From Escherichia phage tootiki: a stretch of 64,000 nucleotides of DNA. Made by a program: the position numbers and the translations under genes. The notes under the pieces are model-generated. The model was not told the DNA's origin and ran no database searches. It saw only the letters and a program-made list of their open reading frames with translations. The stretch is from sequence record MN850647.1; one strand, 5' to 3'. Positions 1-64,000 of the stretch are shown here, piece after piece; within the stretch, counting starts at the first letter, position 1; each line of letters begins with the position of its first letter.

Positions 1-29
1 TGTATCAGGAACAGGAATATATTGTGACA

Positions 30-3057
<3,028 letters not shown>

Positions 3058-3058
<1 letters not shown>

Positions 3059-3342
3059 TACATTTTTCCTGCTCTTCTAAGTTCGTTGTAAGCAATTTCC
3101 TCTTTATACGACCTCTGAATTTCAAGAAATTGTCTCAATGATAATAAATCAGAGAATGTCATAGCAAAGAGTTGGTCAAGTGTTTCTTTACACCCTTCCA
3201 TACCATAAATAGCAAGCACAAATTTCATCTCGTCTGCTTCTTCATAGGTTGCCTCTACAGCAGCATCAGTTAGTGGTGTCTGTAGAGTGTTACCCATGTT
3301 TACTGAGAAGTTAGGCTTTTGAAAATGCTTGCTTCGAAAAAA
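3058..3342 (-). CDS. tail assembly chaperone frameshift extension (GT-like C-terminal part)
   Basis: ORF in -1 frame relative to 3300-3698, open from slippery site through to 3058; ends at tape-measure start. Confidence 0.5.
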
Positions 3343-3698
3343 CTTCCGAAGTTTGCCTCCAGCGCAAATGCTAAGTAATCAATGAACTCACCATAGTTTG
3401 CTTGGAAGTACGTATCAATATTAAGTGGGAAGTCATCAACAGTTGCCCCTTGAAATAACAGGGTTGCCATCTCTTCAAGGTTAATTTCTTCAATTCTGTC
3501 AAAACAAGCTTCAACAAGCTCTTTAAATGGAACCATTGGAGCTTCTTTCTTATCTTTATCCGTAAGACTTGACAGCATCTGTGCAAATGTTGGAACAACA
3601 ATTTTACCCAACTTCATAGACATCTTAATACCATCTCTTGCCCCAAGCAGGATGATATTTACTTTCTTACCATTAATTACTCTAGATTCTGTTTTCAT
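3300..3698 (-). CDS. tail assembly chaperone (G-like)
   Basis: 132 aa ORF immediately upstream of tape measure; contains T_TTT_TTC heptamer near its 3' end. Confidence 0.6.
   Translation of the reverse strand: MKTESRVINGKKVNIILLGARDGIKMSMKLGKIVVPTFAQMLSSLTDKDKKEAPMVPFKELVEACFDRIEEINLEEMATLLFQGATVDDFPLNIDTYFQANYGEFIDYLAFALEANFGSFFEASIFKSLTSQ
3336..3342 (-). other. -1 programmed ribosomal frameshift slippery heptamer T_TTT_TTC
   Basis: minus-strand sequence AGT TTT TTC in zero frame (codons S-F-F); -1 frame stays open into ORF 3058-3297. Confidence 0.55.
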
Positions 3699-3728
3699 TG
3701 TGATTCCTTAATACTTTTAAAAGAAACA

Positions 3729-3757
3729 AAAAAGGGGAAGACCTTTTAAAGTCTCCC
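3729..3757 (-). terminator. intrinsic terminator after tail tube gene
   Basis: minus strand hairpin GGGGGAGAC-N8-GTCTTCCCC followed by TTTTTT. Confidence 0.5.
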
Positions 3758-3771
3758 CCTTATAGGATTTA

Positions 3772-4218
3772 TTAAACACTTGACGCTGGAATTGTAGAAG
3801 TGTAGTCTAACTTCTCACAACCAAAAATCCAAGTTTTAGAGTTCTGGTCACGACCAAGTTCAATCTGTGGTAACTCCTGCAACCAAGCGTTAATACCAGT
3901 TGCCAGAACAGAGCCTGATGGGTCGTAGATTACGAAGTTAGAAGAGATATCTTCTTCAAGTTCCATATTGTCTTGTTTAGCTTGAATTGCAGAAAGCATC
4001 TGGTTAGAGAGAGAAGTCTGCATTAACTCAATCTCAATAGTACCTGTCTTGTCTGCATTTCTTGTCAGAGCAACTTGACCACCTGCACCAACAACTGGTG
4101 TCACGAGTGGTGATGTTCTCTGTAGACGCAAGAATGAGTCTGGGGCAAAGCCTTCAATGGCAATACCATTCCAGCTACATACAACGTCTTTAGGGGAATA
4201 TTGCTGATACATAGCCAT
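3772..4218 (-). CDS. tail tube protein
   Basis: 148 aa ORF between 450 aa sheath-like gene and chaperone/tape measure; order typical of contractile tails. Confidence 0.5.
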   Translation of the reverse strand: MAMYQQYSPKDVVCSWNGIAIEGFAPDSFLRLQRTSPLVTPVVGAGGQVALTRNADKTGTIEIELMQTSLSNQMLSAIQAKQDNMELEEDISSNFVIYDPSGSVLATGINAWLQELPQIELGRDQNSKTWIFGCEKLDYTSTIPASSV

Positions 4219-4233
4219 TCCAATTTACCTCTA

Positions 4234-5586
4234 TTATTCGTAAGCCACTGTACCTTTCAAGTCAACATCCAAGATAGCCCCTGCTAAGATACCTGCGAAG
4301 GTAACATCTTTCAGGATACGTGCTTTCTTGTCTGCTAAAGCAACTTGAGAGGCTTTAGGAACATTAACTGTGTAAGATGACAGGAAGTTTCTGTTGACTG
4401 CTCTTTGCAGAGAGGTTTCAATGACTTGACGAATACGGGTAATACCAGTATCATCATAAGTAATCTTACCACCCTTCTGGTTAATTAGCAAGTCTCTCAG
4501 AGAAGTTTTCAGGTCTGATTCTAACCAGTCAACACCACGGACGATATCAATCCATTCCCCACCAGAAGTAATCCCTCTACGAACCACTGGAACACCACCA
4601 TCAAGGTCAATAAAGTTACAGTGACGTACATCTAAAGCAGACTTCTGAATACTTGTCAGAGGTCTCTGATTAGATGGTTGTAGAGAAGCTGCTACGCCAG
4701 TTAGCTGAGCATTACCCCAAGCAATTGAGCCTGCATCATATGGAGCACCATAAGCAATGTATGCCATCTCTGGATAATCTTCTGCTGCTGCGTGATGCCA
4801 CAAGCAAACTGTACGAGTGTACATATTCTTAGCAAGCTGTGCTGGAACATCATTTGCACTGGCTAATTCTGTACCTTGTAGGGCTGTTACATCGGAGTTA
4901 GCCGTAAAGAAGATTTTCTTACGAGCCTGAATCTCAGAAGCCATTGCTAAGACAAACTGTTGAGTTCTGTCTTCTGCTGCAATGAAATACCAGTCAGTAG
5001 AGTAAGCTTCGATAGCTGCCAGAGCAGTTGCTGCTGTATCAGCAGTTGTACTTGCAATATATACAGTCTGTGCTGTGGTTGTTACTTTCACAAAGTCATT
5101 ATCACCAGCTTTGGTAATAATCATTGTGGCAGAGCCATTGCTACCAGTTACATTCACAGAAACCTTATCTTTGATTGTTGGGTCAGCTTCAATCTGTGTT
5201 TTAAACTGTTGCAACACTACCTCAGCAGTGTCTGAATCTTGTGCTGTGTACTGGTATGGTTGAGAAATTCCACCGCCAACAGCTACAGTAATTGAGTAGT
5301 CTGTACTTTCGGTAACGGCATCAGGAATTGATACAGTGTACTGCATAGCGCGTCTACCGATATAAAGCTGAGTTACTTTAGGAGTCTGACTCCAAAGTTG
5401 TTTAGCAGCCTTATATGCAGCAGTATTCTCATCGAAATCTTCAGCAACTTCAGTTAAGGAAGTGTAACCACGCACTCTTTCTTCAAAGTTATCTGTTGAA
5501 GCTAAGAATAGTGGCAAACCAAAACCTTCTCTTGTAGTTCCTGCGGTGTTCAATGTAATATCTACATTAACAATTGGATTCCACAT
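4234..5586 (-). CDS. tail sheath protein
   Basis: 450 aa ORF directly upstream of tube-like gene; size and order as in P2/Mu-type contractile tails. Confidence 0.5.
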   Translation of the reverse strand: MWNPIVNVDITLNTAGTTREGFGLPLFLASTDNFEERVRGYTSLTEVAEDFDENTAAYKAAKQLWSQTPKVTQLYIGRRAMQYTVSIPDAVTESTDYSITVAVGGGISQPYQYTAQDSDTAEVVLQQFKTQIEADPTIKDKVSVNVTGSNGSATMIITKAGDNDFVKVTTTAQTVYIASTTADTAATALAAIEAYSTDWYFIAAEDRTQQFVLAMASEIQARKKIFFTANSDVTALQGTELASANDVPAQLAKNMYTRTVCLWHHAAAEDYPEMAYIAYGAPYDAGSIAWGNAQLTGVAASLQPSNQRPLTSIQKSALDVRHCNFIDLDGGVPVVRRGITSGGEWIDIVRGVDWLESDLKTSLRDLLINQKGGKITYDDTGITRIRQVIETSLQRAVNRNFLSSYTVNVPKASQVALADKKARILKDVTFAGILAGAILDVDLKGTVAYE

Positions 5587-6186
5587 TTATTTTACCCCTT
5601 TGGAGTCTACATCTAGATGGATAGTATATTCTGGTGGCTCTTGTCCTTCTTCATAAACCAACTCACCATCAACAATGACACGCTCAATAATACTTCCACG
5701 TTCATCCTTCAGGACTGAGTTTTTTACAAGAGTTACAACAAGAGGTGCAGAATTTTCGAAATCTGTATTGAGATAAGTATAGTCATTCGGGATAGCTCCA
5801 GTGTCTAGTACTGTAGCTCCTGTTTCTTCAAGGATTAAATCTCTGACTGAACTCATCTCTAATCGTTGTTTAAGCTCAAGCATAATACTGTGAGCACCTT
5901 TACCATTCACCGTAATTAATACTGGAATCTGAAAAGCAATTCTGTAGCAAACTACATCATCCTCAACAAACTTATCAAGAACCCAACCATAAGGTGTTGC
6001 AGCATCTTGACAATATACGGTAATAAATGGCTGGTCAGGTTTTAAACCTTTGTCATTTGAGTTATCAGAAGGGTAAGCTCTAATTACATTTGGTCTATTA
6101 TTTTTATCACGAGCTAGTTTGTGACCAATAACACCCACTAAGGTTCTAACTAGACCTTTTTCAAGTTCTGCTGTTTCTAACTGCAT
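5587..6186 (-). CDS. virion protein (tail completion or terminator candidate)
   Basis: 199 aa ORF between neck genes and sheath. Confidence 0.35.
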   Translation of the reverse strand: MQLETAELEKGLVRTLVGVIGHKLARDKNNRPNVIRAYPSDNSNDKGLKPDQPFITVYCQDAATPYGWVLDKFVEDDVVCYRIAFQIPVLITVNGKGAHSIMLELKQRLEMSSVRDLILEETGATVLDTGAIPNDYTYLNTDFENSAPLVVTLVKNSVLKDERGSIIERVIVDGELVYEEGQEPPEYTIHLDVDSKGVK

Positions 6187-6562
6187 TCATTTTATCCCTT
6201 CTAATAATGATATATTCATAATGGGATGTATGGGCTAATTGCTGTGACCAATCCATAGTCATAAATACTTCATACTCATGACCATCAATCATAACAATAT
6301 CAGACTCATTCCACTCTACATCATCTGAAGTTCTAAGTCTATATGTGGTATACAGGATTCTTGTATCGGTAAGCCTGATACCTTCCGGTAAAGCAATCTG
6401 TGTACCATTCTTTACAGAACCTTTGATATATGGCTGGATATTACCTTTACAGTTAACCTCTACAATATCTTGTGAAGCTACCCAATCACCATCATCATTA
6501 TAATAACCGTCTTCAGAGACTTTACGCTTTACTACAAAGCTGTGTCTGTTTAAGAGTCTCAT
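6161..6562 (-). CDS. head-tail joining protein candidate
   Basis: 133 aa ORF in neck region, overlaps neighbours by a few nt. Confidence 0.35.
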   Translation of the reverse strand: MRLLNRHSFVVKRKVSEDGYYNDDGDWVASQDIVEVNCKGNIQPYIKGSVKNGTQIALPEGIRLTDTRILYTTYRLRTSDDVEWNESDIVMIDGHEYEVFMTMDWSQQLAHTSHYEYIIIRRDKMNAVRNSRT

Positions 6563-7041
6563 TTCTTAATACCCTTCTTAGTAGAAATTTTATAAGCAAG
6601 GTTATCTCTTAAGTCACCTGTCTCAACAAGAGGTGCGTTAAAGCCTTTTTTCTTGACTGTGGAAGGTGCGTTAGGAGGGAGGATAGCAGAATTACCAAAA
6701 CCCCTTTTAATTGCCTTTTGAGCATTCTTTGCAAATGCTTCTAAGGTATTTGAAGGGTCTGTGTTGAGACTGCTAAGTTGCTTATATAGATTCTTCTTAG
6801 TCTGCTCTAACAAGGTCTGTTTGTTTAGCATCATAGTGATTTCAAACAACCTACGATATACTTTACCAGAAGCTGAAGGAACCCCAATAACTTCTTGTAA
6901 ATACATTAAAGCAGGATAAGAAAAACCAGAGCTATGTTGACCTTGTTCTTGAAAATACCCAACTTGAGCATTAGCCGTTTGCAAGTTCTTCATAGCCCCG
7001 ACTAATTTTGCTCTAGCGGGGTGAATAACCCTTTTAACCAT
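6559..7041 (-). CDS. head-tail joining protein candidate
   Basis: 160 aa ORF in neck region. Confidence 0.35.
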   Translation of the reverse strand: MVKRVIHPARAKLVGAMKNLQTANAQVGYFQEQGQHSSGFSYPALMYLQEVIGVPSASGKVYRRLFEITMMLNKQTLLEQTKKNLYKQLSSLNTDPSNTLEAFAKNAQKAIKRGFGNSAILPPNAPSTVKKKGFNAPLVETGDLRDNLAYKISTKKGIKK

Positions 7042-7490
7042 TATTCATCTCGCTCGATAATAAATACGCCATTAACACGGTTGCAGTAATCTCTGCCTTC
7101 GTATCTGGCAGCATCACCATATTCTGTGTATTTCTTGACAGAGCAAGGATTCTGACGACGCATGTCAATATCACACTGATTAATACCACCTGCATAGGGT
7201 AGTCCTGAAACAGAGCTTTTAACAAGGTCGTCATAAACAGCTTTCAGAGACTTGAATCTGGAAGAGTTACGTAAATAAACACCACCAACCTTCTCATCTC
7301 CCATCTTGGCTACTTGAAAGAGTAAATATTTAAGAGCTTTGATGGCTGCTTTCTTTTCATCCTTTCCAGATTCTAGATAGAACCACTCTAGCACAGACTG
7401 TTCAATAAGAATTTCATCATTATTGGTGTCTGTGCAGAGGATTCTTACTCTATCAAGAGGGTTATTGGCTGGGTCGCCTGTATAACACAT
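7041..7490 (-). CDS. head completion/adaptor protein candidate
   Basis: 149 aa ORF immediately downstream of major capsid gene. Confidence 0.35.
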   Translation of the reverse strand: MCYTGDPANNPLDRVRILCTDTNNDEILIEQSVLEWFYLESGKDEKKAAIKALKYLLFQVAKMGDEKVGGVYLRNSSRFKSLKAVYDDLVKSSVSGLPYAGGINQCDIDMRRQNPCSVKKYTEYGDAARYEGRDYCNRVNGVFIIERDE

Positions 7491-7511
7491 TCATAACCCT
7501 CCTTAAGAATA

Positions 7512-8618
7512 TTATTCGCCTTCAGCATCAGCGCGAACATCTACCAGCAACTGAGGACGAGTACAGTATGGCAGCATGTAAGAGTGAGCTTCGAAGTCAA
7601 TACCTTCGTCACGGTCTTTTTCGTATTCGAATACATACAGTTCCTGACCAAGTGTATTTGCGTAACCCATCTTAGGACATGGACCGTATGCAACTTCGAA
7701 GATGTTGTTAGCTTCACCAAGCATAGATACGTTAGGGAAAGCATGACCAACACCAACAGTGTCTGCTACACTATCAATGCTCACCAGAGTGTGAACCTTA
7801 CCACGCTTGTCTTTGAACTTACCGTTGTACTGGACAAACTTAACACCACCGTAGTAGAAGGTGTTCATATGAGCCTGAACGCCGTCAGTACCACCAGTTC
7901 TCAGAGAACCAGTAATCTGTTGCCAAGCCAGTGGAGTCTGCTGTGCAAGATAGGCGTCACGAATCTTAGGGTGCTTAGTCAGTTTGCTGAAGAATACACG
8001 GTCAACAACTACGTGAATTTCTTCACCGTTGATTACAGTGCCAGTCTTAGCTTCGTCTTCCATGTGCATACGCAGTTCTTCAATAGAAGCGTCGATGTCA
8101 GCATTAGGGTTGTCAAGGTCGAAGTAAATAGTCTTCTTCTCAACGTCGAACTGTTTGTACAGGTCAGCGTACAGAGTACCACGAGCATCAACAACTTTAC
8201 CCTTCAGAGCTTGCATAAACAGGAACTCACGAGTAATATCAAACTTGGTACGAATCTTCATCAGCTTCTTGGCACGTACTACAGCTTCAGTAGTCAGTTC
8301 GTTTGCAGTGCCTGGCTGACGTACACCCTGAATCTCATCAGGAGTAATGCTTTCAACTTCTTTGAAGTACATCATTGGGAAGCTGATTTGACGAACACGC
8401 TCAGGTGCGCTAGTCTCTGCTTTACGGCTATCACGGTCTACCGCATCAAGCAAGCTAACATCCCAATCAGTCAAGTCCATAAGGAAAGTAGTTTGGGTGA
8501 TTGGTGCTGAACGGAACAGACCTAAGTTGGAAATATACCCATAAGTATTTGGGATAGACTGGACTTCACCAGTCAGGTCAGCAAGGAAAAATCTGCTTTT
8601 TTCAGAATTAGTCAACAT
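7512..8618 (-). CDS. major capsid protein (lambda E-like)
   Basis: 368 aa; follows protease and decoration-like gene; strongly codon-biased, highly expressed appearance. Confidence 0.8.
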   Translation of the reverse strand: MLTNSEKSRFFLADLTGEVQSIPNTYGYISNLGLFRSAPITQTTFLMDLTDWDVSLLDAVDRDSRKAETSAPERVRQISFPMMYFKEVESITPDEIQGVRQPGTANELTTEAVVRAKKLMKIRTKFDITREFLFMQALKGKVVDARGTLYADLYKQFDVEKKTIYFDLDNPNADIDASIEELRMHMEDEAKTGTVINGEEIHVVVDRVFFSKLTKHPKIRDAYLAQQTPLAWQQITGSLRTGGTDGVQAHMNTFYYGGVKFVQYNGKFKDKRGKVHTLVSIDSVADTVGVGHAFPNVSMLGEANNIFEVAYGPCPKMGYANTLGQELYVFEYEKDRDEGIDFEAHSYMLPYCTRPQLLVDVRADAEGE

Positions 8619-8651
8619 TGTAAAATTCTCCAGAATGTCTTATTATTGTTA

Positions 8652-9029
8652 TTACAGGCCAGTTGGTACGAAATCAATACCTTTAGCAGCCAGAGCTGTC
8701 TTGACTGCATCAGCATCAACACCTGATTCAAGAGTAAGCAGGTCTTTTAGTTCTGCGTCACGGTAAATACCAACGACTTTCAACTGACCATGATAAGATA
8801 GTTGTAGGTCTGCGTAGAAGTTAACGATACATACAGAGTCTGCTTGGGCTTCTTCTCCAGCTTGTACCTTAGTACCATCTGCTTTCAGAACTTCACCTAC
8901 ACGGTATTCTGTTGAAGCAACTGGAGTGTACTCTTTACGAGAGTGGCCTGTTGGGGTAATCTGTTCCCAAAGAATGATATCATTCAGAGGTTCTCTGTTA
9001 CCTAACTTAGTAAAACCTTGATATGCCAT
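8652..9029 (-). CDS. head decoration protein (D-like)
   Basis: 125 aa ORF between prohead protease and major capsid, as in lambda C-D-E order. Confidence 0.45.
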   Translation of the reverse strand: MAYQGFTKLGNREPLNDIILWEQITPTGHSRKEYTPVASTEYRVGEVLKADGTKVQAGEEAQADSVCIVNFYADLQLSYHGQLKVVGIYRDAELKDLLTLESGVDADAVKTALAAKGIDFVPTGL

Positions 9030-9040
9030 TATTGTGTTCC

Positions 9041-10387
9041 TTATTTGATAAGAGATTTTAGAGCATTCTGGAGAGCCAGTTTGCGTTGTTCAGCGGTGTC
9101 TTCGGAAGCATTTTTAGCTGGTTCTTTTTCTTCTTCAACCAAATCAGCTTCGCCGTCATTACCCACTTCTTCCATAGCGTTGGAATGTTCAAGAACAGCA
9201 CCAGCAGTTTCTTTCAGCTTGGTAATTTCTGATTCTTTTTCTTCCATTGCAGAAGCATGGGACGCGATAGTTTCATTAAGTTTCTGGTTAGCACCTTCCA
9301 TAGCATTCATAAACAGAACACTCAGAGGGTTATCAAGACCAGCACCTAAAATAGTCGTTGCAGCTTCTTTTGCATCAAACCCAAAAGCTTCAGCAGAAGC
9401 AGAAATCTTATTAGTCAAATCTGACAAAGCAGCTTCCTGTTCTTTAGCTTTCATTTGAGCAACCTGAAGACGCAAAGCTTCTAGTTCTTGCTTTTCTTGT
9501 TCAGTCATTTCTTCACCTGAATTGTTAACGTTTAAACTTACAGGAGCCTCTTCAGAACCTTGTAAGTAATTTAAGAAATCATCTTGAGACATGATTGAGT
9601 TAATTAAACCAAGTTCAAGAGCTTCCTGAGCAGAATAAACATTCGCCTCAGTATTCTTTACAGCTTCTTCAGAGAGATTACGAGATTCGGCTACAAAACC
9701 TGTAAAGGTTGCGTAGGTATCATTAATTCTCTTTTGAAGTCTTTCTTTGCTTTCTTCTGAAAGTGCTTGGAATGGTGAACCCATACCTTTAAACTCACCA
9801 GCTTTGATGACGTTAATTGTTACGCCATTCTTTTCAAATGCTTTAGTTAATTCCTGATGAACCATAATTACACCAATAGAACCAACATCTGCATCTGGTG
9901 ATGCAATAATTTCTTCAGCAGAAGATGCAAGAGCGTATGCAGCGGAACAAGCGAACTCATCTACATAAGCAATAATTTTCTTTTGGCCTCTTGAAGCCAT
10001 GATGTGACGTGCTAATTCAAAGCAACCTGAAGCTTCACCGCCACCAGAATCAATGTGCAGAACAATAGTCTTGATTGACTCATCTGCTAAAGCTTCGTCA
10101 AAGCCTCTACGCAAACCTTCATAAGAGCTTAATCCACCTGTACACATTGCATCAATGAATGTCATACGATGGGTTAAACCACCCATAATAGGGATAATAG
10201 CAATGTCATCTTTTACTTTTAAAAGACTTCTTGCGTCACCTTTGGGTTTATCAAAGTTTACTGCTGCTTGGACATCACCCAGCAATCTGTTATTCACATA
10301 AGTTGCTGCTGAGTGAGCTAATGATTCAGTGGCTAGTAAAGGTTGGTTGAATAATCTATCAGCAAGTCTGAAGATATTCGAACTCAT
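9041..10387 (-). CDS. prohead protease, S49/ClpP-like, with C-terminal scaffold-like coiled coil
   Basis: 448 aa; N-terminal peptidase-like region (IVLHIDSGGGEASG), acidic coiled-coil C-terminus; between portal and capsid. Confidence 0.75.
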   Translation of the reverse strand: MSSNIFRLADRLFNQPLLATESLAHSAATYVNNRLLGDVQAAVNFDKPKGDARSLLKVKDDIAIIPIMGGLTHRMTFIDAMCTGGLSSYEGLRRGFDEALADESIKTIVLHIDSGGGEASGCFELARHIMASRGQKKIIAYVDEFACSAAYALASSAEEIIASPDADVGSIGVIMVHQELTKAFEKNGVTINVIKAGEFKGMGSPFQALSEESKERLQKRINDTYATFTGFVAESRNLSEEAVKNTEANVYSAQEALELGLINSIMSQDDFLNYLQGSEEAPVSLNVNNSGEEMTEQEKQELEALRLQVAQMKAKEQEAALSDLTNKISASAEAFGFDAKEAATTILGAGLDNPLSVLFMNAMEGANQKLNETIASHASAMEEKESEITKLKETAGAVLEHSNAMEEVGNDGEADLVEEEKEPAKNASEDTAEQRKLALQNALKSLIK

Positions 10388-10398
10388 TTTTACTCACC

Positions 10399-10731
10399 CT
10401 ATTTGTTTAAATCTACAGAGACTGAAGAGATAACATAAATACCTTCTTCAGCAAAGAATTGAGGTTTGCTAAGAGCACCAGTTGCCACGCATTTATCGTT
10501 AGCATCCCACAAGCTATAGTGTGAGACCGTTGCAGAAGCTGGGACAGTAATGTTAACTGTGTCTTCTGAGGCAATTAAGCCATTATCCGGTTCAGAAAAA
10601 TAAATAGCCACTGGCTGAGTAACCTTATTTGCTGTAGGGTCTGCCGTTGGGTCTACATTGTGTAAAATAATAGTCGTTGGGGTTAGCGTGGCGAGGATTT
10701 TATTCTTACCATCAATAGTTAATGTTCCCAT
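10399..10731 (-). CDS. hypothetical protein
   Basis: 110 aa ORF in head module. Confidence 0.4.
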   Translation of the reverse strand: MGTLTIDGKNKILATLTPTTIILHNVDPTADPTANKVTQPVAIYFSEPDNGLIASEDTVNITVPASATVSHYSLWDANDKCVATGALSKPQFFAEEGIYVISSVSVDLNK

Positions 10732-11231
10732 TAATTAAACCTTACTTTTTGTTTAAGGACTGTTGAATGGTTACCAGATTCATCTACCACATTTACAATC
10801 ATATCATAAACTTTACCTTTGACAAGTACTTTGTAATCATTTTGTGAAAAAATGTACTCAAGTCTGTTTGTTTCTTTATTAACTGTCATTGGAGATTGAA
10901 ATGCAGTGTCGAGGGTAATGAAAGCGGCTTCAATGCTATTAACATTGATACGTTTATTCTCGCAGTTATATAACTTTACACCCAAAAGGCATGAACTGTC
11001 AAATGGAATTTTAACAATTTCACTACAATTTCCTGAAATAAACGGTTTTCCACTCATTGGTGCATCAAGTAACCTGCAAATAGTGAAAACGTCAGAGGCT
11101 CCACCATCACTTACATAACCTGAAAGGCTGACCCTTGAGCCAGCCTCTACAGATAATTTGTCAGTGATAATAAGAACACCTCTATACGAATGCACTCGTG
11201 TAGCATTTGAAATAGAGATAACTTCAGCCAT
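10731..11231 (-). CDS. hypothetical protein
   Basis: 166 aa ORF between portal and protease. Confidence 0.4.
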   Translation of the reverse strand: MAEVISISNATRVHSYRGVLIITDKLSVEAGSRVSLSGYVSDGGASDVFTICRLLDAPMSGKPFISGNCSEIVKIPFDSSCLLGVKLYNCENKRINVNSIEAAFITLDTAFQSPMTVNKETNRLEYIFSQNDYKVLVKGKVYDMIVNVVDESGNHSTVLKQKVRFN

Positions 11232-12706
11232 TATTTATTTGCCTTATTTGCTGTGCTTGGGTCTTTTGCTGAAGGTGTCTTTGCAGTACCTTCTCCAGCG
11301 GTCTTATAACCATCTCCTGAACGGCTTTGGCTATTTGGAGAAAGCTTTTCAGATACTGGCTGAGACTCATCAGCAGGAGGAAGACCAATATGCTCTCTAA
11401 GCTTGTTAGATAGCTCTTTGTCAACTTCCAAAGCACCTACTGCAACAGTCTTCTGAATATAAGAACCAATTGCTTCAAGGTCTGGAGTTTCGATATCATC
11501 ATATGTGATTTGCACATGTTCTTCATCATCCCACATATTAAGAGCATAAGTCTGTGCAACTAAATCACGGTTAATTACATTCTTAATTTGCTTCAGCAGG
11601 ATATCTACTGACATCGCTAATAAGCTTGTCTTAGAATCTGCAAGAGAGAATGAACCATATTTTGACTGACCCATAGCAAGAACATCTGACATAAATGCCA
11701 TCATAATCTGCTTGGAATATCTGTCAATAATAGAACCTGTGTCGTATGCTTTAGCACCCTGTCTAGAGACTAATGAGAACTCAAAAATATCCTCTTTAGT
11801 ATCTGGGTCGATATATCTAGGCCAGATTAAACCTGCTCTGTCATTTGCAATCATATCATTAACAACAGTTTTGCAGTATTGTACGAAAGCTTTCTTTTCA
11901 GGTTCTGCATTCTCATCCAGATAGTCCGGTGGTAAACCAATCTTTGGCATACCAACCAAGTCTCTTGAAACACCAACAGCTTCGTACTCTTCAATCTGTA
12001 CTTTATATTTCCACGGTACATAAGCATTAAGTAATGGTGAACGACCTTCTGGGTTTCCATATTCATCGTCATACTTGAACAGCATGAATTTAGCTCGTGG
12101 AAGTTTTCTTGTTAGTGGTCTTTCTCCAAGATTAATTGCTCCAGCAATATGTGAAACATTTCTCAGATTCTGTCTAACACCAGTAACTTTTCTAAAGTCT
12201 TCGTCAAAATACCACTTATCAAGTGTTGATTGGTTTCTGATTGGTAATTTAGCCCATCCAATTAGACCATCATCAAATTTTGACTGGTACTTTCCTTTTT
12301 TACCCTGACGCTTCTTATAAACTTTCTCGTTAACACAGAACCCATAAGTGCAGAATGACATTACAGAGTTAATAAAATCTGCCCAATCATGCTCCATGTC
12401 ATCCATTAAAGAATTAAAGAAGTCTGCTCTTTCAAGCATTTTAGGGTCTTGCTCTTTTCCCTTTGGAGGTACGAATCTCCAGTTGACTTTTCTGACAAAC
12501 ATCTTAATAATATTTACAGATGCTGCTACAGCAGGGTCACGCATCATTAATTGGAAAGTTTTAATACTTTCAGGGAACCTTAGTGCCTGACGAGGTTCTT
12601 CATAGATTCTTCCATTCTTAACCTTCAGACCCAAAGAACCTACTTCACCCATTCTAAATGGTGGTAAGCTTTCTTGTGTTTCTGTAATTTCTGCCATTCT
12701 TCTCAC
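11231..12706 (-). CDS. portal protein
   Basis: 491 aa ORF immediately downstream of large terminase. Confidence 0.75.
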   Translation of the reverse strand: MRRMAEITETQESLPPFRMGEVGSLGLKVKNGRIYEEPRQALRFPESIKTFQLMMRDPAVAASVNIIKMFVRKVNWRFVPPKGKEQDPKMLERADFFNSLMDDMEHDWADFINSVMSFCTYGFCVNEKVYKKRQGKKGKYQSKFDDGLIGWAKLPIRNQSTLDKWYFDEDFRKVTGVRQNLRNVSHIAGAINLGERPLTRKLPRAKFMLFKYDDEYGNPEGRSPLLNAYVPWKYKVQIEEYEAVGVSRDLVGMPKIGLPPDYLDENAEPEKKAFVQYCKTVVNDMIANDRAGLIWPRYIDPDTKEDIFEFSLVSRQGAKAYDTGSIIDRYSKQIMMAFMSDVLAMGQSKYGSFSLADSKTSLLAMSVDILLKQIKNVINRDLVAQTYALNMWDDEEHVQITYDDIETPDLEAIGSYIQKTVAVGALEVDKELSNKLREHIGLPPADESQPVSEKLSPNSQSRSGDGYKTAGEGTAKTPSAKDPSTANKANK

Positions 12707-12713
12707 CTAGCTA

Positions 12714-14330
12714 TCAACGTCTAAGCCCCTCATATGGGTTTCCTCTCACTAAGTCTGTGTGAGCACCCATTGATGGTGGCTTGAATAATTTAACTTCGTT
12801 AAGACTGTTGAAAGCATCACTGGTAGCATCCACTTGGTCATCTTTAGTTTTACCATCACCACAAAAACCTTCAAGTTCTTGAAAGTAAGCTTCGTTCCAA
12901 CTGCCTCTCAAGACTTTTACAAGTCCAGCTTCAGAAGCAGCAGAAAATCCCGCAAAGCGGGTAACTTTATCTTTATTTGTTGGTTTAGCTCTTGCGCGAT
13001 AACCTTTCTCGGCAAGTTTCCTGATGAGGGATGTTGCATAGGATTTACCAGCAGCGCCTGGGTCTTGAGGGATAAAAATACCAGTTCGCTTACCGTCACT
13101 TTCAGCAGTCAAATTAATTTGTGTTTCGACTCCAGAGGGTCTATCTCTAAATCTTACTACATCAATGATATAATAGCAACCGTCTTTTTTAGATTTACCC
13201 ATCTTAACACCCGCTGTCCAGTCTGGGTTAGGGTTAATTTCAGATGGTAAAGTCGCTGCTAAGTCCCATGCTCTGACATCAAACACATCTTCTGGGAGTG
13301 AATCAACAATCTCACACCATTGTCTTTGCCAATAGTTTGAACCTTCTGCACGAGCCTTCCAGTTACCGAAACGAAGTCTTGCAACGTTTACAGGTGTGTT
13401 GTTTTCCAACTTACCACGATATTTAGGCTCTAAGAAGTCAAGAATTGGGTTATCATCAATCGTACCAGAGATGAAGGTGTATGTCTGAGGAATCTCAAGA
13501 GGGAACATTTCAAGAATCTTGTCTCTCTCCCAATCAGAAACCATCACACCATCATTCATAACATACCAACGAATACGACCACACTTCTCAGGGTCTGGGT
13601 AACCTTCTTCATCTAAGAATGGCTCTACCCAATCATAAATGAAGTGGTCTCTGTCTGGGTTCATAGAAATCTTCATGTATGAATCGCCTTCAGCACCAGA
13701 ACGTAGACGGGTCTGTAGGTATGAAATCTGTGAAGCAGAGAAGTGTGTACCTTCGTCAAAGTAGATAGCTGAGTATTCAATACCCTGATGACCTTCAGCG
13801 TGCTTTTCAAGTTCTAAGTAGGTGAACTTAATAGTTGCCCCAGAAGGGAACGTGATAGTCATCTTCTGCTCGTGAGGAACCCCACCAAACTTACCAAATA
13901 GTTTCTTTGCAGCAGGCCATAAACCACCTTGTAACTGTGTTGTATTTCGACGGAAATATACAGCATTATAGTTAGGGTCTTCAATAAACCTTAAAGAGTC
14001 CATTAACAATGCAGCAGTTTTACCAGCACCAGCAGCACCACCATAGAGTACCAAGTCAGCATTAGTGTTTAAAAAGACCTCTTGAGAACCCGGCTGAGGG
14101 GCTACATAGTTCTTATCAGTCATCAACTTAAAGATAAGGCGAACTTGGTCTGGTGTGTATCTTAATAAAGTCAGAATTTGAGTTGGAAGGAATTTAGAGG
14201 GGTCTTTACCGAATGATTTGATAATTTCTTTTACTTCATCAGAAAGCCCCAACTCTCCAGCTAGGACTTTCCTAACATCTTCCACTCGCTTCTGCTTAAC
14301 AGCATTTAAATCCATTAAGCGCCTCCGCAA
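12714..14330 (-). CDS. terminase large subunit
   Basis: 538 aa; Walker A LYGGAAGAGKT; C-terminal nuclease-like acidic residues. Confidence 0.9.
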   Translation of the reverse strand: MRRRLMDLNAVKQKRVEDVRKVLAGELGLSDEVKEIIKSFGKDPSKFLPTQILTLLRYTPDQVRLIFKLMTDKNYVAPQPGSQEVFLNTNADLVLYGGAAGAGKTAALLMDSLRFIEDPNYNAVYFRRNTTQLQGGLWPAAKKLFGKFGGVPHEQKMTITFPSGATIKFTYLELEKHAEGHQGIEYSAIYFDEGTHFSASQISYLQTRLRSGAEGDSYMKISMNPDRDHFIYDWVEPFLDEEGYPDPEKCGRIRWYVMNDGVMVSDWERDKILEMFPLEIPQTYTFISGTIDDNPILDFLEPKYRGKLENNTPVNVARLRFGNWKARAEGSNYWQRQWCEIVDSLPEDVFDVRAWDLAATLPSEINPNPDWTAGVKMGKSKKDGCYYIIDVVRFRDRPSGVETQINLTAESDGKRTGIFIPQDPGAAGKSYATSLIRKLAEKGYRARAKPTNKDKVTRFAGFSAASEAGLVKVLRGSWNEAYFQELEGFCGDGKTKDDQVDATSDAFNSLNEVKLFKPPSMGAHTDLVRGNPYEGLRR

Positions 14331-14336
14331 ATAGAA

Positions 14337-14537
14337 TTATTCAGAGTCTGTAGCAGTCTCTTCTTTCTTAACTTCGAACTTTGCATCAACAGCATCAAGA
14401 AGTGCATCCATAGATGCCTCTTTAATATCAATACCTGTTGCTACAGACAATCTGTCTGCAATTGCCATGATAGTATTCTGCATAAATTCTAGCTTCTTAT
14501 TAGCTTCATAAAGTTCTTTATAAACGGTCTCGCTCAT
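14337..14537 (-). CDS. hypothetical small acidic protein
   Basis: 66 aa ORF just upstream of terminase. Confidence 0.4.
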   Translation of the reverse strand: MSETVYKELYEANKKLEFMQNTIMAIADRLSVATGIDIKEASMDALLDAVDAKFEVKKEETATDSE

Positions 14538-14571
14538 TATGTTTTCTCCAAATAGTTAACCATGTTTCCCC

Positions 14572-14597
14572 TTAAAAAAGACGGCACAGAGACCGTC
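14572..14597 (-). terminator. intrinsic terminator downstream of tRNA array
   Basis: minus strand hairpin GACGG-TCTCTGTG-CCGTC followed by TTTTTT. Confidence 0.5.
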
Positions 14598-14759
14598 AAG
14601 GAGAAACCACAATGTACGTCAGAGACATACTGTATAAGTCTTCTTATAAAGTATAACTCTGTAAAAAAGCCCTGTCTAAAAATACTCTTCGGTAGCGAAA
14701 GGAAGAATACTTATAGCAGGGCATTATTATTATTTTAATTGAGAGAGAGTAAAATAAAT

Positions 14760-14835
14760 TGGAGAATCCGAAGGGACTCGAACCCTTATAAACCTGTTCT
14801 GCAGACAGGTACATATCCATTTCTGTCACGGATTC
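14760..14835 (-). tRNA. tRNA-Cys (anticodon GCA)
   Basis: hand-folded cloverleaf: acceptor GAATCCG/CGGATTC, anticodon loop CTGCAGA, T-arm AAGGG-TTCGAGT-CCCTT, CCA encoded. Confidence 0.7.
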
Positions 14836-14839
14836 AAAT

Positions 14840-14932
14840 TGGAGGAAGATACCAGACTTGAACTGGTACACCGATTTCTCAGCTACTGGCAGTTTAGCAA
14901 ACTGCTCCCTTACCTTTTAGGGTTAATCTTCC
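14840..14932 (-). tRNA. tRNA-Ser (anticodon GCT), class II
   Basis: acceptor GGAAGAT/ATCTTCC, anticodon loop TTGCTAA, long variable arm, T-arm ACCAG-TTCAAGT-CTGGT. Confidence 0.65.
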
Positions 14933-14933
14933 A

Positions 14934-15668
14934 TTATTTCTGTAATGCGTTCTTCATTTCTGGTGTTGCAATAGTGTCAATCACACCAGTTTTACAAGCA
15001 TCGTCAAACCAGTCTGGTAAGATACCTGCTAAGAACCCATTGATATTCGTTTTAAGGTACTCTGCAATAAGGGCAGCTTCTTCTTCAATCATCTGCACAA
15101 CTTCATCTGCATAAGCTGTAATCTTTGAAATACCTTCATTAATTTTACTGACAGCTTGGTTAGCTAAATCAGAAACAGTGTCAAGACCCTTATCAATAGC
15201 GTCTTGTAAGTCACTTAACACACCGTTAACACTGTCTAGTGTGCTGTTAATCATGTCAATAGCTTGCTGACCATACTCTGTAGCAACACCCATAATACCA
15301 CTAAATGGTGTACAACCAACTTGTTCTCCTGCTGCACCCATAACATTGGAGTATCCCTTTGCTACCTGCATACGTGATGAAAACTCATCAATAGACTTTT
15401 GACCGTAGTCTGTTAGGGTCTTAGTAGTCGCTGTAGTGCTTGTAAGGCTTGTTGTAAAGCTGTTTAGAAGGACTGTTGTAAGTCCAGCAGCAACAAGTTT
15501 CTCCTTCATTGTAGGGTCTGTTACAGAGCTAATAGAGCTTACAAGTGATGTAGAGGCAGCTACGGTTCCACCGAGAACTGCTGCACCAGTAATAAGTGGG
15601 TTAGAAAACCCTTTACCGGTTTTTAAGAGATTAAAAATCTCCTTACCTTGTTCTGTCATCTCTTTCAT
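14934..15668 (-). CDS. hypothetical Ala/Ser/Thr-rich protein
   Basis: ORF track start at 15731 overlaps tRNA-Phe; start moved to internal ATG at 15668 (MKEMTEQ). Confidence 0.4.
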   Translation of the reverse strand: MKEMTEQGKEIFNLLKTGKGFSNPLITGAAVLGGTVAASTSLVSSISSVTDPTMKEKLVAAGLTTVLLNSFTTSLTSTTATTKTLTDYGQKSIDEFSSRMQVAKGYSNVMGAAGEQVGCTPFSGIMGVATEYGQQAIDMINSTLDSVNGVLSDLQDAIDKGLDTVSDLANQAVSKINEGISKITAYADEVVQMIEEEAALIAEYLKTNINGFLAGILPDWFDDACKTGVIDTIATPEMKNALQK

Positions 15669-15686
15669 TAAGCACCTTTGAAATTG

Positions 15687-15761
15687 GTAGTCCAGTGGGA
15701 TTTGAACCCTCTTCTCATGTTTTTCAGACACGCGCTTTAACCATATAAGCTACTTGGACTA
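15687..15761 (-). tRNA. tRNA-Phe (anticodon GAA)
   Basis: acceptor TAGTCCA/TGGACTA, anticodon stem CGTGT/ACATG loop CTGAAAA, T-loop TTCAAAT; D-arm weak. Confidence 0.55.
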
Positions 15762-15765
15762 TAAA

Positions 15766-15842
15766 TTGGGGTGACCTACGGGATTTGAACCCGTATAGAC
15801 CATGTTCACAGCATGGGTCATTACCATTTATGATAAGGCCAC
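15766..15842 (-). tRNA. tRNA-His (anticodon GTG)
   Basis: acceptor GTGGCCT/AGGTCAC, D-stem TCAT/ATGA, anticodon loop CTGTGAA, discriminator C, CCA encoded. Confidence 0.7.
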
Positions 15843-15873
15843 ATTTAAGGACTCTCGTAAGAACCCTTAGAAG

Positions 15874-15949
15874 TGGCAGCGGCATAAGGATTTGAACCTT
15901 AATAGGACAGCTTCAGAGACTGCTGCATTGCCAGTTATGCTATACCGCT
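15874..15949 (-). tRNA. tRNA-Gln (anticodon CTG)
   Basis: acceptor AGCGGTA/TGCCGCT, D-stem GCAT/ATGC, anticodon loop CTCTGAA, discriminator G. Confidence 0.65.
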
Positions 15950-15954
15950 AAAAT

Positions 15955-16033
15955 TGGTACTCCATATCGGATTCGAACCGATACATAACACAGATTTTAA
16001 GTCTGGCCTCTCTGCCAATTGGAGTAATGGAGC
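15955..16033 (-). tRNA. tRNA with Leu-type anticodon TAA, class-I length
   Basis: acceptor GCTCCAT/ATGGAGT, T-arm ATCGG-TTCGAAT-CCGAT, anticodon loop CTTAAAA, discriminator A; no long variable arm. Confidence 0.45.
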
Positions 16034-16035
16034 AT

Positions 16036-16111
16036 TGGCGGGGGATGTTGGAATTGAACCAACTTCTTCGATTTCAAAGACCGAGGTTTTAACCTTGTAA
16101 ACTAATCCCCT
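16036..16111 (-). tRNA. tRNA-Gln (anticodon TTG)
   Basis: acceptor with A1-C72 mismatch, D-stem GTTT/AAAC, anticodon stem TCGGT/ATCGA loop CTTTGAA, discriminator G. Confidence 0.6.
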
Positions 16112-16119
16112 TTAAATCT

Positions 16120-16677
16120 TTACTTTCTCAGTGGATGAATAAAGAATGCCAACATAACTCTTTCCCTTGAGAATGCTCTTTCTTCTGGGACAACACTTTT
16201 TAGTTTCCATCCAATATAAATTCTCCAGTAAAACTGTTTACCAAAGACTTTAATTGATGGGATAAAAGCGAATAACCCCCAAGCATTACTGTTCCACATT
16301 AGGAGATAGCCAGTCTGATTATCTTCAGGGTCAGAACTTACGTTGATATTACCTTTCCACTTAGTAACATCTTTTACATCTCTTCCTAATACATGGTAAG
16401 AGAAGTTATAAGCTTTGTTTCTCCAGAGCCATCCAACTCTCTGCATGTAGACACCCAGTTTACCAATCTTTCTAATCTTAGCCCATCTTTTGACGTGGCC
16501 TTCGTCACCATCAATCGGGTTGTCATAGGTCTCCATCCATCTGAATCCAAAAGGCAGATGTCCCTTCTTCTCACTGTAGAATGGAACTACGAAAGGTGCT
16601 AAGATGACTGCTAGGGTTGCTGCAAATGGTTCTAGTAAAGCTAGGAAAATCCATGAAGCATACTTCAAATATCTCAT
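16120..16677 (-). CDS. hypothetical membrane protein
   Basis: 185 aa ORF with hydrophobic N-terminus, embedded in tRNA array. Confidence 0.45.
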   Translation of the reverse strand: MRYLKYASWIFLALLEPFAATLAVILAPFVVPFYSEKKGHLPFGFRWMETYDNPIDGDEGHVKRWAKIRKIGKLGVYMQRVGWLWRNKAYNFSYHVLGRDVKDVTKWKGNINVSSDPEDNQTGYLLMWNSNAWGLFAFIPSIKVFGKQFYWRIYIGWKLKSVVPEERAFSRERVMLAFFIHPLRK

Positions 16678-16696
16678 CTAAATAGCCTCTTAAAAT

Positions 16697-16774
16697 TGGT
16701 GTTCCAAGACGGATTCGAACCGTCACTAATACAAGGTTTGAGCTTGCATCCTCTGCCAATTGGGATACTGGAAC
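16697..16774 (-). tRNA. tRNA with Leu-type anticodon CAA, class-I length
   Basis: acceptor GTTCCAG/TTGGAAC, T-arm GACGG-TTCGAAT-CCGTC, anticodon stem GCAAG/CTTGT loop CTCAAAC, discriminator A. Confidence 0.45.
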
Positions 16775-16775
16775 A

Positions 16776-16850
16776 TGGTACTCACTAAAGGACTTGAACC
16801 TTTTTCTTCATCTTGTAAGGGTGGTGTTTTACCATATAAACTAAGCGAGT
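16776..16850 (-). tRNA. tRNA-like, anticodon position reads TAC (Val) but anticodon stem poorly paired
   Basis: good acceptor, D-arm GTTT/AAAC and T-arm AAAGG-TTCAAGT-CCTTT; anticodon stem only 3 of 5 pairs. Confidence 0.4.
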
Positions 16851-16945
16851 GTGAAAGAGGTCTTAAGTTGTGCCGCTAACTCAACTCCGTGGAATTTGTT
16901 ACGGTCTTCAGTTGACACCAGCGGTCTTTCACTTGACCTCTGAAT

Positions 16946-17022
16946 TGGTGCTGCTCACAGGACTCGAACCTGCATTTCCATCCTTACAAGGGATGTGTAA
17001 TAGCCAATTATACGAAAGCAGC
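16946..17022 (-). tRNA. tRNA-Thr (anticodon TGT)
   Basis: anticodon stem CATCC/GGATG loop CTTGTAA, T-arm GCAGG-TTCGAGT-CCTGT, discriminator A. Confidence 0.7.
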
Positions 17023-17029
17023 ATTAATT

Positions 17030-17104
17030 TGGAGCATCCAGAGGGAATCGAACCCTCAACCTCAGTTTGGAAGACTGTAATTTTCCCGTTTAAACTATGG
17101 ATGC
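17030..17104 (-). tRNA. tRNA-Gly (anticodon TCC)
   Basis: acceptor GCATCCA/TGGATGC, anticodon loop CTTCCAA, T-arm GAGGG-TTCGATT-CCCTC, discriminator T. Confidence 0.65.
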
Positions 17105-17110
17105 ACTAAT

Positions 17111-17186
17111 TGGTGGAGAAGCAGGGAATTGAACCCTGTACTTAAGTTTGCAAAACTTATGTTTTAACCATGTAAACTACATCCCC
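17111..17186 (-). tRNA. tRNA-Ala (anticodon TGC)
   Basis: D-stem GTTT/AAAC, anticodon stem TAAGT/ACTTA loop TTTGCAA, T-arm CAGGG-TTCAATT-CCCTG, discriminator A. Confidence 0.7.
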
Positions 17187-17192
17187 AATATC

Positions 17193-17268
17193 TGGTACAG
17201 GTGGAGGGAATTGAACCCATCGTCTTACTGATTAAGAGTCAGCCGCATAACCATTTTGCTACACCTGC
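17193..17268 (-). tRNA. tRNA-Lys (anticodon CTT)
   Basis: acceptor GCAGGTG/CACCTGT, anticodon loop CTCTTAA; T-stem ATGGG/CCCTC imperfect, same as tRNA-Lys(TTT). Confidence 0.55.
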
Positions 17269-17275
17269 ATTAATT

Positions 17276-17353
17276 TGGTAGGAGACAAGGGATTCGAACC
17301 CTCAAACATCTCGTTCTAAGCGAGATAGGTTTACCAATTACCGTCAATCTCCC
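17276..17353 (-). tRNA. tRNA with Leu-type anticodon TAG, class-I length
   Basis: anticodon stem ATCTCG/CGAGAT perfect, loop CTTAGAA, T-arm GAGGG-TTCGAAT-CCCTT, discriminator A; no long variable arm. Confidence 0.5.
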
Positions 17354-17432
17354 ATTAAATCTTTTTAGAGAACTTCTAAGAACCTAAGCAACAAGGTTCC
17401 ACAACAAGCTGTAATAACCTTAGAAGCCCTCT

Positions 17433-17452
17433 AAAAAGACCTAAAAAGGTCT
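17433..17452 (-). terminator. intrinsic terminator-like hairpin inside tRNA array
   Basis: minus strand AGACC-TTTTTA-GGTCT followed by TTTT. Confidence 0.4.
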
Positions 17453-17611
17453 TTGCATAGTCTTGTTTAATCCGGTGACTATAACCTTTGGAGAGCTTGA
17501 TATTATCTCTTCTCCGTGACACCTACTAGGTGCTTTACTGTGCATGTACGACAATACACTAGGGATACCAAAGCAACATCCGAATGAAGCTTGGCTTTAA
17601 ATCTTATTAGG

Positions 17612-17699
17612 CGGTAAGTAAAGGAGTCGAACCCTCACCGTATCTCTACAGTGGCAACTGTTTTCAAGACAGTTTGGCTACCATTAGCCGCTACCTACC
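17612..17699 (-). tRNA. tRNA-Ser (anticodon TGA), class II
   Basis: acceptor GGTAGGT/ACTTACC, anticodon stem ACTGT/ACAGT loop CTTGAAA, 20 nt variable arm, discriminator G. Confidence 0.7.
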
Positions 17700-17717
17700 C
17701 CTAATAAGACTTTGGCA

Positions 17718-17795
17718 TGGGACGGAGGAGTTGAACCACTTTGAAACGGTTTTGGAGGCCGTTGCTCATGCCTTAGAGTCTTAACATCGTCCCAC
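17718..17795 (-). tRNA. tRNA-like; possible Trp (anticodon CCA) with enlarged D-loop
   Basis: acceptor GTGGGAC/GTCCCAT plus G73 and encoded CCA, T-loop TTCAACT; core does not fold canonically. Confidence 0.35.
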
Positions 17796-17932
17796 ACTAT
17801 AATTCGAAGCTTACCGTATTTTCACAACACTGTAAAGCCCCTTCTCAGATTATTTACATGTTCTGGAAAACATGAGATACAGACCACCTCCTTACAGGAA
17901 GACCCGCTTAGGTCGTCTAAGTAATCTGCTAA

Positions 17933-18280
17933 CTAATACTTTGCATGTCTTACCCTATGGCAATTTGAACATAGCAAAACACATTTGTCAAGTTCATCTT
18001 TTAGTTCTTGAGAGAACTTAAGGCTTTTCCTATGACCAATGTTAAAATCTTTATCTGAAGGATTCAAATGATGGAAGTCATACACTGCTGGATGATATTT
18101 CTTACCACAATCATGACAAACCCCACCTTTGTACTCAATAGCTGAGAGTTTAAGTGCTCTTTGTCTTTCTATGGTTTGCTCATTAACACACTTTTTACAG
18201 TATGAATGAGTTCTCCTACCATCTTTCATGTAGAAATCATTTTCATCCTTGCTAAGTTTGCACCTAATACAAGTTTTCAT
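17933..18280 (-). CDS. HNH endonuclease
   Basis: Cys pairs CIRCK and CKKC, HH-LNPSD-N motif, CSNCH; start moved to MKTCIRC because track start overlaps a tRNA. Confidence 0.7.
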   Translation of the reverse strand: MKTCIRCKLSKDENDFYMKDGRRTHSYCKKCVNEQTIERQRALKLSAIEYKGGVCHDCGKKYHPAVYDFHHLNPSDKDFNIGHRKSLKFSQELKDELDKCVLLCSNCHRVRHAKY

Positions 18281-18294
18281 GATTTCTCCAAAAT

Positions 18295-18376
18295 TGGTCG
18301 AGGCGGCAGGACTCGAACCCGCATACTCCACTTACTCGGTTAACGTCTGTTTAGAAGACAGATGAGATACGCCCCG
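18295..18376 (-). tRNA. tRNA-like; possible Arg (anticodon TCT) with atypical geometry
   Basis: acceptor CGGGGCG/CGCCTCG, T-arm GCGGG-TTCGAGT-CCTGC, CCA encoded; perfect hairpin TCTGT-CTTCTAA-ACAGA but no room for a D-arm. Confidence 0.35.
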
Positions 18377-18624
18377 TAATTATCTTTAAAGACTCTCTTA
18401 GAAAGCCCTTAAAGATGCCCACCTTATTAATCATACCGTGGGCTAGTACGCCAAATTCTTTGATGAGGGATTGGAAGACCTCACTGGTGTTTAGCCTATC
18501 AAGCTACTGCCAGAAAAACATTGTCGTTTGCATTTATTTTAAATTTGCAAAATAGACGCTACGCAACGAAAACTAAGGTTACTATAAAGTAGTCACATCT
18601 CAGTGTCAACAACTTTATTGAAAG

Positions 18625-18699
18625 TGGTTGTAGGTGAGGGTATCGAACCCTCTTCTAACGGTTATCAGCCGTTTGCATTACCATTTATGCTAACCCACA
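18625..18699 (-). tRNA. tRNA-Ile (anticodon GAT)
   Basis: D-stem GCAT/ATGC, anticodon stem AACGG/CCGTT loop CTGATAA, T-arm GAGGG-TTCGATA-CCCTC, discriminator A. Confidence 0.7.
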
Positions 18700-18701
18700 A
18701 T

Positions 18702-18778
18702 TGGAGGTTCAGGTGGGATTCAAACCCACATTCATAGGGCTTATGAAACCCTTGCATTACCTTATCTGCGACTGAACC
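18702..18778 (-). tRNA. tRNA-Met (anticodon CAT)
   Basis: acceptor GGTTCAG/CTGAACC, anticodon stem AAGGG/GCCCT loop TTCATAA, T-arm GTGGG-TTTGAAT-CCCAC. Confidence 0.65.
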
Positions 18779-18783
18779 ATTTT

Positions 18784-18859
18784 TGGTAGAAGTGGAGGGA
18801 TTCGAACCCATCGCCTGTCAGATTAAAAGTCTGCCGCATCACCATTCTGCTACACTTCC
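18784..18859 (-). tRNA. tRNA-Lys (anticodon TTT)
   Basis: acceptor GGAAGTG/CACTTCT, anticodon loop CTTTTAA, discriminator A; T-stem ATGGG/CCCTC imperfect. Confidence 0.55.
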
Positions 18860-19010
18860 ATTAAATCATCTTTGCAGTAACCTACGCAGACCTTGCTAAA
18901 GGGTCTGTAGAGTCATTTCATATTAAGCTAATCTAGAATCATACTAAGGAAATTCATCGGCACTCATGGGACGACATAATTAGCCACATAAGCTACTGCA
19001 AAGATAATTA

Positions 19011-19141
19011 CCAGACCGTTGTTTATCATCTTAAGTGCTACCATTACACCAACTCGACCTCTGCCGAGTGAAGGAATCGAACCTTCGCCTTTTCTTTACC
19101 GAGAAATAGATTGTTTAAGTTTTGCTGTAAACGGTCTTCTG
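19011..19141 (-). ncRNA. structured spacer module a: terminal inverted repeat enclosing a tRNA-like T-arm and D-arm-like segment
   Basis: minus strand CAGAAGACCG...CGGTCTGG ends pair; internal GAAGG-TTCGATT-CCTTC and AGTTGGTGTAATGGTAGCAC; no anticodon arm. Confidence 0.4.
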
Positions 19142-19154
19142 TAAATTTGTTGAG

Positions 19155-19230
19155 CCAGACCAAGTTTTAAATTTTTCAAAATTGAATTGGCTTGAAAATA
19201 TCATACATTCTTGCTGTATTTGGTCTTCTG
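19155..19230 (-). repeat. spacer module b (CCAGACCA...TGGTCTTCTG inverted-repeat unit)
   Basis: same terminal inverted repeat as module a. Confidence 0.4.
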
Positions 19231-19291
19231 CTCCTTTAAAGAATACTCGTAAGAACTCTTTAAGGGAGGGGCTAAATAGCCCTCTCAAAAT

Positions 19292-19368
19292 TGGCGGCTA
19301 CGATGAGACTTGAACTCAAATCATCTCCCGTGACAGGGGAGTATTTTCTCCAGTTAAACTACATAGCC
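19292..19368 (-). tRNA. tRNA-Asp (anticodon GTC)
   Basis: anticodon stem CTCCC/GGGAG loop CTGTCAC, acceptor GGCTATG/CGTAGCC, discriminator G. Confidence 0.7.
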
Positions 19369-19373
19369 TTTAT

Positions 19374-19461
19374 TGGTGTGCCGTGTAGGAGTCGAACCTA
19401 CCGAGTCTCAATGACAAGGGATTTACAGTCCCCACCGCTACCATCTACGGGATAACGACAC
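19374..19461 (-). tRNA. tRNA-Tyr (anticodon GTA), class II
   Basis: T-arm GTAGG-TTCGACT-CCTAC, anticodon loop CTGTAAA, about 15 nt variable arm, discriminator A. Confidence 0.7.
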
Positions 19462-19469
19462 ATTTAATT

Positions 19470-19546
19470 TGGCGGTTAGTCAGGGATTCGAACCCTGTGC
19501 CATTCGCTTAACAGGCGACCGCACATACCTTATGTGCTTCCTAACC
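19470..19546 (-). tRNA. tRNA-Asn (anticodon GTT)
   Basis: D-stem GCAC/GTGC, anticodon loop CTGTTAA, T-arm CAGGG-TTCGAAT-CCCTG, discriminator G. Confidence 0.65.
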
Positions 19547-19557
19547 TTAATACATTG

Positions 19558-19618
19558 CCAGACCGTGTTTTTTCTTTTATCCGCAAAAAAGTATTTTGTT
19601 GCTGAATACGGTCTTCTG
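19558..19618 (-). repeat. spacer module c (CCAGACCG...CGGTCTTCTG inverted-repeat unit)
   Basis: same terminal inverted repeat; internal GCAA/TTGC hairpin. Confidence 0.4.
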
Positions 19619-19624
19619 CAAAAT

Positions 19625-19701
19625 TGGAGGCGGGTGCAGGAGTCGAACCTGCCGATACCATGCTAATGAGACATGTGAGACGCCCTTTCTCTATACCCGC
19701 A
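19625..19701 (-). tRNA. tRNA-Met (anticodon CAT), second copy with 1-72 mismatch
   Basis: T-arm GCAGG-TTCGACT-CCTGC, D-stem GAGA/TCTC, anticodon stem CATGT/GCATG loop CTCATTA; T1-C72 unpaired. Confidence 0.55.
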
Positions 19702-19712
19702 ATTCTCAATGA

Positions 19713-19784
19713 CCAGACCAAATATCTTCTTTGTCCGATTTCGTGTCAGATGAGTAGATTAAGTTTGCTGTAATTGGTCTTCTG
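19713..19784 (-). repeat. spacer module d (CCAGACCA...TGGTCTTCTG inverted-repeat unit)
   Basis: same terminal inverted repeat as modules a-c. Confidence 0.4.
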
Positions 19785-19791
19785 TCAAAAC

Positions 19792-19869
19792 TGGCGTTCC
19801 AGAAGGGATTTGAACCCTCAGATATCCACTTTGAAAGAGTGGTGACTTTACCATTTTGTCTACTGGAAC
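19792..19869 (-). tRNA. tRNA-Glu (anticodon TTC)
   Basis: acceptor GTTCCAG/CTGGAAC, anticodon stem CCACT/AGTGG loop CTTTCAA, discriminator G. Confidence 0.7.
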
Positions 19870-19876
19870 ATTAATT

Positions 19877-19953
19877 TGGTCTCTGTTGGAGGACTTGAAC
19901 CTCCGGCCTTACCGCCCCAAACGGAATGCTCTACCAAGCTGAGCTAAACAGAG
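19877..19953 (-). tRNA. tRNA-Pro (anticodon TGG)
   Basis: acceptor CTCTGTT/AACAGAG, D-stem GCTC/GAGC, anticodon loop TTTGGGG, T-arm GGAGG-TTCAAGT-CCTCC. Confidence 0.65.
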
Positions 19954-19980
19954 ATAAACTTTTCAAACTCTATGTAACCA

Positions 19981-20009
19981 CTTTAACATTATTTTTTAGT
20001 GGTTGTCAA
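19981..20009 (-). promoter_or_regulatory. sigma70-like promoter for the tRNA array
   Basis: minus strand TTGACA, 17 nt spacer, TTAAAG, about 25 nt upstream of first tRNA. Confidence 0.45.
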
Positions 20010-20079
20010 GAACTTTTTTAAAATATTTTTCAGTATCTTAGAAAAGCTCTCATTTCGTTTCTATGTAGGACATATTAAA

Positions 20080-20111
20080 GGGTATCAAACACATTGTCAA
20101 TACCCTTTTTA
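20080..20111. terminator. hairpin terminator after vWA gene
   Basis: GGGTAT-N14-ATACCC hairpin followed by TTTTT on plus strand, immediately after stop of 20119-21534. Confidence 0.4.
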
Positions 20112-20118
20112 AAACTTT

Positions 20119-21534
20119 TTACCAGATGTAACGGTCAATCATTACTGCTTTGAGCATTACGCTGATTGGGTCAAACTTCTCACCACCAAGCAGAGCTTTT
20201 AAAGTGGCTGGAGAGAACCCTGATACCATTGCTACACCATTATCCTTAACAGACACTTCGCAAGTACCATTACGGTTTGCTAAGTACCAGAATACTAGTT
20301 GTGGCATTTCGTATCCAGCTTTTTTGTACTTACTCTGAATTGCTTCAAAGTTTGTACGACCATTTGCACCATCAACCTGATTGAACTCCATATCAGAGAA
20401 GATGATAAGCTTACTTGGCATATCTTTCTGAGTCAAGTTGTTTCTATTACCTACCTCAAGAATACGGTCAAAAGCTGCTTGTAAGTTAGTTGAACCATAT
20501 TCAACATGACGCATTACCTGACGATGACGGTTTCGTAAATCACCACTCAGTTCAATGAAATGAGGGTTTGTTGAATAGACCATTAACTCATCTTTAAAGC
20601 AACCTGTATTGCGTTCTGCTATATACAAGGCAAGTGATACACCAATATCAAGGGCAGTGATTGAGCCAAGATTCACCCAAGACATTGAGCTTGAAACATC
20701 AGTCATACACAGGATGTTTTCACCTTCTGCCATCCAGTTTGGTAGTGCTTTCCACTGCTCATTAGCAACATCTGCATTACCATACTTAATAGATTTAATC
20801 ACATCGTATGGGTAAACAGCACCAGCGTTAATCTTAGCCTCACCCTTTGATAGTGATTCGATGTAAGCTTTGTAACGTTCCCCATCTTTACGGTTAAAGA
20901 GCTTTTGGTAACGTGCAGCAGCAAGTGAGGGAATCTTGCTGTAGTCAATCTTACCAAACTCATTAGCAGAGATTTTTTGCTCAACCGTATCAGACAGTGC
21001 AGATAACAGTGTGCGATACTCCTTCTCGCTTAAGTTTGCAAATTTACAGAAACGTTTTACAAACTGTTTGTGGCGTGGTTTTACTCGTGGCAACCACTTA
21101 GCTGCTAAACCTGCTGTTGCAGGGTCTAGTAATACTGCTTCTAAATGTTTGAAGGCATCTGTCTCAAAACGAGTATCTACAAAGATTTTGAAGTCATCAA
21201 AACGACCCAGTTCTGCAATCTTATCCATAATGCGAAGAACCTGTGTAGGTTCTAAAACCTTATCTTCAATCGCTTGAAGTAAAACAGTTCGGAAAGCTTT
21301 ACGCTCACCCATACCTTCTCGTACATCTCGCATATGCAGTAAAATACGAACTGCAACATCAACATCCTCACGCAAAGCTTTGTAGAACAGGTCTGGTAAG
21401 ATTTCTACATTGCTACGGCTTGAGCCAGCGGATTTGTAGAAGTCTACCAGAGCAGACATTGATGAAGTATGGTTTACAGCACCATTTTCAGTTCGACCTG
21501 CATGAAGGTGCGCATGTTTAAATAACTCGCTCAT
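20119..21534 (-). CDS. vWA/MIDAS-motif protein with helical N-terminal domain (DUF2828-like; Ro60-like architecture)
   Basis: 471 aa; MIDAS-like DVSSSM around residue 275; N-terminal TENGA...S..LVDFY...GSSRS pattern. Confidence 0.55.
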   Translation of the reverse strand: MSELFKHAHLHAGRTENGAVNHTSSMSALVDFYKSAGSSRSNVEILPDLFYKALREDVDVAVRILLHMRDVREGMGERKAFRTVLLQAIEDKVLEPTQVLRIMDKIAELGRFDDFKIFVDTRFETDAFKHLEAVLLDPATAGLAAKWLPRVKPRHKQFVKRFCKFANLSEKEYRTLLSALSDTVEQKISANEFGKIDYSKIPSLAAARYQKLFNRKDGERYKAYIESLSKGEAKINAGAVYPYDVIKSIKYGNADVANEQWKALPNWMAEGENILCMTDVSSSMSWVNLGSITALDIGVSLALYIAERNTGCFKDELMVYSTNPHFIELSGDLRNRHRQVMRHVEYGSTNLQAAFDRILEVGNRNNLTQKDMPSKLIIFSDMEFNQVDGANGRTNFEAIQSKYKKAGYEMPQLVFWYLANRNGTCEVSVKDNGVAMVSGFSPATLKALLGGEKFDPISVMLKAVMIDRYIW

Positions 21535-21615
21535 ATTTTACTCTCTTCTCTCATTTGTTGTTTGATGTGACAGACTTTAGAGCAACTTTGTAGAGTCTGT
21601 CAACATCTTTTAAGA

Positions 21616-21987
21616 TTATTTTTTGAGAGTCGCTACAGCAGAGAACGTTGGTTTGTTATCTGTCTGTTGTTGACCACCATTATCAGGAGTCTTCTTAGTG
21701 TCTGCTGCAAGTGCTTTCATCTCACCTGCTGAGTGAGTAAAGATAGTTTTACCGACCTCAATCATACTCTTGATGGTTACATCATCTGTGTTTAACCCGA
21801 ACTCTGCAAGCTTAGCAGCGTCCCTTGTAACAATCGCCTCAAACAACTTTGCAGCAAACTCAGCAGAATTATCAATGGTCAGTTGAGCTTTTACGAGTGA
21901 GCTTTTGTTACGAGAGCCTTTTGGTCTTCCAGATGGGTTTCCAGACTGGCCTTTTTTAAACTGGCCTTTGTTTGTTCTGTTTTTCAT
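21616..21987 (-). CDS. small protein with GNPSGRPKG motif (DUF5681-like; small terminase candidate)
   Basis: 123 aa; N-terminal FKKGQSGNPSGRPKG, a motif I associate with proteins encoded just upstream of large terminases. Confidence 0.45.
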   Translation of the reverse strand: MKNRTNKGQFKKGQSGNPSGRPKGSRNKSSLVKAQLTIDNSAEFAAKLFEAIVTRDAAKLAEFGLNTDDVTIKSMIEVGKTIFTHSAGEMKALAADTKKTPDNGGQQQTDNKPTFSAVATLKK

Positions 21988-22163
21988 TGGTATGCCTCTT
22001 ATAAGACCTCTTAAAAGGCTTTTAAGATAAAAGATAGATATCCAGAAAGATATCTGTTTAAATAGCCTTTTTAGAGGAACCTTTTAAGTTATCTTCTAAG
22101 TATTTATAAGCCTACACCTTGTCAAGTACTTTGTCAACAACTTTTTTAACTTGCAATAGTTCT

Positions 22164-22192
22164 TGACTTGTTGTATGGATTACTGTACCATC
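22164..22192 (+). promoter_or_regulatory. candidate sigma70-like promoter for plus-strand island
   Basis: TTGACT, 17 nt spacer, TACCAT about 45 nt upstream of first plus-strand ORF. Confidence 0.3.
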
Positions 22193-22236
22193 TTACTTAA
22201 AGCTGTAGGTCTGCCTTGTTCTACAAAGGAGACTTA

Positions 22237-22398
22237 ATGAGAAAATCAAACAACCCGAAGAAAGGTAAAAATACCAATCACTGTAAGGAATCAAAAAGGG
22301 TAGAGTTACTCTACTATTCATCCTCTGAAATTGGTCTGTACCTGTTCTTTCAAAATTACAGAAGACAAGAGGATTATCTATGTGTAGTTCCCAATTAG
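22237..22398 (+). CDS. hypothetical small basic protein
   Basis: start moved to ATG preceded by AAGGAG. Confidence 0.45.
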   Translation: MRKSNNPKKGKNTNHCKESKRVELLYYSSSEIGLYLFFQNYRRQEDYLCVVPN

Positions 22399-22613
22399 AA
22401 ATCGCAGATATTATAGATTTATATCAAACTGCAAAGAGTCATGGCTATATAACCTCAATTGGAAAGAATAGTCACTATGATGCTTTGACTGGAATGTATT
22501 TCAGGGCAATGGCTCAATCTAGTGAACAACACTTAGTAGTTTCTTCCAGTGAGTTTACTTCGTTTCTCTATTGCAGCAAAATTATAAATCGCAGGAGAAC
22601 TGAAAAATGTTAA
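22380..22613 (+). CDS. hypothetical protein
   Basis: 77 aa ORF, overlapping junctions with neighbours. Confidence 0.4.
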   Translation: MCSSQLEIADIIDLYQTAKSHGYITSIGKNSHYDALTGMYFRAMAQSSEQHLVVSSSEFTSFLYCSKIINRRRTEKC

Positions 22614-23197
22614 CAGTAAGTTTTAATTACAATAGTGATGGCTCTGTATCAATTAATTCACCATATGCAAATGACCTGCTTAAAGAGCTAGTCAATCAGT
22701 GTGATAGAGGTCTTCACTATGTTCAAAATTCTTTTAAACAGAAGACTATTGCTAATAACTTGATGCGTGTAACAGTGACGGCATCGAATCTAAATTATGA
22801 CTTTGATAGTGAAAGTCCGTACTCATTAGTTGCGCTTGGAGAGAGCAGCCAATTCAAACTTGTTTGCCACGACTCAGAAACATTCCTTAAGGTATTTTCC
22901 AACCTTATCCATAATAATAAGTACAGCTACGTTGATGGTAGTGTAAACTTCTATCCAGCAAACTATACATGTTTGTTGGTTGATAATATGAGAAAAAGTA
23001 AGCAAGAGCCTACAGAAATTTCATTTGATGTGAACTCTAGTCCAGACGCAGAAACAAGTAAGAACTTTGATATGAGTTACGCATTGTCACTTAGTAAGAA
23101 ATCCGAGTTCATTGATTATGTCAATGGATTTGGTTTTAAGTTTGATGAGAGTATGAATCTTAAAAAACTTAAGAACCTACTTAAGACCAAAGCTTAA
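22607..23197 (+). CDS. hypothetical protein
   Basis: 196 aa ORF with GGAG upstream. Confidence 0.5.
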   Translation: MLTVSFNYNSDGSVSINSPYANDLLKELVNQCDRGLHYVQNSFKQKTIANNLMRVTVTASNLNYDFDSESPYSLVALGESSQFKLVCHDSETFLKVFSNLIHNNKYSYVDGSVNFYPANYTCLLVDNMRKSKQEPTEISFDVNSSPDAETSKNFDMSYALSLSKKSEFIDYVNGFGFKFDESMNLKKLKNLLKTKA

Positions 23198-23244
23198 GTG
23201 TGAATAGGGGCTGATGCCCCTTTAACTATTTATAAGGATATTTA

Positions 23245-23616
23245 ATGAAAGCTAAGAGTGCAAAAGACTTTTATTGCTTCCTACAATCCTATATCAATTC
23301 CGTGCAAAATGGTGAAAGGTACAACCTTAATGATGTTATCCCAACACCTTTGACATGGAGACTCAGCAAATGGCCTGAAGAAGATATTACACCAACAATC
23401 GAACAGCGTACCTACAAACCTGAAATCAATATTCCAGATTCTGAGAACCTATTATATCCAATGTTCCATATTGTTGGACTTGGAAGATTCCTTATGGATA
23501 TCCAGTATGTAATTGGTAAAGGCTATAAGGTTAAAGGTATTGTTGTTGGTGATGTATCTCCGCATCACAAAGGTTATTTTAGACTAAACGCACATTTAGA
23601 GGCTAAAAAGAAATGA
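23245..23616 (+). CDS. hypothetical protein, paralog of N-terminal domain of next gene
   Basis: 123 aa; clear similarity to residues 1-110 of 23613-24497 (both contain FxMDxQYxI). Confidence 0.55.
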   Translation: MKAKSAKDFYCFLQSYINSVQNGERYNLNDVIPTPLTWRLSKWPEEDITPTIEQRTYKPEINIPDSENLLYPMFHIVGLGRFLMDIQYVIGKGYKVKGIVVGDVSPHHKGYFRLNAHLEAKKK

Positions 23617-24497
23617 TTAAAGCAAAGACTTACCCAGACTTCAAAGAGTTTGTGAAGGGTTTCATTGCAAATGTAAAGGCTGGTAAGAGGTATGATTTTA
23701 GAACATATCAAGAGGCTATTTTACCACTTACCTATAGTTCATATTGGCCTGAAGCTGATATTGCAGAAGTTGAGAAGTTTGACTACAAACCAGACTACAA
23801 AGTTCCATTTAGTGATGAATTGCTTTACAGTGTTGGTGCACAGATGAGAACTGCTGATTTCTTCATGGATTTGCAGTATGCAATCATCAATGGTAAAGAT
23901 GTTGACACAATTTACTGTGAATGGTTGGCAAGAGTTAAGCCGTTCTCAATGTTGAATGCTAAGTTGAAGGATGCTATTAAGCCACCAGCAATTACTCAGC
24001 AACCGACAGGTCAAACAGTCAATGAGGGTGGCACACTTACTCTAAGCATTCTAGCAACTAACGCCACTGGATATCAGTGGAAGAAGGATGGTGAGGACAT
24101 CCCTAGTGCCAATTCTGCAACTTACACAAAACAGTCAGTAGCACCTTCTGATGCTGGTTCATACACTTGTGTTGTATCTGGAGAGGGTGGAACAAGTGTT
24201 ACCTCAGATGCAGCAACAGTGACTGTGAATGCACTTCCTGTCATCACTCAACAGCCAACCAATCAAGAAATCAATGAAGGTGAGACCTTAACGTTGAATG
24301 TTGTGGCAACAGGTGCAACAGGTTATCAGTGGAAGAAAGATGAGGAAGACATCCTCGATGCAACTACTGCAACCTACACCAAAGAAGGAGCAACCGCTGC
24401 TGATTCAGGAAGCTACACCTGTGTAGTTACTGGTGCAGGTGGCTCTGTAACATCTAATGCGGCAACAGTTACAGTTAACCCAGCAGGGGAGGCATAA
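23613..24497 (+). CDS. protein with two C-terminal Ig-like domains
   Basis: 294 aa; tandem 80 aa repeats each with YQWKKD...GSYTCVV; ATGA overlap with upstream gene. Confidence 0.6.
   Translation: MIKAKTYPDFKEFVKGFIANVKAGKRYDFRTYQEAILPLTYSSYWPEADIAEVEKFDYKPDYKVPFSDELLYSVGAQMRTADFFMDLQYAIINGKDVDTIYCEWLARVKPFSMLNAKLKDAIKPPAITQQPTGQTVNEGGTLTLSILATNATGYQWKKDGEDIPSANSATYTKQSVAPSDAGSYTCVVSGEGGTSVTSDAATVTVNALPVITQQPTNQEINEGETLTLNVVATGATGYQWKKDEEDILDATTATYTKEGATAADSGSYTCVVTGAGGSVTSNAATVTVNPAGEA
23980..24480 (+). repeat. tandem coding repeat (two Ig-like domain units)
   Basis: two adjacent units of about 245 bp encoding near-identical motif order. Confidence 0.6.
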
Positions 24498-24961
24498 TGC
24501 AACTCTCAAGAAAAGGTTTAGAAGCTATTAAGTTCTTTGAAGGTCTGAAGTTAGAGGCTTACAAAGACTCCGCCGGAATCCCAACAATTGGGTATGGTAC
24601 AATCCGTATTGACGGAAAACCTGTTAAGATGGGTATGAAAATTACTGCTGAACAAGCTGAACAGTATCTTCTCGCAGATGTTGAAAAGTTTGTTGCAGCA
24701 GTGAACAAAGCTATCAAGGTTCCAACCTCTCAGAATGAGTTCGATGCACTTGTAAGTGAAACATACAACATTGGTATCACAGCTATGCAGGATTCTACAT
24801 TTATTAAGCGCCACAATGCTGGTAATAAGGTAGGTTGTGCAGAAGCTATGCAGTGGTGGAACAAGATTACAGTCAAAGGTGAGAAGGTCACTTCAAACGG
24901 TCTGAAAAACAGACGTAGAATGGAAGCTGACATTTATCTTGACAGTGTATATCCAAAGTAA
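24497..24961 (+). CDS. endolysin, GH24 lysozyme family
   Basis: 154 aa; LEAYKDSAGIPTIGYG signature with catalytic E/D/T pattern of T4-type lysozymes. Confidence 0.8.
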   Translation: MQLSRKGLEAIKFFEGLKLEAYKDSAGIPTIGYGTIRIDGKPVKMGMKITAEQAEQYLLADVEKFVAAVNKAIKVPTSQNEFDALVSETYNIGITAMQDSTFIKRHNAGNKVGCAEAMQWWNKITVKGEKVTSNGLKNRRRMEADIYLDSVYPK

Positions 24962-24970
24962 TATCTTCAT

Positions 24971-24999
24971 AGGCTCCTTCGGGAGCCTTTTTTATTTTC
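24971..24999 (+). terminator. intrinsic terminator after endolysin
   Basis: AGGCTCC-TTCG-GGAGCCT hairpin followed by TTTTTTATTTT. Confidence 0.7.
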
Positions 25000-25012
25000 T
25001 AAGGAGAAAACT

Positions 25013-25411
25013 ATGAAGCTTTGGGCTAGTGACTTTGGGACTTTTAAGTACACTCGTAATGGTTCGCTTGTACGCATTGTCGGAAACAATGTGGTTTCAA
25101 GAGGCGACAAGGTGTATACACGGTTTACTGTAGAGCTTGTTGAACTGTCACCTATTGAGTCTGTGAACAATGGCCTGTTCAAGTTTGAGACTTACAATGT
25201 CAATGAGCATGGACAATTCAATCCTCTTGGCGAAAGTGGACTTGATATTATTTCAGAACACCCGTTGACAAAAGAGCAACTTGCAGGTTATTATAAAACT
25301 GTTCTTGAAAGGCAGTTAGCAACACATGAACAAGAAGCTAACTACCATTTACAACATTGCGAAATTTTAAGAGCAAAAATCGAACAAGCAGAGAGAGGTT
25401 TTTATGAATAA
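25013..25411 (+). CDS. hypothetical protein
   Basis: 132 aa, AAGGAG upstream. Confidence 0.5.
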   Translation: MKLWASDFGTFKYTRNGSLVRIVGNNVVSRGDKVYTRFTVELVELSPIESVNNGLFKFETYNVNEHGQFNPLGESGLDIISEHPLTKEQLAGYYKTVLERQLATHEQEANYHLQHCEILRAKIEQAERGFYE

Positions 25412-25799
25412 TAACAGTCATATCCATGTTAAGGTTGATGTCAGCCGTTACAGCGAAAATGAGGAACTAGGCCTGCAAGATGCTCTTCTATTTGAGAAGA
25501 ATGGTAATCTCCATTTGCATTTTGAAGGTACAAACACATATCTCCACAGATGTCGAGATGATGCAGATGGTTGCCCTGTTTTTGCTTGGTATAATTTAGA
25601 GTTTCCACTTTACGCAATCCACTACCCAGATGGTGGAGAAGACTGGACAACTCAATCAATCTTTGATGAGCTTAACGGTATTCCGGTTGAGCAGGAAGAA
25701 CAAGAGCCTGTTGAACTTACCTTCACCTTCGTCAAAGAAGAAACGGTTGGTGATTTGTCAGTAACTGAAGCTATTCAGGTAACACAGGTCATTCGCTAA
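25404..25799 (+). CDS. hypothetical protein
   Basis: 131 aa, overlapping start. Confidence 0.45.
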   Translation: MNNNSHIHVKVDVSRYSENEELGLQDALLFEKNGNLHLHFEGTNTYLHRCRDDADGCPVFAWYNLEFPLYAIHYPDGGEDWTTQSIFDELNGIPVEQEEQEPVELTFTFVKEETVGDLSVTEAIQVTQVIR

Positions 25800-26092
25800 T
25801 GAGTAAAGTACAGGTTATTTTCCCTATTTGTGACTTCTCACTAGAGCGTGAACTTGACCTGTACGAAGAAATTACTGACGAAATCATCTGGTCTGTTGTA
25901 GAAGAGGCTATCAAGAAACTGTATGGTGGCCTCTTAAACCCATCAAGTAAAAAGCTCAATACCAAACAAGTAGCTGATACGTACACGTCATATGATGCCT
26001 ACAACAAACCTTTTGAGAACACCTGCTTTGACCTTATGGTAGGTAATAATAAAGTCAACTACTTCTTCGTCAGAGAGTTTAACGATGAGTAA
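25799..26092 (+). CDS. hypothetical protein
   Basis: 97 aa, ATGA overlap. Confidence 0.45.
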   Translation: MSKVQVIFPICDFSLERELDLYEEITDEIIWSVVEEAIKKLYGGLLNPSSKKLNTKQVADTYTSYDAYNKPFENTCFDLMVGNNKVNYFFVREFNDE

Positions 26093-26429
26093 GCTCCATG
26101 TCACAGTATACAAAAACTTCTCAGATATCAAAGAGTCTTTAACAAATAAGCTTGACTTACAACGTAAAAGACTCTTTTTAATGTACGACATAGACAACTA
26201 CAACCATCCTAAAGAGTTTAACTACAAAGATGGTACAAAGGTTGTCGAATTTGAAGATTCTGTGACGGTGTATGTCAAATATGACTTACCAGCAAAGTAC
26301 ATAGGAATGTTAGAGTATTACATATTCAAACATACAGGTATGCGTGGTGAAGCTGTCAAGATATCTTCTATAGAAGTTTTTGAGAAACCTAACACACAAC
26401 TTAAAAAGTATTTAATGAGGAAACTGTAA
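26085..26429 (+). CDS. hypothetical protein
   Basis: 114 aa. Confidence 0.45.
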   Translation: MSKLHVTVYKNFSDIKESLTNKLDLQRKRLFLMYDIDNYNHPKEFNYKDGTKVVEFEDSVTVYVKYDLPAKYIGMLEYYIFKHTGMRGEAVKISSIEVFEKPNTQLKKYLMRKL

Positions 26430-27010
26430 TGTCCGAAGAGCAACAGGATATCATTCCACAAGTAACACTTGTACAACACTTTGGAAATATTGAAGGGTGT
26501 GTAGCACTTTTTCAACCAAGCATCAACTCTCCTGCAAAAGTTTGCAAGCTGACTATGAATGTTAACAACATCAGTGTTTGCCTTGTTGATGAAGTTCAGT
26601 ACTTCAAGTTTAATGACAGAGAGGTTGATGCTGCACTATTGAAGTACCGAGCAAGCCTCGAAAAAGACATCGACCACAAAGAACTTGTAACACTGTTTGG
26701 TGACCTTCACAAGCTTCTTGAAAAGGTTATGAAGCGTACATATTACATGAACAATGGCTCAATCATCACCACTTTGATTTCACCATGTATTTCAGAGCCG
26801 ATTTTAACTGATGACGGTGGGTACTACGTGGTAGCATCAGCAGACCCTGATTGGTGGATGAAGAACACAGCACTTAAGACGGTTATCGAGGCTATCCGTG
26901 AACATATCCCTTCATTCAGCCCGTGGAAAGGTAAAAGTGATGATTTTATCGCACTATTGAGTGAAGAGAGTAACAAGCGCAGTGCATTACTGCCTAAAAA
27001 ATACTCTTGA
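26429..27010 (+). CDS. hypothetical protein
   Basis: 193 aa. Confidence 0.5.
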   Translation: MSEEQQDIIPQVTLVQHFGNIEGCVALFQPSINSPAKVCKLTMNVNNISVCLVDEVQYFKFNDREVDAALLKYRASLEKDIDHKELVTLFGDLHKLLEKVMKRTYYMNNGSIITTLISPCISEPILTDDGGYYVVASADPDWWMKNTALKTVIEAIREHIPSFSPWKGKSDDFIALLSEESNKRSALLPKKYS

Positions 27011-27093
27011 CCGAGTATACAAAACTGATTATGATGGGAGCTATCGAGAGGTAGTTCCCTTTTTAGTTTCTAGATAAGAGACATGGTAAAAGA

Positions 27094-27312
27094 ATGAAAA
27101 AACTAACTACAGTTGAAGATTACTACAAACTTTCCCTGTTAGAACAGTATCGCAGGAGACAGAATAGCAGAAAATGTTACGGTAAGCACGCTGAAGGTGA
27201 TTTTTACCATTGCTATGATGCAGATTTAAAAGGCGTAACACCTAGAGGGAAAGTCCTGCAAAGACTTGTTGACCTTGAGTGGAACAAACGATTGAGAGGG
27301 GTTGGAAAATGA
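27094..27312 (+). CDS. hypothetical small basic protein
   Basis: 72 aa. Confidence 0.4.
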   Translation: MKKLTTVEDYYKLSLLEQYRRRQNSRKCYGKHAEGDFYHCYDADLKGVTPRGKVLQRLVDLEWNKRLRGVGK

Positions 27313-27812
27313 TTTACGAAGAAAGATACAAGATAGATTTTCAGGATACTTGCCATCATACTTCTTTAAGAGTGACGAAACCAAATGGAGAGGTTGGTAT
27401 CATAGCACATTTTGGTGGTGATTATTGGTATGGTACAGGTTGCTTTGAAGGCTACACTCAAGAATACCTGAAAGCTTTCTACAGAGACTTTGCAAATGAC
27501 TACAACAGAGTTGTTGACGAAAAGAATAAGTGTATTAAGCATGAACACCATGCCAGAGGTTGCCTAAGTATTGTTATGGTACTGGCGTTCTTCTTAGCAA
27601 TGCTACTGGCAGTATCAGCAATTAGCTGCATAGCTCAAGATTTGACCATTACACAGATTACTACAAAGATACATGATATCTGGTACTTGTATGCTGTTCC
27701 TTTAGCTGGTATTATCATCTCACTAATAAGGTTCAGAGTTCATAAGAAACGACTTAAGGATTCTGAGGTTAAACTTGAAGAGGTAAGTAAAGAATGCAAC
27801 CTACAATTATAG
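27309..27812 (+). CDS. hypothetical membrane protein (two C-terminal TM segments)
   Basis: start moved to ATG after GAGGGG; hydrophobic stretches LSIVMVLAFFLAMLLAV and YLYAVPLAGIIISLI. Confidence 0.45.
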   Translation: MIYEERYKIDFQDTCHHTSLRVTKPNGEVGIIAHFGGDYWYGTGCFEGYTQEYLKAFYRDFANDYNRVVDEKNKCIKHEHHARGCLSIVMVLAFFLAMLLAVSAISCIAQDLTITQITTKIHDIWYLYAVPLAGIIISLIRFRVHKKRLKDSEVKLEEVSKECNLQL

Positions 27813-27888
27813 CTGTATGTGTTCGTTTTGCAATCGCTGAAATGATTAACAAGGCAATCTTAAAAGATGCCTATGGAGAGACTAAGTA

Positions 27889-28113
27889 ATGATTAAGACA
27901 CCTGTACCAATTTTTGGATTTCCTTCTATAGAAGAGTTTAAAGTTTATCTTGACAAAAACTTCTACAACGAGCAGCCTGTTACTTTGCTGAAGAGTGACT
28001 TATCAGAGCTTCTTGATATGGTTATTAAGGCAACTTCTGAGAAGGAACCTGAGCAGAAAGCTGAGAAGAAGACTAGTAAGAAATCCGATAAGAAGACTGA
28101 AAAGTCTGAGTAA
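27889..28113 (+). CDS. hypothetical protein with Lys/Glu-rich tail
   Basis: 74 aa. Confidence 0.4.
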   Translation: MIKTPVPIFGFPSIEEFKVYLDKNFYNEQPVTLLKSDLSELLDMVIKATSEKEPEQKAEKKTSKKSDKKTEKSE

Positions 28114-28165
28114 TAGCTTAGGGGTTACTTGATAGCCCCTTTGTAGAAACTTAGAAGGTAGCGAA

Positions 28166-28630
28166 ATGAAAATTAAAGAAGTCGTTCAAAAAGCAATGCT
28201 TGACAACTCAACTAAAGATGAAATGTACAAAGAGATTTGTGATAAGTTGAATTGTTCAAGACATGCTGCTAAGGCTCTTGTACATTGTTTTATCTGGGAA
28301 TGCTCAGAGGCTTATATGCAATATGTAGCTTTTGAAAGTTCTCACTTGCTAGGTGATGTAGAAGTTGGTGAGAAGCTAAAAGAACCTGAGATGAAAACAG
28401 TTCCTAAAGTTGGTAATACATACCCTCTTAAAGATTTCAAGACTGGAAAGATTGTTGCAAAAGGTGTAGTAGAATCTGTCTATCATGATGGTAAATACTT
28501 ACTTAAAATATTTGAGTATGACAGCCACTATACGCACTTATGTGGGATTACATTCTTAGTAACAGAAGAAGACCTTATTAAGAACAACAGCAACAAGTTT
28601 GCAGTACCAGCCTACCAAGTTTTACGATAA
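28166..28630 (+). CDS. hypothetical protein
   Basis: 154 aa. Confidence 0.45.
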   Translation: MKIKEVVQKAMLDNSTKDEMYKEICDKLNCSRHAAKALVHCFIWECSEAYMQYVAFESSHLLGDVEVGEKLKEPEMKTVPKVGNTYPLKDFKTGKIVAKGVVESVYHDGKYLLKIFEYDSHYTHLCGITFLVTEEDLIKNNSNKFAVPAYQVLR

Positions 28631-28643
28631 TGGTGTGATAGCT

Positions 28644-29192
28644 ATGGAAAAAGATAACTTAAAAGAAGTTGAAGGTAACTACCTAGTACTTGACTGGAAC
28701 GATGTTCGAGAAGCACTCTCCGAAGAAAATCTTGACTGGTTCGAACAAATTATCTTTGCAGTACGGCATAACAGAGAAGTTGAAAATGGTAAAGAGCCAC
28801 TTGAAGGAATCTTTGTAGAGAAGTCTTATCCGTTCTATGAAGATACTTTGCAGAAAGTTAAAATGTACTTTAAACAGAAGAACCGTAAAGTGGTCACTAT
28901 GGTATCTTTTGGTGGACAGAGTATGTCTGTGATGGAAGATATCAACCCTAAGAGACCGAGCAAAGGTGTCTGTATAAAAATCACAGGGCATGAAGAGTAT
29001 ATCTCAGTGGACGATTTTAGTGTGTTCTGTAATGGTTCTGCTGTCTTTAATGGGTTTCACTATGATATCCGAGTGTACCCAATCAAGGGAGATGATATCA
29101 TGATGCAGATATTCGATAACAACAATGGATTTACTCATTTTTATCAGACAACCAAGTCATCATTAAAAACAGTTCTGGAAACACTGATTTAA
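28644..29192 (+). CDS. hypothetical protein
   Basis: start moved to first ATG downstream of previous stop. Confidence 0.45.
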   Translation: MEKDNLKEVEGNYLVLDWNDVREALSEENLDWFEQIIFAVRHNREVENGKEPLEGIFVEKSYPFYEDTLQKVKMYFKQKNRKVVTMVSFGGQSMSVMEDINPKRPSKGVCIKITGHEEYISVDDFSVFCNGSAVFNGFHYDIRVYPIKGDDIMMQIFDNNNGFTHFYQTTKSSLKTVLETLI

Positions 29193-29200
29193 AATATCTT

Positions 29201-29232
29201 AAGAGCCTCCTTAATTGGGGGCTTTTTAATTT
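29201..29232 (+). terminator. intrinsic terminator at end of plus-strand island
   Basis: AGCCTCC-N7-GGGGGCT hairpin followed by TTTTTAATTTTT. Confidence 0.55.
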
Positions 29233-30348
29233 TTATAAAATTTTATCGGTTGTCCCAACCTCTGGGTCACCATCATATGTGAATAAAATATCTACCCTTC
29301 TTAACAACCTTCTTAATCTTACTCTCTATATAGTTATATAGTACTATATAGTATCTTAGTAACTATCTAGTGGTCTTAATAGCCCTCTGTATAGCCCTTC
29401 TAAATAGCCTTCTAAACACTCTTCTAACAAGCCCTCTTAACCACCTATACAATCACCTTAACCATCCCTCTACACCCTCTTAGAAGCTCCTATACACCTC
29501 TTAATCTCTAGGTTAGCTATGGCACTCTCTATAGGTGTTCACTAGGTAATACTAAGCCTCTATATAGACTGTTTTAACAAACTTAACAGGAATATCTTTA
29601 CAGACCTTACCTCACAAGGTCTAACACGGTACTAACAAGGTATCTTGTAAGCCTGTTTCTACCTGTATTTTTAAAAGACTGTATAGGTAATTATTCAGAA
29701 TTTTAAAATTTTTATAAAATAGGACTATCAAGTCATTTTTTAGGGTCTTTGAAGGAACTGAAAAATATCTGTCTAGGATGTATATCTGCTTGGTAGCCCT
29801 TAACAGCTCCCTTACAAGTACTTTGCAAAATTTTAAAATATCCTTAACAATCTCTTAACAGTTCTCACATCTTCTTAACAACTCTTCAAAGGTCTTAACA
29901 GATTCTTAACAGAACTAACAAGGCTGTAACAGTTTCTTAACAGTTGATACATAATCTTTACAGAGGCTTAACAGATGACTAACAAGAGCTAACAAGTTAA
30001 TTTTAAAGAGTTATTTTGTTAAGATTATTAACAAGTTTCTAACAAGTCTTTAATCTTTTTAACAAGCTATTAACATGGTCACTATCTCTTTCTTATCGTT
30101 CCCTTTCCTTTCTTAGTGATTCTTTAAACATACCTCTTAAAAGCTCTCTATAGCTCTTTATAAGCTCTTTTAAGTCTCTTCCTAGTAGTTACACCCCAAC
30201 TGTACAGATAGCTCTCTATAGGGCTTTACAGGAGCTTTTAAGGCTATGTCAAAGACTCTTACAAGGCTTTTACGTGGTCTTAACAGAGATTTAACAAGGG
30301 GCTAACAAGTTGCTAACAAGTGTCTTAAAAGCATAACTATGTAGGGAT

Positions 30349-30380
30349 TGTTAAGAAATTGTTAAGAAAATGTTAAGGGG
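30349..30380. repeat. three inverted-orientation iterons (TTGTTAAG)
   Basis: TTGTTAAGAAATTGTTAAGAAAATGTTAAGGG; reverse complement of the upstream TAACA iteron. Confidence 0.6.
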
Positions 30381-30393
30381 GCTAGTATTTACG

Positions 30394-30443
30394 TAACTTT
30401 TAAGCTACTTCAAAATAACTTTTAAGCTACTTCAAAATAACTT
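30394..30443. repeat. 23 bp perfect tandem direct repeat (2 copies)
   Basis: AACTTTTAAGCTACTTCAAAATA repeated back to back. Confidence 0.7.
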
Positions 30444-30767
30444 TATAGCCCCCTTCTTAGATATTCACAAGATAACTAATGAGATGATAAAGCTTACACC
30501 CTTATAAGATTCTTTTAAGGCTCTGGGAAGCTTTATAAAGGGCTTTTAATGGTGAGGTAATGCAATCCCTTAAGTTAGGTTAATAAGGTCGTTATAGGGC
30601 TTTATAGAGCGTTTAAATGGTTGCCCTTCCCTTTCGGGTTATGGGCTTATATTTAAGTTGATTTGATAAGGGGCTATAGAGTAAGCTATAGAGTTATTGT
30701 TTTTTAAGGTCTGATAAGATTCTGGAAAGGAAAGGGAAAGGGTTGTATAAGGGATTTGATAAGACGT

Positions 30768-30790
30768 AAAAAAGCCCCATATAAAGGGGC
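30768..30790 (-). terminator. intrinsic terminator after minus-strand small-gene block
   Basis: minus strand GCCCC-TTTATAT-GGGGC followed by TTTTTT. Confidence 0.55.
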
Positions 30791-30829
30791 TGTAAAGGTA
30801 TCTGGGGCTATTTAGCCCCGTTGCGGCGT

Positions 30830-31078
30830 TTAGTTAGTGCCTTCTTTGTCGTAGTACAAGGAGACAATTTTTTCACCCCAGTAGTGGTATGTATAACCCT
30901 CTTTGAGAACTTCCTCTTTTGTTTCTTTCCAGAATTCATCAGAGGGGTTGTAGTCACTGATGGTCTGGCTGATAAGGCCTTTCACCATTTCAAAGGCGTT
31001 ATCAGTACCTACAAGGTCAAATTTAACGTCCAGAGAGTAGAAGCCAAATTCGTTAACAGTTGCGCGGATAGTAGCCAT
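30830..31078 (-). CDS. hypothetical small protein
   Basis: 82 aa; preceded by type A cassette. Confidence 0.5.
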   Translation of the reverse strand: MATIRATVNEFGFYSLDVKFDLVGTDNAFEMVKGLISQTISDYNPSDEFWKETKEEVLKEGYTYHYWGEKIVSLYYDKEGTN

Positions 31079-31154
31079 TTTAGAATCTCCAGTTTAGGAA
31101 GTTGATTAAGGGTTTTGTTTAGCGGGGAAGGTCATTCCCTCCCCGTTGATTGAC

Positions 31155-31183
31155 AATTTACAGACTTTTGATTGTTTCGTCAA
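31155..31183 (-). promoter_or_regulatory. sigma70-like promoter within type A cassette
   Basis: minus strand TTGACG, 17 nt, TAAATT, followed by 5' hairpin and GGAGA RBS. Confidence 0.5.
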
Positions 31184-31688
31184 TATCTTTTTCAATATCT
31201 TTTAAAGTTTTTTCTAAGTTCTTGATATTGAAAGATAAACCTTCTCCCAGTGTCTTAGAGTAACCGCTAGGACGTGAGTCATATAGTTCAATTTCTTCTA
31301 CTTCGAAGAGGCTAACCAACTCACCGCTTACACTGTAAGCCATTGAAACAGTATTTACAGGGGCTTTATAAAACTTGTTTAAGGACTTGATAGAACGTTC
31401 ATAAGCCATTTTATAGCTATTTAAAAGGTTTTTAACGTGGCTGTGAACGTTTTTACACTCATCTAAATAAAGACCTAAAAACATCGGGAGAAGTTCCGCG
31501 ACAGCTTGCATAAAGTGAGAGACTACAACGGTTGCAACATTACGACGATGAACGTAATAAGCCCCGTTTTCTGATTTGGTAATGGTTGCAAAGTGTACCC
31601 CATTACAACGAAATTCATAGGTATCTTTAACAGGCTTAGACATTACATTATTTGAACGAATATAGTTGATAGCTTTGAACTTGTTCAT
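31158..31688 (-). CDS. hypothetical protein
   Basis: start moved to ATG (MNKFKAINY) preceded by conserved GGAGATTCTAAA leader. Confidence 0.5.
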   Translation of the reverse strand: MNKFKAINYIRSNNVMSKPVKDTYEFRCNGVHFATITKSENGAYYVHRRNVATVVVSHFMQAVAELLPMFLGLYLDECKNVHSHVKNLLNSYKMAYERSIKSLNKFYKAPVNTVSMAYSVSGELVSLFEVEEIELYDSRPSGYSKTLGEGLSFNIKNLEKTLKDIEKDIDETIKSL

Positions 31689-31910
31689 TTTAGAATCTCC
31701 TAGTTTAAGGACTTTACTTAGTAGGGAGGTTATTGCCTCCCCGTTGATGAGTAATTTACTTGTTTTGATATCTGATTGCAAGCAATTTTTTAAGTTTATC
31801 TATAAAGAATCTTTTAAGTTAATCCCTTTTAGATAAACCCCCTCGAACAAATCTACCAATGTCAAGGGGCGTTGTCAATACTTTTTTGAAAGTTTTTTGT
31901 AAGTTATTGA

Positions 31911-32252
31911 TTAACTGATGAATATTTTTTCAGGTTTTACATAGCTGATACGCTGACTTTTTAGCAGGTCATCCCAGATTAACGCGGCGATATGGGCATA
32001 ACCGGATTCACGTAAAAGCTTCATTGTTTTACTTCTCGTTTCAAAACGGCTTGCGTAGTACTCACTATTTAAAACCGTTTTATTCCCTTCGTTATCTACA
32101 TGGATAATCTGCATCACTTGAAAGGGGCTTGTGTCCTCGCCTTTGTTCCACTGTTCAAAGTATTTTAGGCACTGCATAGGTGACATCTTATCACTTACTT
32201 GAGTTGACCAAGATGAATTTTCTTTATCGGTAATTACGGTTACATAAGCCAT
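31911..32252 (-). CDS. hypothetical protein
   Basis: 113 aa; conserved leader upstream. Confidence 0.5.
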   Translation of the reverse strand: MAYVTVITDKENSSWSTQVSDKMSPMQCLKYFEQWNKGEDTSPFQVMQIIHVDNEGNKTVLNSEYYASRFETRSKTMKLLRESGYAHIAALIWDDLLKSQRISYVKPEKIFIS

Positions 32253-32317
32253 TTTTGAATCTCCTAGTTTAAGGATTGTACTTAGTGGGGAAGGTCATTC
32301 CCTCCCCGTTGATTGAC

Positions 32318-32346
32318 AATTTACAGATTTTTATCAGGCTTGTCTA
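32318..32346 (-). promoter_or_regulatory. sigma70-like promoter within type A cassette
   Basis: minus strand TAGACA, 17 nt, TAAATT. Confidence 0.45.
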
Positions 32347-32577
32347 GTCTTTTTCAATGATAATTTCATACTGACCATCTACGCTGTCAAAATAGATACC
32401 GTCTTCATCTTCTGTCTTAAAGTAACATTGTATATCATCACTAGCGGGATAGTCTTGTCTTGCTATCTGACAGACCTGAACAGCATTTTCTTTACTTCCT
32501 GTAAACTCCTCAAGCCCTTTAAAATCACATGAATGACCATTACAAATAGAAAGGATAAGATAAACGGTTGTAAGCAT
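32344..32577 (-). CDS. hypothetical small secreted or membrane protein
   Basis: 77 aa with hydrophobic N-terminus. Confidence 0.45.
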   Translation of the reverse strand: MLTTVYLILSICNGHSCDFKGLEEFTGSKENAVQVCQIARQDYPASDDIQCYFKTEDEDGIYFDSVDGQYEIIIEKD

Positions 32578-32643
32578 GATTTAAGCCTCTTAAAAGCCCC
32601 TGTGAGGGGCTAATCAGTGTTTATAAGGTGATTGCATAGGTTT

Positions 32644-33186
32644 TTAGAAAAAGCTCTTTAAATCTCTCTCTGTGATGTTTCCCGCTAGTGTATCCATGAT
32701 GTCACAAAAAACCTGAATACTATCCGACTGTTGAATACTTTTAGCAAGAAGCTCCAGAGACTCATCAAGATAATTTAAATTTGGGTTATCCAATGAAGGA
32801 AGACAAAAAGGCGAAAACATCGCATTAAACTCGGTTACGTAAACCTTTTTAATCCAATTTAAATCGAAGTATTCTGTAAAACTTGCTACGCCAGACATAT
32901 TATCACAAGAATAATCATCATTCAGGTCATCCTCTGGGATATCAAGTTCTAAGATAACAATATTTTGGGTTTTCATCTGGAAAGCGGCCGTAATAGTGGC
33001 ATTACCTAACGCTTGCTGGATGCCTTCGGCTGTTATCTCTTCCTCATCGTCGCCATAGATTTTATTTTCTGGATACACGTAAAAATTGCCGTCCATGTCC
33101 GAACAATTCCATGCACCTGATGGCTTGTCACCGTTATTAATCAGGTTGAGGAAATTTTCTTGAGTAGTACCGTGAAAGCATTTCAT
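32644..33186 (-). CDS. hypothetical acidic protein
   Basis: 180 aa; type B cassette upstream. Confidence 0.5.
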   Translation of the reverse strand: MKCFHGTTQENFLNLINNGDKPSGAWNCSDMDGNFYVYPENKIYGDDEEEITAEGIQQALGNATITAAFQMKTQNIVILELDIPEDDLNDDYSCDNMSGVASFTEYFDLNWIKKVYVTEFNAMFSPFCLPSLDNPNLNYLDESLELLAKSIQQSDSIQVFCDIMDTLAGNITERDLKSFF

Positions 33187-33200
33187 TTTTGAATCTCCAG

Positions 33201-33275
33201 TTTAGGATTTAGTGGTAAAGCTCTTTATCTGGGGCTTACTTTATCGAACTATAAGCCCCTTGTAAAGTACTTTAT
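33201..33275. repeat. type B cassette copy 1 (about 75 bp, near-identical to 34004-34078 and 36060-36134)
   Basis: TTAGGATTTAGTGGTAAAGCTCTTTATCTGGGGCTTACTTTATCGAACTATAAGCCCCTTGTAAAGTACTTTAT. Confidence 0.7.
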
Positions 33276-33475
33276 TTGTTATTTTTTACTACTTTTAAAA
33301 CCGCACGATAGCCTAAGCAATAGGAATCACCGAAGAGCGACCGACCCATGAAGGAGTCCTCTGTAATATCTTTCGCCGTGACGGTTTTTTCTACGCCGTG
33401 AAAGAGAACTACATCACCGACTTTAATATCTTTGATGTGTGTAGTTTCAATGGTTAAACCGTTAATAATAGCCAT
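33272..33475 (-). CDS. hypothetical small protein
   Basis: 67 aa beginning MAII. Confidence 0.45.
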   Translation of the reverse strand: MAIINGLTIETTHIKDIKVGDVVLFHGVEKTVTAKDITEDSFMGRSLFGDSYCLGYRAVLKVVKNNK

Positions 33476-33538
33476 TTTTGAATCTCCAGTTTAGGACTTT
33501 ATTTAGTGGGGAAGGTCATTCCCGCCCCGTTGATGTGT

Positions 33539-33567
33539 AATTTAATCTATCTGAAAACCAATGTCAA
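33539..33567 (-). promoter_or_regulatory. sigma70-like promoter with upstream A15 tract
   Basis: minus strand A15 then TTGACA, 17 nt, TAAATT, then GGGGCGGGAATGACCTTCCCC hairpin and RBS. Confidence 0.55.
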
Positions 33568-33583
33568 CAATTTTTTTTTTTTT

Positions 33584-33988
33584 TTAGAGTTCTGCATAAA
33601 TTGCATCACAGATACCACGAAAATCATGATTTGTCAAATTACGTTGTAACCAAGTGGCGAAAAAGTCAGCGATTGCAAAGTTAGCGTCATACTCGACAGA
33701 TAGCCACACTTTAACAGCAAACCGAAACATTTTCAAATCAAGCTCTTTATTCATTACCTTAGATTTGCCTAACATGTCGGACATTTCATATTGTGCACCG
33801 TCTAGCGTGATACCTGCTGCAACGTCAGCCAATGAGTTTTTTACGTTTTCAACGTCTAAGATAACGCTTTGAATCTTCCCAATAATGTTGTGCAATGTTT
33901 CGTCCGGTGCTGATGACGTAATAACATTAATCCGGTTAACGGTCAAACGTGCTTTTAAGATTGATAACTCGCGATTATTAATAGCCAT
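33584..33988 (-). CDS. hypothetical protein
   Basis: track start is a TTG inside the conserved leader; ATG start (MAINN) follows GGAGA. Confidence 0.5.
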   Translation of the reverse strand: MAINNRELSILKARLTVNRINVITSSAPDETLHNIIGKIQSVILDVENVKNSLADVAAGITLDGAQYEMSDMLGKSKVMNKELDLKMFRFAVKVWLSVEYDANFAIADFFATWLQRNLTNHDFRGICDAIYAEL

Positions 33989-34003
33989 TTTTAAGTTCTC
34001 CAA

Positions 34004-34078
34004 TTTAGGATTTAGTGGTAAAGCTCTTTATCTGGGGCTTACTTTATCGAACTATAAGCCCCTTGTAAAGTACTTTAT
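34004..34078. repeat. type B cassette copy 2
   Basis: near-identical to 33201-33275. Confidence 0.7.
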
Positions 34079-34347
34079 ACTAAATGCAGCTTTTTACCTT
34101 TTACTATGATGTAACTCGATGCGCTATTGCTTTGCACATCCTGATAAATTCTGCGCAAACGGCCTTCGTAGTATACTTTCCAACTGGTTGGAATCTTTTT
34201 CCCGTATCCTGTAGCAGTTTTTTGTAGTCCTGCAAGTTGCCAATCTAAGATATGTTGTTCGGCTTGTAAATCCTCGAAGTGCATTACACCGTTCACATAG
34301 TGACGAAGGGTTATGTTTAAGGTGCGACCGTTGTTAGTAGTATACAT
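34075..34347 (-). CDS. hypothetical protein
   Basis: 90 aa. Confidence 0.45.
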   Translation of the reverse strand: MYTTNNGRTLNITLRHYVNGVMHFEDLQAEQHILDWQLAGLQKTATGYGKKIPTSWKVYYEGRLRRIYQDVQSNSASSYIIVKGKKLHLV

Positions 34348-34434
34348 TTTGAATCTCCTAGTTTAAGGACTTTGTTTAGTGGGGAGGTCATTACCTCCCG
34401 TTGATTAGTAATTTACTTGTTTTAAAAACCAAAA

Positions 34435-34767
34435 TCAAGAGAAATTTTTTCGTTTGCTCAATTCTTGAACAATTACAGCGTAGTAGTCTTTTAAGTCACT
34501 GACATTTAAAGCATTTATCAGAGAATTATAATCATCGACTAACTGAAAATCATCTTTGAAAATGTCGCTGATTTGATAAGTTTTTGATTGAAATCTGAAG
34601 CTCATTTCTAGCCGCTTTATTTGCTCATCACTGAGGCGCCCTAGAAAGCTTTCTACAAGGTTATTGCTAACCTGCTGTGTGATTGCCTTATTTGCTAGAT
34701 TATAGGCTTTATATGCCTTATATAGCGCGAAAATGGCAATGATTGCAGTGATACCAGTCATTAACAT
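34435..34767 (-). CDS. hypothetical membrane protein
   Basis: 110 aa with N-terminal TM helix. Confidence 0.45.
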   Translation of the reverse strand: MLMTGITAIIAIFALYKAYKAYNLANKAITQQVSNNLVESFLGRLSDEQIKRLEMSFRFQSKTYQISDIFKDDFQLVDDYNSLINALNVSDLKDYYAVIVQELSKRKNFS

Positions 34768-35057
34768 GGTGTTTCCTCTTTACGTGATACTTTGCCATTT
34801 ACAGTTATCTCATAAGAATCTAGTAAGTCACTTTTAGACTTTACTGGACTTTTAAAAGTATCATCATAAATATTTACTTGCAATACAGGTTTTTTATACT
34901 CCCTGCAACTATTCCATAAGCAAATCACTACGCGACGGCCTTTTATTTTGCCGTGCAACCATTCCATAACATCATGATTATTTCTTGATGTCTCGATAAA
35001 ATCAATTTTGTTGAGTAATTTGCTCAGATTTTCACGCACTTGATTTGATAATTTCAT
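34761..35057 (-). CDS. hypothetical protein
   Basis: 98 aa. Confidence 0.45.
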   Translation of the reverse strand: MKLSNQVRENLSKLLNKIDFIETSRNNHDVMEWLHGKIKGRRVVICLWNSCREYKKPVLQVNIYDDTFKSPVKSKSDLLDSYEITVNGKVSRKEETPC

Positions 35058-35149
35058 TTTAGAATCTCCTAGTTTAAGGGCTTTATTTGATAAATCTCTT
35101 TATCTGGGGCTATCTTACCAGCTTGATAACCCCGTGTAAAGAAATCTAT

Positions 35150-35662
35150 TTAGTTCTTAAAGATATTCATCACTGAGTCTTTCAACGATTCCAAACGTTC
35201 TAATACTTCAGTTTCTGCGTCTGAATTGTTCACCTCTTCTTTTAGTCTATCTTCTAAATCCTCACCGTCACTATAGCACCAATCGAAAGCGTAACCAATA
35301 TAAAAGCTGTCTAAAACCGTTTTACCGTTTGCATCTACAACTTTCGCGGCAATGTTATACTCTGAAGCTTCTAAATCTCTTTCTAGTTCTTCCTGTAAGC
35401 TTGCGTAAGCCTCTTTTGATGGATTTTCCCGGCCTTGTTTTGCATAGTCACTAGAAAGCTGCTTAAGGCTGTAATGTAAAGGGATTGCATATTTAAAATC
35501 ATTACGCTGACAGTTAGGATTTTTAATCGTCACACCACCTTGATGGTCATCTGTAAACTTCCAATTATCAAGATTATGGCTTGCTTCAAAGCAATTTACC
35601 GCTTCATAGATAATGGTGAATTTTTCTTTTACAACTTCAAAAGTAGCGTCTACAGTTTTCAT
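35150..35662 (-). CDS. hypothetical acidic protein
   Basis: 170 aa. Confidence 0.5.
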   Translation of the reverse strand: MKTVDATFEVVKEKFTIIYEAVNCFEASHNLDNWKFTDDHQGGVTIKNPNCQRNDFKYAIPLHYSLKQLSSDYAKQGRENPSKEAYASLQEELERDLEASEYNIAAKVVDANGKTVLDSFYIGYAFDWCYSDGEDLEDRLKEEVNNSDAETEVLERLESLKDSVMNIFKN

Positions 35663-35747
35663 TTTTGAATCTCCAATTTAGGATTTAGTGGTAAAGCTCT
35701 TTATCTGGGGCTTAAGATATCAACTTTTAAACCCCATGTAAAGTACT

Positions 35748-36041
35748 TTATTTGTTAATTTTCAGCTTTGCATAACTTCTCATTGTACGAATGGTGGATG
35801 TTAATGCTACGCGTCTAATGTATGCCTTTTTCGTGTATACATTTGTCTTCCCGATAGTGTTTACACATGTAAAAAGGTTTATCGGTGAATTTTTTAACTT
35901 CAACTGTTTATCAGCCTTCACGCCCCACCTTACAGCAGATTGTTTTCCGTTGTCAACCACTTTCCCGCATAACTTTTTAGCCATAACGCGAGCGTCATCA
36001 CGAGTTTTTGCAGCAATTACAACGTTTTTGATAATAGCCAT
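35748..36041 (-). CDS. hypothetical protein
   Basis: start moved from leader TTG to ATG (MAIIK). Confidence 0.45.
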   Translation of the reverse strand: MAIIKNVVIAAKTRDDARVMAKKLCGKVVDNGKQSAVRWGVKADKQLKLKNSPINLFTCVNTIGKTNVYTKKAYIRRVALTSTIRTMRSYAKLKINK

Positions 36042-36059
36042 TTTTAAGTTCTCCAATTT

Positions 36060-36134
36060 AGGATTTAGTGGTAAAGCTCTTTATCTGGGGCTTACTTTAT
36101 CGAACTATAAGCCCCTTGTAAAGTACTTTATTTA
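36060..36134. repeat. type B cassette copy 3
   Basis: near-identical to 33201-33275. Confidence 0.7.
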
Positions 36135-36334
36135 TCGTAGTAGTAAATTGCTGTCTGTCTTGTAAACTTCTTAGTATTTCTTGTCAGATAGCAATTAGAA
36201 TTAATAGCCGTTTCTACATAGTTGCAATAGTCAGCTTCTGATATTCTAGACCATACGCCACAGATTTGCATGTAAAAACGTTTTACCTTTGTGTGAATGT
36301 TAGTTGTAACCATCAATTCGCGACTGTACAGCAT
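36128..36334 (-). CDS. hypothetical Cys-containing small protein
   Basis: 68 aa; conserved leader upstream. Confidence 0.45.
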   Translation of the reverse strand: MLYSRELMVTTNIHTKVKRFYMQICGVWSRISEADYCNYVETAINSNCYLTRNTKKFTRQTAIYYYDK

Positions 36335-36584
36335 TTTTAGATTCTCCAGTTTAGGAAGTGGGCTTGATTGCCCGTCTGATGCAGATATTAGATAACTATA
36401 CTCAAAGAGTCAATAGGAATTTTAAAAATATTTTTTGCAAAAATTGTAATGAAACGGGTGCGCGCGACTACCACAAAACAGAACTACAATCAAGAATTAT
36501 TTTTCAATCCGCTACAAATTTTTCTGTTGACTTTTATTTCCAGATGTGGTAGCCTTGTGAGAAATGGCGACATCCCCACCTGTA

Positions 36585-36780
36585 CCCACCTACCTGCACA
36601 ATTCTAAAATGATTTTTCTTGCCCGACCTGAGCGGGGTCTGCACGTTTTGAAAATGAAAAAGCTCTTTGGAGATTACCTGCACAGTTTAAAAATGAATTT
36701 TCTCTTTGGAGTTCAAAATTCTCTCTACAGATTTCTCTACAGAACTCTACCTGCACAAATCTGAAATGAAAAAGCCCTCC
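36585..36780. repeat. direct repeat array (ACCTGCACA box with AAAATGA(A/T)TTTTC, 3-4 copies)
   Basis: copies at 36591, 36675, 36748 with degenerate copy at 36638; repeated TCTTTGGAG. Confidence 0.6.
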
Positions 36781-36842
36781 TTACCTGAAAAATTTACCAG
36801 ATAAGAAAGGCTTAGGCTATTGTGAATATCCTACAGAGTTTC

Positions 36843-37628
36843 TTAGTTCTTTGCGTCTAAGAAGGTAACTTCTGGTGAAGAGAAAACTGTCTCGATATCC
36901 TCATCAGTTCTTGCATAGATATAAGTATCTGCATCACTGCCAAATGTTACTGCAATCCTGTGATTGCTCTTCGACAGGTGGGTAACTAGAGCGTTACTCA
37001 GAGACATCTTTTCAACCGGAGGGTTACTTTGATGTATCTTACCTTTTCTTCGTCTGAAGAGGGTAACTGCGTTATCTGTGAACACTGCTACACCTGCAAA
37101 GTATTCTGGTTCACAGTAGTTCTTCCAACCTGAGCGTAACTTGTGGTACATCTCTCCTTCGTAGACATAAAGATACACATCTACACTCTTCATCACCTGA
37201 TTAATGATAACTGTGACGGCTTGAGGGTCTAGCCCACCGATACCTGCACCAATCATAGGTAAACCAACCTTCTTCAACTGGTTGACTTCACAGTATCTGT
37301 TAAGCTGCTTCAAAGATGACTCTAAAGCACTGTATCGGGCATCTTTACCAGTCTTAAGCTGAGTGTAAAGGTTAGCTATACGGCCTTGTTCTAAACGTGC
37401 TACAGAGAAATTACCCAGTAAATTTTCACAGGGTTTGTGACCTATACCACCTGCATAGAGGTAAACTTCTGTATCGGTCTCATATGCTTTTGGGTAAAGT
37501 TTAGAAATCTTGTCAGCGATACCTACACCCATTAAATTCATACAGTTGCAACCGTGACCAATAATATCAAACTTACCTTTATCAAATGCTGAGAAGATAT
37601 CCCCATTGATGATTTTTACAATACCCAT
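36843..37628 (-). CDS. macro-domain-like protein (ADP-ribose binding or hydrolase candidate)
   Basis: 261 aa; NGDIF, DIIGHGCNCMNLMGVGIA and LPMIGAGIGG resemble macro-domain GDIT, NAAN..GGGV and ISTG.YG motifs. Confidence 0.45.
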   Translation of the reverse strand: MGIVKIINGDIFSAFDKGKFDIIGHGCNCMNLMGVGIADKISKLYPKAYETDTEVYLYAGGIGHKPCENLLGNFSVARLEQGRIANLYTQLKTGKDARYSALESSLKQLNRYCEVNQLKKVGLPMIGAGIGGLDPQAVTVIINQVMKSVDVYLYVYEGEMYHKLRSGWKNYCEPEYFAGVAVFTDNAVTLFRRRKGKIHQSNPPVEKMSLSNALVTHLSKSNHRIAVTFGSDADTYIYARTDEDIETVFSSPEVTFLDAKN

Positions 37629-37829
37629 TTAGCATCTCTCCCAAGATTCTTTATCTTCTGAAGGTTTTACACGTTGTCCTTCGTGGTCTACCCAGATACA
37701 TCCACAACCTTCACAGATTACTGGCATTGCATAGCCAGCTTTAAAGTCATCTTCAGTGATAAGACCTTTTAAGTCACCTGTATCACGTCCGAACATTTCG
37801 ATAGAACAGTCTTTGCAGAAGTCAGCCAT
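37629..37829 (-). CDS. Cys-rich small protein (zinc-ribbon candidate)
   Basis: CKDC and CEGCGC pairs; start moved to MADFC with GAGG upstream. Confidence 0.4.
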   Translation of the reverse strand: MADFCKDCSIEMFGRDTGDLKGLITEDDFKAGYAMPVICEGCGCIWVDHEGQRVKPSEDKESWERC

Positions 37830-38049
37830 GAATAATTGCCTCTTGAATGATGATACCTTTACCACAACGACTTTTAAAGTTTTCCAATGGTTCAGAGATG
37901 AAGCCACGTAAGCAGTCAGTGAATACTAAGTTCTTCCTGTAAGCTATCACATCATTTGCTGTAAATGGGATGACCTCATTTCGTCCAATGAACACTGCTG
38001 ACCTGATAAGTTTTCGTGCCTTTTTATCTCTGGCTAGTATTACTTTCAT
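37822..38049 (-). CDS. hypothetical protein
   Basis: 75 aa. Confidence 0.4.
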   Translation of the reverse strand: MKVILARDKKARKLIRSAVFIGRNEVIPFTANDVIAYRKNLVFTDCLRGFISEPLENFKSRCGKGIIIQEAIIHG

Positions 38050-38350
38050 AGTTTACCTTCTCGGTTAGCTCATATAAATCAACATGCTCAATACTATCAA
38101 TGTTGATATCAATCTTTTTGAAACGCTCCTTCACTTCGTTGTCAGTCATCCATATCAGACACCAATGATTATGGATGGATTCTTCAAGAAGTTCAACACA
38201 ATCTTTGAAAGTTTTTGTATCACTTCTCGTTCCAACTACTGCGATTGTTCCATATAGCCACTTACCATTGCCATAAGACACTTGTGCTACGCCAACTTCT
38301 TTACCTTTCTCGTAGTAAACGGCTACAAAGTCTCTTCCATTAATCTGCAT
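38024..38350 (-). CDS. hypothetical protein
   Basis: 108 aa. Confidence 0.45.
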   Translation of the reverse strand: MQINGRDFVAVYYEKGKEVGVAQVSYGNGKWLYGTIAVVGTRSDTKTFKDCVELLEESIHNHWCLIWMTDNEVKERFKKIDINIDSIEHVDLYELTEKVNYESNTSQR

Positions 38351-38352
38351 AG

Positions 38353-38622
38353 TTACTTCCTCGTTTTAAGAACTGCTAAGATTTCTTTAGAGTCTGGTAA
38401 GAACCACGTGTAGTGATTCTCTTTGATTTCTGGATGAGTGTCAACCTTTATTTTGCAGTCTTTACCGACATGCTTAAGCTGTGCTGTGACACCTTGCATA
38501 AAGATATGACACATCACATTATCCATAATGGTTGGTATGAAGTCAATTCGCATATAAGTTTCTTTTGGTCGCGGTAACAGTAAGTACCCTTCTACGTAAA
38601 AAGTATCTTCATGCTCTGTCAT
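38353..38622 (-). CDS. hypothetical protein
   Basis: 89 aa. Confidence 0.45.
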   Translation of the reverse strand: MTEHEDTFYVEGYLLLPRPKETYMRIDFIPTIMDNVMCHIFMQGVTAQLKHVGKDCKIKVDTHPEIKENHYTWFLPDSKEILAVLKTRK

Positions 38623-38624
38623 TG

Positions 38625-38888
38625 CTATTTATTTCCTAATAAAATCATATCAATAAGGTTATTAGCTTTGATTGTGCACTGGTAAAATCCATCACGATAG
38701 AACTCAAGGGCTGCTGCTACATCACTGCCTGTGTTGCCTTTGATGGTATACCGTGATTCTTCTTGAGTGTACTTGTCACTCTCACTTACTTGGGAGTTTT
38801 TGAATGTACTGTTCACTTTGTTCGTTGAACACCCTGACATAATTATCAGTAACACAAACATTATAAAACTCTGGCTTAGTTTTTTCAT
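38625..38888 (-). CDS. putative lipoprotein (o-spanin or exclusion lipoprotein candidate)
   Basis: signal peptide with IIMSGC lipobox-like motif; start embedded in 3' end of upstream TM protein gene. Confidence 0.35.
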   Translation of the reverse strand: MKKLSQSFIMFVLLIIMSGCSTNKVNSTFKNSQVSESDKYTQEESRYTIKGNTGSDVAAALEFYRDGFYQCTIKANNLIDMILLGNK

Positions 38889-39129
38889 ATGTTAGTACCT
38901 CTTTTGTATGCTTATTCTTAGCAAGCACATCTTTCAAATCATTTTTGTAATTGGTGCTCAGTGTGACTAAACCTTCCTGATAAGCATCTTTAGCAACACT
39001 GATTAGTTTCTCATTGTTTAGCTCAGCTTCAGCAACTTGATAGTCTCTGTAAGAGTATCCTCCCCAGACACCTGCTCCAACTAAGAAAACAATTATGAAA
39101 GTAGCTTGACAGAACTCTTTAAATGTCAT
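38782..39129 (-). CDS. membrane protein with N-terminal TM helix (i-spanin candidate)
   Basis: 115 aa, N-terminal TM then coiled-coil-like periplasmic part; overlaps lipoprotein gene. Confidence 0.35.
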   Translation of the reverse strand: MTFKEFCQATFIIVFLVGAGVWGGYSYRDYQVAEAELNNEKLISVAKDAYQEGLVTLSTNYKNDLKDVLAKNKHTKEVLTYEKTKPEFYNVCVTDNYVRVFNEQSEQYIQKLPSK

Positions 39130-39148
39130 TTAACAATCTCCTGAAATG

Positions 39149-39170
39149 AAAAAGGCTCCCGAAGGAGCCT
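39149..39170 (-). terminator. intrinsic terminator (GGCTCC-TTCG-GGAGCC family)
   Basis: minus strand AGGCTCCTTCGGGAGCC followed by TTTTT. Confidence 0.6.
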
Positions 39171-39175
39171 GTGTA

Positions 39176-39988
39176 TTATTCTTGACTGTAATAGTTGACA
39201 AGTGAAATCGCTTGATTCATCAACAACTTATCAGCCTGTGCTCCGCGACCAGCTTGTAATGCCAGTTGGTATACCTCTGTAACATATTTGTTAGACATAC
39301 CTTCACAGTAGTCATTATAGTCTTCCCAAAAGGAAAATGCAGCATCACCATATAGGCGTAGTGTAATTAACATTGCTGCACGAATCCCAGAAGAATATTT
39401 CCGTTTTGCGTTTACTACACCTTTAAGCTGTACTTCAAGAGAATCAATTTGTTCCAGCTCATTTTTAAAGTCATTAAGATATTTAACTGTTTCAGTGTTA
39501 GAGACCTGTTGTACACCGTAGTATGCAGCAACATATTTAATAGCAGTTGCCCAAGATGCTTTCATCAGTTCTGACTCTGGGTTGAAAGAAATCATCTTCA
39601 TATTTCCGTAATAAACTTCTGAAGGTTTTTCTCTTGCTAACTCAGAGTCAAAATGAGTGTACAAATCTGTGACATCCAATATGGAGTTCACATGGTATAT
39701 AACTGCAATCAAGTTTTCTGGTCGTGTCAGGTTACCAACTTTCCATGCCTCTCGACGTGAGTGCCCATCAATGATGAACAGTGAACTGCCGAACTTAGCT
39801 ACATGGACTACTGTTTGGTCTGGTGATACGTCACCATTAAGGTGTTTACTTTTCAGACGCTTAAGTGTATTTCGTTGACGAGGGTTTTCTTTGTAACGTT
39901 TTTCATTAAGAAAATCCTCGACACTGATAATCTTAGTGTGAATTTTAACAACCTTGCCATTCAGTGCTACATTGATGCTGTTTGCCAT
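39176..39988 (-). CDS. ParB-like nuclease domain protein
   Basis: 270 aa; FIIDGHSRREAW resembles ParB/Srx DGxxR box. Confidence 0.45.
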   Translation of the reverse strand: MANSINVALNGKVVKIHTKIISVEDFLNEKRYKENPRQRNTLKRLKSKHLNGDVSPDQTVVHVAKFGSSLFIIDGHSRREAWKVGNLTRPENLIAVIYHVNSILDVTDLYTHFDSELAREKPSEVYYGNMKMISFNPESELMKASWATAIKYVAAYYGVQQVSNTETVKYLNDFKNELEQIDSLEVQLKGVVNAKRKYSSGIRAAMLITLRLYGDAAFSFWEDYNDYCEGMSNKYVTEVYQLALQAGRGAQADKLLMNQAISLVNYYSQE

Positions 39989-39999
39989 AACTTGATACC

Positions 40000-40884
40000 T
40001 TAGTTGTGAATAATTACTTCGTTAATATCTTTGCTTCTCTGTGCATGTATTGTGTATGAATGACTAACCTCTGTCAAGTTAAAATTTTCAGGAATTAGGT
40101 TTACCCATCCATCCCACTGAGAGTTTGACATCAAAACTTTAGAGCCTAACTCCCCCCAAGAAATCATATCTTCGCATAATTTTACAGACATCTCAATGTC
40201 AAACTTTGCACCATATTTCTGGTTGGTGTTGATATACGGGGGGTCACAGTAAATAACTGTGCCTTCTCCATGTTTTATGTCAACCCTGTCATAAGGTTCA
40301 CTGCTAAGTATTACCCTCTCATCGGTGATAAAACTGTAGAACTCAGACAGTGACTTCTTAGTTTTTGTGAAGAAAATCTCTTCTTCCAGCAAATACCCGC
40401 AAGGTGTTGCATAGTGACCTTTCATCTCTTTAGTAGTCTGCCATACACCACCAAAACTTAGTTTTTGAAGGAAAAACTGTCTGGCATAGTATCTGTAGTC
40501 ATATGCTCCCTCTTCACCAAGCAAAAGAAGTTCCTCTCTTACACTGTAATACATTTTATAGCGTAGACGGTTATGACGCTGACCTTTCACGGCATACTCT
40601 TCCTGCATAGGTAAGGCTAAGTACCTTTTTGACAAGTACTCAAATTCTTCCATGAAGTTTTCATAGTCATCTCTGAAAGTTGTGTAAAGACCTATAATAT
40701 GTTTATTTATCTCATTAATAAACACTTTTGCCTCTGGATATCTGTTATAAGCCCAGATAGCTACTGAACCACCACCTGAAAACAGGTCATAGAAGTTTTT
40801 ACAGTTGTCTGGAAAGACACCTAAACGCTCATATTCTTTCAGTATTCTTGTTTTACCACCAAGATACTTAAACATTGGTTTCAT
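40000..40884 (-). CDS. dam: DNA N6-adenine methyltransferase (Dam-like)
   Basis: FKYLGGK, LFSGGGSV (AdoMet motif I) and DPPY (motif IV). Confidence 0.75.
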   Translation of the reverse strand: MKPMFKYLGGKTRILKEYERLGVFPDNCKNFYDLFSGGGSVAIWAYNRYPEAKVFINEINKHIIGLYTTFRDDYENFMEEFEYLSKRYLALPMQEEYAVKGQRHNRLRYKMYYSVREELLLLGEEGAYDYRYYARQFFLQKLSFGGVWQTTKEMKGHYATPCGYLLEEEIFFTKTKKSLSEFYSFITDERVILSSEPYDRVDIKHGEGTVIYCDPPYINTNQKYGAKFDIEMSVKLCEDMISWGELGSKVLMSNSQWDGWVNLIPENFNLTEVSHSYTIHAQRSKDINEVIIHN

Positions 40885-40901
40885 TAGTACTCCTTGAATT
40901 T

Positions 40902-40923
40902 AAAAAGGCTCCCGAAGGAGCCT
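40902..40923 (-). terminator. intrinsic terminator (GGCTCC-TTCG-GGAGCC family)
   Basis: minus strand hairpin followed by T-run. Confidence 0.6.
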
Positions 40924-40934
40924 GTATCTTAACC

Positions 40935-41399
40935 TTAACCGAGGACTTTAGCAAGGATATTTGCAGCCATCGAAGAAGCTTTTGCAGCAGCAGCTACCCC
41001 AGCTTTGACAGTGCTATCCTTGATAGCAGATACCGTTGCAGCATCAGTAAAGAGATAAGTAGTTGTTTTAGAACCACTTGTAAAGGAAAGCATGAGAGCA
41101 GTTTCCAGATTGAAAGAGCGATACGGAGCACCTTCTTTAACAATACCTTCAGCACCTAATTCTGAAGCCATCCCCATATCATAGATAGTCATCAGGTTTT
41201 CTTTGTGTGCTGTCGTTGAGCCAGAACCTTTTACGTGTTTCTTAACATTCAAAAGAGCGCGATACTCTCGAACGTTACCATCTGCTTTTACGTTGACAGC
41301 ACGGAAGATTTTACCCTCAAAGTTGTTCTTGATAATGTTACGAACTACTTCAGATTTGTTTGCCGTGACGTCCAGTGCTACCGTAATGATATTGTTCAT
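40935..41399 (-). CDS. hypothetical protein
   Basis: 154 aa, Ala-rich C-terminus. Confidence 0.45.
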   Translation of the reverse strand: MNNIITVALDVTANKSEVVRNIIKNNFEGKIFRAVNVKADGNVREYRALLNVKKHVKGSGSTTAHKENLMTIYDMGMASELGAEGIVKEGAPYRSFNLETALMLSFTSGSKTTTYLFTDAATVSAIKDSTVKAGVAAAAKASSMAANILAKVLG

Positions 41400-41409
41400 A
41401 AGTTTTCTC

Positions 41410-42105
41410 TCAATGTTTAACTAACATGGTTTTGATGTGTGGAAGGATTCTGTTCACCTTCTGCACATTCTTCTCTGTATCTTCTATGAAACATACTATA
41501 TTAAAGTATGGCAGAATGCAAGACTGAATCATCCTCACTTTCAAACTTTCTGCACTTAAAGAATTAGTCCCAAAACCACGCATAAAAAGCATGTAATCAT
41601 GTTCTATATTGTGCCTCAAGAACATCTCAGTAGGTATTCTCTGAGTTTCACCTCTTGCTGTCAAGAGTCCGATAGTAGCATGATTAGCAATTGCATCAAT
41701 GATATTGAAAATATATGTTGGTTTTGCTCTTACAGAGTCAAGAAGATTAGTGTACTGTGAAAATGACCCGTCAGTCAACTCTGTTGAGTAATCTTCGTGA
41801 TTAAAATTTGTAAGAACTCCATCAATATCTGCTAAGATGAGGTTACCTTTTTCTACAAGGTCTTTGTTAACTATGACTAGGCTATCACGTCTTACACCTA
41901 TGGCTTTCCCAGTCTCTTTATCGACAACATTAACAATTGGTTCTGATGTGTGGAACTCTTCAAGTGAACATACAACTTCTCTTGCGGTGTCTTCAAAATC
42001 CCTGCACTGTTCTGGAGTCCATACACAGGAATCAAGACCTAACTCATGAGGATGTAAGTCATAAGCATGGCACAATACTTCATCAGACTTTCTTAATTTT
42101 TTCAT
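41410..42105 (-). CDS. HAD-superfamily phosphatase/nucleotidase
   Basis: LADIDGVLTNF (HAD motif I DxDG) and GLLTARG (motif II). Confidence 0.55.
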   Translation of the reverse strand: MKKLRKSDEVLCHAYDLHPHELGLDSCVWTPEQCRDFEDTAREVVCSLEEFHTSEPIVNVVDKETGKAIGVRRDSLVIVNKDLVEKGNLILADIDGVLTNFNHEDYSTELTDGSFSQYTNLLDSVRAKPTYIFNIIDAIANHATIGLLTARGETQRIPTEMFLRHNIEHDYMLFMRGFGTNSLSAESLKVRMIQSCILPYFNIVCFIEDTEKNVQKVNRILPHIKTMLVKH

Positions 42106-42631
42106 GATTTACCTTAGAAATGTTTGTTGCAAATTCGCATTGAGCAATCGCTTTCATGTTGTTATAGACATCTTGAGAATATTTCTTAGCTTTAGGTATT
42201 TTGTACGAATACCCAGCATTATAAGATGCTAAAACTTTTTGTAAAGTCTTCTTTGACTTTGGATGACCATGTACCTTTGTCCAAAACTCAAGCTCTTTGT
42301 GGGTTTCCTTCGCAGCATAGTCAAAGTCTTTTAAGAGTTTCTTTTTAGCCACATTAGGACTAATTTTGTTACGCTTTACAACAGTCTTCAAGTGATTCTG
42401 GAAAATACCATAATCGTGTGTCTTTTTATTCTCTACCTTCAGACCTAACTCTGACTCTTGTAAGGCTATAGCAGCTAGAGTGATACCCCAACCTTTACCC
42501 ATGTTATTCTCACCATACTGGTAAGCTTTTAACATGTTTACTTTTTGGCTAATTGATAGCTCTGGGCAGTCAACTGCATAAGATAAGTGTGCTGTAAACA
42601 TTAAGCACAAACCTAGAATCAACTTCTTCAT
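42083..42631 (-). CDS. secreted lytic transglycosylase (SLT domain)
   Basis: N-terminal signal peptide; QESELG, YGIFQ and YNAGYS motifs. Confidence 0.6.
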   Translation of the reverse strand: MKKLILGLCLMFTAHLSYAVDCPELSISQKVNMLKAYQYGENNMGKGWGITLAAIALQESELGLKVENKKTHDYGIFQNHLKTVVKRNKISPNVAKKKLLKDFDYAAKETHKELEFWTKVHGHPKSKKTLQKVLASYNAGYSYKIPKAKKYSQDVYNNMKAIAQCEFATNISKVNHEKIKKV

Positions 42632-42695
42632 TGGTTCTCCTGTTTAGTTTATCGTGACAACAATTATACAGCACTCTGCACAAAATACAAATAAA

Positions 42696-42716
42696 AAAGG
42701 CCGCCGAAGCAGCCTT
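42696..42716 (-). terminator. intrinsic terminator
   Basis: minus strand GGCTGC-TTCG-GCGGCC followed by TTTTTT. Confidence 0.55.
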
Positions 42717-42731
42717 TTAAGAAATTACTTA

Positions 42732-43841
42732 TTAGATTTCACGTTTACGTTGGGAGATAAGTTCTCCAGCAGTGCCAACGATGACATGCAAAGCTTCAGT
42801 CTTACCATCCCATTCTTTCAGCACTTTACGTTGATTATCAACGATTGCTGCAACTTCATAACGAGACGAACGCATCTTCATATCGTTGTAATCAGTTGGA
42901 ACGGATACAACATCTCGTGGGTGGACACGAACCTTCAGGATTGTATCACCTGAGAAGTAACGAACATAATCCCAAGCACCAACATGAAGACCTTGAGAGC
43001 AAGTCACGTTACGATTGTTATCAACCATCCAACGTGGCATTTCTACAATGTTACCCAAATCATTAGGTACTCTGTAGGTATGAGAATCAACCAGCTTGCC
43101 CTCATGAGTAGAGACTTTCTTCCAACCAATGATGTAACCTTCTTCATCGATTTCAACATCAAGGTGGGATACGAAGCCCCAAAGTTGTTCTACAGAATCT
43201 TTAGATGGGTTTTCCATCAGTTTTTCGAAGAACATCACAAGGCGTTCAAAACACTTATCTCCAGTCTTCATCATGTGAAGAATACGGTCAACCAGAGTAG
43301 AACGCATCTCAACAGCACCATAGAATAACTTGTCACCTTTGATGGTGATAGCACCCTGAGTGAAGTTTTCGATAGACTTACGAATGTTCATCAGTTCGAA
43401 AGCTTTCTTATACTCACCAGATACAACAGCCATCACGATTTCTTTGTAGTTCGGATGGGTAGATTCAACGATTTCAGAATCTGCACCGAAAGTCATGATA
43501 ACAGAGTCGCCAGTAATCATGTACTCAATCTGGTTGCCATTCTGCATAGCTTCATGCAGTTTATTTACCGGAACTTTCTGTACATCCTCTTTAACAACCT
43601 TTTTAACTGGCTTGTCAGCTTTCTTTTTAAAGGTCTTAGCAACTTGCTTCAAAGTCTTCGTAGCTGGTGTAGAAGTCGCCTTCTTATTACCTTTTAAGGT
43701 TGCTTCATGACGCTCTACAGCACGACCGACTGAACGGGTTGAGGTGTTAAATTTCTGTGCAATAGCTGTTTTAGTCAGCTTGCCCTCTTTAACCAGTTTG
43801 TAAATTTCTGCGTCAATCTGTGCTTTAGTTTTAGTAGTCAT
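42732..43841 (-). CDS. rIIB-like protein
   Basis: 369 aa encoded immediately downstream of rIIA-like GHKL protein; assignment by synteny only. Confidence 0.35.
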   Translation of the reverse strand: MTTKTKAQIDAEIYKLVKEGKLTKTAIAQKFNTSTRSVGRAVERHEATLKGNKKATSTPATKTLKQVAKTFKKKADKPVKKVVKEDVQKVPVNKLHEAMQNGNQIEYMITGDSVIMTFGADSEIVESTHPNYKEIVMAVVSGEYKKAFELMNIRKSIENFTQGAITIKGDKLFYGAVEMRSTLVDRILHMMKTGDKCFERLVMFFEKLMENPSKDSVEQLWGFVSHLDVEIDEEGYIIGWKKVSTHEGKLVDSHTYRVPNDLGNIVEMPRWMVDNNRNVTCSQGLHVGAWDYVRYFSGDTILKVRVHPRDVVSVPTDYNDMKMRSSRYEVAAIVDNQRKVLKEWDGKTEALHVIVGTAGELISQRKREI

Positions 43842-43886
43842 CTTATTACTCTCTCTTGTTAGTTAATAACTCATTTTGTGAGGCTA

Positions 43887-43915
43887 TTCTAAGGGGCTTT
43901 GAAGCCCCTTGTCAA
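43887..43915 (-). promoter_or_regulatory. sigma70-like promoter with hairpin-forming spacer
   Basis: minus strand TTGACA, 17 nt spacer AGGGGCTTCAAAGCCCC, TTAGAAT. Confidence 0.5.
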
Positions 43916-43920
43916 GCACT

Positions 43921-46287
43921 TTAATCGTAAACTGTTGTACCTTCTGGAACACATTTCACATTAAAGCCCAAAAACTTACTCACTTCAATAGGTGACACTT
44001 TATTCCAATCTAAATGGGAAAGCAAGAAGTTTTCTTGTTTTCTTTTTGAAAGGTAGTTTGCCAACTTAATAACCATGCGGTCGCCAGCTTTCTTAATTTT
44101 CTTGTAAAGCTTTGTATCATTGTCAAGACATTCTTTCAAAGTCTTCAACACACTAATAGTGTAAGTGTATGCAAATGGTGCAGCAACATACTGGATTTTA
44201 CCGAAAATTGCCTCTACAGCCTCTTCGTTACCTTCTAGGAAGATAGTTTTGCTAGTATCTCGTGAATAGCAATAGCCACGAGAAATCTTCCTGTTATTGA
44301 ACGTAAAGTTTCTGGCAATAATCCAACTGCTTGTAAGGTTAAGAACACCGTCCATGTAGATGCGTGTCATATACCTGTTATGATTAATCCAGTGAACATC
44401 AGTTAAGCTGTCGTTCAAGAGCTTCTCATCTACTTCAATCCAGTCTTCTGGTATCTTTTTCCAATTTGCTTTTCGGAAAACATAGACTGTCTTCCCTATA
44501 ACATTAGCAACTGACTTCGCTACATCTTCTGGAGATGAGCAAAAGCATTCGCCATCAACTGTGTCACCTACTGCCTTAATGTAAAGCTGGGGTTCTTCAA
44601 TTGTGTCTAAGTCTTCTGACACCTCTGTGTATGAAGCTACAGATTCTGCTGGAACTGCTTTCCAAAGCTTTACAACACCCCTTACAGCTTCTTTGCGCTG
44701 GTAATGGTGCTCCTTATCAGACATTTTCACAATCTTTAACAAGCTTTTATCAAGTTTGTGCAGATTGATTAAATCATCTAACTCTTTTTCAGTCGAGAAT
44801 ACAAACACAATACCATTGTATCTGTGAAACAGGCTTGACTCGTTGGCGTAGTCTCGACATGCACCACGCAAGATTTGATTGCGGCCTACAGTCTTCTCAG
44901 TACCATTTTTATTGCGACGGTCATTAATCACGAACAAAAACTGTTCAATTTGGCTTTTACGCATTGCACCAAAGATATTGAACATACTTGCCTCTTGAGT
45001 GTAGGAAAGTGCTGTTGCACGAATCTTACTCTCTAAAGAGTTGAACTTGACATAAGCAACTGGGTCATAAAGATAATCTACTTTAGGTATATTGTTCCCG
45101 TTCCTATCAACCTTAATATTACCTTTACCGTCACGTTCATAAATGACTGAGCCGTCTTCTGCGTAGATAATTCCACGACGAATGTTTAGTAACTCTTCTT
45201 CCAGAGAATCAAGCTTAACACCGCCCCACTCTAGCTTTGGACACACAGCATTAAACATCTCTCGTGAGTTCAAACGTAACTCAGCATAAGACTGTGCAGC
45301 ATCCATGAGTGTAGGTTGGCTATTAACTTTCTTGATAACATCCTTTGTAATCGCTTCAGTTATCTTTTTAGTAGCCTCAATGATAACATTTTTTGTCGTA
45401 TCATTCATCTGCAATGCTTCACGAGAAGCTGCAATAGCAACTGAACCAATAGGCATGTAGATGTTTACAAGGTCTACGCTCCTACGGAAAAATTCTGGCA
45501 AGATTTTGAAGAAATCATCACCAAGTAATGCTTCCATGTTCACTGGATAGGCAATATTACCCATAACCACGTTAAACTCTGTTCTATTGCTGCTTGAACG
45601 CCAGCTATGCTTATGAGTCATGGCATCATAGACACCTTCTTCACGAGCAATCACATCCATATCTGCTAATATATCATTATACTCCACATTACTCTCTGGT
45701 TTTACAGCAAAGTATGAGTATACATTACCAGCCTCTTCAAAGAACTTTGAAATACGGTGGTCAGCAACTGCTACACGTACAGCTAAACCATTAGGTTCAT
45801 TTGTTGGGTTAGTAGTAAGCTTAGTTACTTGAGGAATACCATTCTCAAGGTAAACAGAGTACTTATTAACAACACCATCAACATAACTAGATACTGTGAA
45901 TGACTGAGCAATTGCAAATGGGGATTTTGAGCCGATACCCATTGCACCAATGTAATCATTAGAGTCATTCTTCGTAGAAGCCCCGTAGTTCAGATACAAA
46001 CTCATTACTTTGTCGTGGGTTAAACCAGTTCCAAAGTCACGGACTTCAAAGTAAGGCTCAAATCGAGTAGGTAAATGCACATGGAATGGGATGTTCTCTT
46101 TTCCAGCTTCTTTCTGAGCATCCACTGCATTACATGACAGTTCACGAATCACTGCTCGCTCTTTAAATGTGTATACACCAGAACTCAAAAGGCTGAACAT
46201 TTCAGGTGTCATTGTAATCTGTGCTTGAGATGTCTCCAAAGAAGTTGAACTCTTAATCACTTCTGCGTGGTCGTTTACCATGCGCAT
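43921..46287 (-). CDS. rIIA: rIIA-like protein with GHKL ATPase domain
   Basis: 788 aa; N-box RELSCNAVDA and G1-box DFGTGLT typical of Bergerat-fold ATPases. Confidence 0.5.
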   Translation of the reverse strand: MRMVNDHAEVIKSSTSLETSQAQITMTPEMFSLLSSGVYTFKERAVIRELSCNAVDAQKEAGKENIPFHVHLPTRFEPYFEVRDFGTGLTHDKVMSLYLNYGASTKNDSNDYIGAMGIGSKSPFAIAQSFTVSSYVDGVVNKYSVYLENGIPQVTKLTTNPTNEPNGLAVRVAVADHRISKFFEEAGNVYSYFAVKPESNVEYNDILADMDVIAREEGVYDAMTHKHSWRSSSNRTEFNVVMGNIAYPVNMEALLGDDFFKILPEFFRRSVDLVNIYMPIGSVAIAASREALQMNDTTKNVIIEATKKITEAITKDVIKKVNSQPTLMDAAQSYAELRLNSREMFNAVCPKLEWGGVKLDSLEEELLNIRRGIIYAEDGSVIYERDGKGNIKVDRNGNNIPKVDYLYDPVAYVKFNSLESKIRATALSYTQEASMFNIFGAMRKSQIEQFLFVINDRRNKNGTEKTVGRNQILRGACRDYANESSLFHRYNGIVFVFSTEKELDDLINLHKLDKSLLKIVKMSDKEHHYQRKEAVRGVVKLWKAVPAESVASYTEVSEDLDTIEEPQLYIKAVGDTVDGECFCSSPEDVAKSVANVIGKTVYVFRKANWKKIPEDWIEVDEKLLNDSLTDVHWINHNRYMTRIYMDGVLNLTSSWIIARNFTFNNRKISRGYCYSRDTSKTIFLEGNEEAVEAIFGKIQYVAAPFAYTYTISVLKTLKECLDNDTKLYKKIKKAGDRMVIKLANYLSKRKQENFLLSHLDWNKVSPIEVSKFLGFNVKCVPEGTTVYD

Positions 46288-46473
46288 AATACTTTCCTCT
46301 TAGTTTACTGTTAAATTACTTATTAAACATTTTACCAGAACCACCACAAATAGGGCAACAACCTGCTCTTGTATACCCTTCCCCGTTGCAGTAATCACAC
46401 TTCTTGCACTCTGCATAGTACTTGCAAAGAAGGTAAACAAATACTGCTACACTACCAAGTGATAGTAAAATTT

Positions 46474-46809
46474 CTATCCAATATGCTTGCATGACTCACC
46501 TCTCATGTTTTTGTAAAGGATAAAGCTTCTGTCATGAATGATACTTGTAGATACTGCAAAGTTACTTTCAAGCATCTGTTTGTTTGGATTGTAGAAGCTT
46601 TTTTTAAACTCGTCAAGCGCAAACTGGTGATGTTGTGGAAGACCTTTTACACAAACCTTTATTGTGATTGCTGCTGCAACCTTTCCAGTCAGTTCTTCTT
46701 TAGCTGCTACTAAAATTTTGTTAAGAAACTTATGGCCATCTTCAGGCTTATTGATGTTCTCCCAACGTTCTTCTAAGACAATGTTGATGTTCATCTCTTT
46801 GATTTTCAT
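46474..46809 (-). CDS. hypothetical protein
   Basis: 111 aa. Confidence 0.45.
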   Translation of the reverse strand: MKIKEMNINIVLEERWENINKPEDGHKFLNKILVAAKEELTGKVAAAITIKVCVKGLPQHHQFALDEFKKSFYNPNKQMLESNFAVSTSIIHDRSFILYKNMRGESCKHIG

Positions 46810-46826
46810 AGTTTTCTCCAGAAATT

Positions 46827-46848
46827 AAAAAGGCTCCCGTAGGAGCCT
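46827..46848 (-). terminator. intrinsic terminator (GGCTCC family)
   Basis: minus strand AGGCTCCTACGGGAGCC followed by TTTTT. Confidence 0.6.
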
Positions 46849-46862
46849 CTTATCATATACTT

Positions 46863-48644
46863 TTAAAGCTGCTTGTCAATATTATTTCGAATATCACCAA
46901 GAGTTGTGTAACCAAACTGCTCAGAGTCACTAAAGACTAAACGTAAAGCACAAGCTGGGTGGTCAAGTACATCTGCAAAACTCTGGAATCCGTAGCCATC
47001 TACAGCTTTCAACTTATCACCATCCCACATAGGCGCTACACCACCAAAGGCAGATTTCTTAACACCACTATCTGTTTTAGGGTCTTTTGCAAGCATAATC
47101 TCTTTGCCACCAATGCTTGCAAGAGTTGCTTTGACAGCAAATGCAAAGGTGTCACGAGTCATGTACTGGTAAGTGTAAGAGCCTACACCAAACACCACGT
47201 TAGAGCTTGCAAACCCCATTTCATACAGACGCTTCAGGATTTCGTTTGCACGTTCCAGCGTGATAGAGTCACCATAGATAAGTCCGATATGCTCATCCAG
47301 TACCTTAAACCCTTTAGAGTTAATAGTTCCCCCAAAAATGTTGTACAGTGTCTTAATAGCTCCATCAATCTCAGCTACAGGACGTGTTACAACGTTTGCA
47401 GAACCAACCATATAAGCATTTTTCAACATCACTGTATCAGCAACTTCAAAGTCTTCTCTGTCAACAACCATTTCGTAGCCTTCTGACAGTAGCCATCCAG
47501 CAATACCATAGTTGATATTTTCAAGCTTCATGTTCAGAACAGCATTCAACATTGTGTCACTGGCTTCCAGCTTGCTTAGGTGCTCGTAATAAGCCTTTTT
47601 AGCACACTCTAAGTGGATTGCTTTATAACCTGTGACAATATGTACAGGGTCTCCAGAGTCAGGACGAATTACCAGTTTGCCATCACGTTCCATAATTTCT
47701 TTACGAAGTGCTGGTAAAATTTCTGACACAGTTCTCCAGAAGTTATAAGTGTCTGAAACAACACTTGCAATACCAGTTGGGTAAGTTTCTGTTAAGAAAC
47801 GACGGAAGGTTTGTAACTCACCTTTAAAGCGTCTTTCTTCTTCAATCAACTCATTACCACCTTCCCAAGCAATGTTTGCACACATTACAGAGTGCTCAGT
47901 GGCTGGTACAGAGCTACCAATATCAGAGATTGGGTAGGACTGTCCATAGATTCGTTTAGCCGTATACACAGCAGGGAAGCTATCAGTTCCTTTAAAGCTG
48001 GTTAAGTGGCCTACAGCGTTAAATGCGTCATCAGTAAAGCCGGACATACCACGCATAGCAAAGTCATGGCACTGATAAGGCAAATGCAAGTCGTTGTCAC
48101 AAGTAAGGTCAGTCCACTTCTTACAGATACGTTTGTAGTGCAATGCAATAGTTGCAATGGTACAAGCCTTCCAAATCTCAGCAGAGAAAGCATCTTCCAG
48201 ATACCCCGCTACCCAATGGAAGCCTGAAACAGTGTTCTGGAAGACAATCATTGGGACGCGCATAGGGACAACTGTACCTTCTTCTACAGCGTATACTTCA
48301 ACTGGTAGATAACCTAAGTCGTGAAGTGCTTCCCAGTGCTCTCGACCGATAGCATCTTTACCCAGAACACCATTCATGACTTCTAAGATTTCATCAATGG
48401 CTTCTTTTTTATCACGTTCAAAGAAAGTGGCGTTCCAGTGGTCTATCAAGTAATCTTTAACGAAACGTTGAATACCAAAAGCCACTACACCGTCAATTGC
48501 CAAAGGGCTGTTAAACCATTTATCACTACGTGGTGTCAGGTTCAACATAAGATATTGCGTAGCATCTGGATACTGATATATATGTGATGCCTTGTAAGCA
48601 TCTGCATTAAGACCTGCTGGTACTGCGTAAAGTGATTTAGTCAT
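46863..48644 (-). CDS. nadV: nicotinamide phosphoribosyltransferase (NadV/NAMPT-like)
   Basis: 593 aa; N-terminal NADAYKASHIYQYP matches NAMPT DSYKVTHYKQYP signature. Confidence 0.65.
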   Translation of the reverse strand: MTKSLYAVPAGLNADAYKASHIYQYPDATQYLMLNLTPRSDKWFNSPLAIDGVVAFGIQRFVKDYLIDHWNATFFERDKKEAIDEILEVMNGVLGKDAIGREHWEALHDLGYLPVEVYAVEEGTVVPMRVPMIVFQNTVSGFHWVAGYLEDAFSAEIWKACTIATIALHYKRICKKWTDLTCDNDLHLPYQCHDFAMRGMSGFTDDAFNAVGHLTSFKGTDSFPAVYTAKRIYGQSYPISDIGSSVPATEHSVMCANIAWEGGNELIEEERRFKGELQTFRRFLTETYPTGIASVVSDTYNFWRTVSEILPALRKEIMERDGKLVIRPDSGDPVHIVTGYKAIHLECAKKAYYEHLSKLEASDTMLNAVLNMKLENINYGIAGWLLSEGYEMVVDREDFEVADTVMLKNAYMVGSANVVTRPVAEIDGAIKTLYNIFGGTINSKGFKVLDEHIGLIYGDSITLERANEILKRLYEMGFASSNVVFGVGSYTYQYMTRDTFAFAVKATLASIGGKEIMLAKDPKTDSGVKKSAFGGVAPMWDGDKLKAVDGYGFQSFADVLDHPACALRLVFSDSEQFGYTTLGDIRNNIDKQL

Positions 48645-48689
48645 CTTTTAATCTCTCTCAAAGTGGGGCTTTCAAGCCCCTATAAAGTT

Positions 48690-49586
48690 TCAATCAATGG
48701 TTGCTACAGTAACTTGGGCGTAATGTGTTAAGCCACGGTCTTTAGCTTCACCTAAAGTGTTTGTAGTGTAGATATGGTCAATACCGTTGTCAAGTAAGTT
48801 TTCAACACCTTTAGAGAAAATACCATGAGTTACATAGAGTTCCACACGTTTTGCACCTGCTTCACGTAGGTGTTTAGCTGCCTCTACGAAGGTTCGACCA
48901 CCATCACAGATATCATCAAGAATCATGACAGTTTTATCGGTCAAATCAACATCGTCAAGGATTCGCATACCAGTGATTTCTCCAGTCTTAAGATTGCGCA
49001 CCTTAGACATTGTGATATACGGTTTATCCACCTCTTTAGCGGTATCTTCAGTCTTCTTAGCTGCACCTGCATCTGGGGCTACCAAGAAATCAATGCGTGG
49101 GTCACTTGCAAAGTGTACTGCCACATCTTTTTGCTTCATGCTTTGAAAGCACTTAAATAAGTTTTCTGCAACATTACTGTGAGGGTCAAGAGCACATACT
49201 GCATCAAAACCCATTACATTAACTAGGTTGGCAAAGACTTTCAGTGCTGCTGCATCACCTTTGAACATGTGGCGGTCATATCGAGCATTTGGTAAGAACC
49301 CGAAAACAACGGTTTTCATCGCTGATTTCTGGGGAACAAGACTGTCAACGGCATCCTTAGCCAAAGCTAATGCAAACAGTGTATCTTTGTCATATCCCTG
49401 TACAGTAATTATAACATTATCAATCTTACCAGCATTACGCTCAGTAAACTTAACAAAATCTTCAGAGAAGTTTCCACCAATTTCTCCAGATGGGAATTGA
49501 ATGATATTAAATTTTTCTGTGTGGAAGAATTTCTCTTGAGCGGTGACGACGGCTTCAATAACAGTTTTCATAGTTTTCTCTCTCAA
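48690..49586 (-). CDS. prs: ribose-phosphate pyrophosphokinase (PRPP synthetase)
   Basis: 298 aa; PRPP-binding loop MILDDICDGGRTF. Confidence 0.7.
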   Translation of the reverse strand: MREKTMKTVIEAVVTAQEKFFHTEKFNIIQFPSGEIGGNFSEDFVKFTERNAGKIDNVIITVQGYDKDTLFALALAKDAVDSLVPQKSAMKTVVFGFLPNARYDRHMFKGDAAALKVFANLVNVMGFDAVCALDPHSNVAENLFKCFQSMKQKDVAVHFASDPRIDFLVAPDAGAAKKTEDTAKEVDKPYITMSKVRNLKTGEITGMRILDDVDLTDKTVMILDDICDGGRTFVEAAKHLREAGAKRVELYVTHGIFSKGVENLLDNGIDHIYTTNTLGEAKDRGLTHYAQVTVATID

Positions 49587-49861
49587 TCAAAAGTTACGTT
49601 TGTTACTGCCATTGCAGATTTGCATTTTGCAGGGTCTACAACGTGATAAAGTACACTACAGTTACCTGTGCTGTCTGGTACAGGCTTTACCCATTGCTGC
49701 TTTATATTTGGCTCCCCTAAGTCTTTGTAAGAGCCATCTGTAAAGTTGTTTACCATCTCAAGTGCAATTGGTTCTGGAACATGCCCACGTATCATGTACA
49801 TTTCACAACCATTACCGCCTTCACTGACTAATGGTAAAATCTCCCACTTCTCTTTAGCCAT
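49583..49861 (-). CDS. hypothetical protein
   Basis: 92 aa. Confidence 0.4.
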   Translation of the reverse strand: MAKEKWEILPLVSEGGNGCEMYMIRGHVPEPIALEMVNNFTDGSYKDLGEPNIKQQWVKPVPDSTGNCSVLYHVVDPAKCKSAMAVTNVTFD

Positions 49862-50369
49862 TGTAAGTTGCCCTATAAACTGTCTCGAACTTCAACAGGA
49901 GAGATATTGCCAAATCTGTATAGTTGTTGTCAAGCACATCTGGCATATTATTTTTGATATATTTCTCTTGCTCTTCATAGGTCATCTTAGGTGTGCTTAG
50001 AAGGTTATCTCCCTGCTTCTGGTTATCAAGTTTAGTCTGGATAAACCAGTTTGCACAGTGATGCTCACCACCCTTTGTAACAGGTTTGTGGTGGCCTAAT
50101 GTGAAGGATTGACTACCTGTGTATCTACAAAGCTTATTGAGCACTGCAATGGTGTTCTTCACAACAAAACATTCATACAGGTTATCTATAGTGTAGTGTG
50201 GGTAATAACGGAATAGTACTCTTTCACGAGTACTTTCACGATTCCAGAGAATCATGTGATTGGAGTTTGAGGGGTCGTATTGGTGGGAGTCAATGAACTC
50301 TTGACGTTCCTCAAAGCTAAGTCTTAACACTGACATTGCAGCAGAACGTTTTAGGTTTGACAGATACAT
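49854..50369 (-). CDS. hypothetical protein with HNH-like HHKP..GG..H..N segment
   Basis: LGHHKPVTKGGEHHCANW; incomplete HNH signature. Confidence 0.35.
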   Translation of the reverse strand: MYLSNLKRSAAMSVLRLSFEERQEFIDSHQYDPSNSNHMILWNRESTRERVLFRYYPHYTIDNLYECFVVKNTIAVLNKLCRYTGSQSFTLGHHKPVTKGGEHHCANWFIQTKLDNQKQGDNLLSTPKMTYEEQEKYIKNNMPDVLDNNYTDLAISLLLKFETVYRATYNG

Positions 50370-50420
50370 ATCATCTCCAAAATAAAAAGGGAACTGTAAA
50401 GGTTCCCTTATAGTATCTGT

Positions 50421-50741
50421 TTACTGAGCTACTTTCAAGATGCTTGTGAATGAAATCTCACTCTCATCCATAAACTCTTTTGCTTCTCCAGTAACTTTTA
50501 CAAAGTTATCTAGGCAGATAATCTTCTTATCTTTCTTGCTATAGGTTAGCTTGACCTTTTCAATATCTTTCTTAGAGTTTTTCTCTTCATTAAAGAGCTT
50601 CACAGCTTCTTTAAATGGTAGGTATGAACCATCATCATCGCTAATAAAACCTGTGCCGCAATAGTAGAAGTTATATTCTTTAGCCATAAACTGGCACAGT
50701 ACGAAAATCTGTAATTTGCGAGTGTTATATACTTTGCTCAT
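50421..50741 (-). CDS. hypothetical protein
   Basis: 106 aa. Confidence 0.45.
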   Translation of the reverse strand: MSKVYNTRKLQIFVLCQFMAKEYNFYYCGTGFISDDDGSYLPFKEAVKLFNEEKNSKKDIEKVKLTYSKKDKKIICLDNFVKVTGEAKEFMDESEISFTSILKVAQ

Positions 50742-50743
50742 GA

Positions 50744-51010
50744 TTATTTAACCTTCTTATTACGTTTACGATTACGAGCTTTCTTAGCTGCTCGTTTAAT
50801 AGCTGCTGCACCAGACTGGTGGTGAGTTTGTTTCTTACCACCTTTACCACGTCCTACGTAGATGTAAGGCTGCTGTTCAATTTGGCTTGTAAGAACCTGT
50901 GCAACCGCTGAAGCATCTACACCGACCTGCTTTCCAGTCATAGAAATGATTGCTGCTGCTTTTGCCAGTGCCTTCAAGAAGCCAGCCTTCATATTACCTA
51001 AAATTCCCAT
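50744..51010 (-). CDS. hypothetical protein with basic C-terminal tail
   Basis: 88 aa ending KKARNRKRNKKVK. Confidence 0.4.
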   Translation of the reverse strand: MGILGNMKAGFLKALAKAAAIISMTGKQVGVDASAVAQVLTSQIEQQPYIYVGRGKGGKKQTHHQSGAAAIKRAAKKARNRKRNKKVK

Positions 51011-51025
51011 TTTTAGTCTCTCTCA

Positions 51026-51382
51026 TTAAAGTTTAATACAGAACTTATGGAGTTCTTCTTCAGTGATACCGATTGGAGTTACACCTTCTCTGATGTTTTG
51101 AATCCTGTAGAAGTCTCCAAATTTATCTGACTCGTGTATGGCAAAGGTGACATTCTTTACAATCGTTGCAAGAGCACATAATGAATGTGCACCAAATTTT
51201 TCTCTTGTATAAATAATCCAGGCATCTAACTTGTTGATGTCATAAGTCCACTTGCCAGAATAATCATTCTGCTCGCCATTGACAATCGCCTTGCCATCCA
51301 TACTCTTTTCTCCAGAGGTTTTGGTTATCAGAACCACGATATGGTTTAACTGTTGGTTTAGACGAATCATACTTACCATCAA
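51026..51382 (-). CDS. hypothetical protein (start uncertain, overlaps nrdG 3' end)
   Basis: 118 aa ORF; first 119 nt overlap nrdG in another frame. Confidence 0.35.
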   Translation of the reverse strand: MMVSMIRLNQQLNHIVVLITKTSGEKSMDGKAIVNGEQNDYSGKWTYDINKLDAWIIYTREKFGAHSLCALATIVKNVTFAIHESDKFGDFYRIQNIREGVTPIGITEEELHKFCIKL

Positions 51383-51749
51383 TCACCACGTCAACATATT
51401 TCATCACATCTAAGTGGATTTTTTCGTGCAGTTGAAAACCTGTCCAAAGCCATATAGACTTTTCTGGATAAACAGTTTTAATACGCTTGCATATGTTGGT
51501 GACCTCTTGAATGTTTCTGTCATCCAGAGGCTCCCCACCAAGTATTGACAGCCCACTGATAGCATTATCATCCATTAACTTAATGATGCCGTAGAAGTTT
51601 GCATAGGTAAACTCTTTACCAGCATTAAACTTCCAAGACTCCCTGTTAAAGCAGCCTTCACAGTGATGCTTACAACCAGCTACGAAGAGGCTTACACGAA
51701 CCCCTTCACCATTAGCTGTGTCAAATGGTCTAATCTCCATGTAATTCAT
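51264..51749 (-). CDS. nrdG: anaerobic ribonucleotide reductase activating protein (radical SAM)
   Basis: 161 aa; CKHHCEGC CxxxCxxC cluster near N-terminus. Confidence 0.75.
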   Translation of the reverse strand: MNYMEIRPFDTANGEGVRVSLFVAGCKHHCEGCFNRESWKFNAGKEFTYANFYGIIKLMDDNAISGLSILGGEPLDDRNIQEVTNICKRIKTVYPEKSIWLWTGFQLHEKIHLDVMKYVDVVIDGKYDSSKPTVKPYRGSDNQNLWRKEYGWQGDCQWRAE

Positions 51750-51808
51750 CTAGTTACCTCACCAATAAATATAAATGTTCTTTAAACCTTTTCTTCGAAT
51801 TGTTTTAC

Positions 51809-52204
51809 TCATTCAAACACCACCTCACAAGGAACCTGTTTAGTAATAAACTCTTCACAGTGTTCTTTAATAAAGTCTTGTAATGGAACACAGTCTTGCG
51901 CGCAAGTCATTAGCATAATGTACTCTGGATTCATGATGTTTTCAAGGGTGTAGAAGACAACATCATCAGATAATTCATGACCATCTTCTTCAGACCAAGT
52001 TCCAGTGACTACAGCTAATTTGTCAAGCAATTCATTAGGCAATGCTACACCATCTTCTACAGAATCACTTAGAACATTGTCGTTGATATACAATGTGAAG
52101 GTCGTATGGAATGTTGAGTACCTTACGTGATTCTTTTCACAAGAGCCACACTCTGAGGCATAATCTTTAATCCACTCTAACTGTTTTTGGTTCAACTTAA
52201 TCAT
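51809..52204 (-). CDS. hypothetical protein
   Basis: 131 aa. Confidence 0.45.
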   Translation of the reverse strand: MIKLNQKQLEWIKDYASECGSCEKNHVRYSTFHTTFTLYINDNVLSDSVEDGVALPNELLDKLAVVTGTWSEEDGHELSDDVVFYTLENIMNPEYIMLMTCAQDCVPLQDFIKEHCEEFITKQVPCEVVFE

Positions 52205-52401
52205 AATTTCACCTTAGTTGGTAATGCACTGAATGCTATAGCTAACCCTAAAAATGGTTTGAAGCATGACCATAAATCCATCTGACCATGATATGAGAAA
52301 CTCCATTGTGGGTCTGAAAATCCCCATACCATAACACTAACACCAAAGAAGAAGATTAGAATGTGGAGTATGTATATCAACGTTTTTGATATTTTAAACA
52401 T
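52201..52401 (-). CDS. hypothetical small membrane protein
   Basis: 66 aa, hydrophobic. Confidence 0.4.
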   Translation of the reverse strand: MFKISKTLIYILHILIFFFGVSVMVWGFSDPQWSFSYHGQMDLWSCFKPFLGLAIAFSALPTKVKL

Positions 52402-52554
52402 TTTAACTTATCTCTCAATTCACAATAAGAAAGTCCTAAAAAGAATCCTAGTAAGACAGAACCTATGAACAAACCGATAATACTCTCTGCCATGTCTGAC
52501 ATCCAATAAAAAAGTGATGTAAGCCTATCAAGACCCACATCACCTTGTCAAGTT

Positions 52555-54699
52555 TTACATAGAAATCCTGTCACGAATCTCAGCGATTTTTGCATCATTC
52601 ATTCGGGATTCACCTTTAATCTTAGTCCATCCCAGATATCCGCACACCCTGTTAATCACAGAGATGTCATGTGAATGGCAAACCTCACATTCTTCAACAT
52701 CAGCCTTTGGTCTGTTACCACAATGTTCACAGATTGCTAAGTCAAAGTTAAGTCCCTGATAAAAACCCTTCAACATCCCTCTGGTAATACAACTTTTAAG
52801 TGCTGTTAAGTTTTCTGGGTTAGCTACCCTTACATACTGGATTCTACCACCTCTACAGATATGGAAGAAGGGTTCTTCTAAGTCCTGCTTCTCAAATGGT
52901 GTAATGTCTGCTGCAACATTCATATGGAAACTGTTTGTAAAGTATTCCTTGTCAGAAACGCCTTTGATAACGCCAAACATATCTCTGAACTGTTTTAGCT
53001 GAGTTCCACAAAGTGATTCTGCTGGAGTGCCATAGACTGCATATAAGAAGCCATCTTCATTTTTAAACTCTTCAGTCTTCATGTTGATATATTCCAGAAC
53101 ATCATATGCAAAACTACAGCTTCCAACTTCATGAAGTCGTTTACCTTCAGCAAGAACAGATAGCTCATCAAGCGCAGTAACCCCAAAAGAAGCTGTGAAG
53201 GACTTCACGATATCCCAGCCAACCTTGTCAGTAGGTTTCTTATTCCCTTTGTACAGGCCACCTTGTGTGAATGCAAGAGGGTTAGAACTTGCTGGCATAT
53301 TAGCAATCATTTCGTAACGTTTCTTGTGGAAGCTGCGAATCATTTCTAGGTACTTATCAAGCTCTTTCCAGAAATCTAAGTCATTCTCTTTAGAATACTG
53401 GTAAATCATTGGTAAGTTCAAAGATACAGCACCAATGTTAGCACGACCAACGTAGAACTCTTCCCCATTCTCGTTAAAATATGGAGATAAGAAGGCTCTG
53501 CAACCCATCGGTGAAATTACCTTACCAGAACGCTCAAAAGCCTCTGCTACAGCACCATGTCCAGATACACTTAAGAAATCTGGATACATAGCTTTAGCGC
53601 AACACTCAATAGCTTTACTGTACAGGTGGCCTTGACAGATATTCTCATTATGTCTCTTCTGGTCATAAATATAAACCAGTTTAGGGAATACAACAGGCTT
53701 CTTGCTCTTACCTTGTCCATTCATACGAACATCTAGGAGAGTGCTTGCAATCATGTATTGCAGTCGGTTATCTTCATTAGACATATCTGAGTCAAGTAAC
53801 CCGAATGTCAAAGTTGTGAATGCAAAATCACCACGGCTACAAGGCACAGTATTGAGCTTCATTTCAAGAGACTGAAAACCTTGAGTTAATTCAATCTGTA
53901 GCTGCTCCATGACATAGTTGTGGTAATGTTCTTTAGGAATACCATAAGCTGTTGCTTTTTCAGCATGGTAACGTAGAGACTTCTTAGCATACGGTACAAG
54001 TACCTTATCAATCTCTGCTAAAGTAAAGCCACCAAATTGCTGTGCAGTTGCTGAAAGAACTACATCACCAATAACCTGTAAGGCTGACAGTACAGACTTC
54101 GGTTCACAGTATTCAATGCCAGACATTTCAAAGCCACCTTTCAGCACTTTACCAATGTCAAACAAGCAACAGTTGATACCACCAAAAATCAGGTCTCTTA
54201 AATCATGGATATAGATAAACCCTTTTTCAATGGCTTCAAGTTCCTCTGGTGTTAGGTGGTACTGTTTAAAGATTTCTTTAGTCAGGTAACCACGAATAAT
54301 TGAGCCTTTTGTAGAAATTAAACTGCTGTCAAAATTAGCGTTTTCTCGGTCACCTAAGAAGAGTGTATCTTTGGTCTTCTGGTAGAGTTCATCCCAATTT
54401 TGAGCAACCTCTTTACGGTAATTTCTATATGTTGAGTAAGACTCATAAATCTCGTGATTGACTTCTGCCAAAGCACCTTCAACAATACTGTGAATATCAT
54501 TTACTGAAATGAGTAAATTATTCTGCTTAGTAGATTTTACCAGAATCCTCATAAATGCTGACTCAAGAGCTTGGGTAACATCTGGTGGAAGTTCTTTATA
54601 CCCAACCCTATTAGCTGACTTTGAGACTGCTGCTAAAACTTTTTTGATATCAGGTTCTTCGAGTGAGCCATTCTTTTTAATAATCTGTACTTTGTTCAT
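52555..54699 (-). CDS. nrdD: anaerobic ribonucleoside-triphosphate reductase
   Basis: 714 aa; C-terminal glycyl-radical motif RVCGYLG and Cys-rich zinc site CEHCG...CEVCH. Confidence 0.85.
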   Translation of the reverse strand: MNKVQIIKKNGSLEEPDIKKVLAAVSKSANRVGYKELPPDVTQALESAFMRILVKSTKQNNLLISVNDIHSIVEGALAEVNHEIYESYSTYRNYRKEVAQNWDELYQKTKDTLFLGDRENANFDSSLISTKGSIIRGYLTKEIFKQYHLTPEELEAIEKGFIYIHDLRDLIFGGINCCLFDIGKVLKGGFEMSGIEYCEPKSVLSALQVIGDVVLSATAQQFGGFTLAEIDKVLVPYAKKSLRYHAEKATAYGIPKEHYHNYVMEQLQIELTQGFQSLEMKLNTVPCSRGDFAFTTLTFGLLDSDMSNEDNRLQYMIASTLLDVRMNGQGKSKKPVVFPKLVYIYDQKRHNENICQGHLYSKAIECCAKAMYPDFLSVSGHGAVAEAFERSGKVISPMGCRAFLSPYFNENGEEFYVGRANIGAVSLNLPMIYQYSKENDLDFWKELDKYLEMIRSFHKKRYEMIANMPASSNPLAFTQGGLYKGNKKPTDKVGWDIVKSFTASFGVTALDELSVLAEGKRLHEVGSCSFAYDVLEYINMKTEEFKNEDGFLYAVYGTPAESLCGTQLKQFRDMFGVIKGVSDKEYFTNSFHMNVAADITPFEKQDLEEPFFHICRGGRIQYVRVANPENLTALKSCITRGMLKGFYQGLNFDLAICEHCGNRPKADVEECEVCHSHDISVINRVCGYLGWTKIKGESRMNDAKIAEIRDRISM

Positions 54700-54716
54700 T
54701 ATTGCCCCTTTACATG

Positions 54717-54741
54717 CTAAAAAGGTCTCCGAAGAGACCCT
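54717..54741 (-). terminator. terminator-like hairpin
   Basis: GGGTCTC-TTCG-GAGACC on minus strand with short T-run. Confidence 0.45.
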
Positions 54742-54747
54742 TTCATT

Positions 54748-54954
54748 TTAAATCTTTTTAGAAAACTTCGCAAAGAGTTCTCTTAGCTTTTCAGTGATAC
54801 CTAACTGTATCTCTAATATTTCAAAGATAACCCATAGTAACATGGCTCCAAACAATGAACCTTGTTCAAAATCAGTAAATAGGTTAACAATAAGCATACC
54901 AATCACAATGGCTGGTGCATCAACAACCAAGCCTTCCCAAAGGCGTTTAAGCAT
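54748..54954 (-). CDS. hypothetical small membrane protein
   Basis: 68 aa. Confidence 0.4.
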   Translation of the reverse strand: MLKRLWEGLVVDAPAIVIGMLIVNLFTDFEQGSLFGAMLLWVIFEILEIQLGITEKLRELFAKFSKKI

Positions 54955-55189
54955 TATTCACCTCTGCCATAAAATTCTGTAGCGTTCCGACAGGTTTTAG
55001 ATTTTGACCATCAGTTTTCATGATGAATGGCATCTGACGAACTGGCATCTGTGCAATATCCATCAGGTCTGACAGTTCATAGTCCTGCCCTAACATTCTC
55101 ACAACATGGTCAATACCACGAGCTTTTGCAAAATTCTTTGCAGTCTCACACTGAGGGCATCCAGTTTTGGAGTAAATTACATAAGTCAT
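54947..55189 (-). CDS. glutaredoxin-like protein (NrdH/Grx family)
   Basis: 80 aa; active site CPQC at residues 11-14. Confidence 0.7.
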   Translation of the reverse strand: MTYVIYSKTGCPQCETAKNFAKARGIDHVVRMLGQDYELSDLMDIAQMPVRQMPFIMKTDGQNLKPVGTLQNFMAEVNNA

Positions 55190-56262
55190 TAAGGAACCTC
55201 TAAAAATCCACTATTCAAATCATCTACAACAGTATTCAACAGGTACGCACCGTTCTGTTGCTCCTGATTAGCATTCTGCTCTTTATCAATTTCCATCTTC
55301 TTAATCATATACTTCAAAGGTGGTTCTTTAGGAGCTACAAAATCTCTGGGAATGCCAAACATATCATACAGTGGGGCAGCATTATAGTAAACCCACTCAT
55401 GAAGAAGTTTTGTATTTAAGCCAACTACAGCACGTCCTTCGGAGAAGATATAATACGACCATTTCTCTTCACTTTCAACTACTTCATCTAAGATTACTTT
55501 AATCTCTGGAAGAATTTGTTGAAAAGCTTTCTGCCACTCATCATCTCTTAAAGTTTCTTTTAAAACTTCAATATCAATTTTAGTGTGAAGGATTTCATCA
55601 AGCATAATCTTCTGCACAGCTTGAGCAATACCCTGAAATTTATCTTGAGCATCAAGTGCAAAAGTACATGCAAAGGATGCCATAAAAGATATACCTTCCA
55701 GTGCAGTCACTGCAAATAGACCTTTCAGAATCACTTTATGGAAGTGTAAAGGGTCTTTGTCTAGAAGTGAGTCACGCACATAACTCAGACGGTAGTTTAT
55801 GCCTTCATCCAGTAATTCTTCAAGAACACGATTCACAGTTTTTAATCGGTCTTGCACAGCAACATTCTGGTTAATCTCATCTAAGATTGTTTCAGGGTTT
55901 TTAATACATTGTCTTACAATCTCTGAGTAAGTAAGAGCATGTAGGTTTTCAATCTCAGACTGCTTCATAATTGCAGTTGCATATATGTCATCAGAGATAA
56001 AAGGTGCAAAGGCAAATGCCAAGCTCTTAGCAACTTGAGTGTCTGCTTCCCATTGCCACTTAAGAATCTCAAGCATTACACCTGACATTGATGCTGGGAC
56101 ACTCTCAAAATCAAGACGTGATTGTTCAAAAGGGAACTCATCTTCTGACCAATCTTGTGCTTTTTGTTGTTTATAAAGCTCAAAGATTTTTAGGTAGTGT
56201 TTATTAAGTGAGTCAAAAGTTTTTCTCTCACCACCTAAAAAGATTGGGTGCTGGTTAATCAT
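55189..56262 (-). CDS. nrdB: ribonucleotide reductase class Ia small subunit
   Basis: iron ligands EIENLH and DEILH, EGISFMASFA; start moved to MINQHP to avoid overlap. Confidence 0.8.
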   Translation of the reverse strand: MINQHPIFLGGERKTFDSLNKHYLKIFELYKQQKAQDWSEDEFPFEQSRLDFESVPASMSGVMLEILKWQWEADTQVAKSLAFAFAPFISDDIYATAIMKQSEIENLHALTYSEIVRQCIKNPETILDEINQNVAVQDRLKTVNRVLEELLDEGINYRLSYVRDSLLDKDPLHFHKVILKGLFAVTALEGISFMASFACTFALDAQDKFQGIAQAVQKIMLDEILHTKIDIEVLKETLRDDEWQKAFQQILPEIKVILDEVVESEEKWSYYIFSEGRAVVGLNTKLLHEWVYYNAAPLYDMFGIPRDFVAPKEPPLKYMIKKMEIDKEQNANQEQQNGAYLLNTVVDDLNSGFLEVP

Positions 56263-56516
56263 AGTGTGATTTCTCCTTTCTTTATCATTTCTAAGGCTTG
56301 TTTTCTGTCTAAAACTTCCCAATTTTCTTCATTGAACATCTCATAAGGTCTTGCGTAGATTTTACCATCTGCTGTAGAGATGTAAGAGATACCAGCAACC
56401 CATGAGTCATCCTTTTGTTTTATCATCATGTCTGTGCTACTCACATAGTACATCGTTTTCCGAGGCTTGTGGAGCAAGTATATAGGTCGCTCATGTTTTT
56501 CTATTAAATCTTTCAT
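56259..56516 (-). CDS. hypothetical protein between nrdA and nrdB
   Basis: start moved to ATG with GGAGAG upstream. Confidence 0.4.
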   Translation of the reverse strand: MKDLIEKHERPIYLLHKPRKTMYYVSSTDMMIKQKDDSWVAGISYISTADGKIYARPYEMFNEENWEVLDRKQALEMIKKGEITL

Positions 56517-56571
56517 GGTCTCTCCAAAGTTATTTTTAGAGGGTCTTTTACGACCCTCATAGTTGTTAAAA

Positions 56572-58806
56572 CTAAACACCACAACCCTCGCAATAAGCAT
56601 CTTGCAGTGCAGATTTACCTACACCAATGCGACTGTTAAGGTAGTACATGGTTTTCATACCTACCGAGTTGGCATAAATCATGTACTTCAGAGCTTGAGC
56701 CAATGATACCTTCTTAGACTTTGCATAGTCAACATAGAAGTCTGAAGAGATAGCTTGACCAGTGAACTTTTGAACAATTGCATAACAATCAATCATATCA
56801 AAGGTGTCAATATTCCAAGCAATTTCATAGACATACTTCAACTCTTCATAATCTGGAACAATAAACAGTACGTTACCAGTTGCAGACTTTTTAGTTAAAA
56901 TAAAGTCACGAATTGGGTACAAGCCGTTTGTCGTATTAGTTGCTAGTGAAGAACTCTCATTAGGCATGTAAGCTTCTAATACAGAGTTTCGGATTCCACC
57001 ATTTTCTTTGATACGTTGTGCTAAGTCATCCCAATCATATCGTAGTTTTGCATCATGCTTTTCATCAATCTTCTTGTTAGCTGTCTTTGGAGGAACCCAG
57101 CCTTCAGGATACTTAGTGAACTTCATGTACTCTGGAACACCACGCTCTTTAGCAAGTCTCAGAGAAGCTTCATGCAGATAGTAAGAGTGCATCTCTGCAA
57201 GTTCATGAAGTTTCGTTTTACCTGCTCGTGAAGAGTAGTTCACGTAGTTCTTCGCAAGGTAATGAGCCACATTTGTAAGGCCAATCCCAACAGAACGACG
57301 CTTCTGAACATGGTTACGCATCGACGGATACGGATAATCCATAAGGTCAATAACGGAGTCAACCATTGCAAGAGCATAATAAGCAACGTCAGCGTATTCA
57401 TCTTCTGAAATTCTCCCTGCAACCAAACTAGCTAGGAAGCAAAGAGCCACCTCACCATCCTCTTTCACAGCATCGTCTCTGTAAAGGTCTGTCTCTTTCT
57501 CAAAACCATACACTGGCAACACAATTTCCATACAAAGATTTGACATCTTCAATGGCTCTTTAAATGGTGTATGTGTGTTTGCATTGTTAGTGAAGAATGG
57601 ATACACACGACCTGTAGCATAACGCTGTTGAATAAACAGCTTAGCAATTTCACGAGCCTTTACTCGTCTGTGCTTAACTCCTGTATGTACTGCGTGACCA
57701 ACTGCCATAGCAAACTCATCAGCAGATGCTGTGTAGAACATGTCATAGAGTTTTGGTGCATCTTTGTAAGAGAATAGCAACCAATCTGTATCATACTGAA
57801 CACACTGCCAGAAATAATCGTTTGTGCCGAATGAGTAGTCCATCTCATTAATACGTTTAGAAGGAACCGTTGTAGGGTGCTTCAAACGCAGTAAATCTTC
57901 AATCTGCGGGTCTAGAGCAGTGTAGAAGTTATTAGCTGAACCACCACGACTCTTCTGTTTGTTTGCCTCTACAGATGAACGTACAAGCTTATAATAAGGC
58001 AGCTTACCCATGTGTTCAATAGTATTTTGACGGATGCCATCACCAATAGTGCGAGTCTCCATCAGCATCCCAATACCAGCTTGCTTTGTGGTCATGTCAT
58101 AGGCAACCTTTGCAGCAATACCTAGAGATTCAGCAGTATCATTCGCCTTAATCAAACAGCATGACGCATAACCTGATTTAGTAGCTCTTAAACCGTTTAA
58201 ATAAGGTGTGGGAGCATTAATCTTCAGGTCAGATAGATAAGTGTACAGCTTGATAACATCTTGCAGTCTACGGTGCTTTGGTTGCTTCTCAAAAGCTTTC
58301 ATAGCCATACCCATAAACATAAATTGTGGTGACTCAAAAAGTCTTCCCGTTTTAATATCACGGATACCATACTTGTCTCTGAACTGTTTCAAGACTGCAT
58401 AACCGTAAGAGATATCTTTTGAGTGTACGATGTAACCTTGCAGGTATTCAAGCTCTTCCTGTGAATAATCCATCTTCTCCCAAAGTCCTGCTCTCTCCAT
58501 ATTTCTAACGAAGGTAACCAGCGTAGGAACCTTAGTAAAGCCTCCAAAGGCTTCTTTGTAGATAATCCCCAGAAGTAGCCGTCCAGCCATGTCTGAGTAC
58601 TCTTGAGTTTGTTTATCAACACAAACATCAATCATGGCTTGGTGCATCTCTTTTGTAGTGCAACCTTCATAGACACGTTTCATAGCTTCCATAGTGACTT
58701 CTGACCAGATAATCCCACGCTTATCTGCCCATGATGCCCACTTATTCAGTCTTTCTGGGTCAAAGTTTACTACTGTACCGTTTGATTTTTTAATTGTCTT
58801 AATCAT
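56572..58806 (-). CDS. nrdA: ribonucleotide reductase class Ia large subunit
   Basis: 744 aa; N-terminal ATP-cone-like region, active site NLCMEI, C-terminal Cys pair CEGC. Confidence 0.85.
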   Translation of the reverse strand: MIKTIKKSNGTVVNFDPERLNKWASWADKRGIIWSEVTMEAMKRVYEGCTTKEMHQAMIDVCVDKQTQEYSDMAGRLLLGIIYKEAFGGFTKVPTLVTFVRNMERAGLWEKMDYSQEELEYLQGYIVHSKDISYGYAVLKQFRDKYGIRDIKTGRLFESPQFMFMGMAMKAFEKQPKHRRLQDVIKLYTYLSDLKINAPTPYLNGLRATKSGYASCCLIKANDTAESLGIAAKVAYDMTTKQAGIGMLMETRTIGDGIRQNTIEHMGKLPYYKLVRSSVEANKQKSRGGSANNFYTALDPQIEDLLRLKHPTTVPSKRINEMDYSFGTNDYFWQCVQYDTDWLLFSYKDAPKLYDMFYTASADEFAMAVGHAVHTGVKHRRVKAREIAKLFIQQRYATGRVYPFFTNNANTHTPFKEPLKMSNLCMEIVLPVYGFEKETDLYRDDAVKEDGEVALCFLASLVAGRISEDEYADVAYYALAMVDSVIDLMDYPYPSMRNHVQKRRSVGIGLTNVAHYLAKNYVNYSSRAGKTKLHELAEMHSYYLHEASLRLAKERGVPEYMKFTKYPEGWVPPKTANKKIDEKHDAKLRYDWDDLAQRIKENGGIRNSVLEAYMPNESSSLATNTTNGLYPIRDFILTKKSATGNVLFIVPDYEELKYVYEIAWNIDTFDMIDCYAIVQKFTGQAISSDFYVDYAKSKKVSLAQALKYMIYANSVGMKTMYYLNSRIGVGKSALQDAYCEGCGV

Positions 58807-58822
58807 TTTTGAATCCTACAGA

Positions 58823-58848
58823 TGAAAAGAGCCTCCGAAGAGGCTCCC
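58823..58848 (-). terminator. intrinsic terminator (GAGCCTC-TTCG-GAGGCTC)
   Basis: minus strand hairpin followed by TTTTC. Confidence 0.5.
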
Positions 58849-58852
58849 TAGT

Positions 58853-59188
58853 TTAAATCTTGAAAATTTGCTCATTCTGCCACATATCGTAAAACTTATC
58901 ACTTACTTTTGTGACTGAAGAAGTGTGCATACAATTCAGGAACCATGATGGTGTATTAGCATCCATAATTGTTTCAAGTTTTTGTGTAACGTTCACATCC
59001 ATGTCTGCAACAACGTAATTACCTCGCATCTTGCAAACAATTCTCCCAAACAAGATTGCACTTCTGCCTCTTCGGTCATCACAGTACATAACTGTGTCCC
59101 CGTGCTTAACATCTTGTCCGATACTATCAACACCTAACTTAGCACCTGAGATAATGTCATCATAAGATAGCTTTTTTGCTTTAGACAC
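58853..59188 (-). CDS. hypothetical protein
   Basis: 111 aa. Confidence 0.45.
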   Translation of the reverse strand: MSKAKKLSYDDIISGAKLGVDSIGQDVKHGDTVMYCDDRRGRSAILFGRIVCKMRGNYVVADMDVNVTQKLETIMDANTPSWFLNCMHTSSVTKVSDKFYDMWQNEQIFKI

Positions 59189-59504
59189 GGTATTTCTCCA
59201 AGTTTCTTTTTAGATATAACCAACCATAGTCAGTTCTTTCTACACCCATGAAGAGTGGAGCCATTACAACTTTACCAAAAGTATTTCTGTGTAGGCAGAT
59301 TTCAAAGGAATACTCTTTCTCAATATCAATCCCATATTTGTACAGGACTGCTTTTAAAACTTGTTCATTATCCAGAAGTGTATCTGGAGTCTCACCATAC
59401 TTCTCAAGTAACGGGTCATTCATAAACACCGTCATCGAAATATTGTAGTTTGAGAAGTGGCTCTTCTGAGCCACAACCTCTTTATTAATGTTCTGTGAAT
59501 CCAT
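59181..59504 (-). CDS. hypothetical protein
   Basis: about 107 aa. Confidence 0.4.
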   Translation of the reverse strand: MDSQNINKEVVAQKSHFSNYNISMTVFMNDPLLEKYGETPDTLLDNEQVLKAVLYKYGIDIEKEYSFEICLHRNTFGKVVMAPLFMGVERTDYGWLYLKRNLEKYRV

Positions 59505-60240
59505 TATAACCAACCCCTTTTAACCAGCACTTCAGGTTATTAGCATCATAATTCAGTTTCGGGTATGAGGTTACATGGAACTGCTCACCATCATAGTAGA
59601 CAATATCTGCAATCCATAGTCCGTTCTCTTTACAGAAGTCTTTATCTGCTTTAGAGGTAATTGGATTAACTTCTACAAAACCATCTACACCCAAATCCTT
59701 TAAGCTACCTACAATACCTTTGCAGATAACGCATGTCTCAGATACTACCACAAAAAGTTCTTGGCTTTCAAGCTCTACAATGTATTCACCAAGCTGTACT
59801 TTAGGGAGATTTGATTGCTTCATAATCTTCCCATCGGCTGCACGAACAATCGCATACCACTCTTTACCATCAACTACTGACATTCTGATAATACACTCTT
59901 GACCAGTACGCTTTTCAATGTCTGCAAGACGTTTTAAAGCTTCTTCATAGTTATCTGTGTACTTCAGGTCATTATTATGGCAAACAGCTTTCATAGCACC
60001 GTTATGGTCATGTTGTGACAGATAAATCAAACCGTCAAGAACATATTGCAAATCTGCCTGAGCATCCAGTGTCTCAATGGGGTCTTTCTCTTCAATTGCT
60101 TTTACAAGCTCTTTTGCTTCTTCAAGCATACACAGAGATTGAGATTTTAAAGATTCCCAATACTCATCACTGTAAGGTTGCTTTTGAGTGTTTCCACAAC
60201 GAAGGTTCCAGTTTTTTACTGATTCTCTTGAGTTAAACAT
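59485..60240 (-). CDS. MazG-like nucleotide pyrophosphohydrolase domain protein
   Basis: N-terminal EEAKELVKAIEE...DLQYVLDGL helical Glu-rich motif; C-terminal CVICKG. Confidence 0.4.
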   Translation of the reverse strand: MFNSRESVKNWNLRCGNTQKQPYSDEYWESLKSQSLCMLEEAKELVKAIEEKDPIETLDAQADLQYVLDGLIYLSQHDHNGAMKAVCHNNDLKYTDNYEEALKRLADIEKRTGQECIIRMSVVDGKEWYAIVRAADGKIMKQSNLPKVQLGEYIVELESQELFVVVSETCVICKGIVGSLKDLGVDGFVEVNPITSKADKDFCKENGLWIADIVYYDGEQFHVTSYPKLNYDANNLKCWLKGVGYNGFTEH

Positions 60241-60464
60241 TCGGACTCCTTAAAATATTTGTTAACCTTTAGCTCTCGTGTTTCAATATATTCTAGATGC
60301 TCACGTAGCTCTTGACGTTTAAGCATTAGGTGCTGCATTTGAGATTCAACAGCTTCAACCTCTTTAATTATTAACTCTCTGGCATTTGTAAGAACGCGCT
60401 CAAGTTCTTCAATCTTGCTGTCAACTTTTGCTACATGACTCACAGCTTTACTTTTGTTAAACAT
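60216..60464 (-). CDS. hypothetical coiled-coil protein
   Basis: 82 aa. Confidence 0.4.
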   Translation of the reverse strand: MFNKSKAVSHVAKVDSKIEELERVLTNARELIIKEVEAVESQMQHLMLKRQELREHLEYIETRELKVNKYFKESECLTQENQ

Positions 60465-60484
60465 TTATTCTCTCTCAATAGTTA

Positions 60485-60982
60485 TCAAGCACAATTTGCT
60501 TTCATGACCTTATGGATTCTTTTTTCAGCATCTTCATAAGTTTCTTTAGTGATAAACTTAATTGCTGCAATATTGGCATTGTAGAAGAGTCTGAGCTTAG
60601 AGTCAATCCTTTTTGTCATTACATCGAATTTATGTTGAAGGTTTGCTTCACCATAGACTAGGCCACCTTTTGTGTAGTAGGTCTGAATAATGTAAAAGTC
60701 AAAAAATTCTTTTCCAAAACTCTCAATATCTTTTTTAATATACTCAGAAGAAGTCTCATAAGTCATCCAATCACTTTCCTTAGTGACTATCTTCTTCCGA
60801 GTCTTCCCAGCAACTTTTCTTTTGGTCACACTGTTAAACTGTTTCTTTCCGATATAATACTGTCCAGTCTTCTTACAGTGTACTAAATAGACAAAGCCAA
60901 AATGTTTAGTGGGGTCAACTTCCCCACATAAAGATACCCAATGACCATAGGTAGGGCAATTACCAAAACCTTTAATCTTCAT
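60485..60982 (-). CDS. GIY-YIG domain protein (homing endonuclease-like)
   Basis: GFVYLVHCKKTGQYYIGKK matches GIY-N10-YIG spacing. Confidence 0.55.
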   Translation of the reverse strand: MKIKGFGNCPTYGHWVSLCGEVDPTKHFGFVYLVHCKKTGQYYIGKKQFNSVTKRKVAGKTRKKIVTKESDWMTYETSSEYIKKDIESFGKEFFDFYIIQTYYTKGGLVYGEANLQHKFDVMTKRIDSKLRLFYNANIAAIKFITKETYEDAEKRIHKVMKANCA

Positions 60983-62012
60983 TCATACACGGCTCCCAAT
61001 TATATTTCTTAAAAGAGAAATTATCTTTTGGATTTCTCTCTTGATATGCTATCCAGAAATGCTGTTCCATTAACTCTAACGGTGTCTTTGTAACAGTCTG
61101 TCCATCCCATGACACGTAGGTATAAGAGTCTTTTTTAGCATAGAGTTCATAGATAGCATCAAGACACTCTTTGTAAGTCTCTTTACCATCCAAAGCATTC
61201 ATCACAGCCACTTTACCAGCACCTTTTAGGCCGAAGTAGTTGTCTGCATTATCTCCAGCAACAGCCTGATAACACAAGAATTTAAAACCTACACCAACTG
61301 TTTTTGCAGCTTTTGGTTTTGATTTGATAGGACAATCCCAGATATCACCAACATTATTGTCAGCAATAAAGATTAGTGGTGATTTTTCATAAGTCATATC
61401 AATACAATAAGTCCCTTCAGCTTGTCGAAGGTCTTTGTCAATACTCATAAGAGCAGCTTTCTTACCCATCTTTTCAGCTTTAGCAATTACGATTGAATCG
61501 GCTTCGAAGCCTCCCCTTAAGAGTTTGAACTCTGGTCTTGACAGAAGATATTCACGACAAGCAACTAAGTGTGTTGGTGTGACAGCATCTTTACGGTTAC
61601 CTTGATATTGGTGCTCAAGACCTTTAATGTCTTTATGTTTATGCACACCTTTCTCTGTTAAGTAACCTACCCAAGTTCTCTCTTTACCAACAACCTTAAG
61701 CCATTCCTGAAGAACCTGTTGAGTAGCCATGATAGCTTCTTTTTCACTCTTAGCTTCTTTCCAAGTCTGTCTTTCCCATTCATCTTCATCAAATGTCAGG
61801 CCAAGTTCTTCCACAAGGATTCTCTGGTCTGCTAACCATCTTGCAGCATCTTTCGCATTATCAAATGGTTCAGATTCTTCTGCTGTGAGTTTATTGACAT
61901 ATTTATATTTTGCTTTCTCAACTACACAAGCACCTTTATAGGCAATACTGTCAGAGTCAATAAAAACATGTGTAACTGAATCGGGAAGTTTTGTTAATGT
62001 GTACTTCTCCAT
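60972..62012 (-). CDS. 5'-3' exonuclease / flap endonuclease
   Basis: N-terminal VFIDSDSIAYK and H3TH-like GDNADNYFGLKGAGKV. Confidence 0.7.
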   Translation of the reverse strand: MEKYTLTKLPDSVTHVFIDSDSIAYKGACVVEKAKYKYVNKLTAEESEPFDNAKDAARWLADQRILVEELGLTFDEDEWERQTWKEAKSEKEAIMATQQVLQEWLKVVGKERTWVGYLTEKGVHKHKDIKGLEHQYQGNRKDAVTPTHLVACREYLLSRPEFKLLRGGFEADSIVIAKAEKMGKKAALMSIDKDLRQAEGTYCIDMTYEKSPLIFIADNNVGDIWDCPIKSKPKAAKTVGVGFKFLCYQAVAGDNADNYFGLKGAGKVAVMNALDGKETYKECLDAIYELYAKKDSYTYVSWDGQTVTKTPLELMEQHFWIAYQERNPKDNFSFKKYNWEPCMNED

Positions 62013-62074
62013 TATGGCTCTCCATATGAAAAAGCCCCATACTAAGTACAGGGCTTTAAAGTAACTTTTAGAGA

Positions 62075-62932
62075 TTAGTCTTCTGTATCGAAGTCTTCAT
62101 CTTCTTCGTCATCTGGGTCTGGCAAATCTTCATCATCACCATCATCAGAAGCATTCGAAGGTTTATGGTCTGTTGCGTCTTCTTCAGTGATTTCACCGTT
62201 ATCTTCAACACCATCAAGACCAAGCATAGCCAGTTCATCTTCATCCAGTTCAGGCTCGCCATTAGCACCGTTACCACCAGTGTAAGGTACAAGAGTATCA
62301 ATGATAAACTGTTCCTGAATAGGTTTTGTCAGAACATTGTTCTCAAAAGTGTAGAAGTGAGTAGAAAGAATCACACTACCAAAAGAACCATTACCAACTG
62401 CGATATCTGGATGAATTACATCATAGTTCTTGTCATCTTCATGTTTATCAGATGCTTGAGCTTTGATTTTCTTCATCGGCTGCTTAACAGCTACACGCTT
62501 ACCATTTACTTCTTCAATCAGCATTACAGGGAATGACTGTTTAGCTGTCCATACAGCACCATCTTTATAAGCTGCTGCACGACTTACTTTCAAGATGTAG
62601 TAAGTGTCTGCTTCAAAAGGTGGTTTACAACCAAACTTCTCTTCGAAGTCATCTGCATCAACTGCTTCAGTAGTAACTTTATCCCAACCTTCTGGGTTCT
62701 TCTTAGACTTAGTAAACTCTTTAAAGAGTTTGTTACCGTCTTCTGCCAGAATTGATACGCTGTAGTTACAGTCTTTGCCTGGGAATTTCTTATCCATAGA
62801 CTTACCTTTCCCCGGACGTGGTGAAGTGTTCAGGTAATAAAACCAGACATCTTTCAGCAGGTAACGCAGAGTTTGACGTTCAGTACCGTTGTACTTCTCT
62901 ACCGGAGCTTTCATTTTAACAACTTTAGACAT
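62075..62932 (-). CDS. putative ssDNA-binding protein with acidic C-terminal tail
   Basis: 285 aa ending DDEEDEDFDTED; position in replication module. Confidence 0.35.
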   Translation of the reverse strand: MSKVVKMKAPVEKYNGTERQTLRYLLKDVWFYYLNTSPRPGKGKSMDKKFPGKDCNYSVSILAEDGNKLFKEFTKSKKNPEGWDKVTTEAVDADDFEEKFGCKPPFEADTYYILKVSRAAAYKDGAVWTAKQSFPVMLIEEVNGKRVAVKQPMKKIKAQASDKHEDDKNYDVIHPDIAVGNGSFGSVILSTHFYTFENNVLTKPIQEQFIIDTLVPYTGGNGANGEPELDEDELAMLGLDGVEDNGEITEEDATDHKPSNASDDGDDEDLPDPDDEEDEDFDTED

Positions 62933-63150
62933 TATTTAAACCTCTATCTCAATTTATGAAGAGTACCAATTCTAGTTTGTTGATACCCTATTGTCAAATA
63001 CTAATTACTGGAAATTGTGCTTATCTTTAGAAGCTGCTTTGCGTGCAGTTTTTCCAGTTCTTACACGTTTTTCTTCATAGTATTTTGCTGGTTTTCCAGC
63101 AGTGGCTTTTAAGGAATCCCCAAAAACTTTTTCAAATGCTTTAGAGTGTT

Positions 63151-63432
63151 TCATGATATTCTCCGATATACTTGATATTCAAACACATTTTCTTTAATTA
63201 TAAACAGCCAACTAATATTATGCTGAGGCAGCGCAATGATGACTGTAATCATGCTCTGGTGAAAATCTTCTTTTATCTCAACCTCTCCATCGCATTTCAT
63301 GAGGAGCATTCTATAGAATCTATCAATCTTTGTCAAACACTCTTCCTGAAATTTATTTAAACTTTTTTCTTCAAAGAAGGGTGTGAACCCCTCTCTTTTA
63401 TAACTATCACTCAGTTTCGAATGGGCAGTCAT
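63151..63432 (-). CDS. hypothetical protein
   Basis: about 93 aa. Confidence 0.4.
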   Translation of the reverse strand: MTAHSKLSDSYKREGFTPFFEEKSLNKFQEECLTKIDRFYRMLLMKCDGEVEIKEDFHQSMITVIIALPQHNISWLFIIKENVFEYQVYRRIS

Positions 63433-63982
63433 CTGCATCCTCACTTAATACAGGTGGAATCGTTGAGCTTTGGCGCTGCTCTTCAGTATAGACTTCACCA
63501 GTCTCACGGTCAAACACTTCATCCTCATAATGTGGCAAAGAGTCATCGTAATGGTCTTCAGCTTCACCAATACCAAACTGTTGGCGAATATTTTCTGCTG
63601 CACCATCAATGTCAACTCCGCAACCAGATGCTTTGATGAGGCGTCCTGTATCTGGATTGTACCAAGTATGACCAGCAATACCCGTTGACTTACCGTGACG
63701 ACGACATTTAGTTAGCTTGATTTTTGTCAAGTTTTTCTTAACAGGGTCTGGGTCAACCTTGTTACGCATTAACAGAATGTTGTTCATAGAAATCTGGAAA
63801 TACGCACCAGAGCCTTTAATATCCTCTTCAGAGATATCCCCACCTTCAGAGTTAGCCTTCTGACCACCTGCACTCTTACGAACGTGACAGACGTTCACTT
63901 GTGCATACTGGTAGCGTTTGCAACGACGCAATAGCTCAGACAAAACTTCCTCTTCATCCGTATCTGAACGTGACAGAGCCAA
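63407..63982 (-). CDS. hypothetical protein (may extend beyond window end)
   Basis: 191 aa to the first Met; no stop before window edge. Confidence 0.4.
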   Translation of the reverse strand: MALSRSDTDEEEVLSELLRRCKRYQYAQVNVCHVRKSAGGQKANSEGGDISEEDIKGSGAYFQISMNNILLMRNKVDPDPVKKNLTKIKLTKCRRHGKSTGIAGHTWYNPDTGRLIKASGCGVDIDGAAENIRQQFGIGEAEDHYDDSLPHYEDEVFDRETGEVYTEEQRQSSTIPPVLSEDADDCPFETE

Positions 63983-64000
63983 CGTAATAGGGTCAAGAAT

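Follow-up and report, generated by a model that had tools for sequence, protein, structure and literature searches.

A gene-free, iteron-rich region of a Felix O1-like phage very probably holds the ends of its chromosome

The 1.5-kb region at 29233–30767 of the window (the whole stretch of 64,000 nucleotides analysed here) is dense in short repeated words, and it very probably is the region of the chromosome ends, holding a short direct terminal repeat (DTR) at 29792–30382. Judged by sequence matches, the source of the window is a Felix O1-like myovirus (Felixounavirus): the region has matches at 85 to 96% identity in more than 200 Felixounavirus records, with the closest relatives at 94 to 96%. 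The DTR itself is already known in phages of this kind. For the iteron grammar of the DTR, we found no published description in the literature searched, where the DTR papers found give the repeat length only. We consider the identity of the region together with an explanation through end formation, taken as one account, to be somewhat probable; that the TAACA iterons in particular serve end formation or packaging seems quite possible, though we hold it with less confidence. The region and its borders contain the following features:

29201–29226, plus strand: terminator-like hairpin ending the plus-strand gene block (10-pair stem, then a run of T); ASO1A and Moogle have an annotated terminator at the corresponding site.
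29233–29650, plus strand: left non-repeated flank of C/T-rich degenerate 10- to 12-bp units (CTATATAG, CTTAATAG, CTAACAAG and similar), all with top-strand polarity; 6 forward TAACA cores.
29651–29791, no strand: AT-rich spacer, 141 bp with 27% G+C; its end, immediately before the left DTR boundary, is the invariant TGTATATCTGCTT.
29792–30382, plus strand: putative short DTR, 591 bp, single copy in the window; boundaries ±2 nt, projected from the termini of relatives.
29794–29805, plus strand: left boundary motif TAGCCCTTAACA, inward-facing; of 16 aligned Felixounavirus, Mooglevirus and Suspvirus loci, 15 have it unchanged and one has TAAACA.
29843–30075, plus strand: main forward array of 15 TAACA cores (CTTAACAG / CTAACAAG) with gaps of 9–11, 20, 31 and 39 bp.
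30279–30320, plus strand: four forward iterons, each exactly 11 bp from the next (TAACA at 30281, 30292, 30303 and 30314).
30349–30377, minus strand: three reverse iterons (TGTTAAGAAAn), 11 bp apart and adjoining the right boundary; their number varies from 2 to 5 among relatives, in 11-bp steps.
30371–30384, minus strand: right boundary motif TGTTAAGGGGGCTA, the reverse complement of TAGCCCCCTTAACA, inward-facing; nearly invariant in 16 relatives, three of which have TGTAA for TGTTA.
30383–30767, minus strand: right non-repeated flank of 10- to 11-bp periodic units (CTTTTAAG, GGGCTTTATAG and similar) with polarity opposite to the left flank and no TAACA.
30394–30444, plus strand: perfect 22-bp tandem repeat (2.3 copies, 100% match) belonging to an array of variable copy number directly beyond the DTR.
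30773–30791, minus strand: terminator-like hairpin ending the minus-strand gene block; a terminator is annotated at the equivalent site in ASO1A and Moogle.

The ends of four close relatives (Pr103Blw, UAB_69, H12 and EcSzw_1) fall at 29790–29793 and 30382–30384, suggesting that the core of the repeat-rich region is the DTR. The 581-bp DTR of Pr103Blw, determined with PhageTerm and present in two identical copies, projects to 29792–30382, and the annotated 618-bp DTR feature of UAB_69 projects to 29790–30384. In window positions, the EcSzw_1 record starts at 29793 and ends at 29792, the H12 record begins at 30382|30383, and the record of the more distant Erwinia phage Roscha1 starts no more than 1 nt from the right DTR boundary. 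The termini of both Pr103Blw and H12 are PhageTerm-derived in the literature, and at 30382|30383 they lie within the right boundary motif. Annotated boundaries vary by no more than 2 to 3 nt among records, and the length of 591 bp lies inside the range of 567 to 638 bp seen among relatives. For the close relative UAB_Phi87, from the laboratory that deposited UAB_69, a 608-bp DTR was determined by Bal31 digestion and run-off sequencing (Bardina et al.); PhageTerm gave a 613-bp DTR for Ro111lw and suggested short DTRs in Erwinia Kolesnikviruses. The Felix O1 genome paper inferred short terminal repeats from genome size alone, and the repeats listed there are others. The DTRs of UAB_Phi87 (608 bp), Ro111lw (613 bp), Pr103Blw (581 bp) and UAB_69 (618 bp) are homologous at 85 to 96% identity, occupy the same syntenic position and have the same boundaries, and we see no essential difference between the DTR proposed here and those of Felix O1-like relatives. 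A packaging or terminal-repeat boundary had been among the options of an earlier sequence-only reading of this DNA, and it gains support from the relatives' termini, which project to 29792 and 30382 within 2 nt, and from the experiment on UAB_Phi87. The ends of IMG/VR loci were dropped as terminus evidence, being truncation points off the boundaries.

As far as these projections go, the single DTR of the window is in the state found at a concatemer junction, with the repeat standing at both ends of virion DNA, and the convergent gene blocks by the same token form the outermost parts of the linear genome, with transcription in each running toward the nearby end. The physical chromosome ends would then lie inside the window, and the proper point at which to open the genome would be 30382/30383 or 29791/29792. 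In Bas63, ASO1A, Moogle, SUSP2 and Sf17 the region has the same gene blocks on either side, and the terminators that had been proposed for both convergent transcription units are borne out by the two hairpins listed above. Between the stop of the plus-strand block at 29192 and an 82-aa minus-strand ORF at 30830–31078, the longest ORFs are 31 to 37 aa, and relatives differ from each other in this gene-free region by indels of 11, 22 and 24 bp, which are incompatible with coding. The earlier claim that 29233–30767 has no credible ORF is therefore upheld, and short hypothetical CDSs annotated inside it in some GenBank records are almost certainly spurious. An Rfam scan at a permissive threshold returned as its sole match Phe_leader, located on a terminator and below threshold (26 bits versus 55); neither a conserved ORF nor a known ncRNA spanning the region was found. 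The ORFs flanking it match no Pfam domain and only PHROGs without assigned function. The plus strand had been described as G-poor throughout, which holds as far as about 30380 (left flank G 11%, C 25%) but not in the right flank, where the composition is reversed (G 21%, C 13%).

TAACA cores are far more frequent than composition predicts: 26 forward and 4 reverse copies compare with 3.0±1.7 in dinucleotide shuffles of the region and with 2.6 expected from the genome background (Poisson p about 1e-17), and their orientation is biased (p = 6e-5). The iterons are asymmetric 8-mers that had been reported to recur about 30 times in one orientation; this is true of the TAACA core with its strong bias, but as exact 8-mers CTTAACAG and CTAACAAG are each found 8 times (16 together), and besides the three copies correctly noted in opposite orientation (TGTTAAG at 30349, 30360 and 30371, 11 bp apart) there is a fourth reverse core at 30017. 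The cores are concentrated in the DTR, which holds 24 of the 30 (20 forward, 4 reverse) in 591 bp, with 6 in the left flank and 0 in the right. A more degenerate unit, CT-N4-AG, is found 60 times over the 1.5 kb compared to 11±3 times in shuffles.

The spacing of these elements follows the helical repeat of DNA. Mapping of k-mers, as the earlier reading had proposed, revealed a strong 10- to 11-bp periodicity next to the TAACA enrichment: the autocorrelation of bases shows peaks at lag 11 (z = 10.9) and lags 21–22 (z = 6–7), and the TAACA cores are phased at 10.25–10.5 bp (R = 0.6–0.67). Since the spacing corresponds to one helical turn or multiples of it, all iterons would face the same side of the double helix. 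Starting from the boundary core at 29801, the first gaps are 44, 11, 20, 20, 11, 9, 11 and 11 bp, and this series is mirrored in Erwinia phage Roscha1, where it is kept at about 61% identity. Helical phasing does not predict a static bend here, since the intrinsic curvature predicted by a wedge model (using the parameters of Bolshoy and Trifonov) is ordinary, with a mean of 0.950 in the region versus 0.948 window-wide.

Comparison of related genomes, likewise proposed earlier, showed the region to be kept in all 12 relatives tested and to be conserved at least as well as the neighboring genes. TAACA cores stand out above the spacers, with 96% conservation at core positions compared to 84% elsewhere (permutation p < 2e-4), a difference that anchoring of the aligner on repeated words may partly inflate. 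Between 17 and 26 of 26 TAACA sites are retained across three genera, and iteron copy number among relatives shifts in 11-bp steps. The repeats could in principle be filler without sequence-specific function, made by slippage in a junction that has no genes and needs nothing but its two cut sites, and both the variable copy number of 11-bp and 22-bp units among relatives and the poor conservation of the 22-bp array would fit with this. However, filler should not show cores conserved above their spacers, retention of most sites across three genera, a spacing pattern that persists in Erwinia phages at about 61% identity, or a strict orientation bias, and we regard this explanation as highly improbable.

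The motif TAGCCC(CC)TTAACA stands at both DTR boundaries, inverted at one relative to the other, and is almost invariant in 16 aligned relatives. TAACA iterons extend across the DTR from one boundary to the other and are part of both boundary motifs, and the two cuts are offset by 4 nt relative to the symmetric motif. The presence of one motif, inverted, at both boundaries suggests that a single nuclease could recognize both. A large terminase subunit (TerL) is encoded at 12714–14330 (Terminase_6N/6C, phrog_979), and the TerL proteins of UAB_Phi87 and Felix O1 were placed in the DTR cluster by Bardina et al. In the mechanism that we propose, terminase would recognize each boundary and make its two cuts on opposite strands, at a distance of about 590 bp, and copying across the interval between the cuts would yield a full repeat for each packaged genome, as in the T7 model. 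The iterons would dock a sequence-specific DNA-binding protein, a putative recognition factor resembling a small terminase, that marks the junction and positions the cuts, while the degenerate CT-N4-AG units in both flanks, pointing toward the repeat, may extend the same platform. In a more tentative version that we judge to be rather doubtful, the whole 1.5-kb platform of about 60 phased CT-N4-AG units, the 30 TAACA iterons among them, would dock either a putative recognition protein of a new kind or the large terminase itself. Such a factor might polymerize on one face of the DNA, or wrap along it, and thereby measure out both ends of the repeat.

By analogy to the CCTAAAG array of T7, the iteron array is most likely a protein-binding array that guides the formation of ends by terminase. 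The T7 concatemer junction has 13 CCTAAAG and 0 reversed copies in 659 bp, within and around the 160-bp repeat and with a period of about 13 bp. The likeness is one of architecture only: an exact short terminal repeat is filled and flanked by a single-orientation motif in non-coding DNA beside terminase-dependent cut sites. There is no sequence homology between the two, and T7 is a podovirus whereas the phage studied here is a myovirus. The period of about 13 bp in T7 differs from the helical phasing of 10 to 11 bp found here, and the array of the window is larger (30 cores and 60 CT-N4-AG units in 1.5 kb), with a flip of polarity at one boundary and with inverted boundary motifs. T7 also has a known small terminase, gp18, whereas none is recognizable here. 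We know of no established function of the short repeats of T7. Their arrays are reportedly those that Dunn and Studier named SRL and SRR in 1983. Outside T7 and T3, the marking and duplication of exact terminal repeats are poorly understood. If the proposal is true, a spacing conserved from phages of Escherichia and Salmonella to those of Erwinia would offer a tractable model of the way in which phages define exact terminal repeats.

The presence of a short motif in several copies beside a terminase cut site is shared with the P1 pac hexamers, the R sites of lambda cosB and SPP1 pacL/pacR, where such copies flank the cut site and bind the recognition subunit. Those systems have 3 to 7 motifs in 100 to 200 bp and a known binder, and they serve cos or headful packaging rather than exact terminal repeats. 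The conserved, helically phased iterons and the symmetric boundary motifs are concrete cis elements to mutate and a bait for the recognition protein. Felix O1-like phages are widely used in Salmonella typing, biocontrol and therapy, and they are now genetically tractable via Bas63. The available part of the PhageMaP essentiality study of Bas63, with 2 to 4 guide RNAs per gene, makes no mention of the gene-free region.

An origin of replication had also been suggested for the region. In this reading, the iterons and the adjacent AT-rich block would form a primary or secondary origin in or next to the DTR, with an initiator binding the iterons and melting the block. The region shares with iteron-type origins of plasmids and phages its direct repeats in one orientation, their helical-turn spacing and an AT-rich neighbor block (the 141 bp of 27% G+C at 29651–29791), and its strong conservation would suit an origin as well. 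The T7 promoters phiOL and phiOR are annotated directly beside the terminal repeat and are associated with replication origins, which indicates that packaging and origin functions can coexist at such a junction. However, the region contains a single DnaA box and the window no excess of them, and, unlike at iteron-type origins, there is neither a cluster of DnaA boxes nor a recognizable initiator gene beside the region. Promoter-like sites are not in excess (9 sigma-70-like sites versus 6.8±2.4 expected), and most of them are TTAACA read as a −35 element. The GC-skew analysis that had been proposed as a check gave no origin signal, since the skew tracks gene orientation only. An array that coincides exactly with the mapped terminal repeat, fills it edge to edge and takes part in the boundary motifs fits better with end formation, and we consider the origin unlikely.

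The iterons inside the DTR imply that every virion chromosome bears iterons at both ends, and this would also suit a role at the ends of incoming or resident DNA, where a bound protein might protect from exonuclease, pause DNA entry as in T5 or pair repeats into concatemers. The terminal repeat of T5 likewise contains a large untranslated region, tied to injection arrest, that is conserved among relatives and rich in repeats, inverted repeats and palindromes. No Chi site is found near the ends (0 in the region, without enrichment), and according to the PhageMaP paper the relative Bas63 lacks a RecBCD inhibitor. Yet the T5 injection stop signal is defined by 8 conserved DnaA boxes in a terminal repeat of about 10 kb, compared to one box and a 0.6-kb repeat here. 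We found no published two-step injection for the Felix O1-like family in the literature searched, the predicted intrinsic curvature is ordinary, and the symmetric boundary motifs indicate cutting rather than entry. We thus consider such a role at DNA ends improbable.

With the proposed protein-binding array that guides end formation, the question of its binder arises. That the repeats are sites for a DNA-binding protein, as the sequence-only reading had suggested, is plausible, since the motif cores are helically phased and better conserved, but the binder that it named, a ParB-like protein encoded at 39176–39988, is rejected because the gene is an accessory one, present in about 15 Felix O1-like records (13 close, 2 distant) compared to at least 209 that keep the iteron region. 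A centromere-like site bound by this protein is thereby refuted as a general explanation, and we give it next to no probability. The sole resemblance of the 270-aa protein to ParB/Srx folds is a DGHSRRE motif noticed in the translation; Pfam, PHROGs functions and PDB sequences lend the label no support, a single-sequence structure model was unusable (pLDDT 38), and the asymmetric 8-mers are unlike palindromic parS-like sites. Among the ORFs neighboring the terminase gene, no small terminase or iteron binder was recognized, and none is listed in the Pharokka and BASEL annotations. Three candidates were set aside: a 66-aa ORF upstream of TerL, considered as small terminase, is acidic (pI 4.4) and has close homologues only; a DUF7338 protein looks membrane-embedded; and a DUF7217 protein is acidic.

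Finally, the flanks of the DTR differ in polarity and in conservation. In the left flank, with conservation of 0.6–0.98, words greatly outnumber their complements (CTCT 13:0, AGCC 5:0, CTTAA 7:0), and the right flank shows the opposite preference (GGCT 5 versus AGCC 1, TTAAG 6 versus CTTAA 1; lag-11 z = 4.8). The segment at 29779–29905, comprising the last ~13 bp of the AT-rich spacer and the first ~110 bp of the DTR, is the sole part that blastn detects in Erwinia Kolesnikvirus genomes. The tandem repeat just outside the right boundary had been described as a perfect 23-bp duplication at 30394–30443; it is indeed perfect, but its unit is 22 bp, with 2.3 copies extending to 30444. Copy number and sequence of this array vary widely in relatives (conservation 0.57–0.68), with a large expansion in L038.

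The sequence-only reading had listed a packaging or terminal-repeat boundary among its options for the gene-free stretch of tootiki at 29233-30767 (the iteron region, named for its TAACA-core 8-mers), and this option is borne out by the ends of related phages, which project to 29790-29793 and 30382-30384 of the window:

29792-30382: Pr103Blw, two identical copies of an annotated 581-bp "short direct terminal repeat", one at each end of the record
29790-30384: UAB_69, 618-bp feature annotated "DTR"
29793 / 29792: EcSzw_1, left boundary, as record start and record end
30382 / 30383: H12, right boundary, as record start
about 30382: Roscha1 (an Erwinia phage), record start no more than 1 nt from the homologous right boundary

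Published repeats include 608 bp for UAB_Phi87, by Bal31 digestion and run-off sequencing (PMC4837284), and, by PhageTerm, 581 bp for Pr103Blw (PMC8303462) and 613 bp for Ro111lw (PMC6454146); for H12 (PMC11737134) and Erwinia Kolesnikviruses (PMC11984208), too, PhageTerm results indicated direct terminal repeats. In the original Felix O1 paper, short terminal repeats were deduced from genome size only, and the repeats of the iteron region go unmentioned (PMC3185647). Since mapped or annotated ends of relatives and the literature agree, 29792-30382 (591 bp) is shown by homology to be the phage's direct terminal repeat (DTR) and the iteron region to be its chromosome-end region, with ends made at both boundaries. 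The terminal repeat of the genus is already known and annotated in GenBank. The window contains one copy of the repeat, as would a circularised assembly or the junction of a concatemer.

As proposed from the sequence, the region is without a credible ORF—the longest found by ORF search between 29192 and 30830 have 31-37 aa—and is flanked by terminator-like hairpins:

29192, plus strand: stop codon of the last plus-strand gene, left limit of the gap
29201-29226, plus strand: terminator-like hairpin, facing inward
30791-30773, minus strand: terminator-like hairpin, facing inward
30830-31078, minus strand: 82-aa ORF, right limit of the gap

The region matches more than 200 genomes of Felixounavirus (Felix O1-like myoviruses; matched hosts are Escherichia, Salmonella, Shigella and Citrobacter) at 85-96% identity and the sister genera Mooglevirus and Suspvirus at about 74-80%, and all matching genomes have the same 1.6-1.7 kb gene-free gap between the same convergent blocks. 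In several GenBank records, this non-coding terminal region carries annotated short hypothetical CDSs (UAB_69 gp027 and gp028, H12 CDS0001 and CDS0002, Sl26 and others; relatives' loci L004 and L048), which are very unlikely to be real genes because 11-bp and 22-bp indels occur there among relatives. One 'Staphylococcus'-labelled record also matches the iteron region and is probably mislabelled or contaminated, with Felix O1-like sequence.

K-mer counts and spacing confirm that the region is rich in repeats (counts for 29233-30767, expectation from dinucleotide shuffles of the same region):

TAACA, forward: 26 observed, shuffles 3.0±1.7 (maximum 9)
TGTTA (TAACA reverse): 4 observed, shuffles 2.1±1.4
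CTTAACAG: 8 observed, shuffles about 0.1
CTAACAAG: 8 observed, shuffles about 0.1
CT-N4-AG frame: 60 observed, shuffles 11±3

For an equal length of the rest of the window, only 2.6 forward TAACA are expected, and CT-N4-AG, common to both 8-mers, reaches 39 per kb in the region versus 9.6 per kb elsewhere in the window. An earlier count of about 30 copies holds for the 5-bp TAACA core but not for the 8-mers, with eight of each. In base autocorrelation, there are peaks at lag 11 (z = 10.9), lags 21-22 and lags 31-34, and TAACA core-to-core distances are phased at 10.25-10.5 bp. The perfect tandem duplication is present at 30394-30444 (2.3 perfect copies), but with a unit of 22 bp rather than 23 bp, and the plus strand is G-poor only up to the right flank, where composition is reversed.

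Of the 30 cores, 24 fall within the 591-bp repeat and the other six in the left flank, which leaves the right flank free of them. Counted from the left boundary, the first core starts 9 nt in, and the last reverse core stops 7 nt short of the right boundary. DNA read inward from either physical end opens with (TA)GCCC(CC)TTAACA, so that the boundaries form an inverted pair, and both boundary motifs are near-invariant among 16 aligned relatives, as is TGTATATCTGCTT just outside the left boundary. Motifs keep strict top-strand polarity from the left flank through most of the repeat (CTCT 13:0, AGCC 5:0) and are inverted in its final 35 bp and in the right flank, which starts directly with the variable-number 22-bp array. 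This array is strongly expanded in one relative (locus L038), and copy number varies both to the left (11-bp steps) and to the right (22-bp steps) of the right DTR boundary (L038, L042, L043), a variation that could be used as a strain-typing marker. Loci L015, L021 and L022 of relatives carry a 24-bp insertion, TTGATTCGGTAGAATCTACCTCAT, just left of 29777, outside the DTR and 15 bp away from its left boundary; within the insertion is a palindrome, GGTAGA/TCTACC, that echoes the boundary sequence GGTAGCC.

Comparison with related genomes points to constraint: 12 of 12 relatives tested retain the region, with conservation at least that of mosaic neighbour genes, and TAACA core positions are 96% conserved, other positions 84% (p < 2e-4 by permutation; some of the difference may stem from the aligner being anchored by repeated words). 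Across three genera, 17-26 of the 26 forward TAACA are retained site for site, while the reverse units (TGTTAAGAAAn, 30349-30377) number 2-5 among relatives in 11-bp steps and thus preserve helical phase. The segment equivalent to the repeat measures 567-638 bp in relatives and contains 18-23 forward and 3-6 reverse cores. In Erwinia phages, blastn detects only the left boundary and about 110 bp of the repeat start; at about 61% identity, Roscha1 cores are spaced 44, 11, 20, 20, 20, 9, 11, 11 from the boundary versus 44, 11, 20, 20, 11, 9, 11, 11 in the window, and core identity is 76% compared to 56% in spacers. This conservation pattern contradicts a reading of the repeats as pure slippage filler.

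The concatemer junction of phage T7 (NC_001604 1-420 and 39539-39937; L046 and L047) has the same architecture but unrelated sequence: by our computation, its 160-bp repeat and the sequence to either side contain 13 CCTAAAG, all in one orientation, and the period is about 13 bp. Compared to T7, the tootiki array is larger, helically phased and bipolar; taken together, the two regions suggest that exact-DTR junctions may generally carry motif arrays of a single orientation. We found no description of the iteron grammar, inverted boundary motifs or cross-genus spacing conservation in the accessible literature; these are useful leads, unsurprising in kind given T7. An origin of replication, compatible with a packaging role, is possible in that promoters phiOL and phiOR, which are associated with T7 replication origins, are annotated beside the T7 repeat, but nothing specific in its favour was found in the tootiki region. 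The region might also act at DNA entry or in end protection; T5 likewise has a conserved untranslated repeat region in its terminal repeat, tied to injection arrest, but defined by eight DnaA boxes, a set absent from the tootiki region.

For the formation of chromosome ends, the same motif at both boundaries in opposite orientation suggests that one nuclease would cut opposite strands at the two repeat edges, with the interval then copied, as in the classical model of terminal repeat duplication in the T7/T3 packaging literature. The terminase large subunit is encoded at 12714-14330. Iterons one helical turn apart would sit on one DNA face, as expected for a multimeric recognition protein that is wrapped by DNA or polymerises along it; such wrapping is a proposed mode of binding for small terminases that form rings. 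A small terminase is neither annotated nor detectable, and the ORFs next to the terminase gene do not look suited to bind iterons. The previously proposed binder, a ParB-like protein at 39176-39988, is rejected, decisively by gene distribution (13 close and 2 distant relatives versus at least 209 keeping the region); it is also without HMM or PDB-sequence support, and its structure model is unusable.

Side observations concern three minus-strand genes of the window, the rejected ParB-like candidate among them:

36843-37628, minus strand: 261-aa protein with Macro domain (PF01661, E = 3e-7)
39176-39988, minus strand: 270-aa protein with DGHSRRE motif, in only about 15 phage records
40000-40884, minus strand: D12-class (Dam-like) N6-adenine methyltransferase (PF02086, E = 1.6e-23)

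The latter two form an accessory two-gene module (39176-40884), and a Dam-like enzyme is odd in a GATC-free genome: there are 0 GATC sites in 1-64000 (shuffles 182±13, Markov estimate about 204) and none throughout the 87.1-kb genome of relative Bas63, which suggests that GATC-directed host functions or restriction are avoided to an extreme degree. Many 6-bp palindromes are also missing from the window. Copies of the 270-aa protein with 99.6% identity appear in the records of Campylobacter phages A126 and A132 (database matches H116 and H117; MG065668 and MG065664), which are probably mislabelled or contaminated with Felix O1-like sequence. The minus-strand run at 30830-36400 holds about a dozen small ORFs without known function, read toward the chromosome end and in many cases separated by intergenic spacers of some 65-110 bp, a layout resembling an early or host-takeover gene cluster; in ASO1A, three spacers near the start of this run have annotated terminators and one of the three also a promoter. 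The Macro domain protein may act on ADP-ribose, and the Bas63 gene matched to it by position and length alone is annotated as 'putative phosphatase'.

Follow-up and report, generated by a model that had tools for sequence, protein, structure and literature searches.

Probable PeSL-like promoter, stem-loop and RBS cassettes upstream of small accessory genes in the Felix O1-like Escherichia phage tootiki

The window analysed here is a 64-kb stretch of the genome of Escherichia phage tootiki, a Felixounavirus (Felix O1-like). Its minus strand carries, between 30.8 and 36.4 kb, a 5.6-kb block of 13 small genes of unknown function (30830..36334), coding for proteins of 68, 97, 170, 98, 110, 90, 134, 67, 180, 77, 113, 176, and 82 aa. 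The first ten of these proteins were scanned, giving no Pfam match and only PHROG matches of "unknown function." A cassette precedes 11 of the 13 genes: five are of Type A, five of Type B, and one holds the lead promoter. This agrees with an earlier sequence-only reading, which had counted about 11 and whose described elements are all found on the minus strand where it had placed them. The two exceptions are gene 34767-34435, which overlaps the stop of the gene upstream, and gene 32577-32344, which follows a spacer (32578..32643) made of a terminator-like hairpin GCCCCTCACAGGGGC (32610-32596), TTTTAAG, an AAGAGG RBS, and the ATG at 32577; this hairpin is labelled "potential terminator" in the annotation of phage Barry. 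A repeat search of the window groups the cassettes as families D1, D3, D5, D8, D9, and D11, and no copy of either type occurs outside the block anywhere in the 64 kb. The 2010 paper on Felix O1 had already listed the repeats but did not interpret them.

Upstream, the block is bounded by an intrinsic terminator on the minus strand (36772..36813; 17-bp stem and T-run), identical in sequence to Felix O1 t13 (Table 2 of PMC3185647). The lead cassette (36335..36413) consists of TTGACT (36413-36408), 17 nt, TAATAT (36390-36385), a small GGGC/GCCC hairpin (36375-36358), the RBS CTAAACTGGAGAATC, and the ATG at 36334. Its promoter is rated as strong in a promoter scan, and Erwinia phage M7 keeps the cassette as TTGACT-N17-TATATT. 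The block ends, within 30773..30819, with the hairpin GGGGCTAAATAGCCCC (30819-30804) and an intrinsic terminator (30791-30773) listed as t23 of Felix O1 (PMC3185647).

In Type A cassettes, the hairpin GGGGAGGGAATGACCTTCCCC or a near variant lies just downstream of the -10 hexamer TAAATT, itself separated by exactly 17 nt from a -35 on its upstream side, as the sequence-only reading had proposed. The first copy (34348..34438) has its -35 TTGATT at 34438-34433, which includes the TGA that ends the preceding gene, its -10 at 34415-34410, its hairpin at 34399-34382, and the ATG at 34347. The second (33476..33567; TTGACA 33567-33562, -10 33544-33539, hairpin 33528-33508, ATG 33475) matches the promoter consensus at 10 of 12 positions in the scan. 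In the third (32253..32346; -10 32323-32318, hairpin 32307-32287, ATG 32252), a TAG stop falls inside the -35 TAGACA (32346-32341). The fourth (TTGCAA 31781-31776, -10 31758-31753, hairpin 31742-31723, ATG 31688) occupies part of a long spacer (31689..31910), which has an extra promoter, TTGACA-17-TAGATT (31878-31850), upstream of the cassette and keeps a length of 219-224 nt among the Felixounavirus loci compared. In the fifth (31079..31183; hairpin 31145-31123, ATG 31078), the -35 TTGACG (31183-31178) lies within the upstream coding sequence and the TAA stop inside the -10 (31160-31155); this copy folds at -20.7 kcal/mol (z -2.9).

Type B cassettes share the motif TTTACAnGGGG...CCCCAGATAAAGAG, which starts with the -35 in each of the five minus-strand copies. 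The first (36042..36130) begins with a TAA stop (36130-36128) and has its -35 at 36122-36117, -10 TAAAGT at 36099-36094, a three-tier hairpin at 36130-36072 with its top stem at 36115-36087, an RBS, and the ATG at 36041 (93.7 bits with a covariance model). The second (35663..35750; -35 35742-35737, -10 TATCTT 35719-35714, hairpin 35750-35692, ATG 35662) folds at -22.2 kcal/mol (z -4.8) and scores 94.2 bits. The third (35058..35152; TAA stop 35152-35150, -35 35140-35135, -10 TAAGAT 35117-35112, hairpin about 35149-35090, ATG 35057) is a variant with GGGGTTATC/GATAGCCCC (-19.4 kcal/mol, z -4.2; 72.4 bits). The fourth (33989..34077; -35 34069-34064, -10 TAAAGT 34046-34041, hairpin 34077-34019, ATG 33988) scores 92.6 bits, and the fifth (33187..33274; -35 33266-33261, -10 TAAAGT 33243-33238, hairpin 33274-33216, ATG 33186) 94.9 bits, with a folding energy of -21.6 kcal/mol (z -5.0). 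The sequence-only reading described this type as a hairpin, GGGGCTTA/TAAGCCCC. The hairpin is present, but it is larger than described, about 58 nt in three tiers, starting from the stop codon of the preceding gene. The type carries a sigma-70 promoter as well (TTTACA, 17 nt, TAnnnT).

Both types lie between genes in A-rich sequence, open at or close to the stop codon of the gene before them, and close with a Shine-Dalgarno (SD) sequence and the ATG, each cassette being the sole supplier of an RBS to its gene. A TAA stop is also embedded in the -10 hexamers TAAAGT (Type B) and TAAATT (Type A). The near-identical initiation context that had been claimed is confirmed: CTAAAYTGGAGAWTCTAAAATG has five matches at ≤3 mismatches versus 0.01 expected from shuffles, and the remaining cassettes have the variant CCTTAAACTAGGAGATTC. 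Three proteins start with MAI (MAII, MAIN, MAII) and two others with MAY and MAT.

The promoter elements are conserved well beyond this phage. In 86 distinct Type B copies, from 20 phages of four genera of Ounavirinae, TTTACA is invariant and TAnnnT follows at 17 nt in 83 copies and at 18 nt in three. The T, A, and final T of the -10 are invariant across 14 different hexamers, the first two sitting in an otherwise variable loop. The CTTTA of the -35 doubles as half of an invariant helix, and structure could add to its conservation. Among 78 Type A copies, 74 have TAAATT as the -10, and an A-tract followed by a -35-like hexamer exactly 17 nt before it recurs in six unrelated upstream-gene contexts. 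The cassette -10 hexamers match TATAAT at just 3-5 of six positions. Nearly all of 34 Type A stem variants (6-9 bp) fold, at about -10 to -15 kcal/mol.

The Type B stem is of 6+5+9 bp (~20 bp) with 1x1 and 3x3 internal loops, and folds at -19 to -22 kcal/mol (z -4.2 to -5.0). By alignment, its pairing is kept through compensatory changes: 98.3% of cells are paired, six pairs are changed on both sides, and the covariation score, from closely related sequences in an alignment partly fitted to the structure, is 0.176 versus 0.064 in shuffles (0/500) and ≤0.038 once partners are slid. In a structure-anchored count, positions 1-9 of the top stem are paired in 95-100% of copies and position 10 in 14%. 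Kolesnikvirus copies have GGTG/CACC in place of GGGG/CCCC. G·U pairs give the sense strand an advantage in stability of about 1.5 kcal/mol over the antisense, and the covariance model gives 56-95 bits on the sense and 27-47 bits on the antisense.

The block is much more plastic than control regions. At least 80% of it is covered by just 58 of 254 related records, none at 95% identity, the corresponding counts for control regions being 249/298 and 254/259. Gene content differs among relatives by gains, losses, and reordering that are all bounded by cassettes, as gene-order maps of 16 phages indicate: each presence/absence difference is flanked by cassettes, and so is the gene permutation of DE7. 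Within the block, 88 of 92 BLAST HSP ends lie within cassettes ±25 nt, intervals that together cover 33% of it (nominal binomial p 4e-37 for events that are not independent, and HSPs tend to end in intergenic repeats for technical reasons too). Where the 170-aa gene has been lost, the remaining cassettes are chimeric, with one crossover point in HK3, Barry, and VpaE1 and a different one in TP15. In these comparisons, indel and rearrangement junctions coincide with cassettes, of which each genome has 4-9 copies, always in one block and in the same orientation.

What the sequences show, namely a conserved architecture, covarying stems, and junctions placed in cassettes, points to PeSL-like early promoter, stem-loop, and RBS cassettes that double as recombination sites, which is the probable explanation. 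From the sequences we infer promoter activity, start sites, hairpin function, and recombination pathway as follows; the searchable literature gave no transcription start or 3'-end data for Ounavirinae phages. Each cassette would combine a host sigma-70 promoter, a stem-loop folding in sense-strand RNA, and a standard 5' leader with SD (GGAG) and ATG. Because each small accessory gene would have its own promoter, transcribed by unmodified host RNA polymerase, its expression would be independent of its neighbours. Type A transcripts are predicted to start about 3 nt ahead of the hairpin, placing it before an A/U-rich leader and SD as a 5'-terminal stem-loop of the kind guarding E. coli mRNAs from 5'-end-dependent decay. 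Such stabilising structures are found in mRNAs such as that of ompA, in its 5' UTR, whereas the Type A start site is deduced from the -10 position only. The Type B promoter is enclosed in the three-tier hairpin, which would form only on RNA coming from upstream and might serve the upstream message as an attenuator, an insulator, or a site where its 3' end is stabilised or processed; transcripts from the promoter itself would begin just beyond the top stem. Cassettes are near-identical direct repeats of 60-100 bp and would therefore be substrates for homologous recombination, by which cassette-plus-gene units could be deleted, inserted, replaced, or reordered with their expression signals intact.

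PeSLs (promoter-early stem-loops) are described in the T4-like phages RB49/phi1, T4/PST, and KVP40/nt-1 (Arbiol et al. 2010, PMC2839356; Comeau et al. 2014, PMC4122927), and our search found no paper describing them outside this group. The resemblance noted by the sequence-only reading extends to every PeSL feature accessible to sequence analysis. The intergenic composite is alike (upstream stop in AT-rich sequence, sigma-70-type promoter, SD, ATG), and the T4/PST promoter consensus, TTTACW-N17-TAYWAT, is close to Type B. The stem-loops are Gn-loop-Cn with G·T pairs, located between the two promoter hexamers, across them, or immediately past the -10, and two of the five described positions are used here, over the spacer and -10 (Type B) and just after the -10 (Type A) (PMC2839356). 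Both cluster in hyperplastic, ORFan-rich regions and hold the indel and replacement junctions of close relatives at variable crossover points. The present cassettes differ in belonging to another virus subfamily, Ounavirinae (genomes of about 86 kb), in sequences that appear to be unlike the published consensus motifs, and in forming two very uniform types in one block (4-9 copies per genome) versus many variants in several regions. Moreover, the ~58-nt Type B stem-loop encloses the whole promoter and stop codon, and four genera have kept the hairpin, with covarying pairs. Experimental criteria for PeSLs include promoter activity, terminator activity, and mini-circles, whereas these cassettes are known from sequence.

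Could the hairpins act without promoters? With one polycistronic transcript from the lead promoter, they would be RNA processing or stability signals only, the -35 and -10 would be incidental, and Type B would be a counterpart of the intercistronic RNase III sites in the T7 early region. The T7 hairpins span about 60 nt, have two stems, upper and lower, separated by internal loops, and act in sense-strand RNA; Type B resembles them in size, tiers, and position between consecutive genes, and the selected sense-strand structure, strong lead promoter, and hairpins without U-tract also fit. However, T7 sites carry no promoter, T7 early genes sharing upstream ones, whereas Type B encloses a -35 and -10, and its cleavage is hypothetical. 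This reading is unlikely. It gives no reason why, among 14 hexamers, T and A never change within an otherwise variable loop exactly 17 nt away from an equally constant TTTACA, or why -35 hexamers and A-tracts lie 17 nt from TAAATT at six unrelated gene ends, and Type A stems are too short for RNase III. PeSL-like cassettes could have an RNA role in addition; the conflict is confined to the claim of "no promoter." That the hairpins are simple intrinsic terminators, as labelled by some GenBank annotators, is very improbable, although the stems are GC-rich and intergenic, a Type A copy of phage KhF2 lies under a "terminator" feature, and terminator/attenuator activity of such stem-loops is reported in PeSL work (PMC2839356). 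No A or B stem is followed by a T-run, the tails being ACTAAA or AGATAAAG; a terminator scan flags the true terminators at both block ends and none of these stems; and in Type A the cassette's own promoter precedes the hairpin. A terminator role as claimed for PeSL stem-loops thus appears doubtful, because the hairpins lack a U-tract and canonical terminators are used at the block boundaries.

The symmetry of Type B might reflect protein binding rather than nucleic-acid folding, with two palindromic DNA operators (TAAAGnnCTTTA) for a dimeric phage or host regulator flanking the promoter; most copies do have TAAAGTACTTTA over the -35 and TAAAGAGCTTTA at about +1 to +15. We consider this highly unlikely: the variant upstream of the 98-aa gene loses the internal palindromy of each site (TAGATTTCTTTA; TAAAGAGATTTA) but keeps left-right complementarity, even extending it to 13 bp, with pair 11-63 changed from GC to UA, and G·U pairs are tolerated on the sense strand only. 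There is equally little to be said for structure-specific recombination sites like integron attC, used by a phage enzyme on an integron-like array. Same-orientation small ORFs are each followed by a ~58-nt imperfect palindrome with internal loops and conserved folding, and are gained, lost, and permuted cassette-wise; an analogy with integrons, and a protein that might bind GGGG/CCCC, were both brought up in the PeSL work (PMC2839356). Against this, no attC core (RYYYAAC/GTTRRRY) is present, crossovers fall at differing cassette positions, as homologous recombination predicts, short-hairpin Type A cassettes bound indels too, and block genes have their own promoters, which integron cassettes usually lack. 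Selfish small mobile elements (REP- or MITE-like) in intergenic spaces, with no role in expression, would also be multicopy, palindromic, and restricted to a single lineage, yet they are the least credible reading: the cassettes keep one orientation and stay in fixed register with the stop codon before them and the SD and ATG after them, they are confined to a single block and provide the only RBS of each gene, and about 290 genomes hold no copies in both orientations or inside genes.

The co-regulation implied by the sequence-only reading is tentatively plausible for the PeSL-like cassettes. In end-point RT-PCR of Felix O1, several block ORFs (16, 20, 21, and 22) peak at 5 min, as early promoters would suggest, but four others (ORFs 14, 17, 19, and 23) do so at 25 min (PMC3185647).

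The 254 phage records that match 30700-36500, at identities reaching 94%, come nearly without exception from the genus Felixounavirus and its relatives, with Escherichia, Salmonella, Shigella or Citrobacter as host. The Felix O1 counterpart of this block of small minus-strand genes is ORFs 15-23, and the block is flanked on the minus strand by two published terminators, t13 (36813-36772) and t23 (30791-30773) (PMC3185647). The sequence-only reading had counted about 11 such genes, each preceded by a cassette, and this count stands: 11 of the 13 genes have a cassette upstream (five of Type A, five of Type B, and the lead cassette, TTGACT-N17-TAATAT at 36413-36385, which is the first promoter of the block). 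As for the two genes lacking a cassette, one overlaps the stop codon of its predecessor and the other comes after a terminator-like hairpin. A repeat search of the window recovers the cassettes as direct-repeat families, and neither a motif search nor a covariance model finds Type A or Type B copies outside the block in the 64 kb. The ten block proteins scanned have no Pfam match and fall in PHROGs that are all of unknown function. A single record, GU169904.1 ("Staphylococcus phage SA1", 147 kb), covers 100% of the block; the presence of Felix O1-like enterobacterial sequence in it points to an assembly that is chimeric or mislabelled.

The Type B cassette had been described as a hairpin only. 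The hairpin is indeed present, but it is larger than the GGGGCTTA/TAAGCCCC pairing proposed, and the cassette also contains a promoter motif. In the five copies of the window, TTTACA is followed after 17 nt by TAAAGT, TATCTT or TAAGAT, and all five pass the promoter scan, which at the motif level flags 9 of the 11 cassettes. RNAfold predicts three tiers of 6, 5, and 9 bp (-19 to -22 kcal/mol, z -4.2 to -5.0). The hairpin starts at the upstream stop codon (UAAAGU), the TAA that opens TAAAGT lying 8 nt before the -35 in four of the five copies; its 5' arm holds the -35, its stem spans the spacer, and the -10 runs across the loop and the 3' arm. In Type A (-35, N17, TAAATT, short hairpin), the stem begins 10 nt past the -10, and the upstream stops are found inside the -35, inside the -10, or within an A13 run. 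In every cassette an A-tract precedes the -35, and in all 11 the SD, GGAG(A), is 7-9 nt ahead of the ATG. The initiation context claimed to be common to both types is confirmed, the RBS context being matched 5 times for 0.01 expected. The stems are followed by ACTAAA in Type A and by AGATAAAG in Type B. They are unlike intrinsic terminators (a GC-rich stem and an immediate U-tract), as no Type A or B stem is followed by a U-tract or T-run and the terminator scan flags none of them.

The SD core GGAG is found in 10 of the 12 block genes called and in 23 of the 90 other genes of the window. The T4 endoribonuclease RegB also has GGAG as its target. A complement of the SD, CCU(U), always lies 5-6 nt upstream of it in the cassettes (e.g., 33490-33478, minus strand), and the pairing would permit an SD-sequestering mini-hairpin of 3-4 bp; it is kept in Kolesnikvirus cassettes with another sequence (CCUUAUAAAGG). 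The sequence GGAGG...AUGA in the Type A loop was considered as a mini-ORF; this was rejected, as the loop variants AATAA and GATAA have no AUG. One spacer of the block, at 31689-31910 on the minus strand, is 222 nt long and holds an additional strong promoter match (TTGACA-17-TAGATT, 31878-31850, with TG ahead of the -10) and a CCCCT...AGGGG inverted repeat. Its length is 219-224 nt in the Felixounavirus loci compared, and tiny ORFs are annotated there in some records.

The homologous block of 19 relatives, from Felixounavirus, Mooglevirus, Suspvirus, and Kolesnikvirus, provides the comparative evidence. TTTACA is invariant in all 86 distinct Type B cassettes, and TAnnnT follows it at 17 nt (83 copies) or 18 nt (3 copies), in 14 versions of the hexamer. 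The T and A of this -10 are fixed while the remaining bases of the loop vary freely, which is the signature of a sigma-70 -10 element. Among Type A copies, TAAATT is the -10 in 74 of 78, and exactly 17 nt upstream one finds -35-like hexamers (TTGCAA, TTGACA, TAGACA, TTGACG, TTGATT) with an A-tract before them. The upstream half of this cassette consists of the 3' ends of six unrelated genes, with stop codons embedded in the promoter hexamers.

The hairpins are conserved as structures. Counted on structure-anchored coordinates, the top stem of Type B is paired in 95-100% of the cases at positions 1-9 and in only 14% at position 10. Compensatory switches occur at four stem positions (GC/UA, UA/AU, and AU/UA), the ninth having five pair types. 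The covariance-model alignment, which leans toward the structure of its model, has 98.3% of cells paired among 103 sense hits and changes on both sides in six pairs. The covariation score is 0.176, versus 0.064 for shuffled alignments (0/500) and at most 0.038 with slid partners. These two procedures replace a plain MAFFT alignment, in which a 1-nt shift of the GATAGCCCC variant makes the count of covariation too low. Erwinia phages have GGTG/CACC instead of GGGG/CCCC, with the three tiers and the promoter intact. In Type A, nearly all of the 34 stem variants fold, at about -10 to -15 kcal/mol. Rfam 15 gives no match in 29500-38000 at E-values up to 1; its matches elsewhere in the window are tRNAs only. 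Because G·U pairs favor the sense strand of Type B by ~1.5 kcal/mol and antisense covariance-model scores are about half of the sense ones, the sense RNA is the most likely folding species. A reading of Type B as two palindromic operators, one on each side of the promoter, was rejected, since left-right complementarity is kept where the sites lose their own palindromy and G·U pairs are tolerated on the sense strand only.

Gene content across related phages, a comparison that the sequence-only reading had proposed as a check, differs by whole units: among 16 phages, every presence/absence difference is a cassette-plus-gene unit. In phage DE7 the gene order is permuted, with cassettes at the bounds of the permutation. 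Cassettes extended by 25 nt on either side account for 33% of the block and take in 88 of the 92 BLAST HSP ends inside it (p = 4e-37, a value that is only nominal, as the events lack independence). Where the 170-aa gene is absent, phages have a single chimeric cassette at the site. Its crossover falls past the hairpin and ahead of the SD in HK3, Barry, and VpaE1, and at the ATGAAA start in TP15. The 5' half of a cassette is inherited with the upstream gene and the 3' half with the downstream gene. These explicit chimeras were used in place of a column-wise prediction of upstream or downstream gene family from cassette bases; this was uninformative, its labels being confounded because gene order is too conserved, and ATG anchoring is also imprecise. 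The variable crossover points fit homologous recombination. The block is much more plastic than same-sized control regions: coverage of at least 80% is found in 58 of 254 records, versus 249 of 298 for the structural-gene control and 254 of 259 for the nrd control.

Two further observations concern the content of the block. The locus of phage Barry has a 127-nt tandem duplication at 2947-3211, annotated as Repeat_01 in its record, whose unit joins the final 55 nt of the 90-aa gene to a Type B cassette cut off just before the SD. The 180-aa protein (32644-33186, minus strand) has homologs at 32-40% identity in Pseudomonas (~92 kb), Vibrio (~137 kb), and Pectobacterium phages; in Felixounavirus it forms two allelic classes (>90% versus ~54% identity) that occupy one common cassette-flanked slot.

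The likeness to the promoter-early stem-loop elements (PeSLs) of T4-like phages, first suggested by the sequence-only reading, holds for all six PeSL features that can be assessed in silico; the experimental traits of PeSLs are promoter and terminator or attenuator activity, as measured, and the formation of mini-circles. Like PeSLs, the cassettes are intergenic and start at an upstream stop in an A/T-rich stretch, they have sigma-70-like -35/-10 hexamers at ~17 nt (as motifs), and both Types A and B have a stable stem-loop (which in PeSLs frequently has the form Gn...Cn and takes one of five fixed places with respect to the promoter). They end with the SD and start codon of the downstream gene, they cluster in a hyperplastic region near ORFans (all copies are in one block), and indel and replacement junctions of close relatives fall on them. 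That the cassettes are PeSL-type elements is thus solidly supported in silico. There are differences: most PeSLs are not of only two uniform types restricted to one block, the Type B hairpin is much larger than PeSL stem-loops and encloses the promoter, and the sequences differ from the published PeSL consensus motifs, as judged without direct comparison. PeSLs have to date been described in T4-like myoviruses only (PMC2839356, PMC4122927), while these cassettes are in Felixounavirus, another subfamily. Lineage is where PeSLs have been seen and not what defines them, and the cassettes are therefore filed as elements of the same kind in a new lineage, not as homologs.

The architecture, conservation, and covariation of the cassettes and their placement at junctions are read from the alignments themselves, and a mode of action can be proposed on this basis. 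Each cassette would fire as a promoter for the host polymerase. As the usual spacing from -10 to start is ~7 nt, Type A transcripts would start ~3 nt before the stem and carry a protective 5'-terminal hairpin. The Type B hairpin would form on read-through RNA only, and may attenuate or insulate this RNA, or else stabilize or process its 3' end. RNase III sites of the T7 type are cleaved in vivo and consist of an interrupted duplex some two helical turns long; in Type B there are 20 bp, with internal loops besides, and the Type A stem is too short. In Felix O1, RT-PCR signals peak at 5 min for ORFs 16, 20, 21, and 22 and at 25 min for ORFs 14, 17, 19, and 23 (PMC3185647), which lends slight support to early expression of the block. 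The repeats probably recombine through a general homologous pathway. One might instead take Type B for a folded-strand signal recognized by a dedicated factor, in which case the hairpin that encloses the stop, the -35, and the -10, with compensatory changes in four genera, would be more than passive homology. If that signal were a structure-specific recombination site, the block could be an integron-like cassette array in a virulent phage; if it were a switch, the embedded promoter could be gated by folding of the read-through RNA or by cruciform extrusion. Integron attC sites have paired cores (RYYYAAC...GTTRRRY; R''/L''...L'/R') and an associated IntI integrase; the Type B alignment contains none of these cores, and the cassettes differ from attC sites in their variable crossover position. 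Either version of the folded-strand reading is very improbable.

In the Felix O1 paper of 2010, Type B (57 bp) and Type A (39 bp) appear only as direct repeats; the promoters that it names are other sequences, and it leaves open how the genes between its many terminators are transcribed (PMC3185647). In GenBank, direct-repeat features (DR_) stand at these sites in the wV8 record, and one Type A copy is a "terminator" in that of KhF2. The repeats receive no discussion in the wV8 paper or in a comparative study of Felixounavirus from 2021; in the searchable literature we found no paper interpreting them, the Felix O1 paper as the only relevant match to the motif string, and no usable Felixounavirus transcriptome or start-site data. 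If the cassettes are active, each small gene of the block has its own host-type promoter. Modular shuffling of the PeSL type would no longer be confined to T4-like phages and would occur also in a second, unrelated subfamily of myoviruses, which points to the convergent evolution of "plug-and-play" cassettes for the expression of accessory genes. Both cassette types are present in more than 250 sequenced genomes of Felixounavirus, which thus make a good natural data set on the rate and place of cassette recombination. Felix O1-like phages serve in the biocontrol of Salmonella and E. coli, and the cassettes mark the fastest-changing gene content of the genome and offer ready-made insertion sites for engineering.

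Other elements of the genome deserve mention. Four direct repeats, TTTTTCATTTyNNAAnnyGTGCAGGTA, lie at 36590-36770 on the minus strand, in the non-coding leader of ~500 nt that separates terminator t13 from the lead promoter. Within the window the full motif is unique to this leader, with one looser copy past a terminator at 42694, and in Felix O1 and the Kolesnikvirus phages M7 and SE5 the repeats are kept in place and sequence. Possible readings are iterons, sites for a regulator, or a class of promoters specific to the phage. Sigma-70-like promoters overlap or adjoin canonical terminator hairpins on the plus strand (24938-24987, 27006-27059) and on the minus strand (46849-46830, 43930-43893, 40922-40907, 50407-50389), as in TTGACA-17-TATCTT followed by GGCTCCTTCGGGAGCC-T7. 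Such composites are many outside the block, and the arrangement therefore seems to be general in the design of this phage and not peculiar to the block. The promoter at 43893-43930 on the minus strand (TTGACA aggggcttcaaagcccct TAGAAT), which has a hairpin in its spacer and precedes the gene starting at 43841, is PeSL-like and belongs to neither Type A nor Type B. Finally, several repeat families of the window are due to the cluster of 23 tRNA genes at 14700-19950 on the minus strand, as expected for a Felix O1-like phage.

Follow-up and report, generated by a model that had tools for sequence, protein, structure and literature searches.

The window, a 64,000-nucleotide stretch of the Escherichia phage tootiki record MN850647.1, belongs to a Felixounavirus (a Felix O1-like phage, subfamily Ounavirinae). 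The region considered here is a minus-strand array of small genes with no assigned function, for which we use running labels. It consists of w9 (36128–36334; 68 aa, phrog_5293), w10 (35748–36041; 97 aa, phrog_5089), w11 (35150–35662; 170 aa, phrog_4190, the homologue of Felix O1 ORF16), w12 (34761–35057) and the overlapping w13 (34435–34767), which together span 34435–35057, then w14 (34075–34347; 90 aa), w15 (33584–33988; 134 aa, phrog_4327, the homologue of Felix O1 ORF20), w16 (33272–33475; 67 aa) and w17 (32644–33186; 180 aa, phrog_3303). All are of unknown function, and Pfam and PHROGs returned a function for none of the cassette-flanked genes. The presence of these genes differs among relatives (w10, for example, is missing in the Felix O1 record FO1a, Alf5, LNA1, LF82P2, LF82P3, and LF82P5), and w17 occurs in relatives as two very divergent alleles (about 66% vs. 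89%–94% nucleotide identity). A type A-like cassette lies ahead of w14, and a type A cassette ahead of w16.

Five other gaps are each occupied completely by one copy of a second repeat, the type B cassette, also on the minus strand. Copy 1 (33187–33274) runs from the w16 stop codon TAA (33274–33272) to the base before the w17 ATG (33186), copy 2 (33989–34077) from the w14 stop codon TAA (34077–34075) to the base before the w15 ATG (33988), and copy 3 (36042–36130) from the w9 stop codon TAA (36130–36128), which is thus inside the cassette, to the base before the w10 ATG (36041). Copy 4 (35663–35750), which is diverged and has the class II loop GGGGTTTAAAAGTTGATATCTTAAGCCCC, fills the w10/w11 gap, and copy 5 (35058–35152), the most diverged of the five, fills the w11/w12 gap. 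All five are stop-to-start spacers of 85–92 nt, ahead of w10, w11, w12, w15, and w17.

A preliminary description of this DNA reported three near-identical direct repeats of about 75 bp, and exact comparison shows that the three copies are in fact 100% identical. The coordinates given for the first two are correct (33201–33275 = 34004–34078, 75 nt). The third copy exists, but not at 36060–36134, where identity is only 23%; pairwise alignment gives 100% once it is re-registered by 3 nt, to 36057–36131. The longest exact match is 75 nt between copies 1 and 2, 77 nt between copies 1 and 3 (33201–33277 = 36057–36133), and 100 nt between copies 2 and 3 (33979–34078 = 36032–36131), the last taking in the Shine-Dalgarno (SD) sequence and ATGGCTATTA. 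Two diverged family members had been overlooked. The 21-nt core CCCCAGATAAAGAGCTTTACC finds five sites at no more than three mismatches, all on the minus strand (0.00 expected, 100 shuffles); the two additional cores are at 35742–35692 (copy 4, about 84% identity over a 128-nt repeat family) and 35140–35091 (copy 5, about 66% identity over a 53-nt repeat family). The same 75–100 nt recur as direct repeats, every 0.4–2 kb.

Read on the gene strand, the cassette (about 88 nt) comprises the upstream stop codon, a hairpin with a promoter-like site, a conserved leader with the SD motif GGAG, and the start codon ATG of the gene that follows. This anatomy is conserved. In a set of 80 cassettes drawn from 20 genomes, 78 have the stop codon of the preceding gene 0–7 nt from the first base of the cassette, with the cassette's own TAA, inside its first arm, serving as that stop in 35, and the ATG follows 87–91 nt downstream in 76. 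The hairpin has about 20 bp, made up of a 12-bp outer stem, a 3 × 3 internal loop, and an inner GGGG...CCCC stem of 8–9 bp. In copy 1 (33216–33274, minus strand), the outer stem pairs 33274–33263 with 33227–33216 and, past the 3 × 3 internal loop, the inner stem pairs 33259–33252 with 33238–33231; the predicted energy of the whole hairpin is −24.3 kcal/mol (z = −4.1), and GGAG at 33195–33198 (minus strand) is 8 nt ahead of the w17 ATG. The five copies share one predicted long-hairpin fold (−24 to −28 kcal/mol, z from −3.6 to −4.1). Copy 5, in which the inner hairpin is GGGGTTATC..GATAGCCCC, carries a compensatory G-C to U-A change in the outer stem.

The cassette hairpin is supported because its stems covary. 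Over 38 distinct variants, 93.7% of cells pair, compared with no more than 55% when the partners are slid, and four stem pairs have changes on both sides, including the outer-stem G-C to U-A replacement. In Erwinia phage phiEa21-4, the inner stem has changed on both sides, from GGGG/CCCC to GGTG/CACC. Many one-sided stem changes retain G·U pairs on the gene-sense strand only. It is this covariation that disposes of a reading in which conserved TAAAG-NN-CTTTA inverted repeats, one on each flank of the inner hairpin, serve a phage regulator as a pair of operators for switching off early transcription, the apparent long stem being a by-product. Such a reading has in its favor that TAAAGTACTTTA is a perfect, highly conserved 12-bp palindrome over the −35 element, and that TAAAGAGCTTTA, at about +3 to +15, is also highly conserved. 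However, in the w11>w12 class the sites, TAGATTTCTTTA and TAAAGAGATTTA, are no longer palindromic, and the arms are still complementary by way of the G-C to U-A double change and G·U pairs. Selection has been for the stem and not for independent palindromes, and we give paired operators almost no credence.

What the hairpin might do in RNA is a guess, because there is no U-tract after the stem (AGAUAAAGAG comes after the inner stem and CCACUAAAUCC after the outer one) and because a terminator consensus scan did not place any of the five copies among the terminator-like sites found. On the same two grounds, an intrinsic (rho-independent) terminator was ruled out. An Rfam scan of 30000–37500 at E ≤ 1 gave no matching family. 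The geometry (12 bp, 3 × 3 loop, 8–9 bp, specific to the sense strand) would suit an RNase III processing site of the T7 early type, for which about two turns of double-stranded RNA with an internal loop are expected.

All five copies carry TTTACA, a 17-nt spacer, and TAnnnT, in the arrangement of a promoter. The −35-like TTTACA, which is invariant in the 38 variants, is at 33261–33266 in copy 1 and at 34069–34064, 36122–36117, 35742–35737, and 35140–35135 in the others (all minus strand). The −10-like hexamer is TAAAGT in copy 1 (33238–33243, 17 nt after TTTACA) and in copies 2 and 3 (34046–34041 and 36099–36094, minus strand), TATCTT in copy 4, and TAAGAT in copy 5. We consider a putative promoter to be supported because the invariant bases include unpaired ones: C13 and A14 of TTTACA are in the internal loop, and T32 and A33 are in the terminal loop, where adjoining bases vary freely. 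The spacing from TTTACA stays fixed at 17 nt even where the loop sequence has been replaced wholesale, and loop classes II and III carry a TGn extended −10. It should be noted that the −10 hexamers are poor, with 9 of 12 positions matching overall, that a simple promoter scan of this AT-rich region returns 36 promoter-like sites compared with 20.9 in shuffles, and that some of the −35 hexamer, like the final −10 base, sits in stems, which leaves two possible reasons for the conservation of these bases. A near-consensus TTGACA-N17-TAAATT is present in the type A cassettes of this array, with a hairpin downstream of it. Felix O1 ORF16 and ORF20, directly after this repeat, reach maximal expression at 5 min by RT-PCR timing; a literature search gave no mapped transcription start or RNA 3′ end for any Felix O1-like phage.

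These observations bear on the possibility that the cassette is an RNA element with no promoter, such that one long early RNA from a distal promoter is punctuated by hairpins acting as RNase III-type sites or 3′ stabilizers, and recombination is incidental. Covariation and sense-strand G·U pairs in an interrupted 20-bp hairpin with a 3 × 3 loop are what would be expected, as are the poor −10 hexamers and a TTTACA that is partly in the outer stem; cassette hairpins would also resemble the RNase III sites of the T7 early region. However, pairing does not explain the invariance of C13, A14, T32, and A33, nor the constant 17 nt to TTTACA despite loop replacement, nor the TGn of classes II and III. 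The 5-min peak of Felix O1 genes behind a cassette also speaks against it, and the near-consensus type A elements suggest that per-gene promoters would be the rule in this array. Overall, we regard an RNA element lacking a promoter as unlikely.

A T4 MotA-type middle promoter, read into the leader as GCTTTA-N11-TAAATT, was considered and rejected on the MotA-box consensus. Its start would fall after the SD sequence, and proteins that alter the specificity of the polymerase are not reported in the accessible part of the Felix O1 genome paper (Whichard et al. 2010, PMC3185647).

The cassette family occurs in 288 phage records, at 1366 places, and all of these are Ounavirinae save for a few oddly labeled records. 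Within the genus, concerted evolution was tested by shuffling the hairpin alleles of each position across genomes; there were 15 identical within-genome pairs compared with 16.05 expected (p = 0.74). Because this test is negative, the identity of the three copies in the window reflects a common allele that is held at those positions genus-wide, and recent homogenization in this genome was dropped as an explanation. The between-genus pattern is the one that supports exchange among paralogous cassettes. Some alleles are private (Mordin-only ×4, phiEa21-4-only ×2, and FO1a-only ×2), and class I and class II loops are swapped at orthologous sites. The unique loop of FO1a was considered as a chimera left by deletion of w10, but its class II-like and class I-like halves are in the reverse of the predicted order.

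The preliminary description had also proposed that the repeats are substrates for recombination that deletes or duplicates the genes between them, and that deletion variants might be sought in related genomes. The three junctions that such deletions would leave were constructed and compared with 50,697 phage records. All three deletion products exist in sequenced relatives, each as one contiguous match holding a single cassette of canonical length (85–89 nt); duplication of the intervening genes was not seen. The w14-cassette-w17 junction is in Felixounavirus LF110P2, the w9-cassette-w15 junction in LF82P2, and the w9-cassette-w17 junction in LF82P3 and two LF82P5 records. In LF110P2, the cassette at the junction matches the window repeat exactly and is bordered by the w14 flank on its one side and by that of w17 on its other; the apparent switch point is inside the identical core. 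Identity between LF82P3 and LF82P2 is 99.6% up to the cassette and 92% past it.

Gene content is mosaic at the scale of single genes. Differences between the window and its closest relative run gene by gene, and BLAST breakpoints against 13 relatives cluster on cassettes. The nested indels in FO1a, Alf5, LNA1, DaR-2019b, and BPS15Q2 are all cassette-bounded. The fullest array, w9-B-x2-B-w10-B-w11-B-w12 (B being the cassette), is that of DaR-2019b and BPS15Q2; relative to it, the window lacks x2, FO1a lacks x2 and w10, LNA1 lacks w10 and w11, and Alf5 lacks x2, w10, and w11. Every variable adjacency in the type B part of the array has one complete cassette of 84–91 nt, with neither gene remnants nor truncated cassettes, except in one genome, apparently Mordin, whose w9>x2 spacer is 143 nt, and in DR094, which has a 161-nt tandem. 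At two junctions (w9>w10 in the window and w9>w12 in Alf5), the apparent switch point is not reached until the SD/ATG edge. From the clean junctions, we infer homologous recombination as the mechanism. For comparison, the Felixounavirus Bas63 recombines efficiently with 95- to 100-nt homology arms, given Cas9 and RecA assistance.

Gene content varies as well in the adjoining cassette-free block w3–w8. For this reason, the idea that the repeats are a route to rapid gene turnover holds for the cassettes as one such route but not as the sole one. The same variability could be taken to mean that cassettes are conserved and play no causal part, with illegitimate breaks arising anywhere, selection keeping those that fall between genes, and some deletions being assembly errors. 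The negative within-genus test of concerted evolution would fit, as would DR094, in which a 3,234-nt block is gone and the tandem 77-nt copies look like an untrimmed contig join. Yet random breaks followed by selection should leave ragged spacers rather than single complete cassettes, and the w9-B-w17 order is common to LF82P3 and LF82P5, which are distinct genomes (down to 90% identity further along). Nor can assembly explain the stepwise changes in divergence at cassettes, and Felix O1, which was Sanger sequenced, has cassette-bounded absences. We therefore think it decidedly unlikely that cassettes are bystanders to these rearrangements.

DR094 requires separate treatment. Its flanks are 99.95%–99.98% identical to those of DaR-2019b, with 3,234 nt missing, and at the junction the 77-nt maximal repeat stands twice in exact tandem, both copies being kept. 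This pair had looked like the strongest case of a recent deletion but was set aside, as homologous recombination leaves no such tandem. A k-mer of 77 is a usual size for assemblers. Short-read assemblers can mis-join at repeats of k-mer length, and DR094 carries that exact signature; a k = 77 assembly join is the better explanation, yet we treat the case as ambiguous. If it is not an artifact, the junction would be the footprint of a precise excision in which both repeats were retained.

Precise excision is what would be expected of an integron-like, site-specific system in which the hairpin repeats are attC-type sites around single-gene cassettes, acted upon by a phage or host recombinase. 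The gene-hairpin-gene-hairpin layout and the exact coincidence of cassette edges with stop and start codons fit such a system, and the same idea was floated by the authors who described the promoter-early stem-loop (PeSL) cassettes of T4-like phages for their GGGG...CCCC stem-loops. However, the apparent switch points differ (the core in LF110P2, the SD/ATG edge in the window and Alf5), the k = 77 join explains DR094 better, and the accessible part of the Felix O1 genome paper names no integrase among the assigned functions. A site-specific system of this kind is, in our view, extremely improbable.

The explanation that we favor, and consider probable, is that the type B cassette is a conserved linker that places a promoter within a hairpin at each small early gene and also serves as a recombination joint. 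As DNA, the cassette would allow host RNA polymerase to initiate at every small gene individually, shortly after infection, from an embedded sigma-70-type promoter (TTTACA-N17-TAnnnT). As RNA, in read-through transcripts, the hairpin may mark the cistron boundary in a processing, 3′-end-protecting, or attenuating role. As direct repeats of 75–100 nt, cassettes would permit homologous recombination to cross over between nonallelic positions, so that whole genes could be lost, gained, or swapped with the neighboring expression signals undamaged. The preliminary description is supported as regards recombination, but on this explanation the sequences are first of all conserved regulatory linkers, and more than repeats. 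We also considered the cassette as a portable stop-hairpin-promoter-start module that either is actively mobilized, with integron-like activity, or has a shared-leader geometry, and judge this to be very unlikely. Under active mobilization, a structure- or site-specific activity on the hairpin would excise single-gene circles that could be reinserted at any cassette. Under the shared-leader geometry, the internal loop's 3′ side would coincide with the predicted start, at about positions 44–47, and primary and RNase-processed read-through transcripts would therefore carry the same leader.

Felix O1-type phages are common in the typing, biocontrol, and therapy of Salmonella and E. coli. If the linker model is correct, cassettes offer a concrete, testable answer regarding early transcription (one promoter-like site per small gene, inside a hairpin). 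They account for isolate-to-isolate differences in the left-arm array of genes of unknown function, and could serve as natural landing pads for engineering these phages. In addition, because the repeats are identical over 75–100 nt, short-read assemblies can drop or mis-join the genes between them.

Several known systems share features with the type B cassette. The early RNase III hairpins of T7 are likewise about 20 bp, interrupted by an internal loop, and placed between consecutive early cistrons on the sense strand; unlike type B, these sites have no promoters. Integron attC sites are also imperfect palindromes that bound single-gene units in tandem arrays. However, integron cassettes are usually promoterless and each type B cassette has its own promoter-like site; moreover, type B junction positions vary, and no recombinase or integrase surfaced in the analyses described here. 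In promoter-coupled terminators (Fletcher et al. 2026 preprint, 10.64898/2026.08.19.745784), the same DNA provides an upstream stem-loop and downstream promoter elements, as in type B. There, the stem-loop supplies the −35, the T-tract is the spacer, the −10 is downstream, and termination occurs about 10 bp before the start site, whereas type B has no T-tract and its 3′ hairpin arm reaches the predicted start site.

The element itself has been seen before. The Felix O1 genome paper (Whichard et al. 2010, PMC3185647) lists a 57-bp direct repeat, CTTTACATGGGGCTTAAAAGTCTGTAAAGTAAGCCCCAGATAAAGAGCTTTACCACT, in the gaps 15/16 and 19/20 of its gene numbering, and this repeat is the type B cassette in its Felix O1 allele. 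The accessible part of the paper treats it as a repeat only; structure, promoter, function, distribution, and any connection with gene turnover go unmentioned there, and the organization of early transcription is stated not to be known. Neither promoters nor repeats come up in the wV8 paper, and the Felixounavirus comparative paper does not discuss the gene array.

Among known systems, the PeSL cassette of T4-like phages (Arbiol et al. 2010, PMC2839356; Comeau et al. 2014, PMC4122927) comes closest to type B. Both are intergenic, about 70–100 nt long, and ahead of small genes with no known function, in early regions that are plastic; both combine a sigma-70-like promoter sequence (TTTACW-N17-TAYWAT in the T4/PST PeSL consensus) with a GGGG...CCCC stem-loop, an SD sequence, and an ATG; and both have many copies per genome, located at the edges of the indels and replacements that distinguish close relatives. 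They differ in lineage (type B being from Ounavirinae, with genomes of about 87 kb), and share no sequence past the promoter and SD consensus. The PeSL stem-loop is just upstream of the promoter, whereas in type B the promoter is inside a longer two-tier hairpin, whose outer arm and internal loop contain the −35 and whose inner stem and loop contain the spacer and the −10. The upstream stop codon belongs to the hairpin in type B, unlike in PeSL. For PeSL, experiments have demonstrated that the promoter and the terminator are active and that mini-circles form; in type B, the promoter is a prediction from sequence. The comparison extends the idea of regulatory linkers doubling as recombination joints beyond T4-like phages and to another architecture, and suggests that PeSL and type B cassettes arose by convergent evolution of one solution.

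The window comes from a Felixounavirus, that is, a Felix O1-like myovirus infecting enterobacteria, and a 10-kb query retrieved 262 phage records, the top ones ~91%–93% identical. Its array of small genes, w9–w21 (30.8–36.3 kb, minus strand), has no Pfam domain in any member, and every gene is assigned to a PHROG family of unknown function. Type B cassettes, ~88-nt minus-strand linkers that run from a stop codon to the base before the next ATG, sit before w10, w11, w12, w15, and w17, each repeat lying between two array genes; a second cassette family, type A, sits before w14, w16, w19, w20, and w21. Elsewhere, 24 tRNA genes cluster at 14760–19953 on the minus strand (including two each of tRNA-Met, tRNA-Gln, tRNA-Lys, and tRNA-Ser, and three of tRNA-Leu), compared with 22 reported for Felix O1. 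Repeated AAAAAGGCTCCCGAAGGAGCC hairpins at 39142–39186, 40895–40939, and 46820–46864, with T-rich sequence after them when read on the opposite strand, match the canonical terminators t5 and t35 listed for Felix O1, and form a family separate from the cassettes. Just beyond the array end and the array terminator (30791–30773) lies a stretch present in one copy in the window (29790–30384) that matches, at 88% identity, the direct terminal repeat of 618 bp annotated for Salmonella phage UAB_69; short direct repeats at 30142–30177 and 30210–30245 fall within it. This is probably where the physical genome end is located, array transcription being directed towards it.

The preliminary description had reported three near-identical 75-bp direct repeats, and exact comparison bears this out at 100% identity among all three. 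The positions 33201–33275 and 34004–34078 were right (the two are the same at 75/75 positions), and the third was misplaced by 3 nt: 36060–36134 gives just 23% identity, and sliding it to 36057–36131 gives 100%. The exact match between the first and third copies is 77 nt, and that between the second and third is 100 nt (33979–34078 = 36032–36131), which includes the ribosome-binding site and ten initial coding bases. Searching the window for the 21-nt repeat core at ≤3 mismatches gives five occurrences, always on the minus strand, with none expected by chance; two of the type B copies are diverged (cores 35742–35692 and 35140–35091, minus strand). The unrelated genes w10, w15, and w16 (ATGs at 36041, 33988, and 33475, minus strand) have identical ten starting bases, ATGGCTATTA, encoding Met-Ala-Ile, so the homology common to neighboring cassettes reaches into coding sequence. 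This shared start could stem from crossovers that resolved within the first codons, or from selection on how translation is initiated.

On the gene strand, the type B cassette can be read directly as TAAAGTACTTTACA-A-GGGGCTTAT-AGTTCGATAAA-GTAAGCCCC-AGA-TAAAGAGCTTTA-CCACTAAATCCTAAAYTGGAGA...ATG. Its linker anatomy is equally plain in spacer statistics for 80 type B cassettes (20 genomes): the stop of the upstream ORF is 0–7 nt from the first cassette base in 78/80, the cassette's own TAA is that stop codon in 35/80 (including four of the five window copies), and the next ATG is 87–91 nt downstream in 76/80. The predicted fold comprises a 12-bp outer stem, a 3 × 3 internal loop, an 8–9-bp inner stem, and an 11–13-nt loop, with energies of −24.3 to −27.6 kcal/mol (z = −3.6 to −4.1 versus shuffles). 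Within the hairpin is a promoter-like motif, sigma-70-like at the sequence level, consisting of TTTACA, exactly 17 nt, and TAnnnT; loop classes II and III carry an added TGn extended −10. The motif GCTTTA-N11-TAAAYT in the conserved leader (33199–33225, minus strand, and likewise in every type B copy), which we take to resemble a T4 MotA-box middle promoter, is considered non-functional because the predicted start would come after the SD.

Conservation of stem and promoter was measured on 38 distinct cassette variants. Stem cells pair in 93.7% of cases, compared with ≤55% when partners are slid. Both-side changes occur at four pairs, among them, in the outer stem, G-C replaced by U-A (eight variants) and, in Erwinia phage phiEa21-4, GGGG/CCCC replaced by GGTG/CACC (four variants); because the counts are modest and the sequences related, this covariation is support rather than proof. 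Many one-sided stem changes retain G·U pairs, which would be A·C mismatches on the opposite strand, and this points to a structure acting on the sense strand, most simply as RNA. TTTACA is invariant, including two unpaired internal-loop bases, as are the opening T and A of the −10 despite their position in the terminal loop, where adjacent bases change freely. Since a hairpin by itself would leave these constraints unaccounted for, and a promoter by itself the covariation, we conclude from the pattern of substitutions that selection acts on the predicted stem as well as on the predicted promoter positions. In Felix O1 RT-PCR, ORFs 16 and 20, which come next after this repeat, are among the genes maximal at 5 min.

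Type A cassettes (31106–31169, 31704–31767, 32269–32332, 33490–33553, and 34347–34399, minus strand) have TTGACA-N17-TAAATT; the predicted 5′ leader that follows contains a GGGGAGGGAATGACCTTCCCC hairpin, and the SD is that of type B. They also bound indels: FO1a is without w16–w19, between two type A cassettes, and several relatives carry an inserted gene, x4 (absent from the window), between w20 and w21. Directly upstream of the w16 type A promoter is a T15 run (33571–33585; A15 on the gene strand) that could be an UP-element-like A-tract and is likely a site of length variation or sequencing error.

Conservation across the subfamily is a direct observation: the 86-nt cassette is found at 1366 places in 288 phage records (~4.7 per genome), in Felixounavirus, Citrobacter Moogle/Mordin-type, and Erwinia phiEa21-4-type phages, as well as in a few records with odd labels. 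The most that annotated records show is, in Mordin, a 14-nt “repeat_region” ahead of the SD or, in AYO145A, a small number of generic promoters. The Felix O1 genome paper (PMC3185647) lists “two 57 bp direct repeats” that are exactly this cassette sequence, along with a repeat of 39 bp corresponding to the type A promoter; there the repeats go uninterpreted and the organization of transcription is called unknown. The wV8 paper makes no mention of promoters, repeats, or terminators, and repeats, intergenic regions, and recombination do not come up in the Felixounavirus comparative paper. A reading as promoter-hairpin linker or recombination joint was not found for Felix O1-type phages in the literature searched, which included the Felix O1 genome, wV8, and Felixounavirus comparative papers. 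The repeat has been published since 2010 without interpretation, and the linker concept has been known since 2010 from T4-like phages.

Gene presence and absence bounded by cassettes is directly visible in comparisons of the array with 13 relatives by BLAST, in which alignments break at cassettes again and again, and where one genome has a gene and the other does not, the flanking alignments overlap by a single cassette length. With B for a type B cassette and x2 for a gene absent from the window, the gene-and-cassette maps form a nested series: w9-B-x2-B-w10-B-w11-B-w12 in DaR-2019b and BPS15Q2, w9-B-w10-B-w11-B-w12 in the window, w9-B-w11-B-w12 in FO1a, w9-B-x2-B-w12 in LNA1, and w9-B-w12 in Alf5. 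The preliminary description had proposed that the repeats are substrates for homologous recombination that could delete or duplicate the genes between them, and had suggested looking for deletion variants in related genomes. We built the three deletion junctions predicted from the three identical copies and searched them in all phage records. All three are present in natural relatives as single contiguous matches, which supports the repeats as deletion substrates: w14-B-w17 in LF110P2 (w15 and w16 lost), w9-B-w15 in LF82P2 (w10–w14 lost), and w9-B-w17 in LF82P3 and two LF82P5 records (w10–w16 lost). Each junction, in the loci fetched, holds one 85–89-nt cassette. That of LF110P2 equals the window repeat exactly, lies between the w14 flank and the w17 flank, and at the sequence level is the exact predicted product of a crossover within the identical 75 nt. 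In two junctions the SD/ATG edge is the only place where an apparent switch can be seen, crossover points being fixable only with the true parents. An adjacent cassette-free block likewise varies in gene content, so cassettes are not the sole route of turnover.

It is important to note that identical repeats of 75–100 nt can mislead short-read assemblers. Compared with DaR-2019b, Salmonella phage DR094 is missing a 3234-nt, eight-gene block between flanks that are 99.95%–99.98% identical, and at 4148–4301 it has a 77-nt cassette unit in exact tandem, twice, with no gene between. The maximal exact repeat in DaR-2019b is 77 nt, and k = 77 is a commonly used assembler k-mer size. Instead of a real deletion, the DR094 junction may represent two contigs joined without trimming, with loss of the inter-repeat contig. 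Because an exact tandem is not a homologous-recombination product, and is perhaps such a join, DR094 was left out of the recombination evidence. What remains rests on no single assembly, with support from Sanger-sequenced Felix O1, arrangements common to distinct genomes, and divergence steps at cassettes.

Mosaicism at the scale of genes is also seen directly. Up to the cassette after w9, LF82P3 and LF82P2 share 99.6% identity, which drops to 92% past it. Across 17 relatives, the genome nearest to the window switches almost gene by gene (w10, LF110P2, 99.7%; w14, bumzen, 98.2%; w19, LF82P3, 99.1%; w21, LNA6, 100%). The gene w17 (32644–33186) shows ~66% identity in AYO145A, bumzen, and LF110P2, against 89%–94% in the remaining relatives, and w21 (30830–31078), identical in LNA6, is 67%–71% identical in five genomes; two such very divergent alleles among close relatives indicate allele replacement inside conserved flanks. 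A within-genus test for concerted evolution came out negative: the identity of the three copies reflects one allele that is common at all three positions genus-wide, not homogenization in this genome.

We propose that host RNA polymerase would initiate at about cassette positions 44–47 (gene strand, from the first cassette base), so that every small gene would have an early transcript of its own, and that in read-through RNA the hairpin would mark the cistron border. A classical terminator is unlikely because the hairpin is without a U-tract. General homologous recombination between cassettes would delete, insert, or exchange intervening genes. The Felixounavirus Bas63 recombines readily with 95–100-nt arms (Cas9/RecA-assisted), and in the laboratory it can do without about two-thirds of its genes. 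The cassette case is tidy, testable, and unsurprising.

The T7 early-region RNase III sites appear similar in geometry to the type B hairpin. Promoter-coupled terminators (2026 preprint, 10.64898/2026.08.19.745784) likewise make one stretch of DNA serve two uses, but with a T-tract and a geometry unlike that of type B. The closest analog is the PeSL cassette of T4-like phages, which comprises a sigma-70-like promoter (T4/PST TTTACW-N17-TAYWAT), a GGGG...CCCC stem-loop, SD, and ATG, is repeated across plastic regions and at indel borders, and for which mini-circle recombination was shown experimentally (PMC2839356; PMC4122927). One defining PeSL feature differs in type B, in that the stem-loop encloses the promoter rather than preceding it; the type B hairpin also holds the upstream stop codon, and its carriers are a phage lineage unrelated to the T4-like phages. 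Type B cassettes would nonetheless function like PeSLs.
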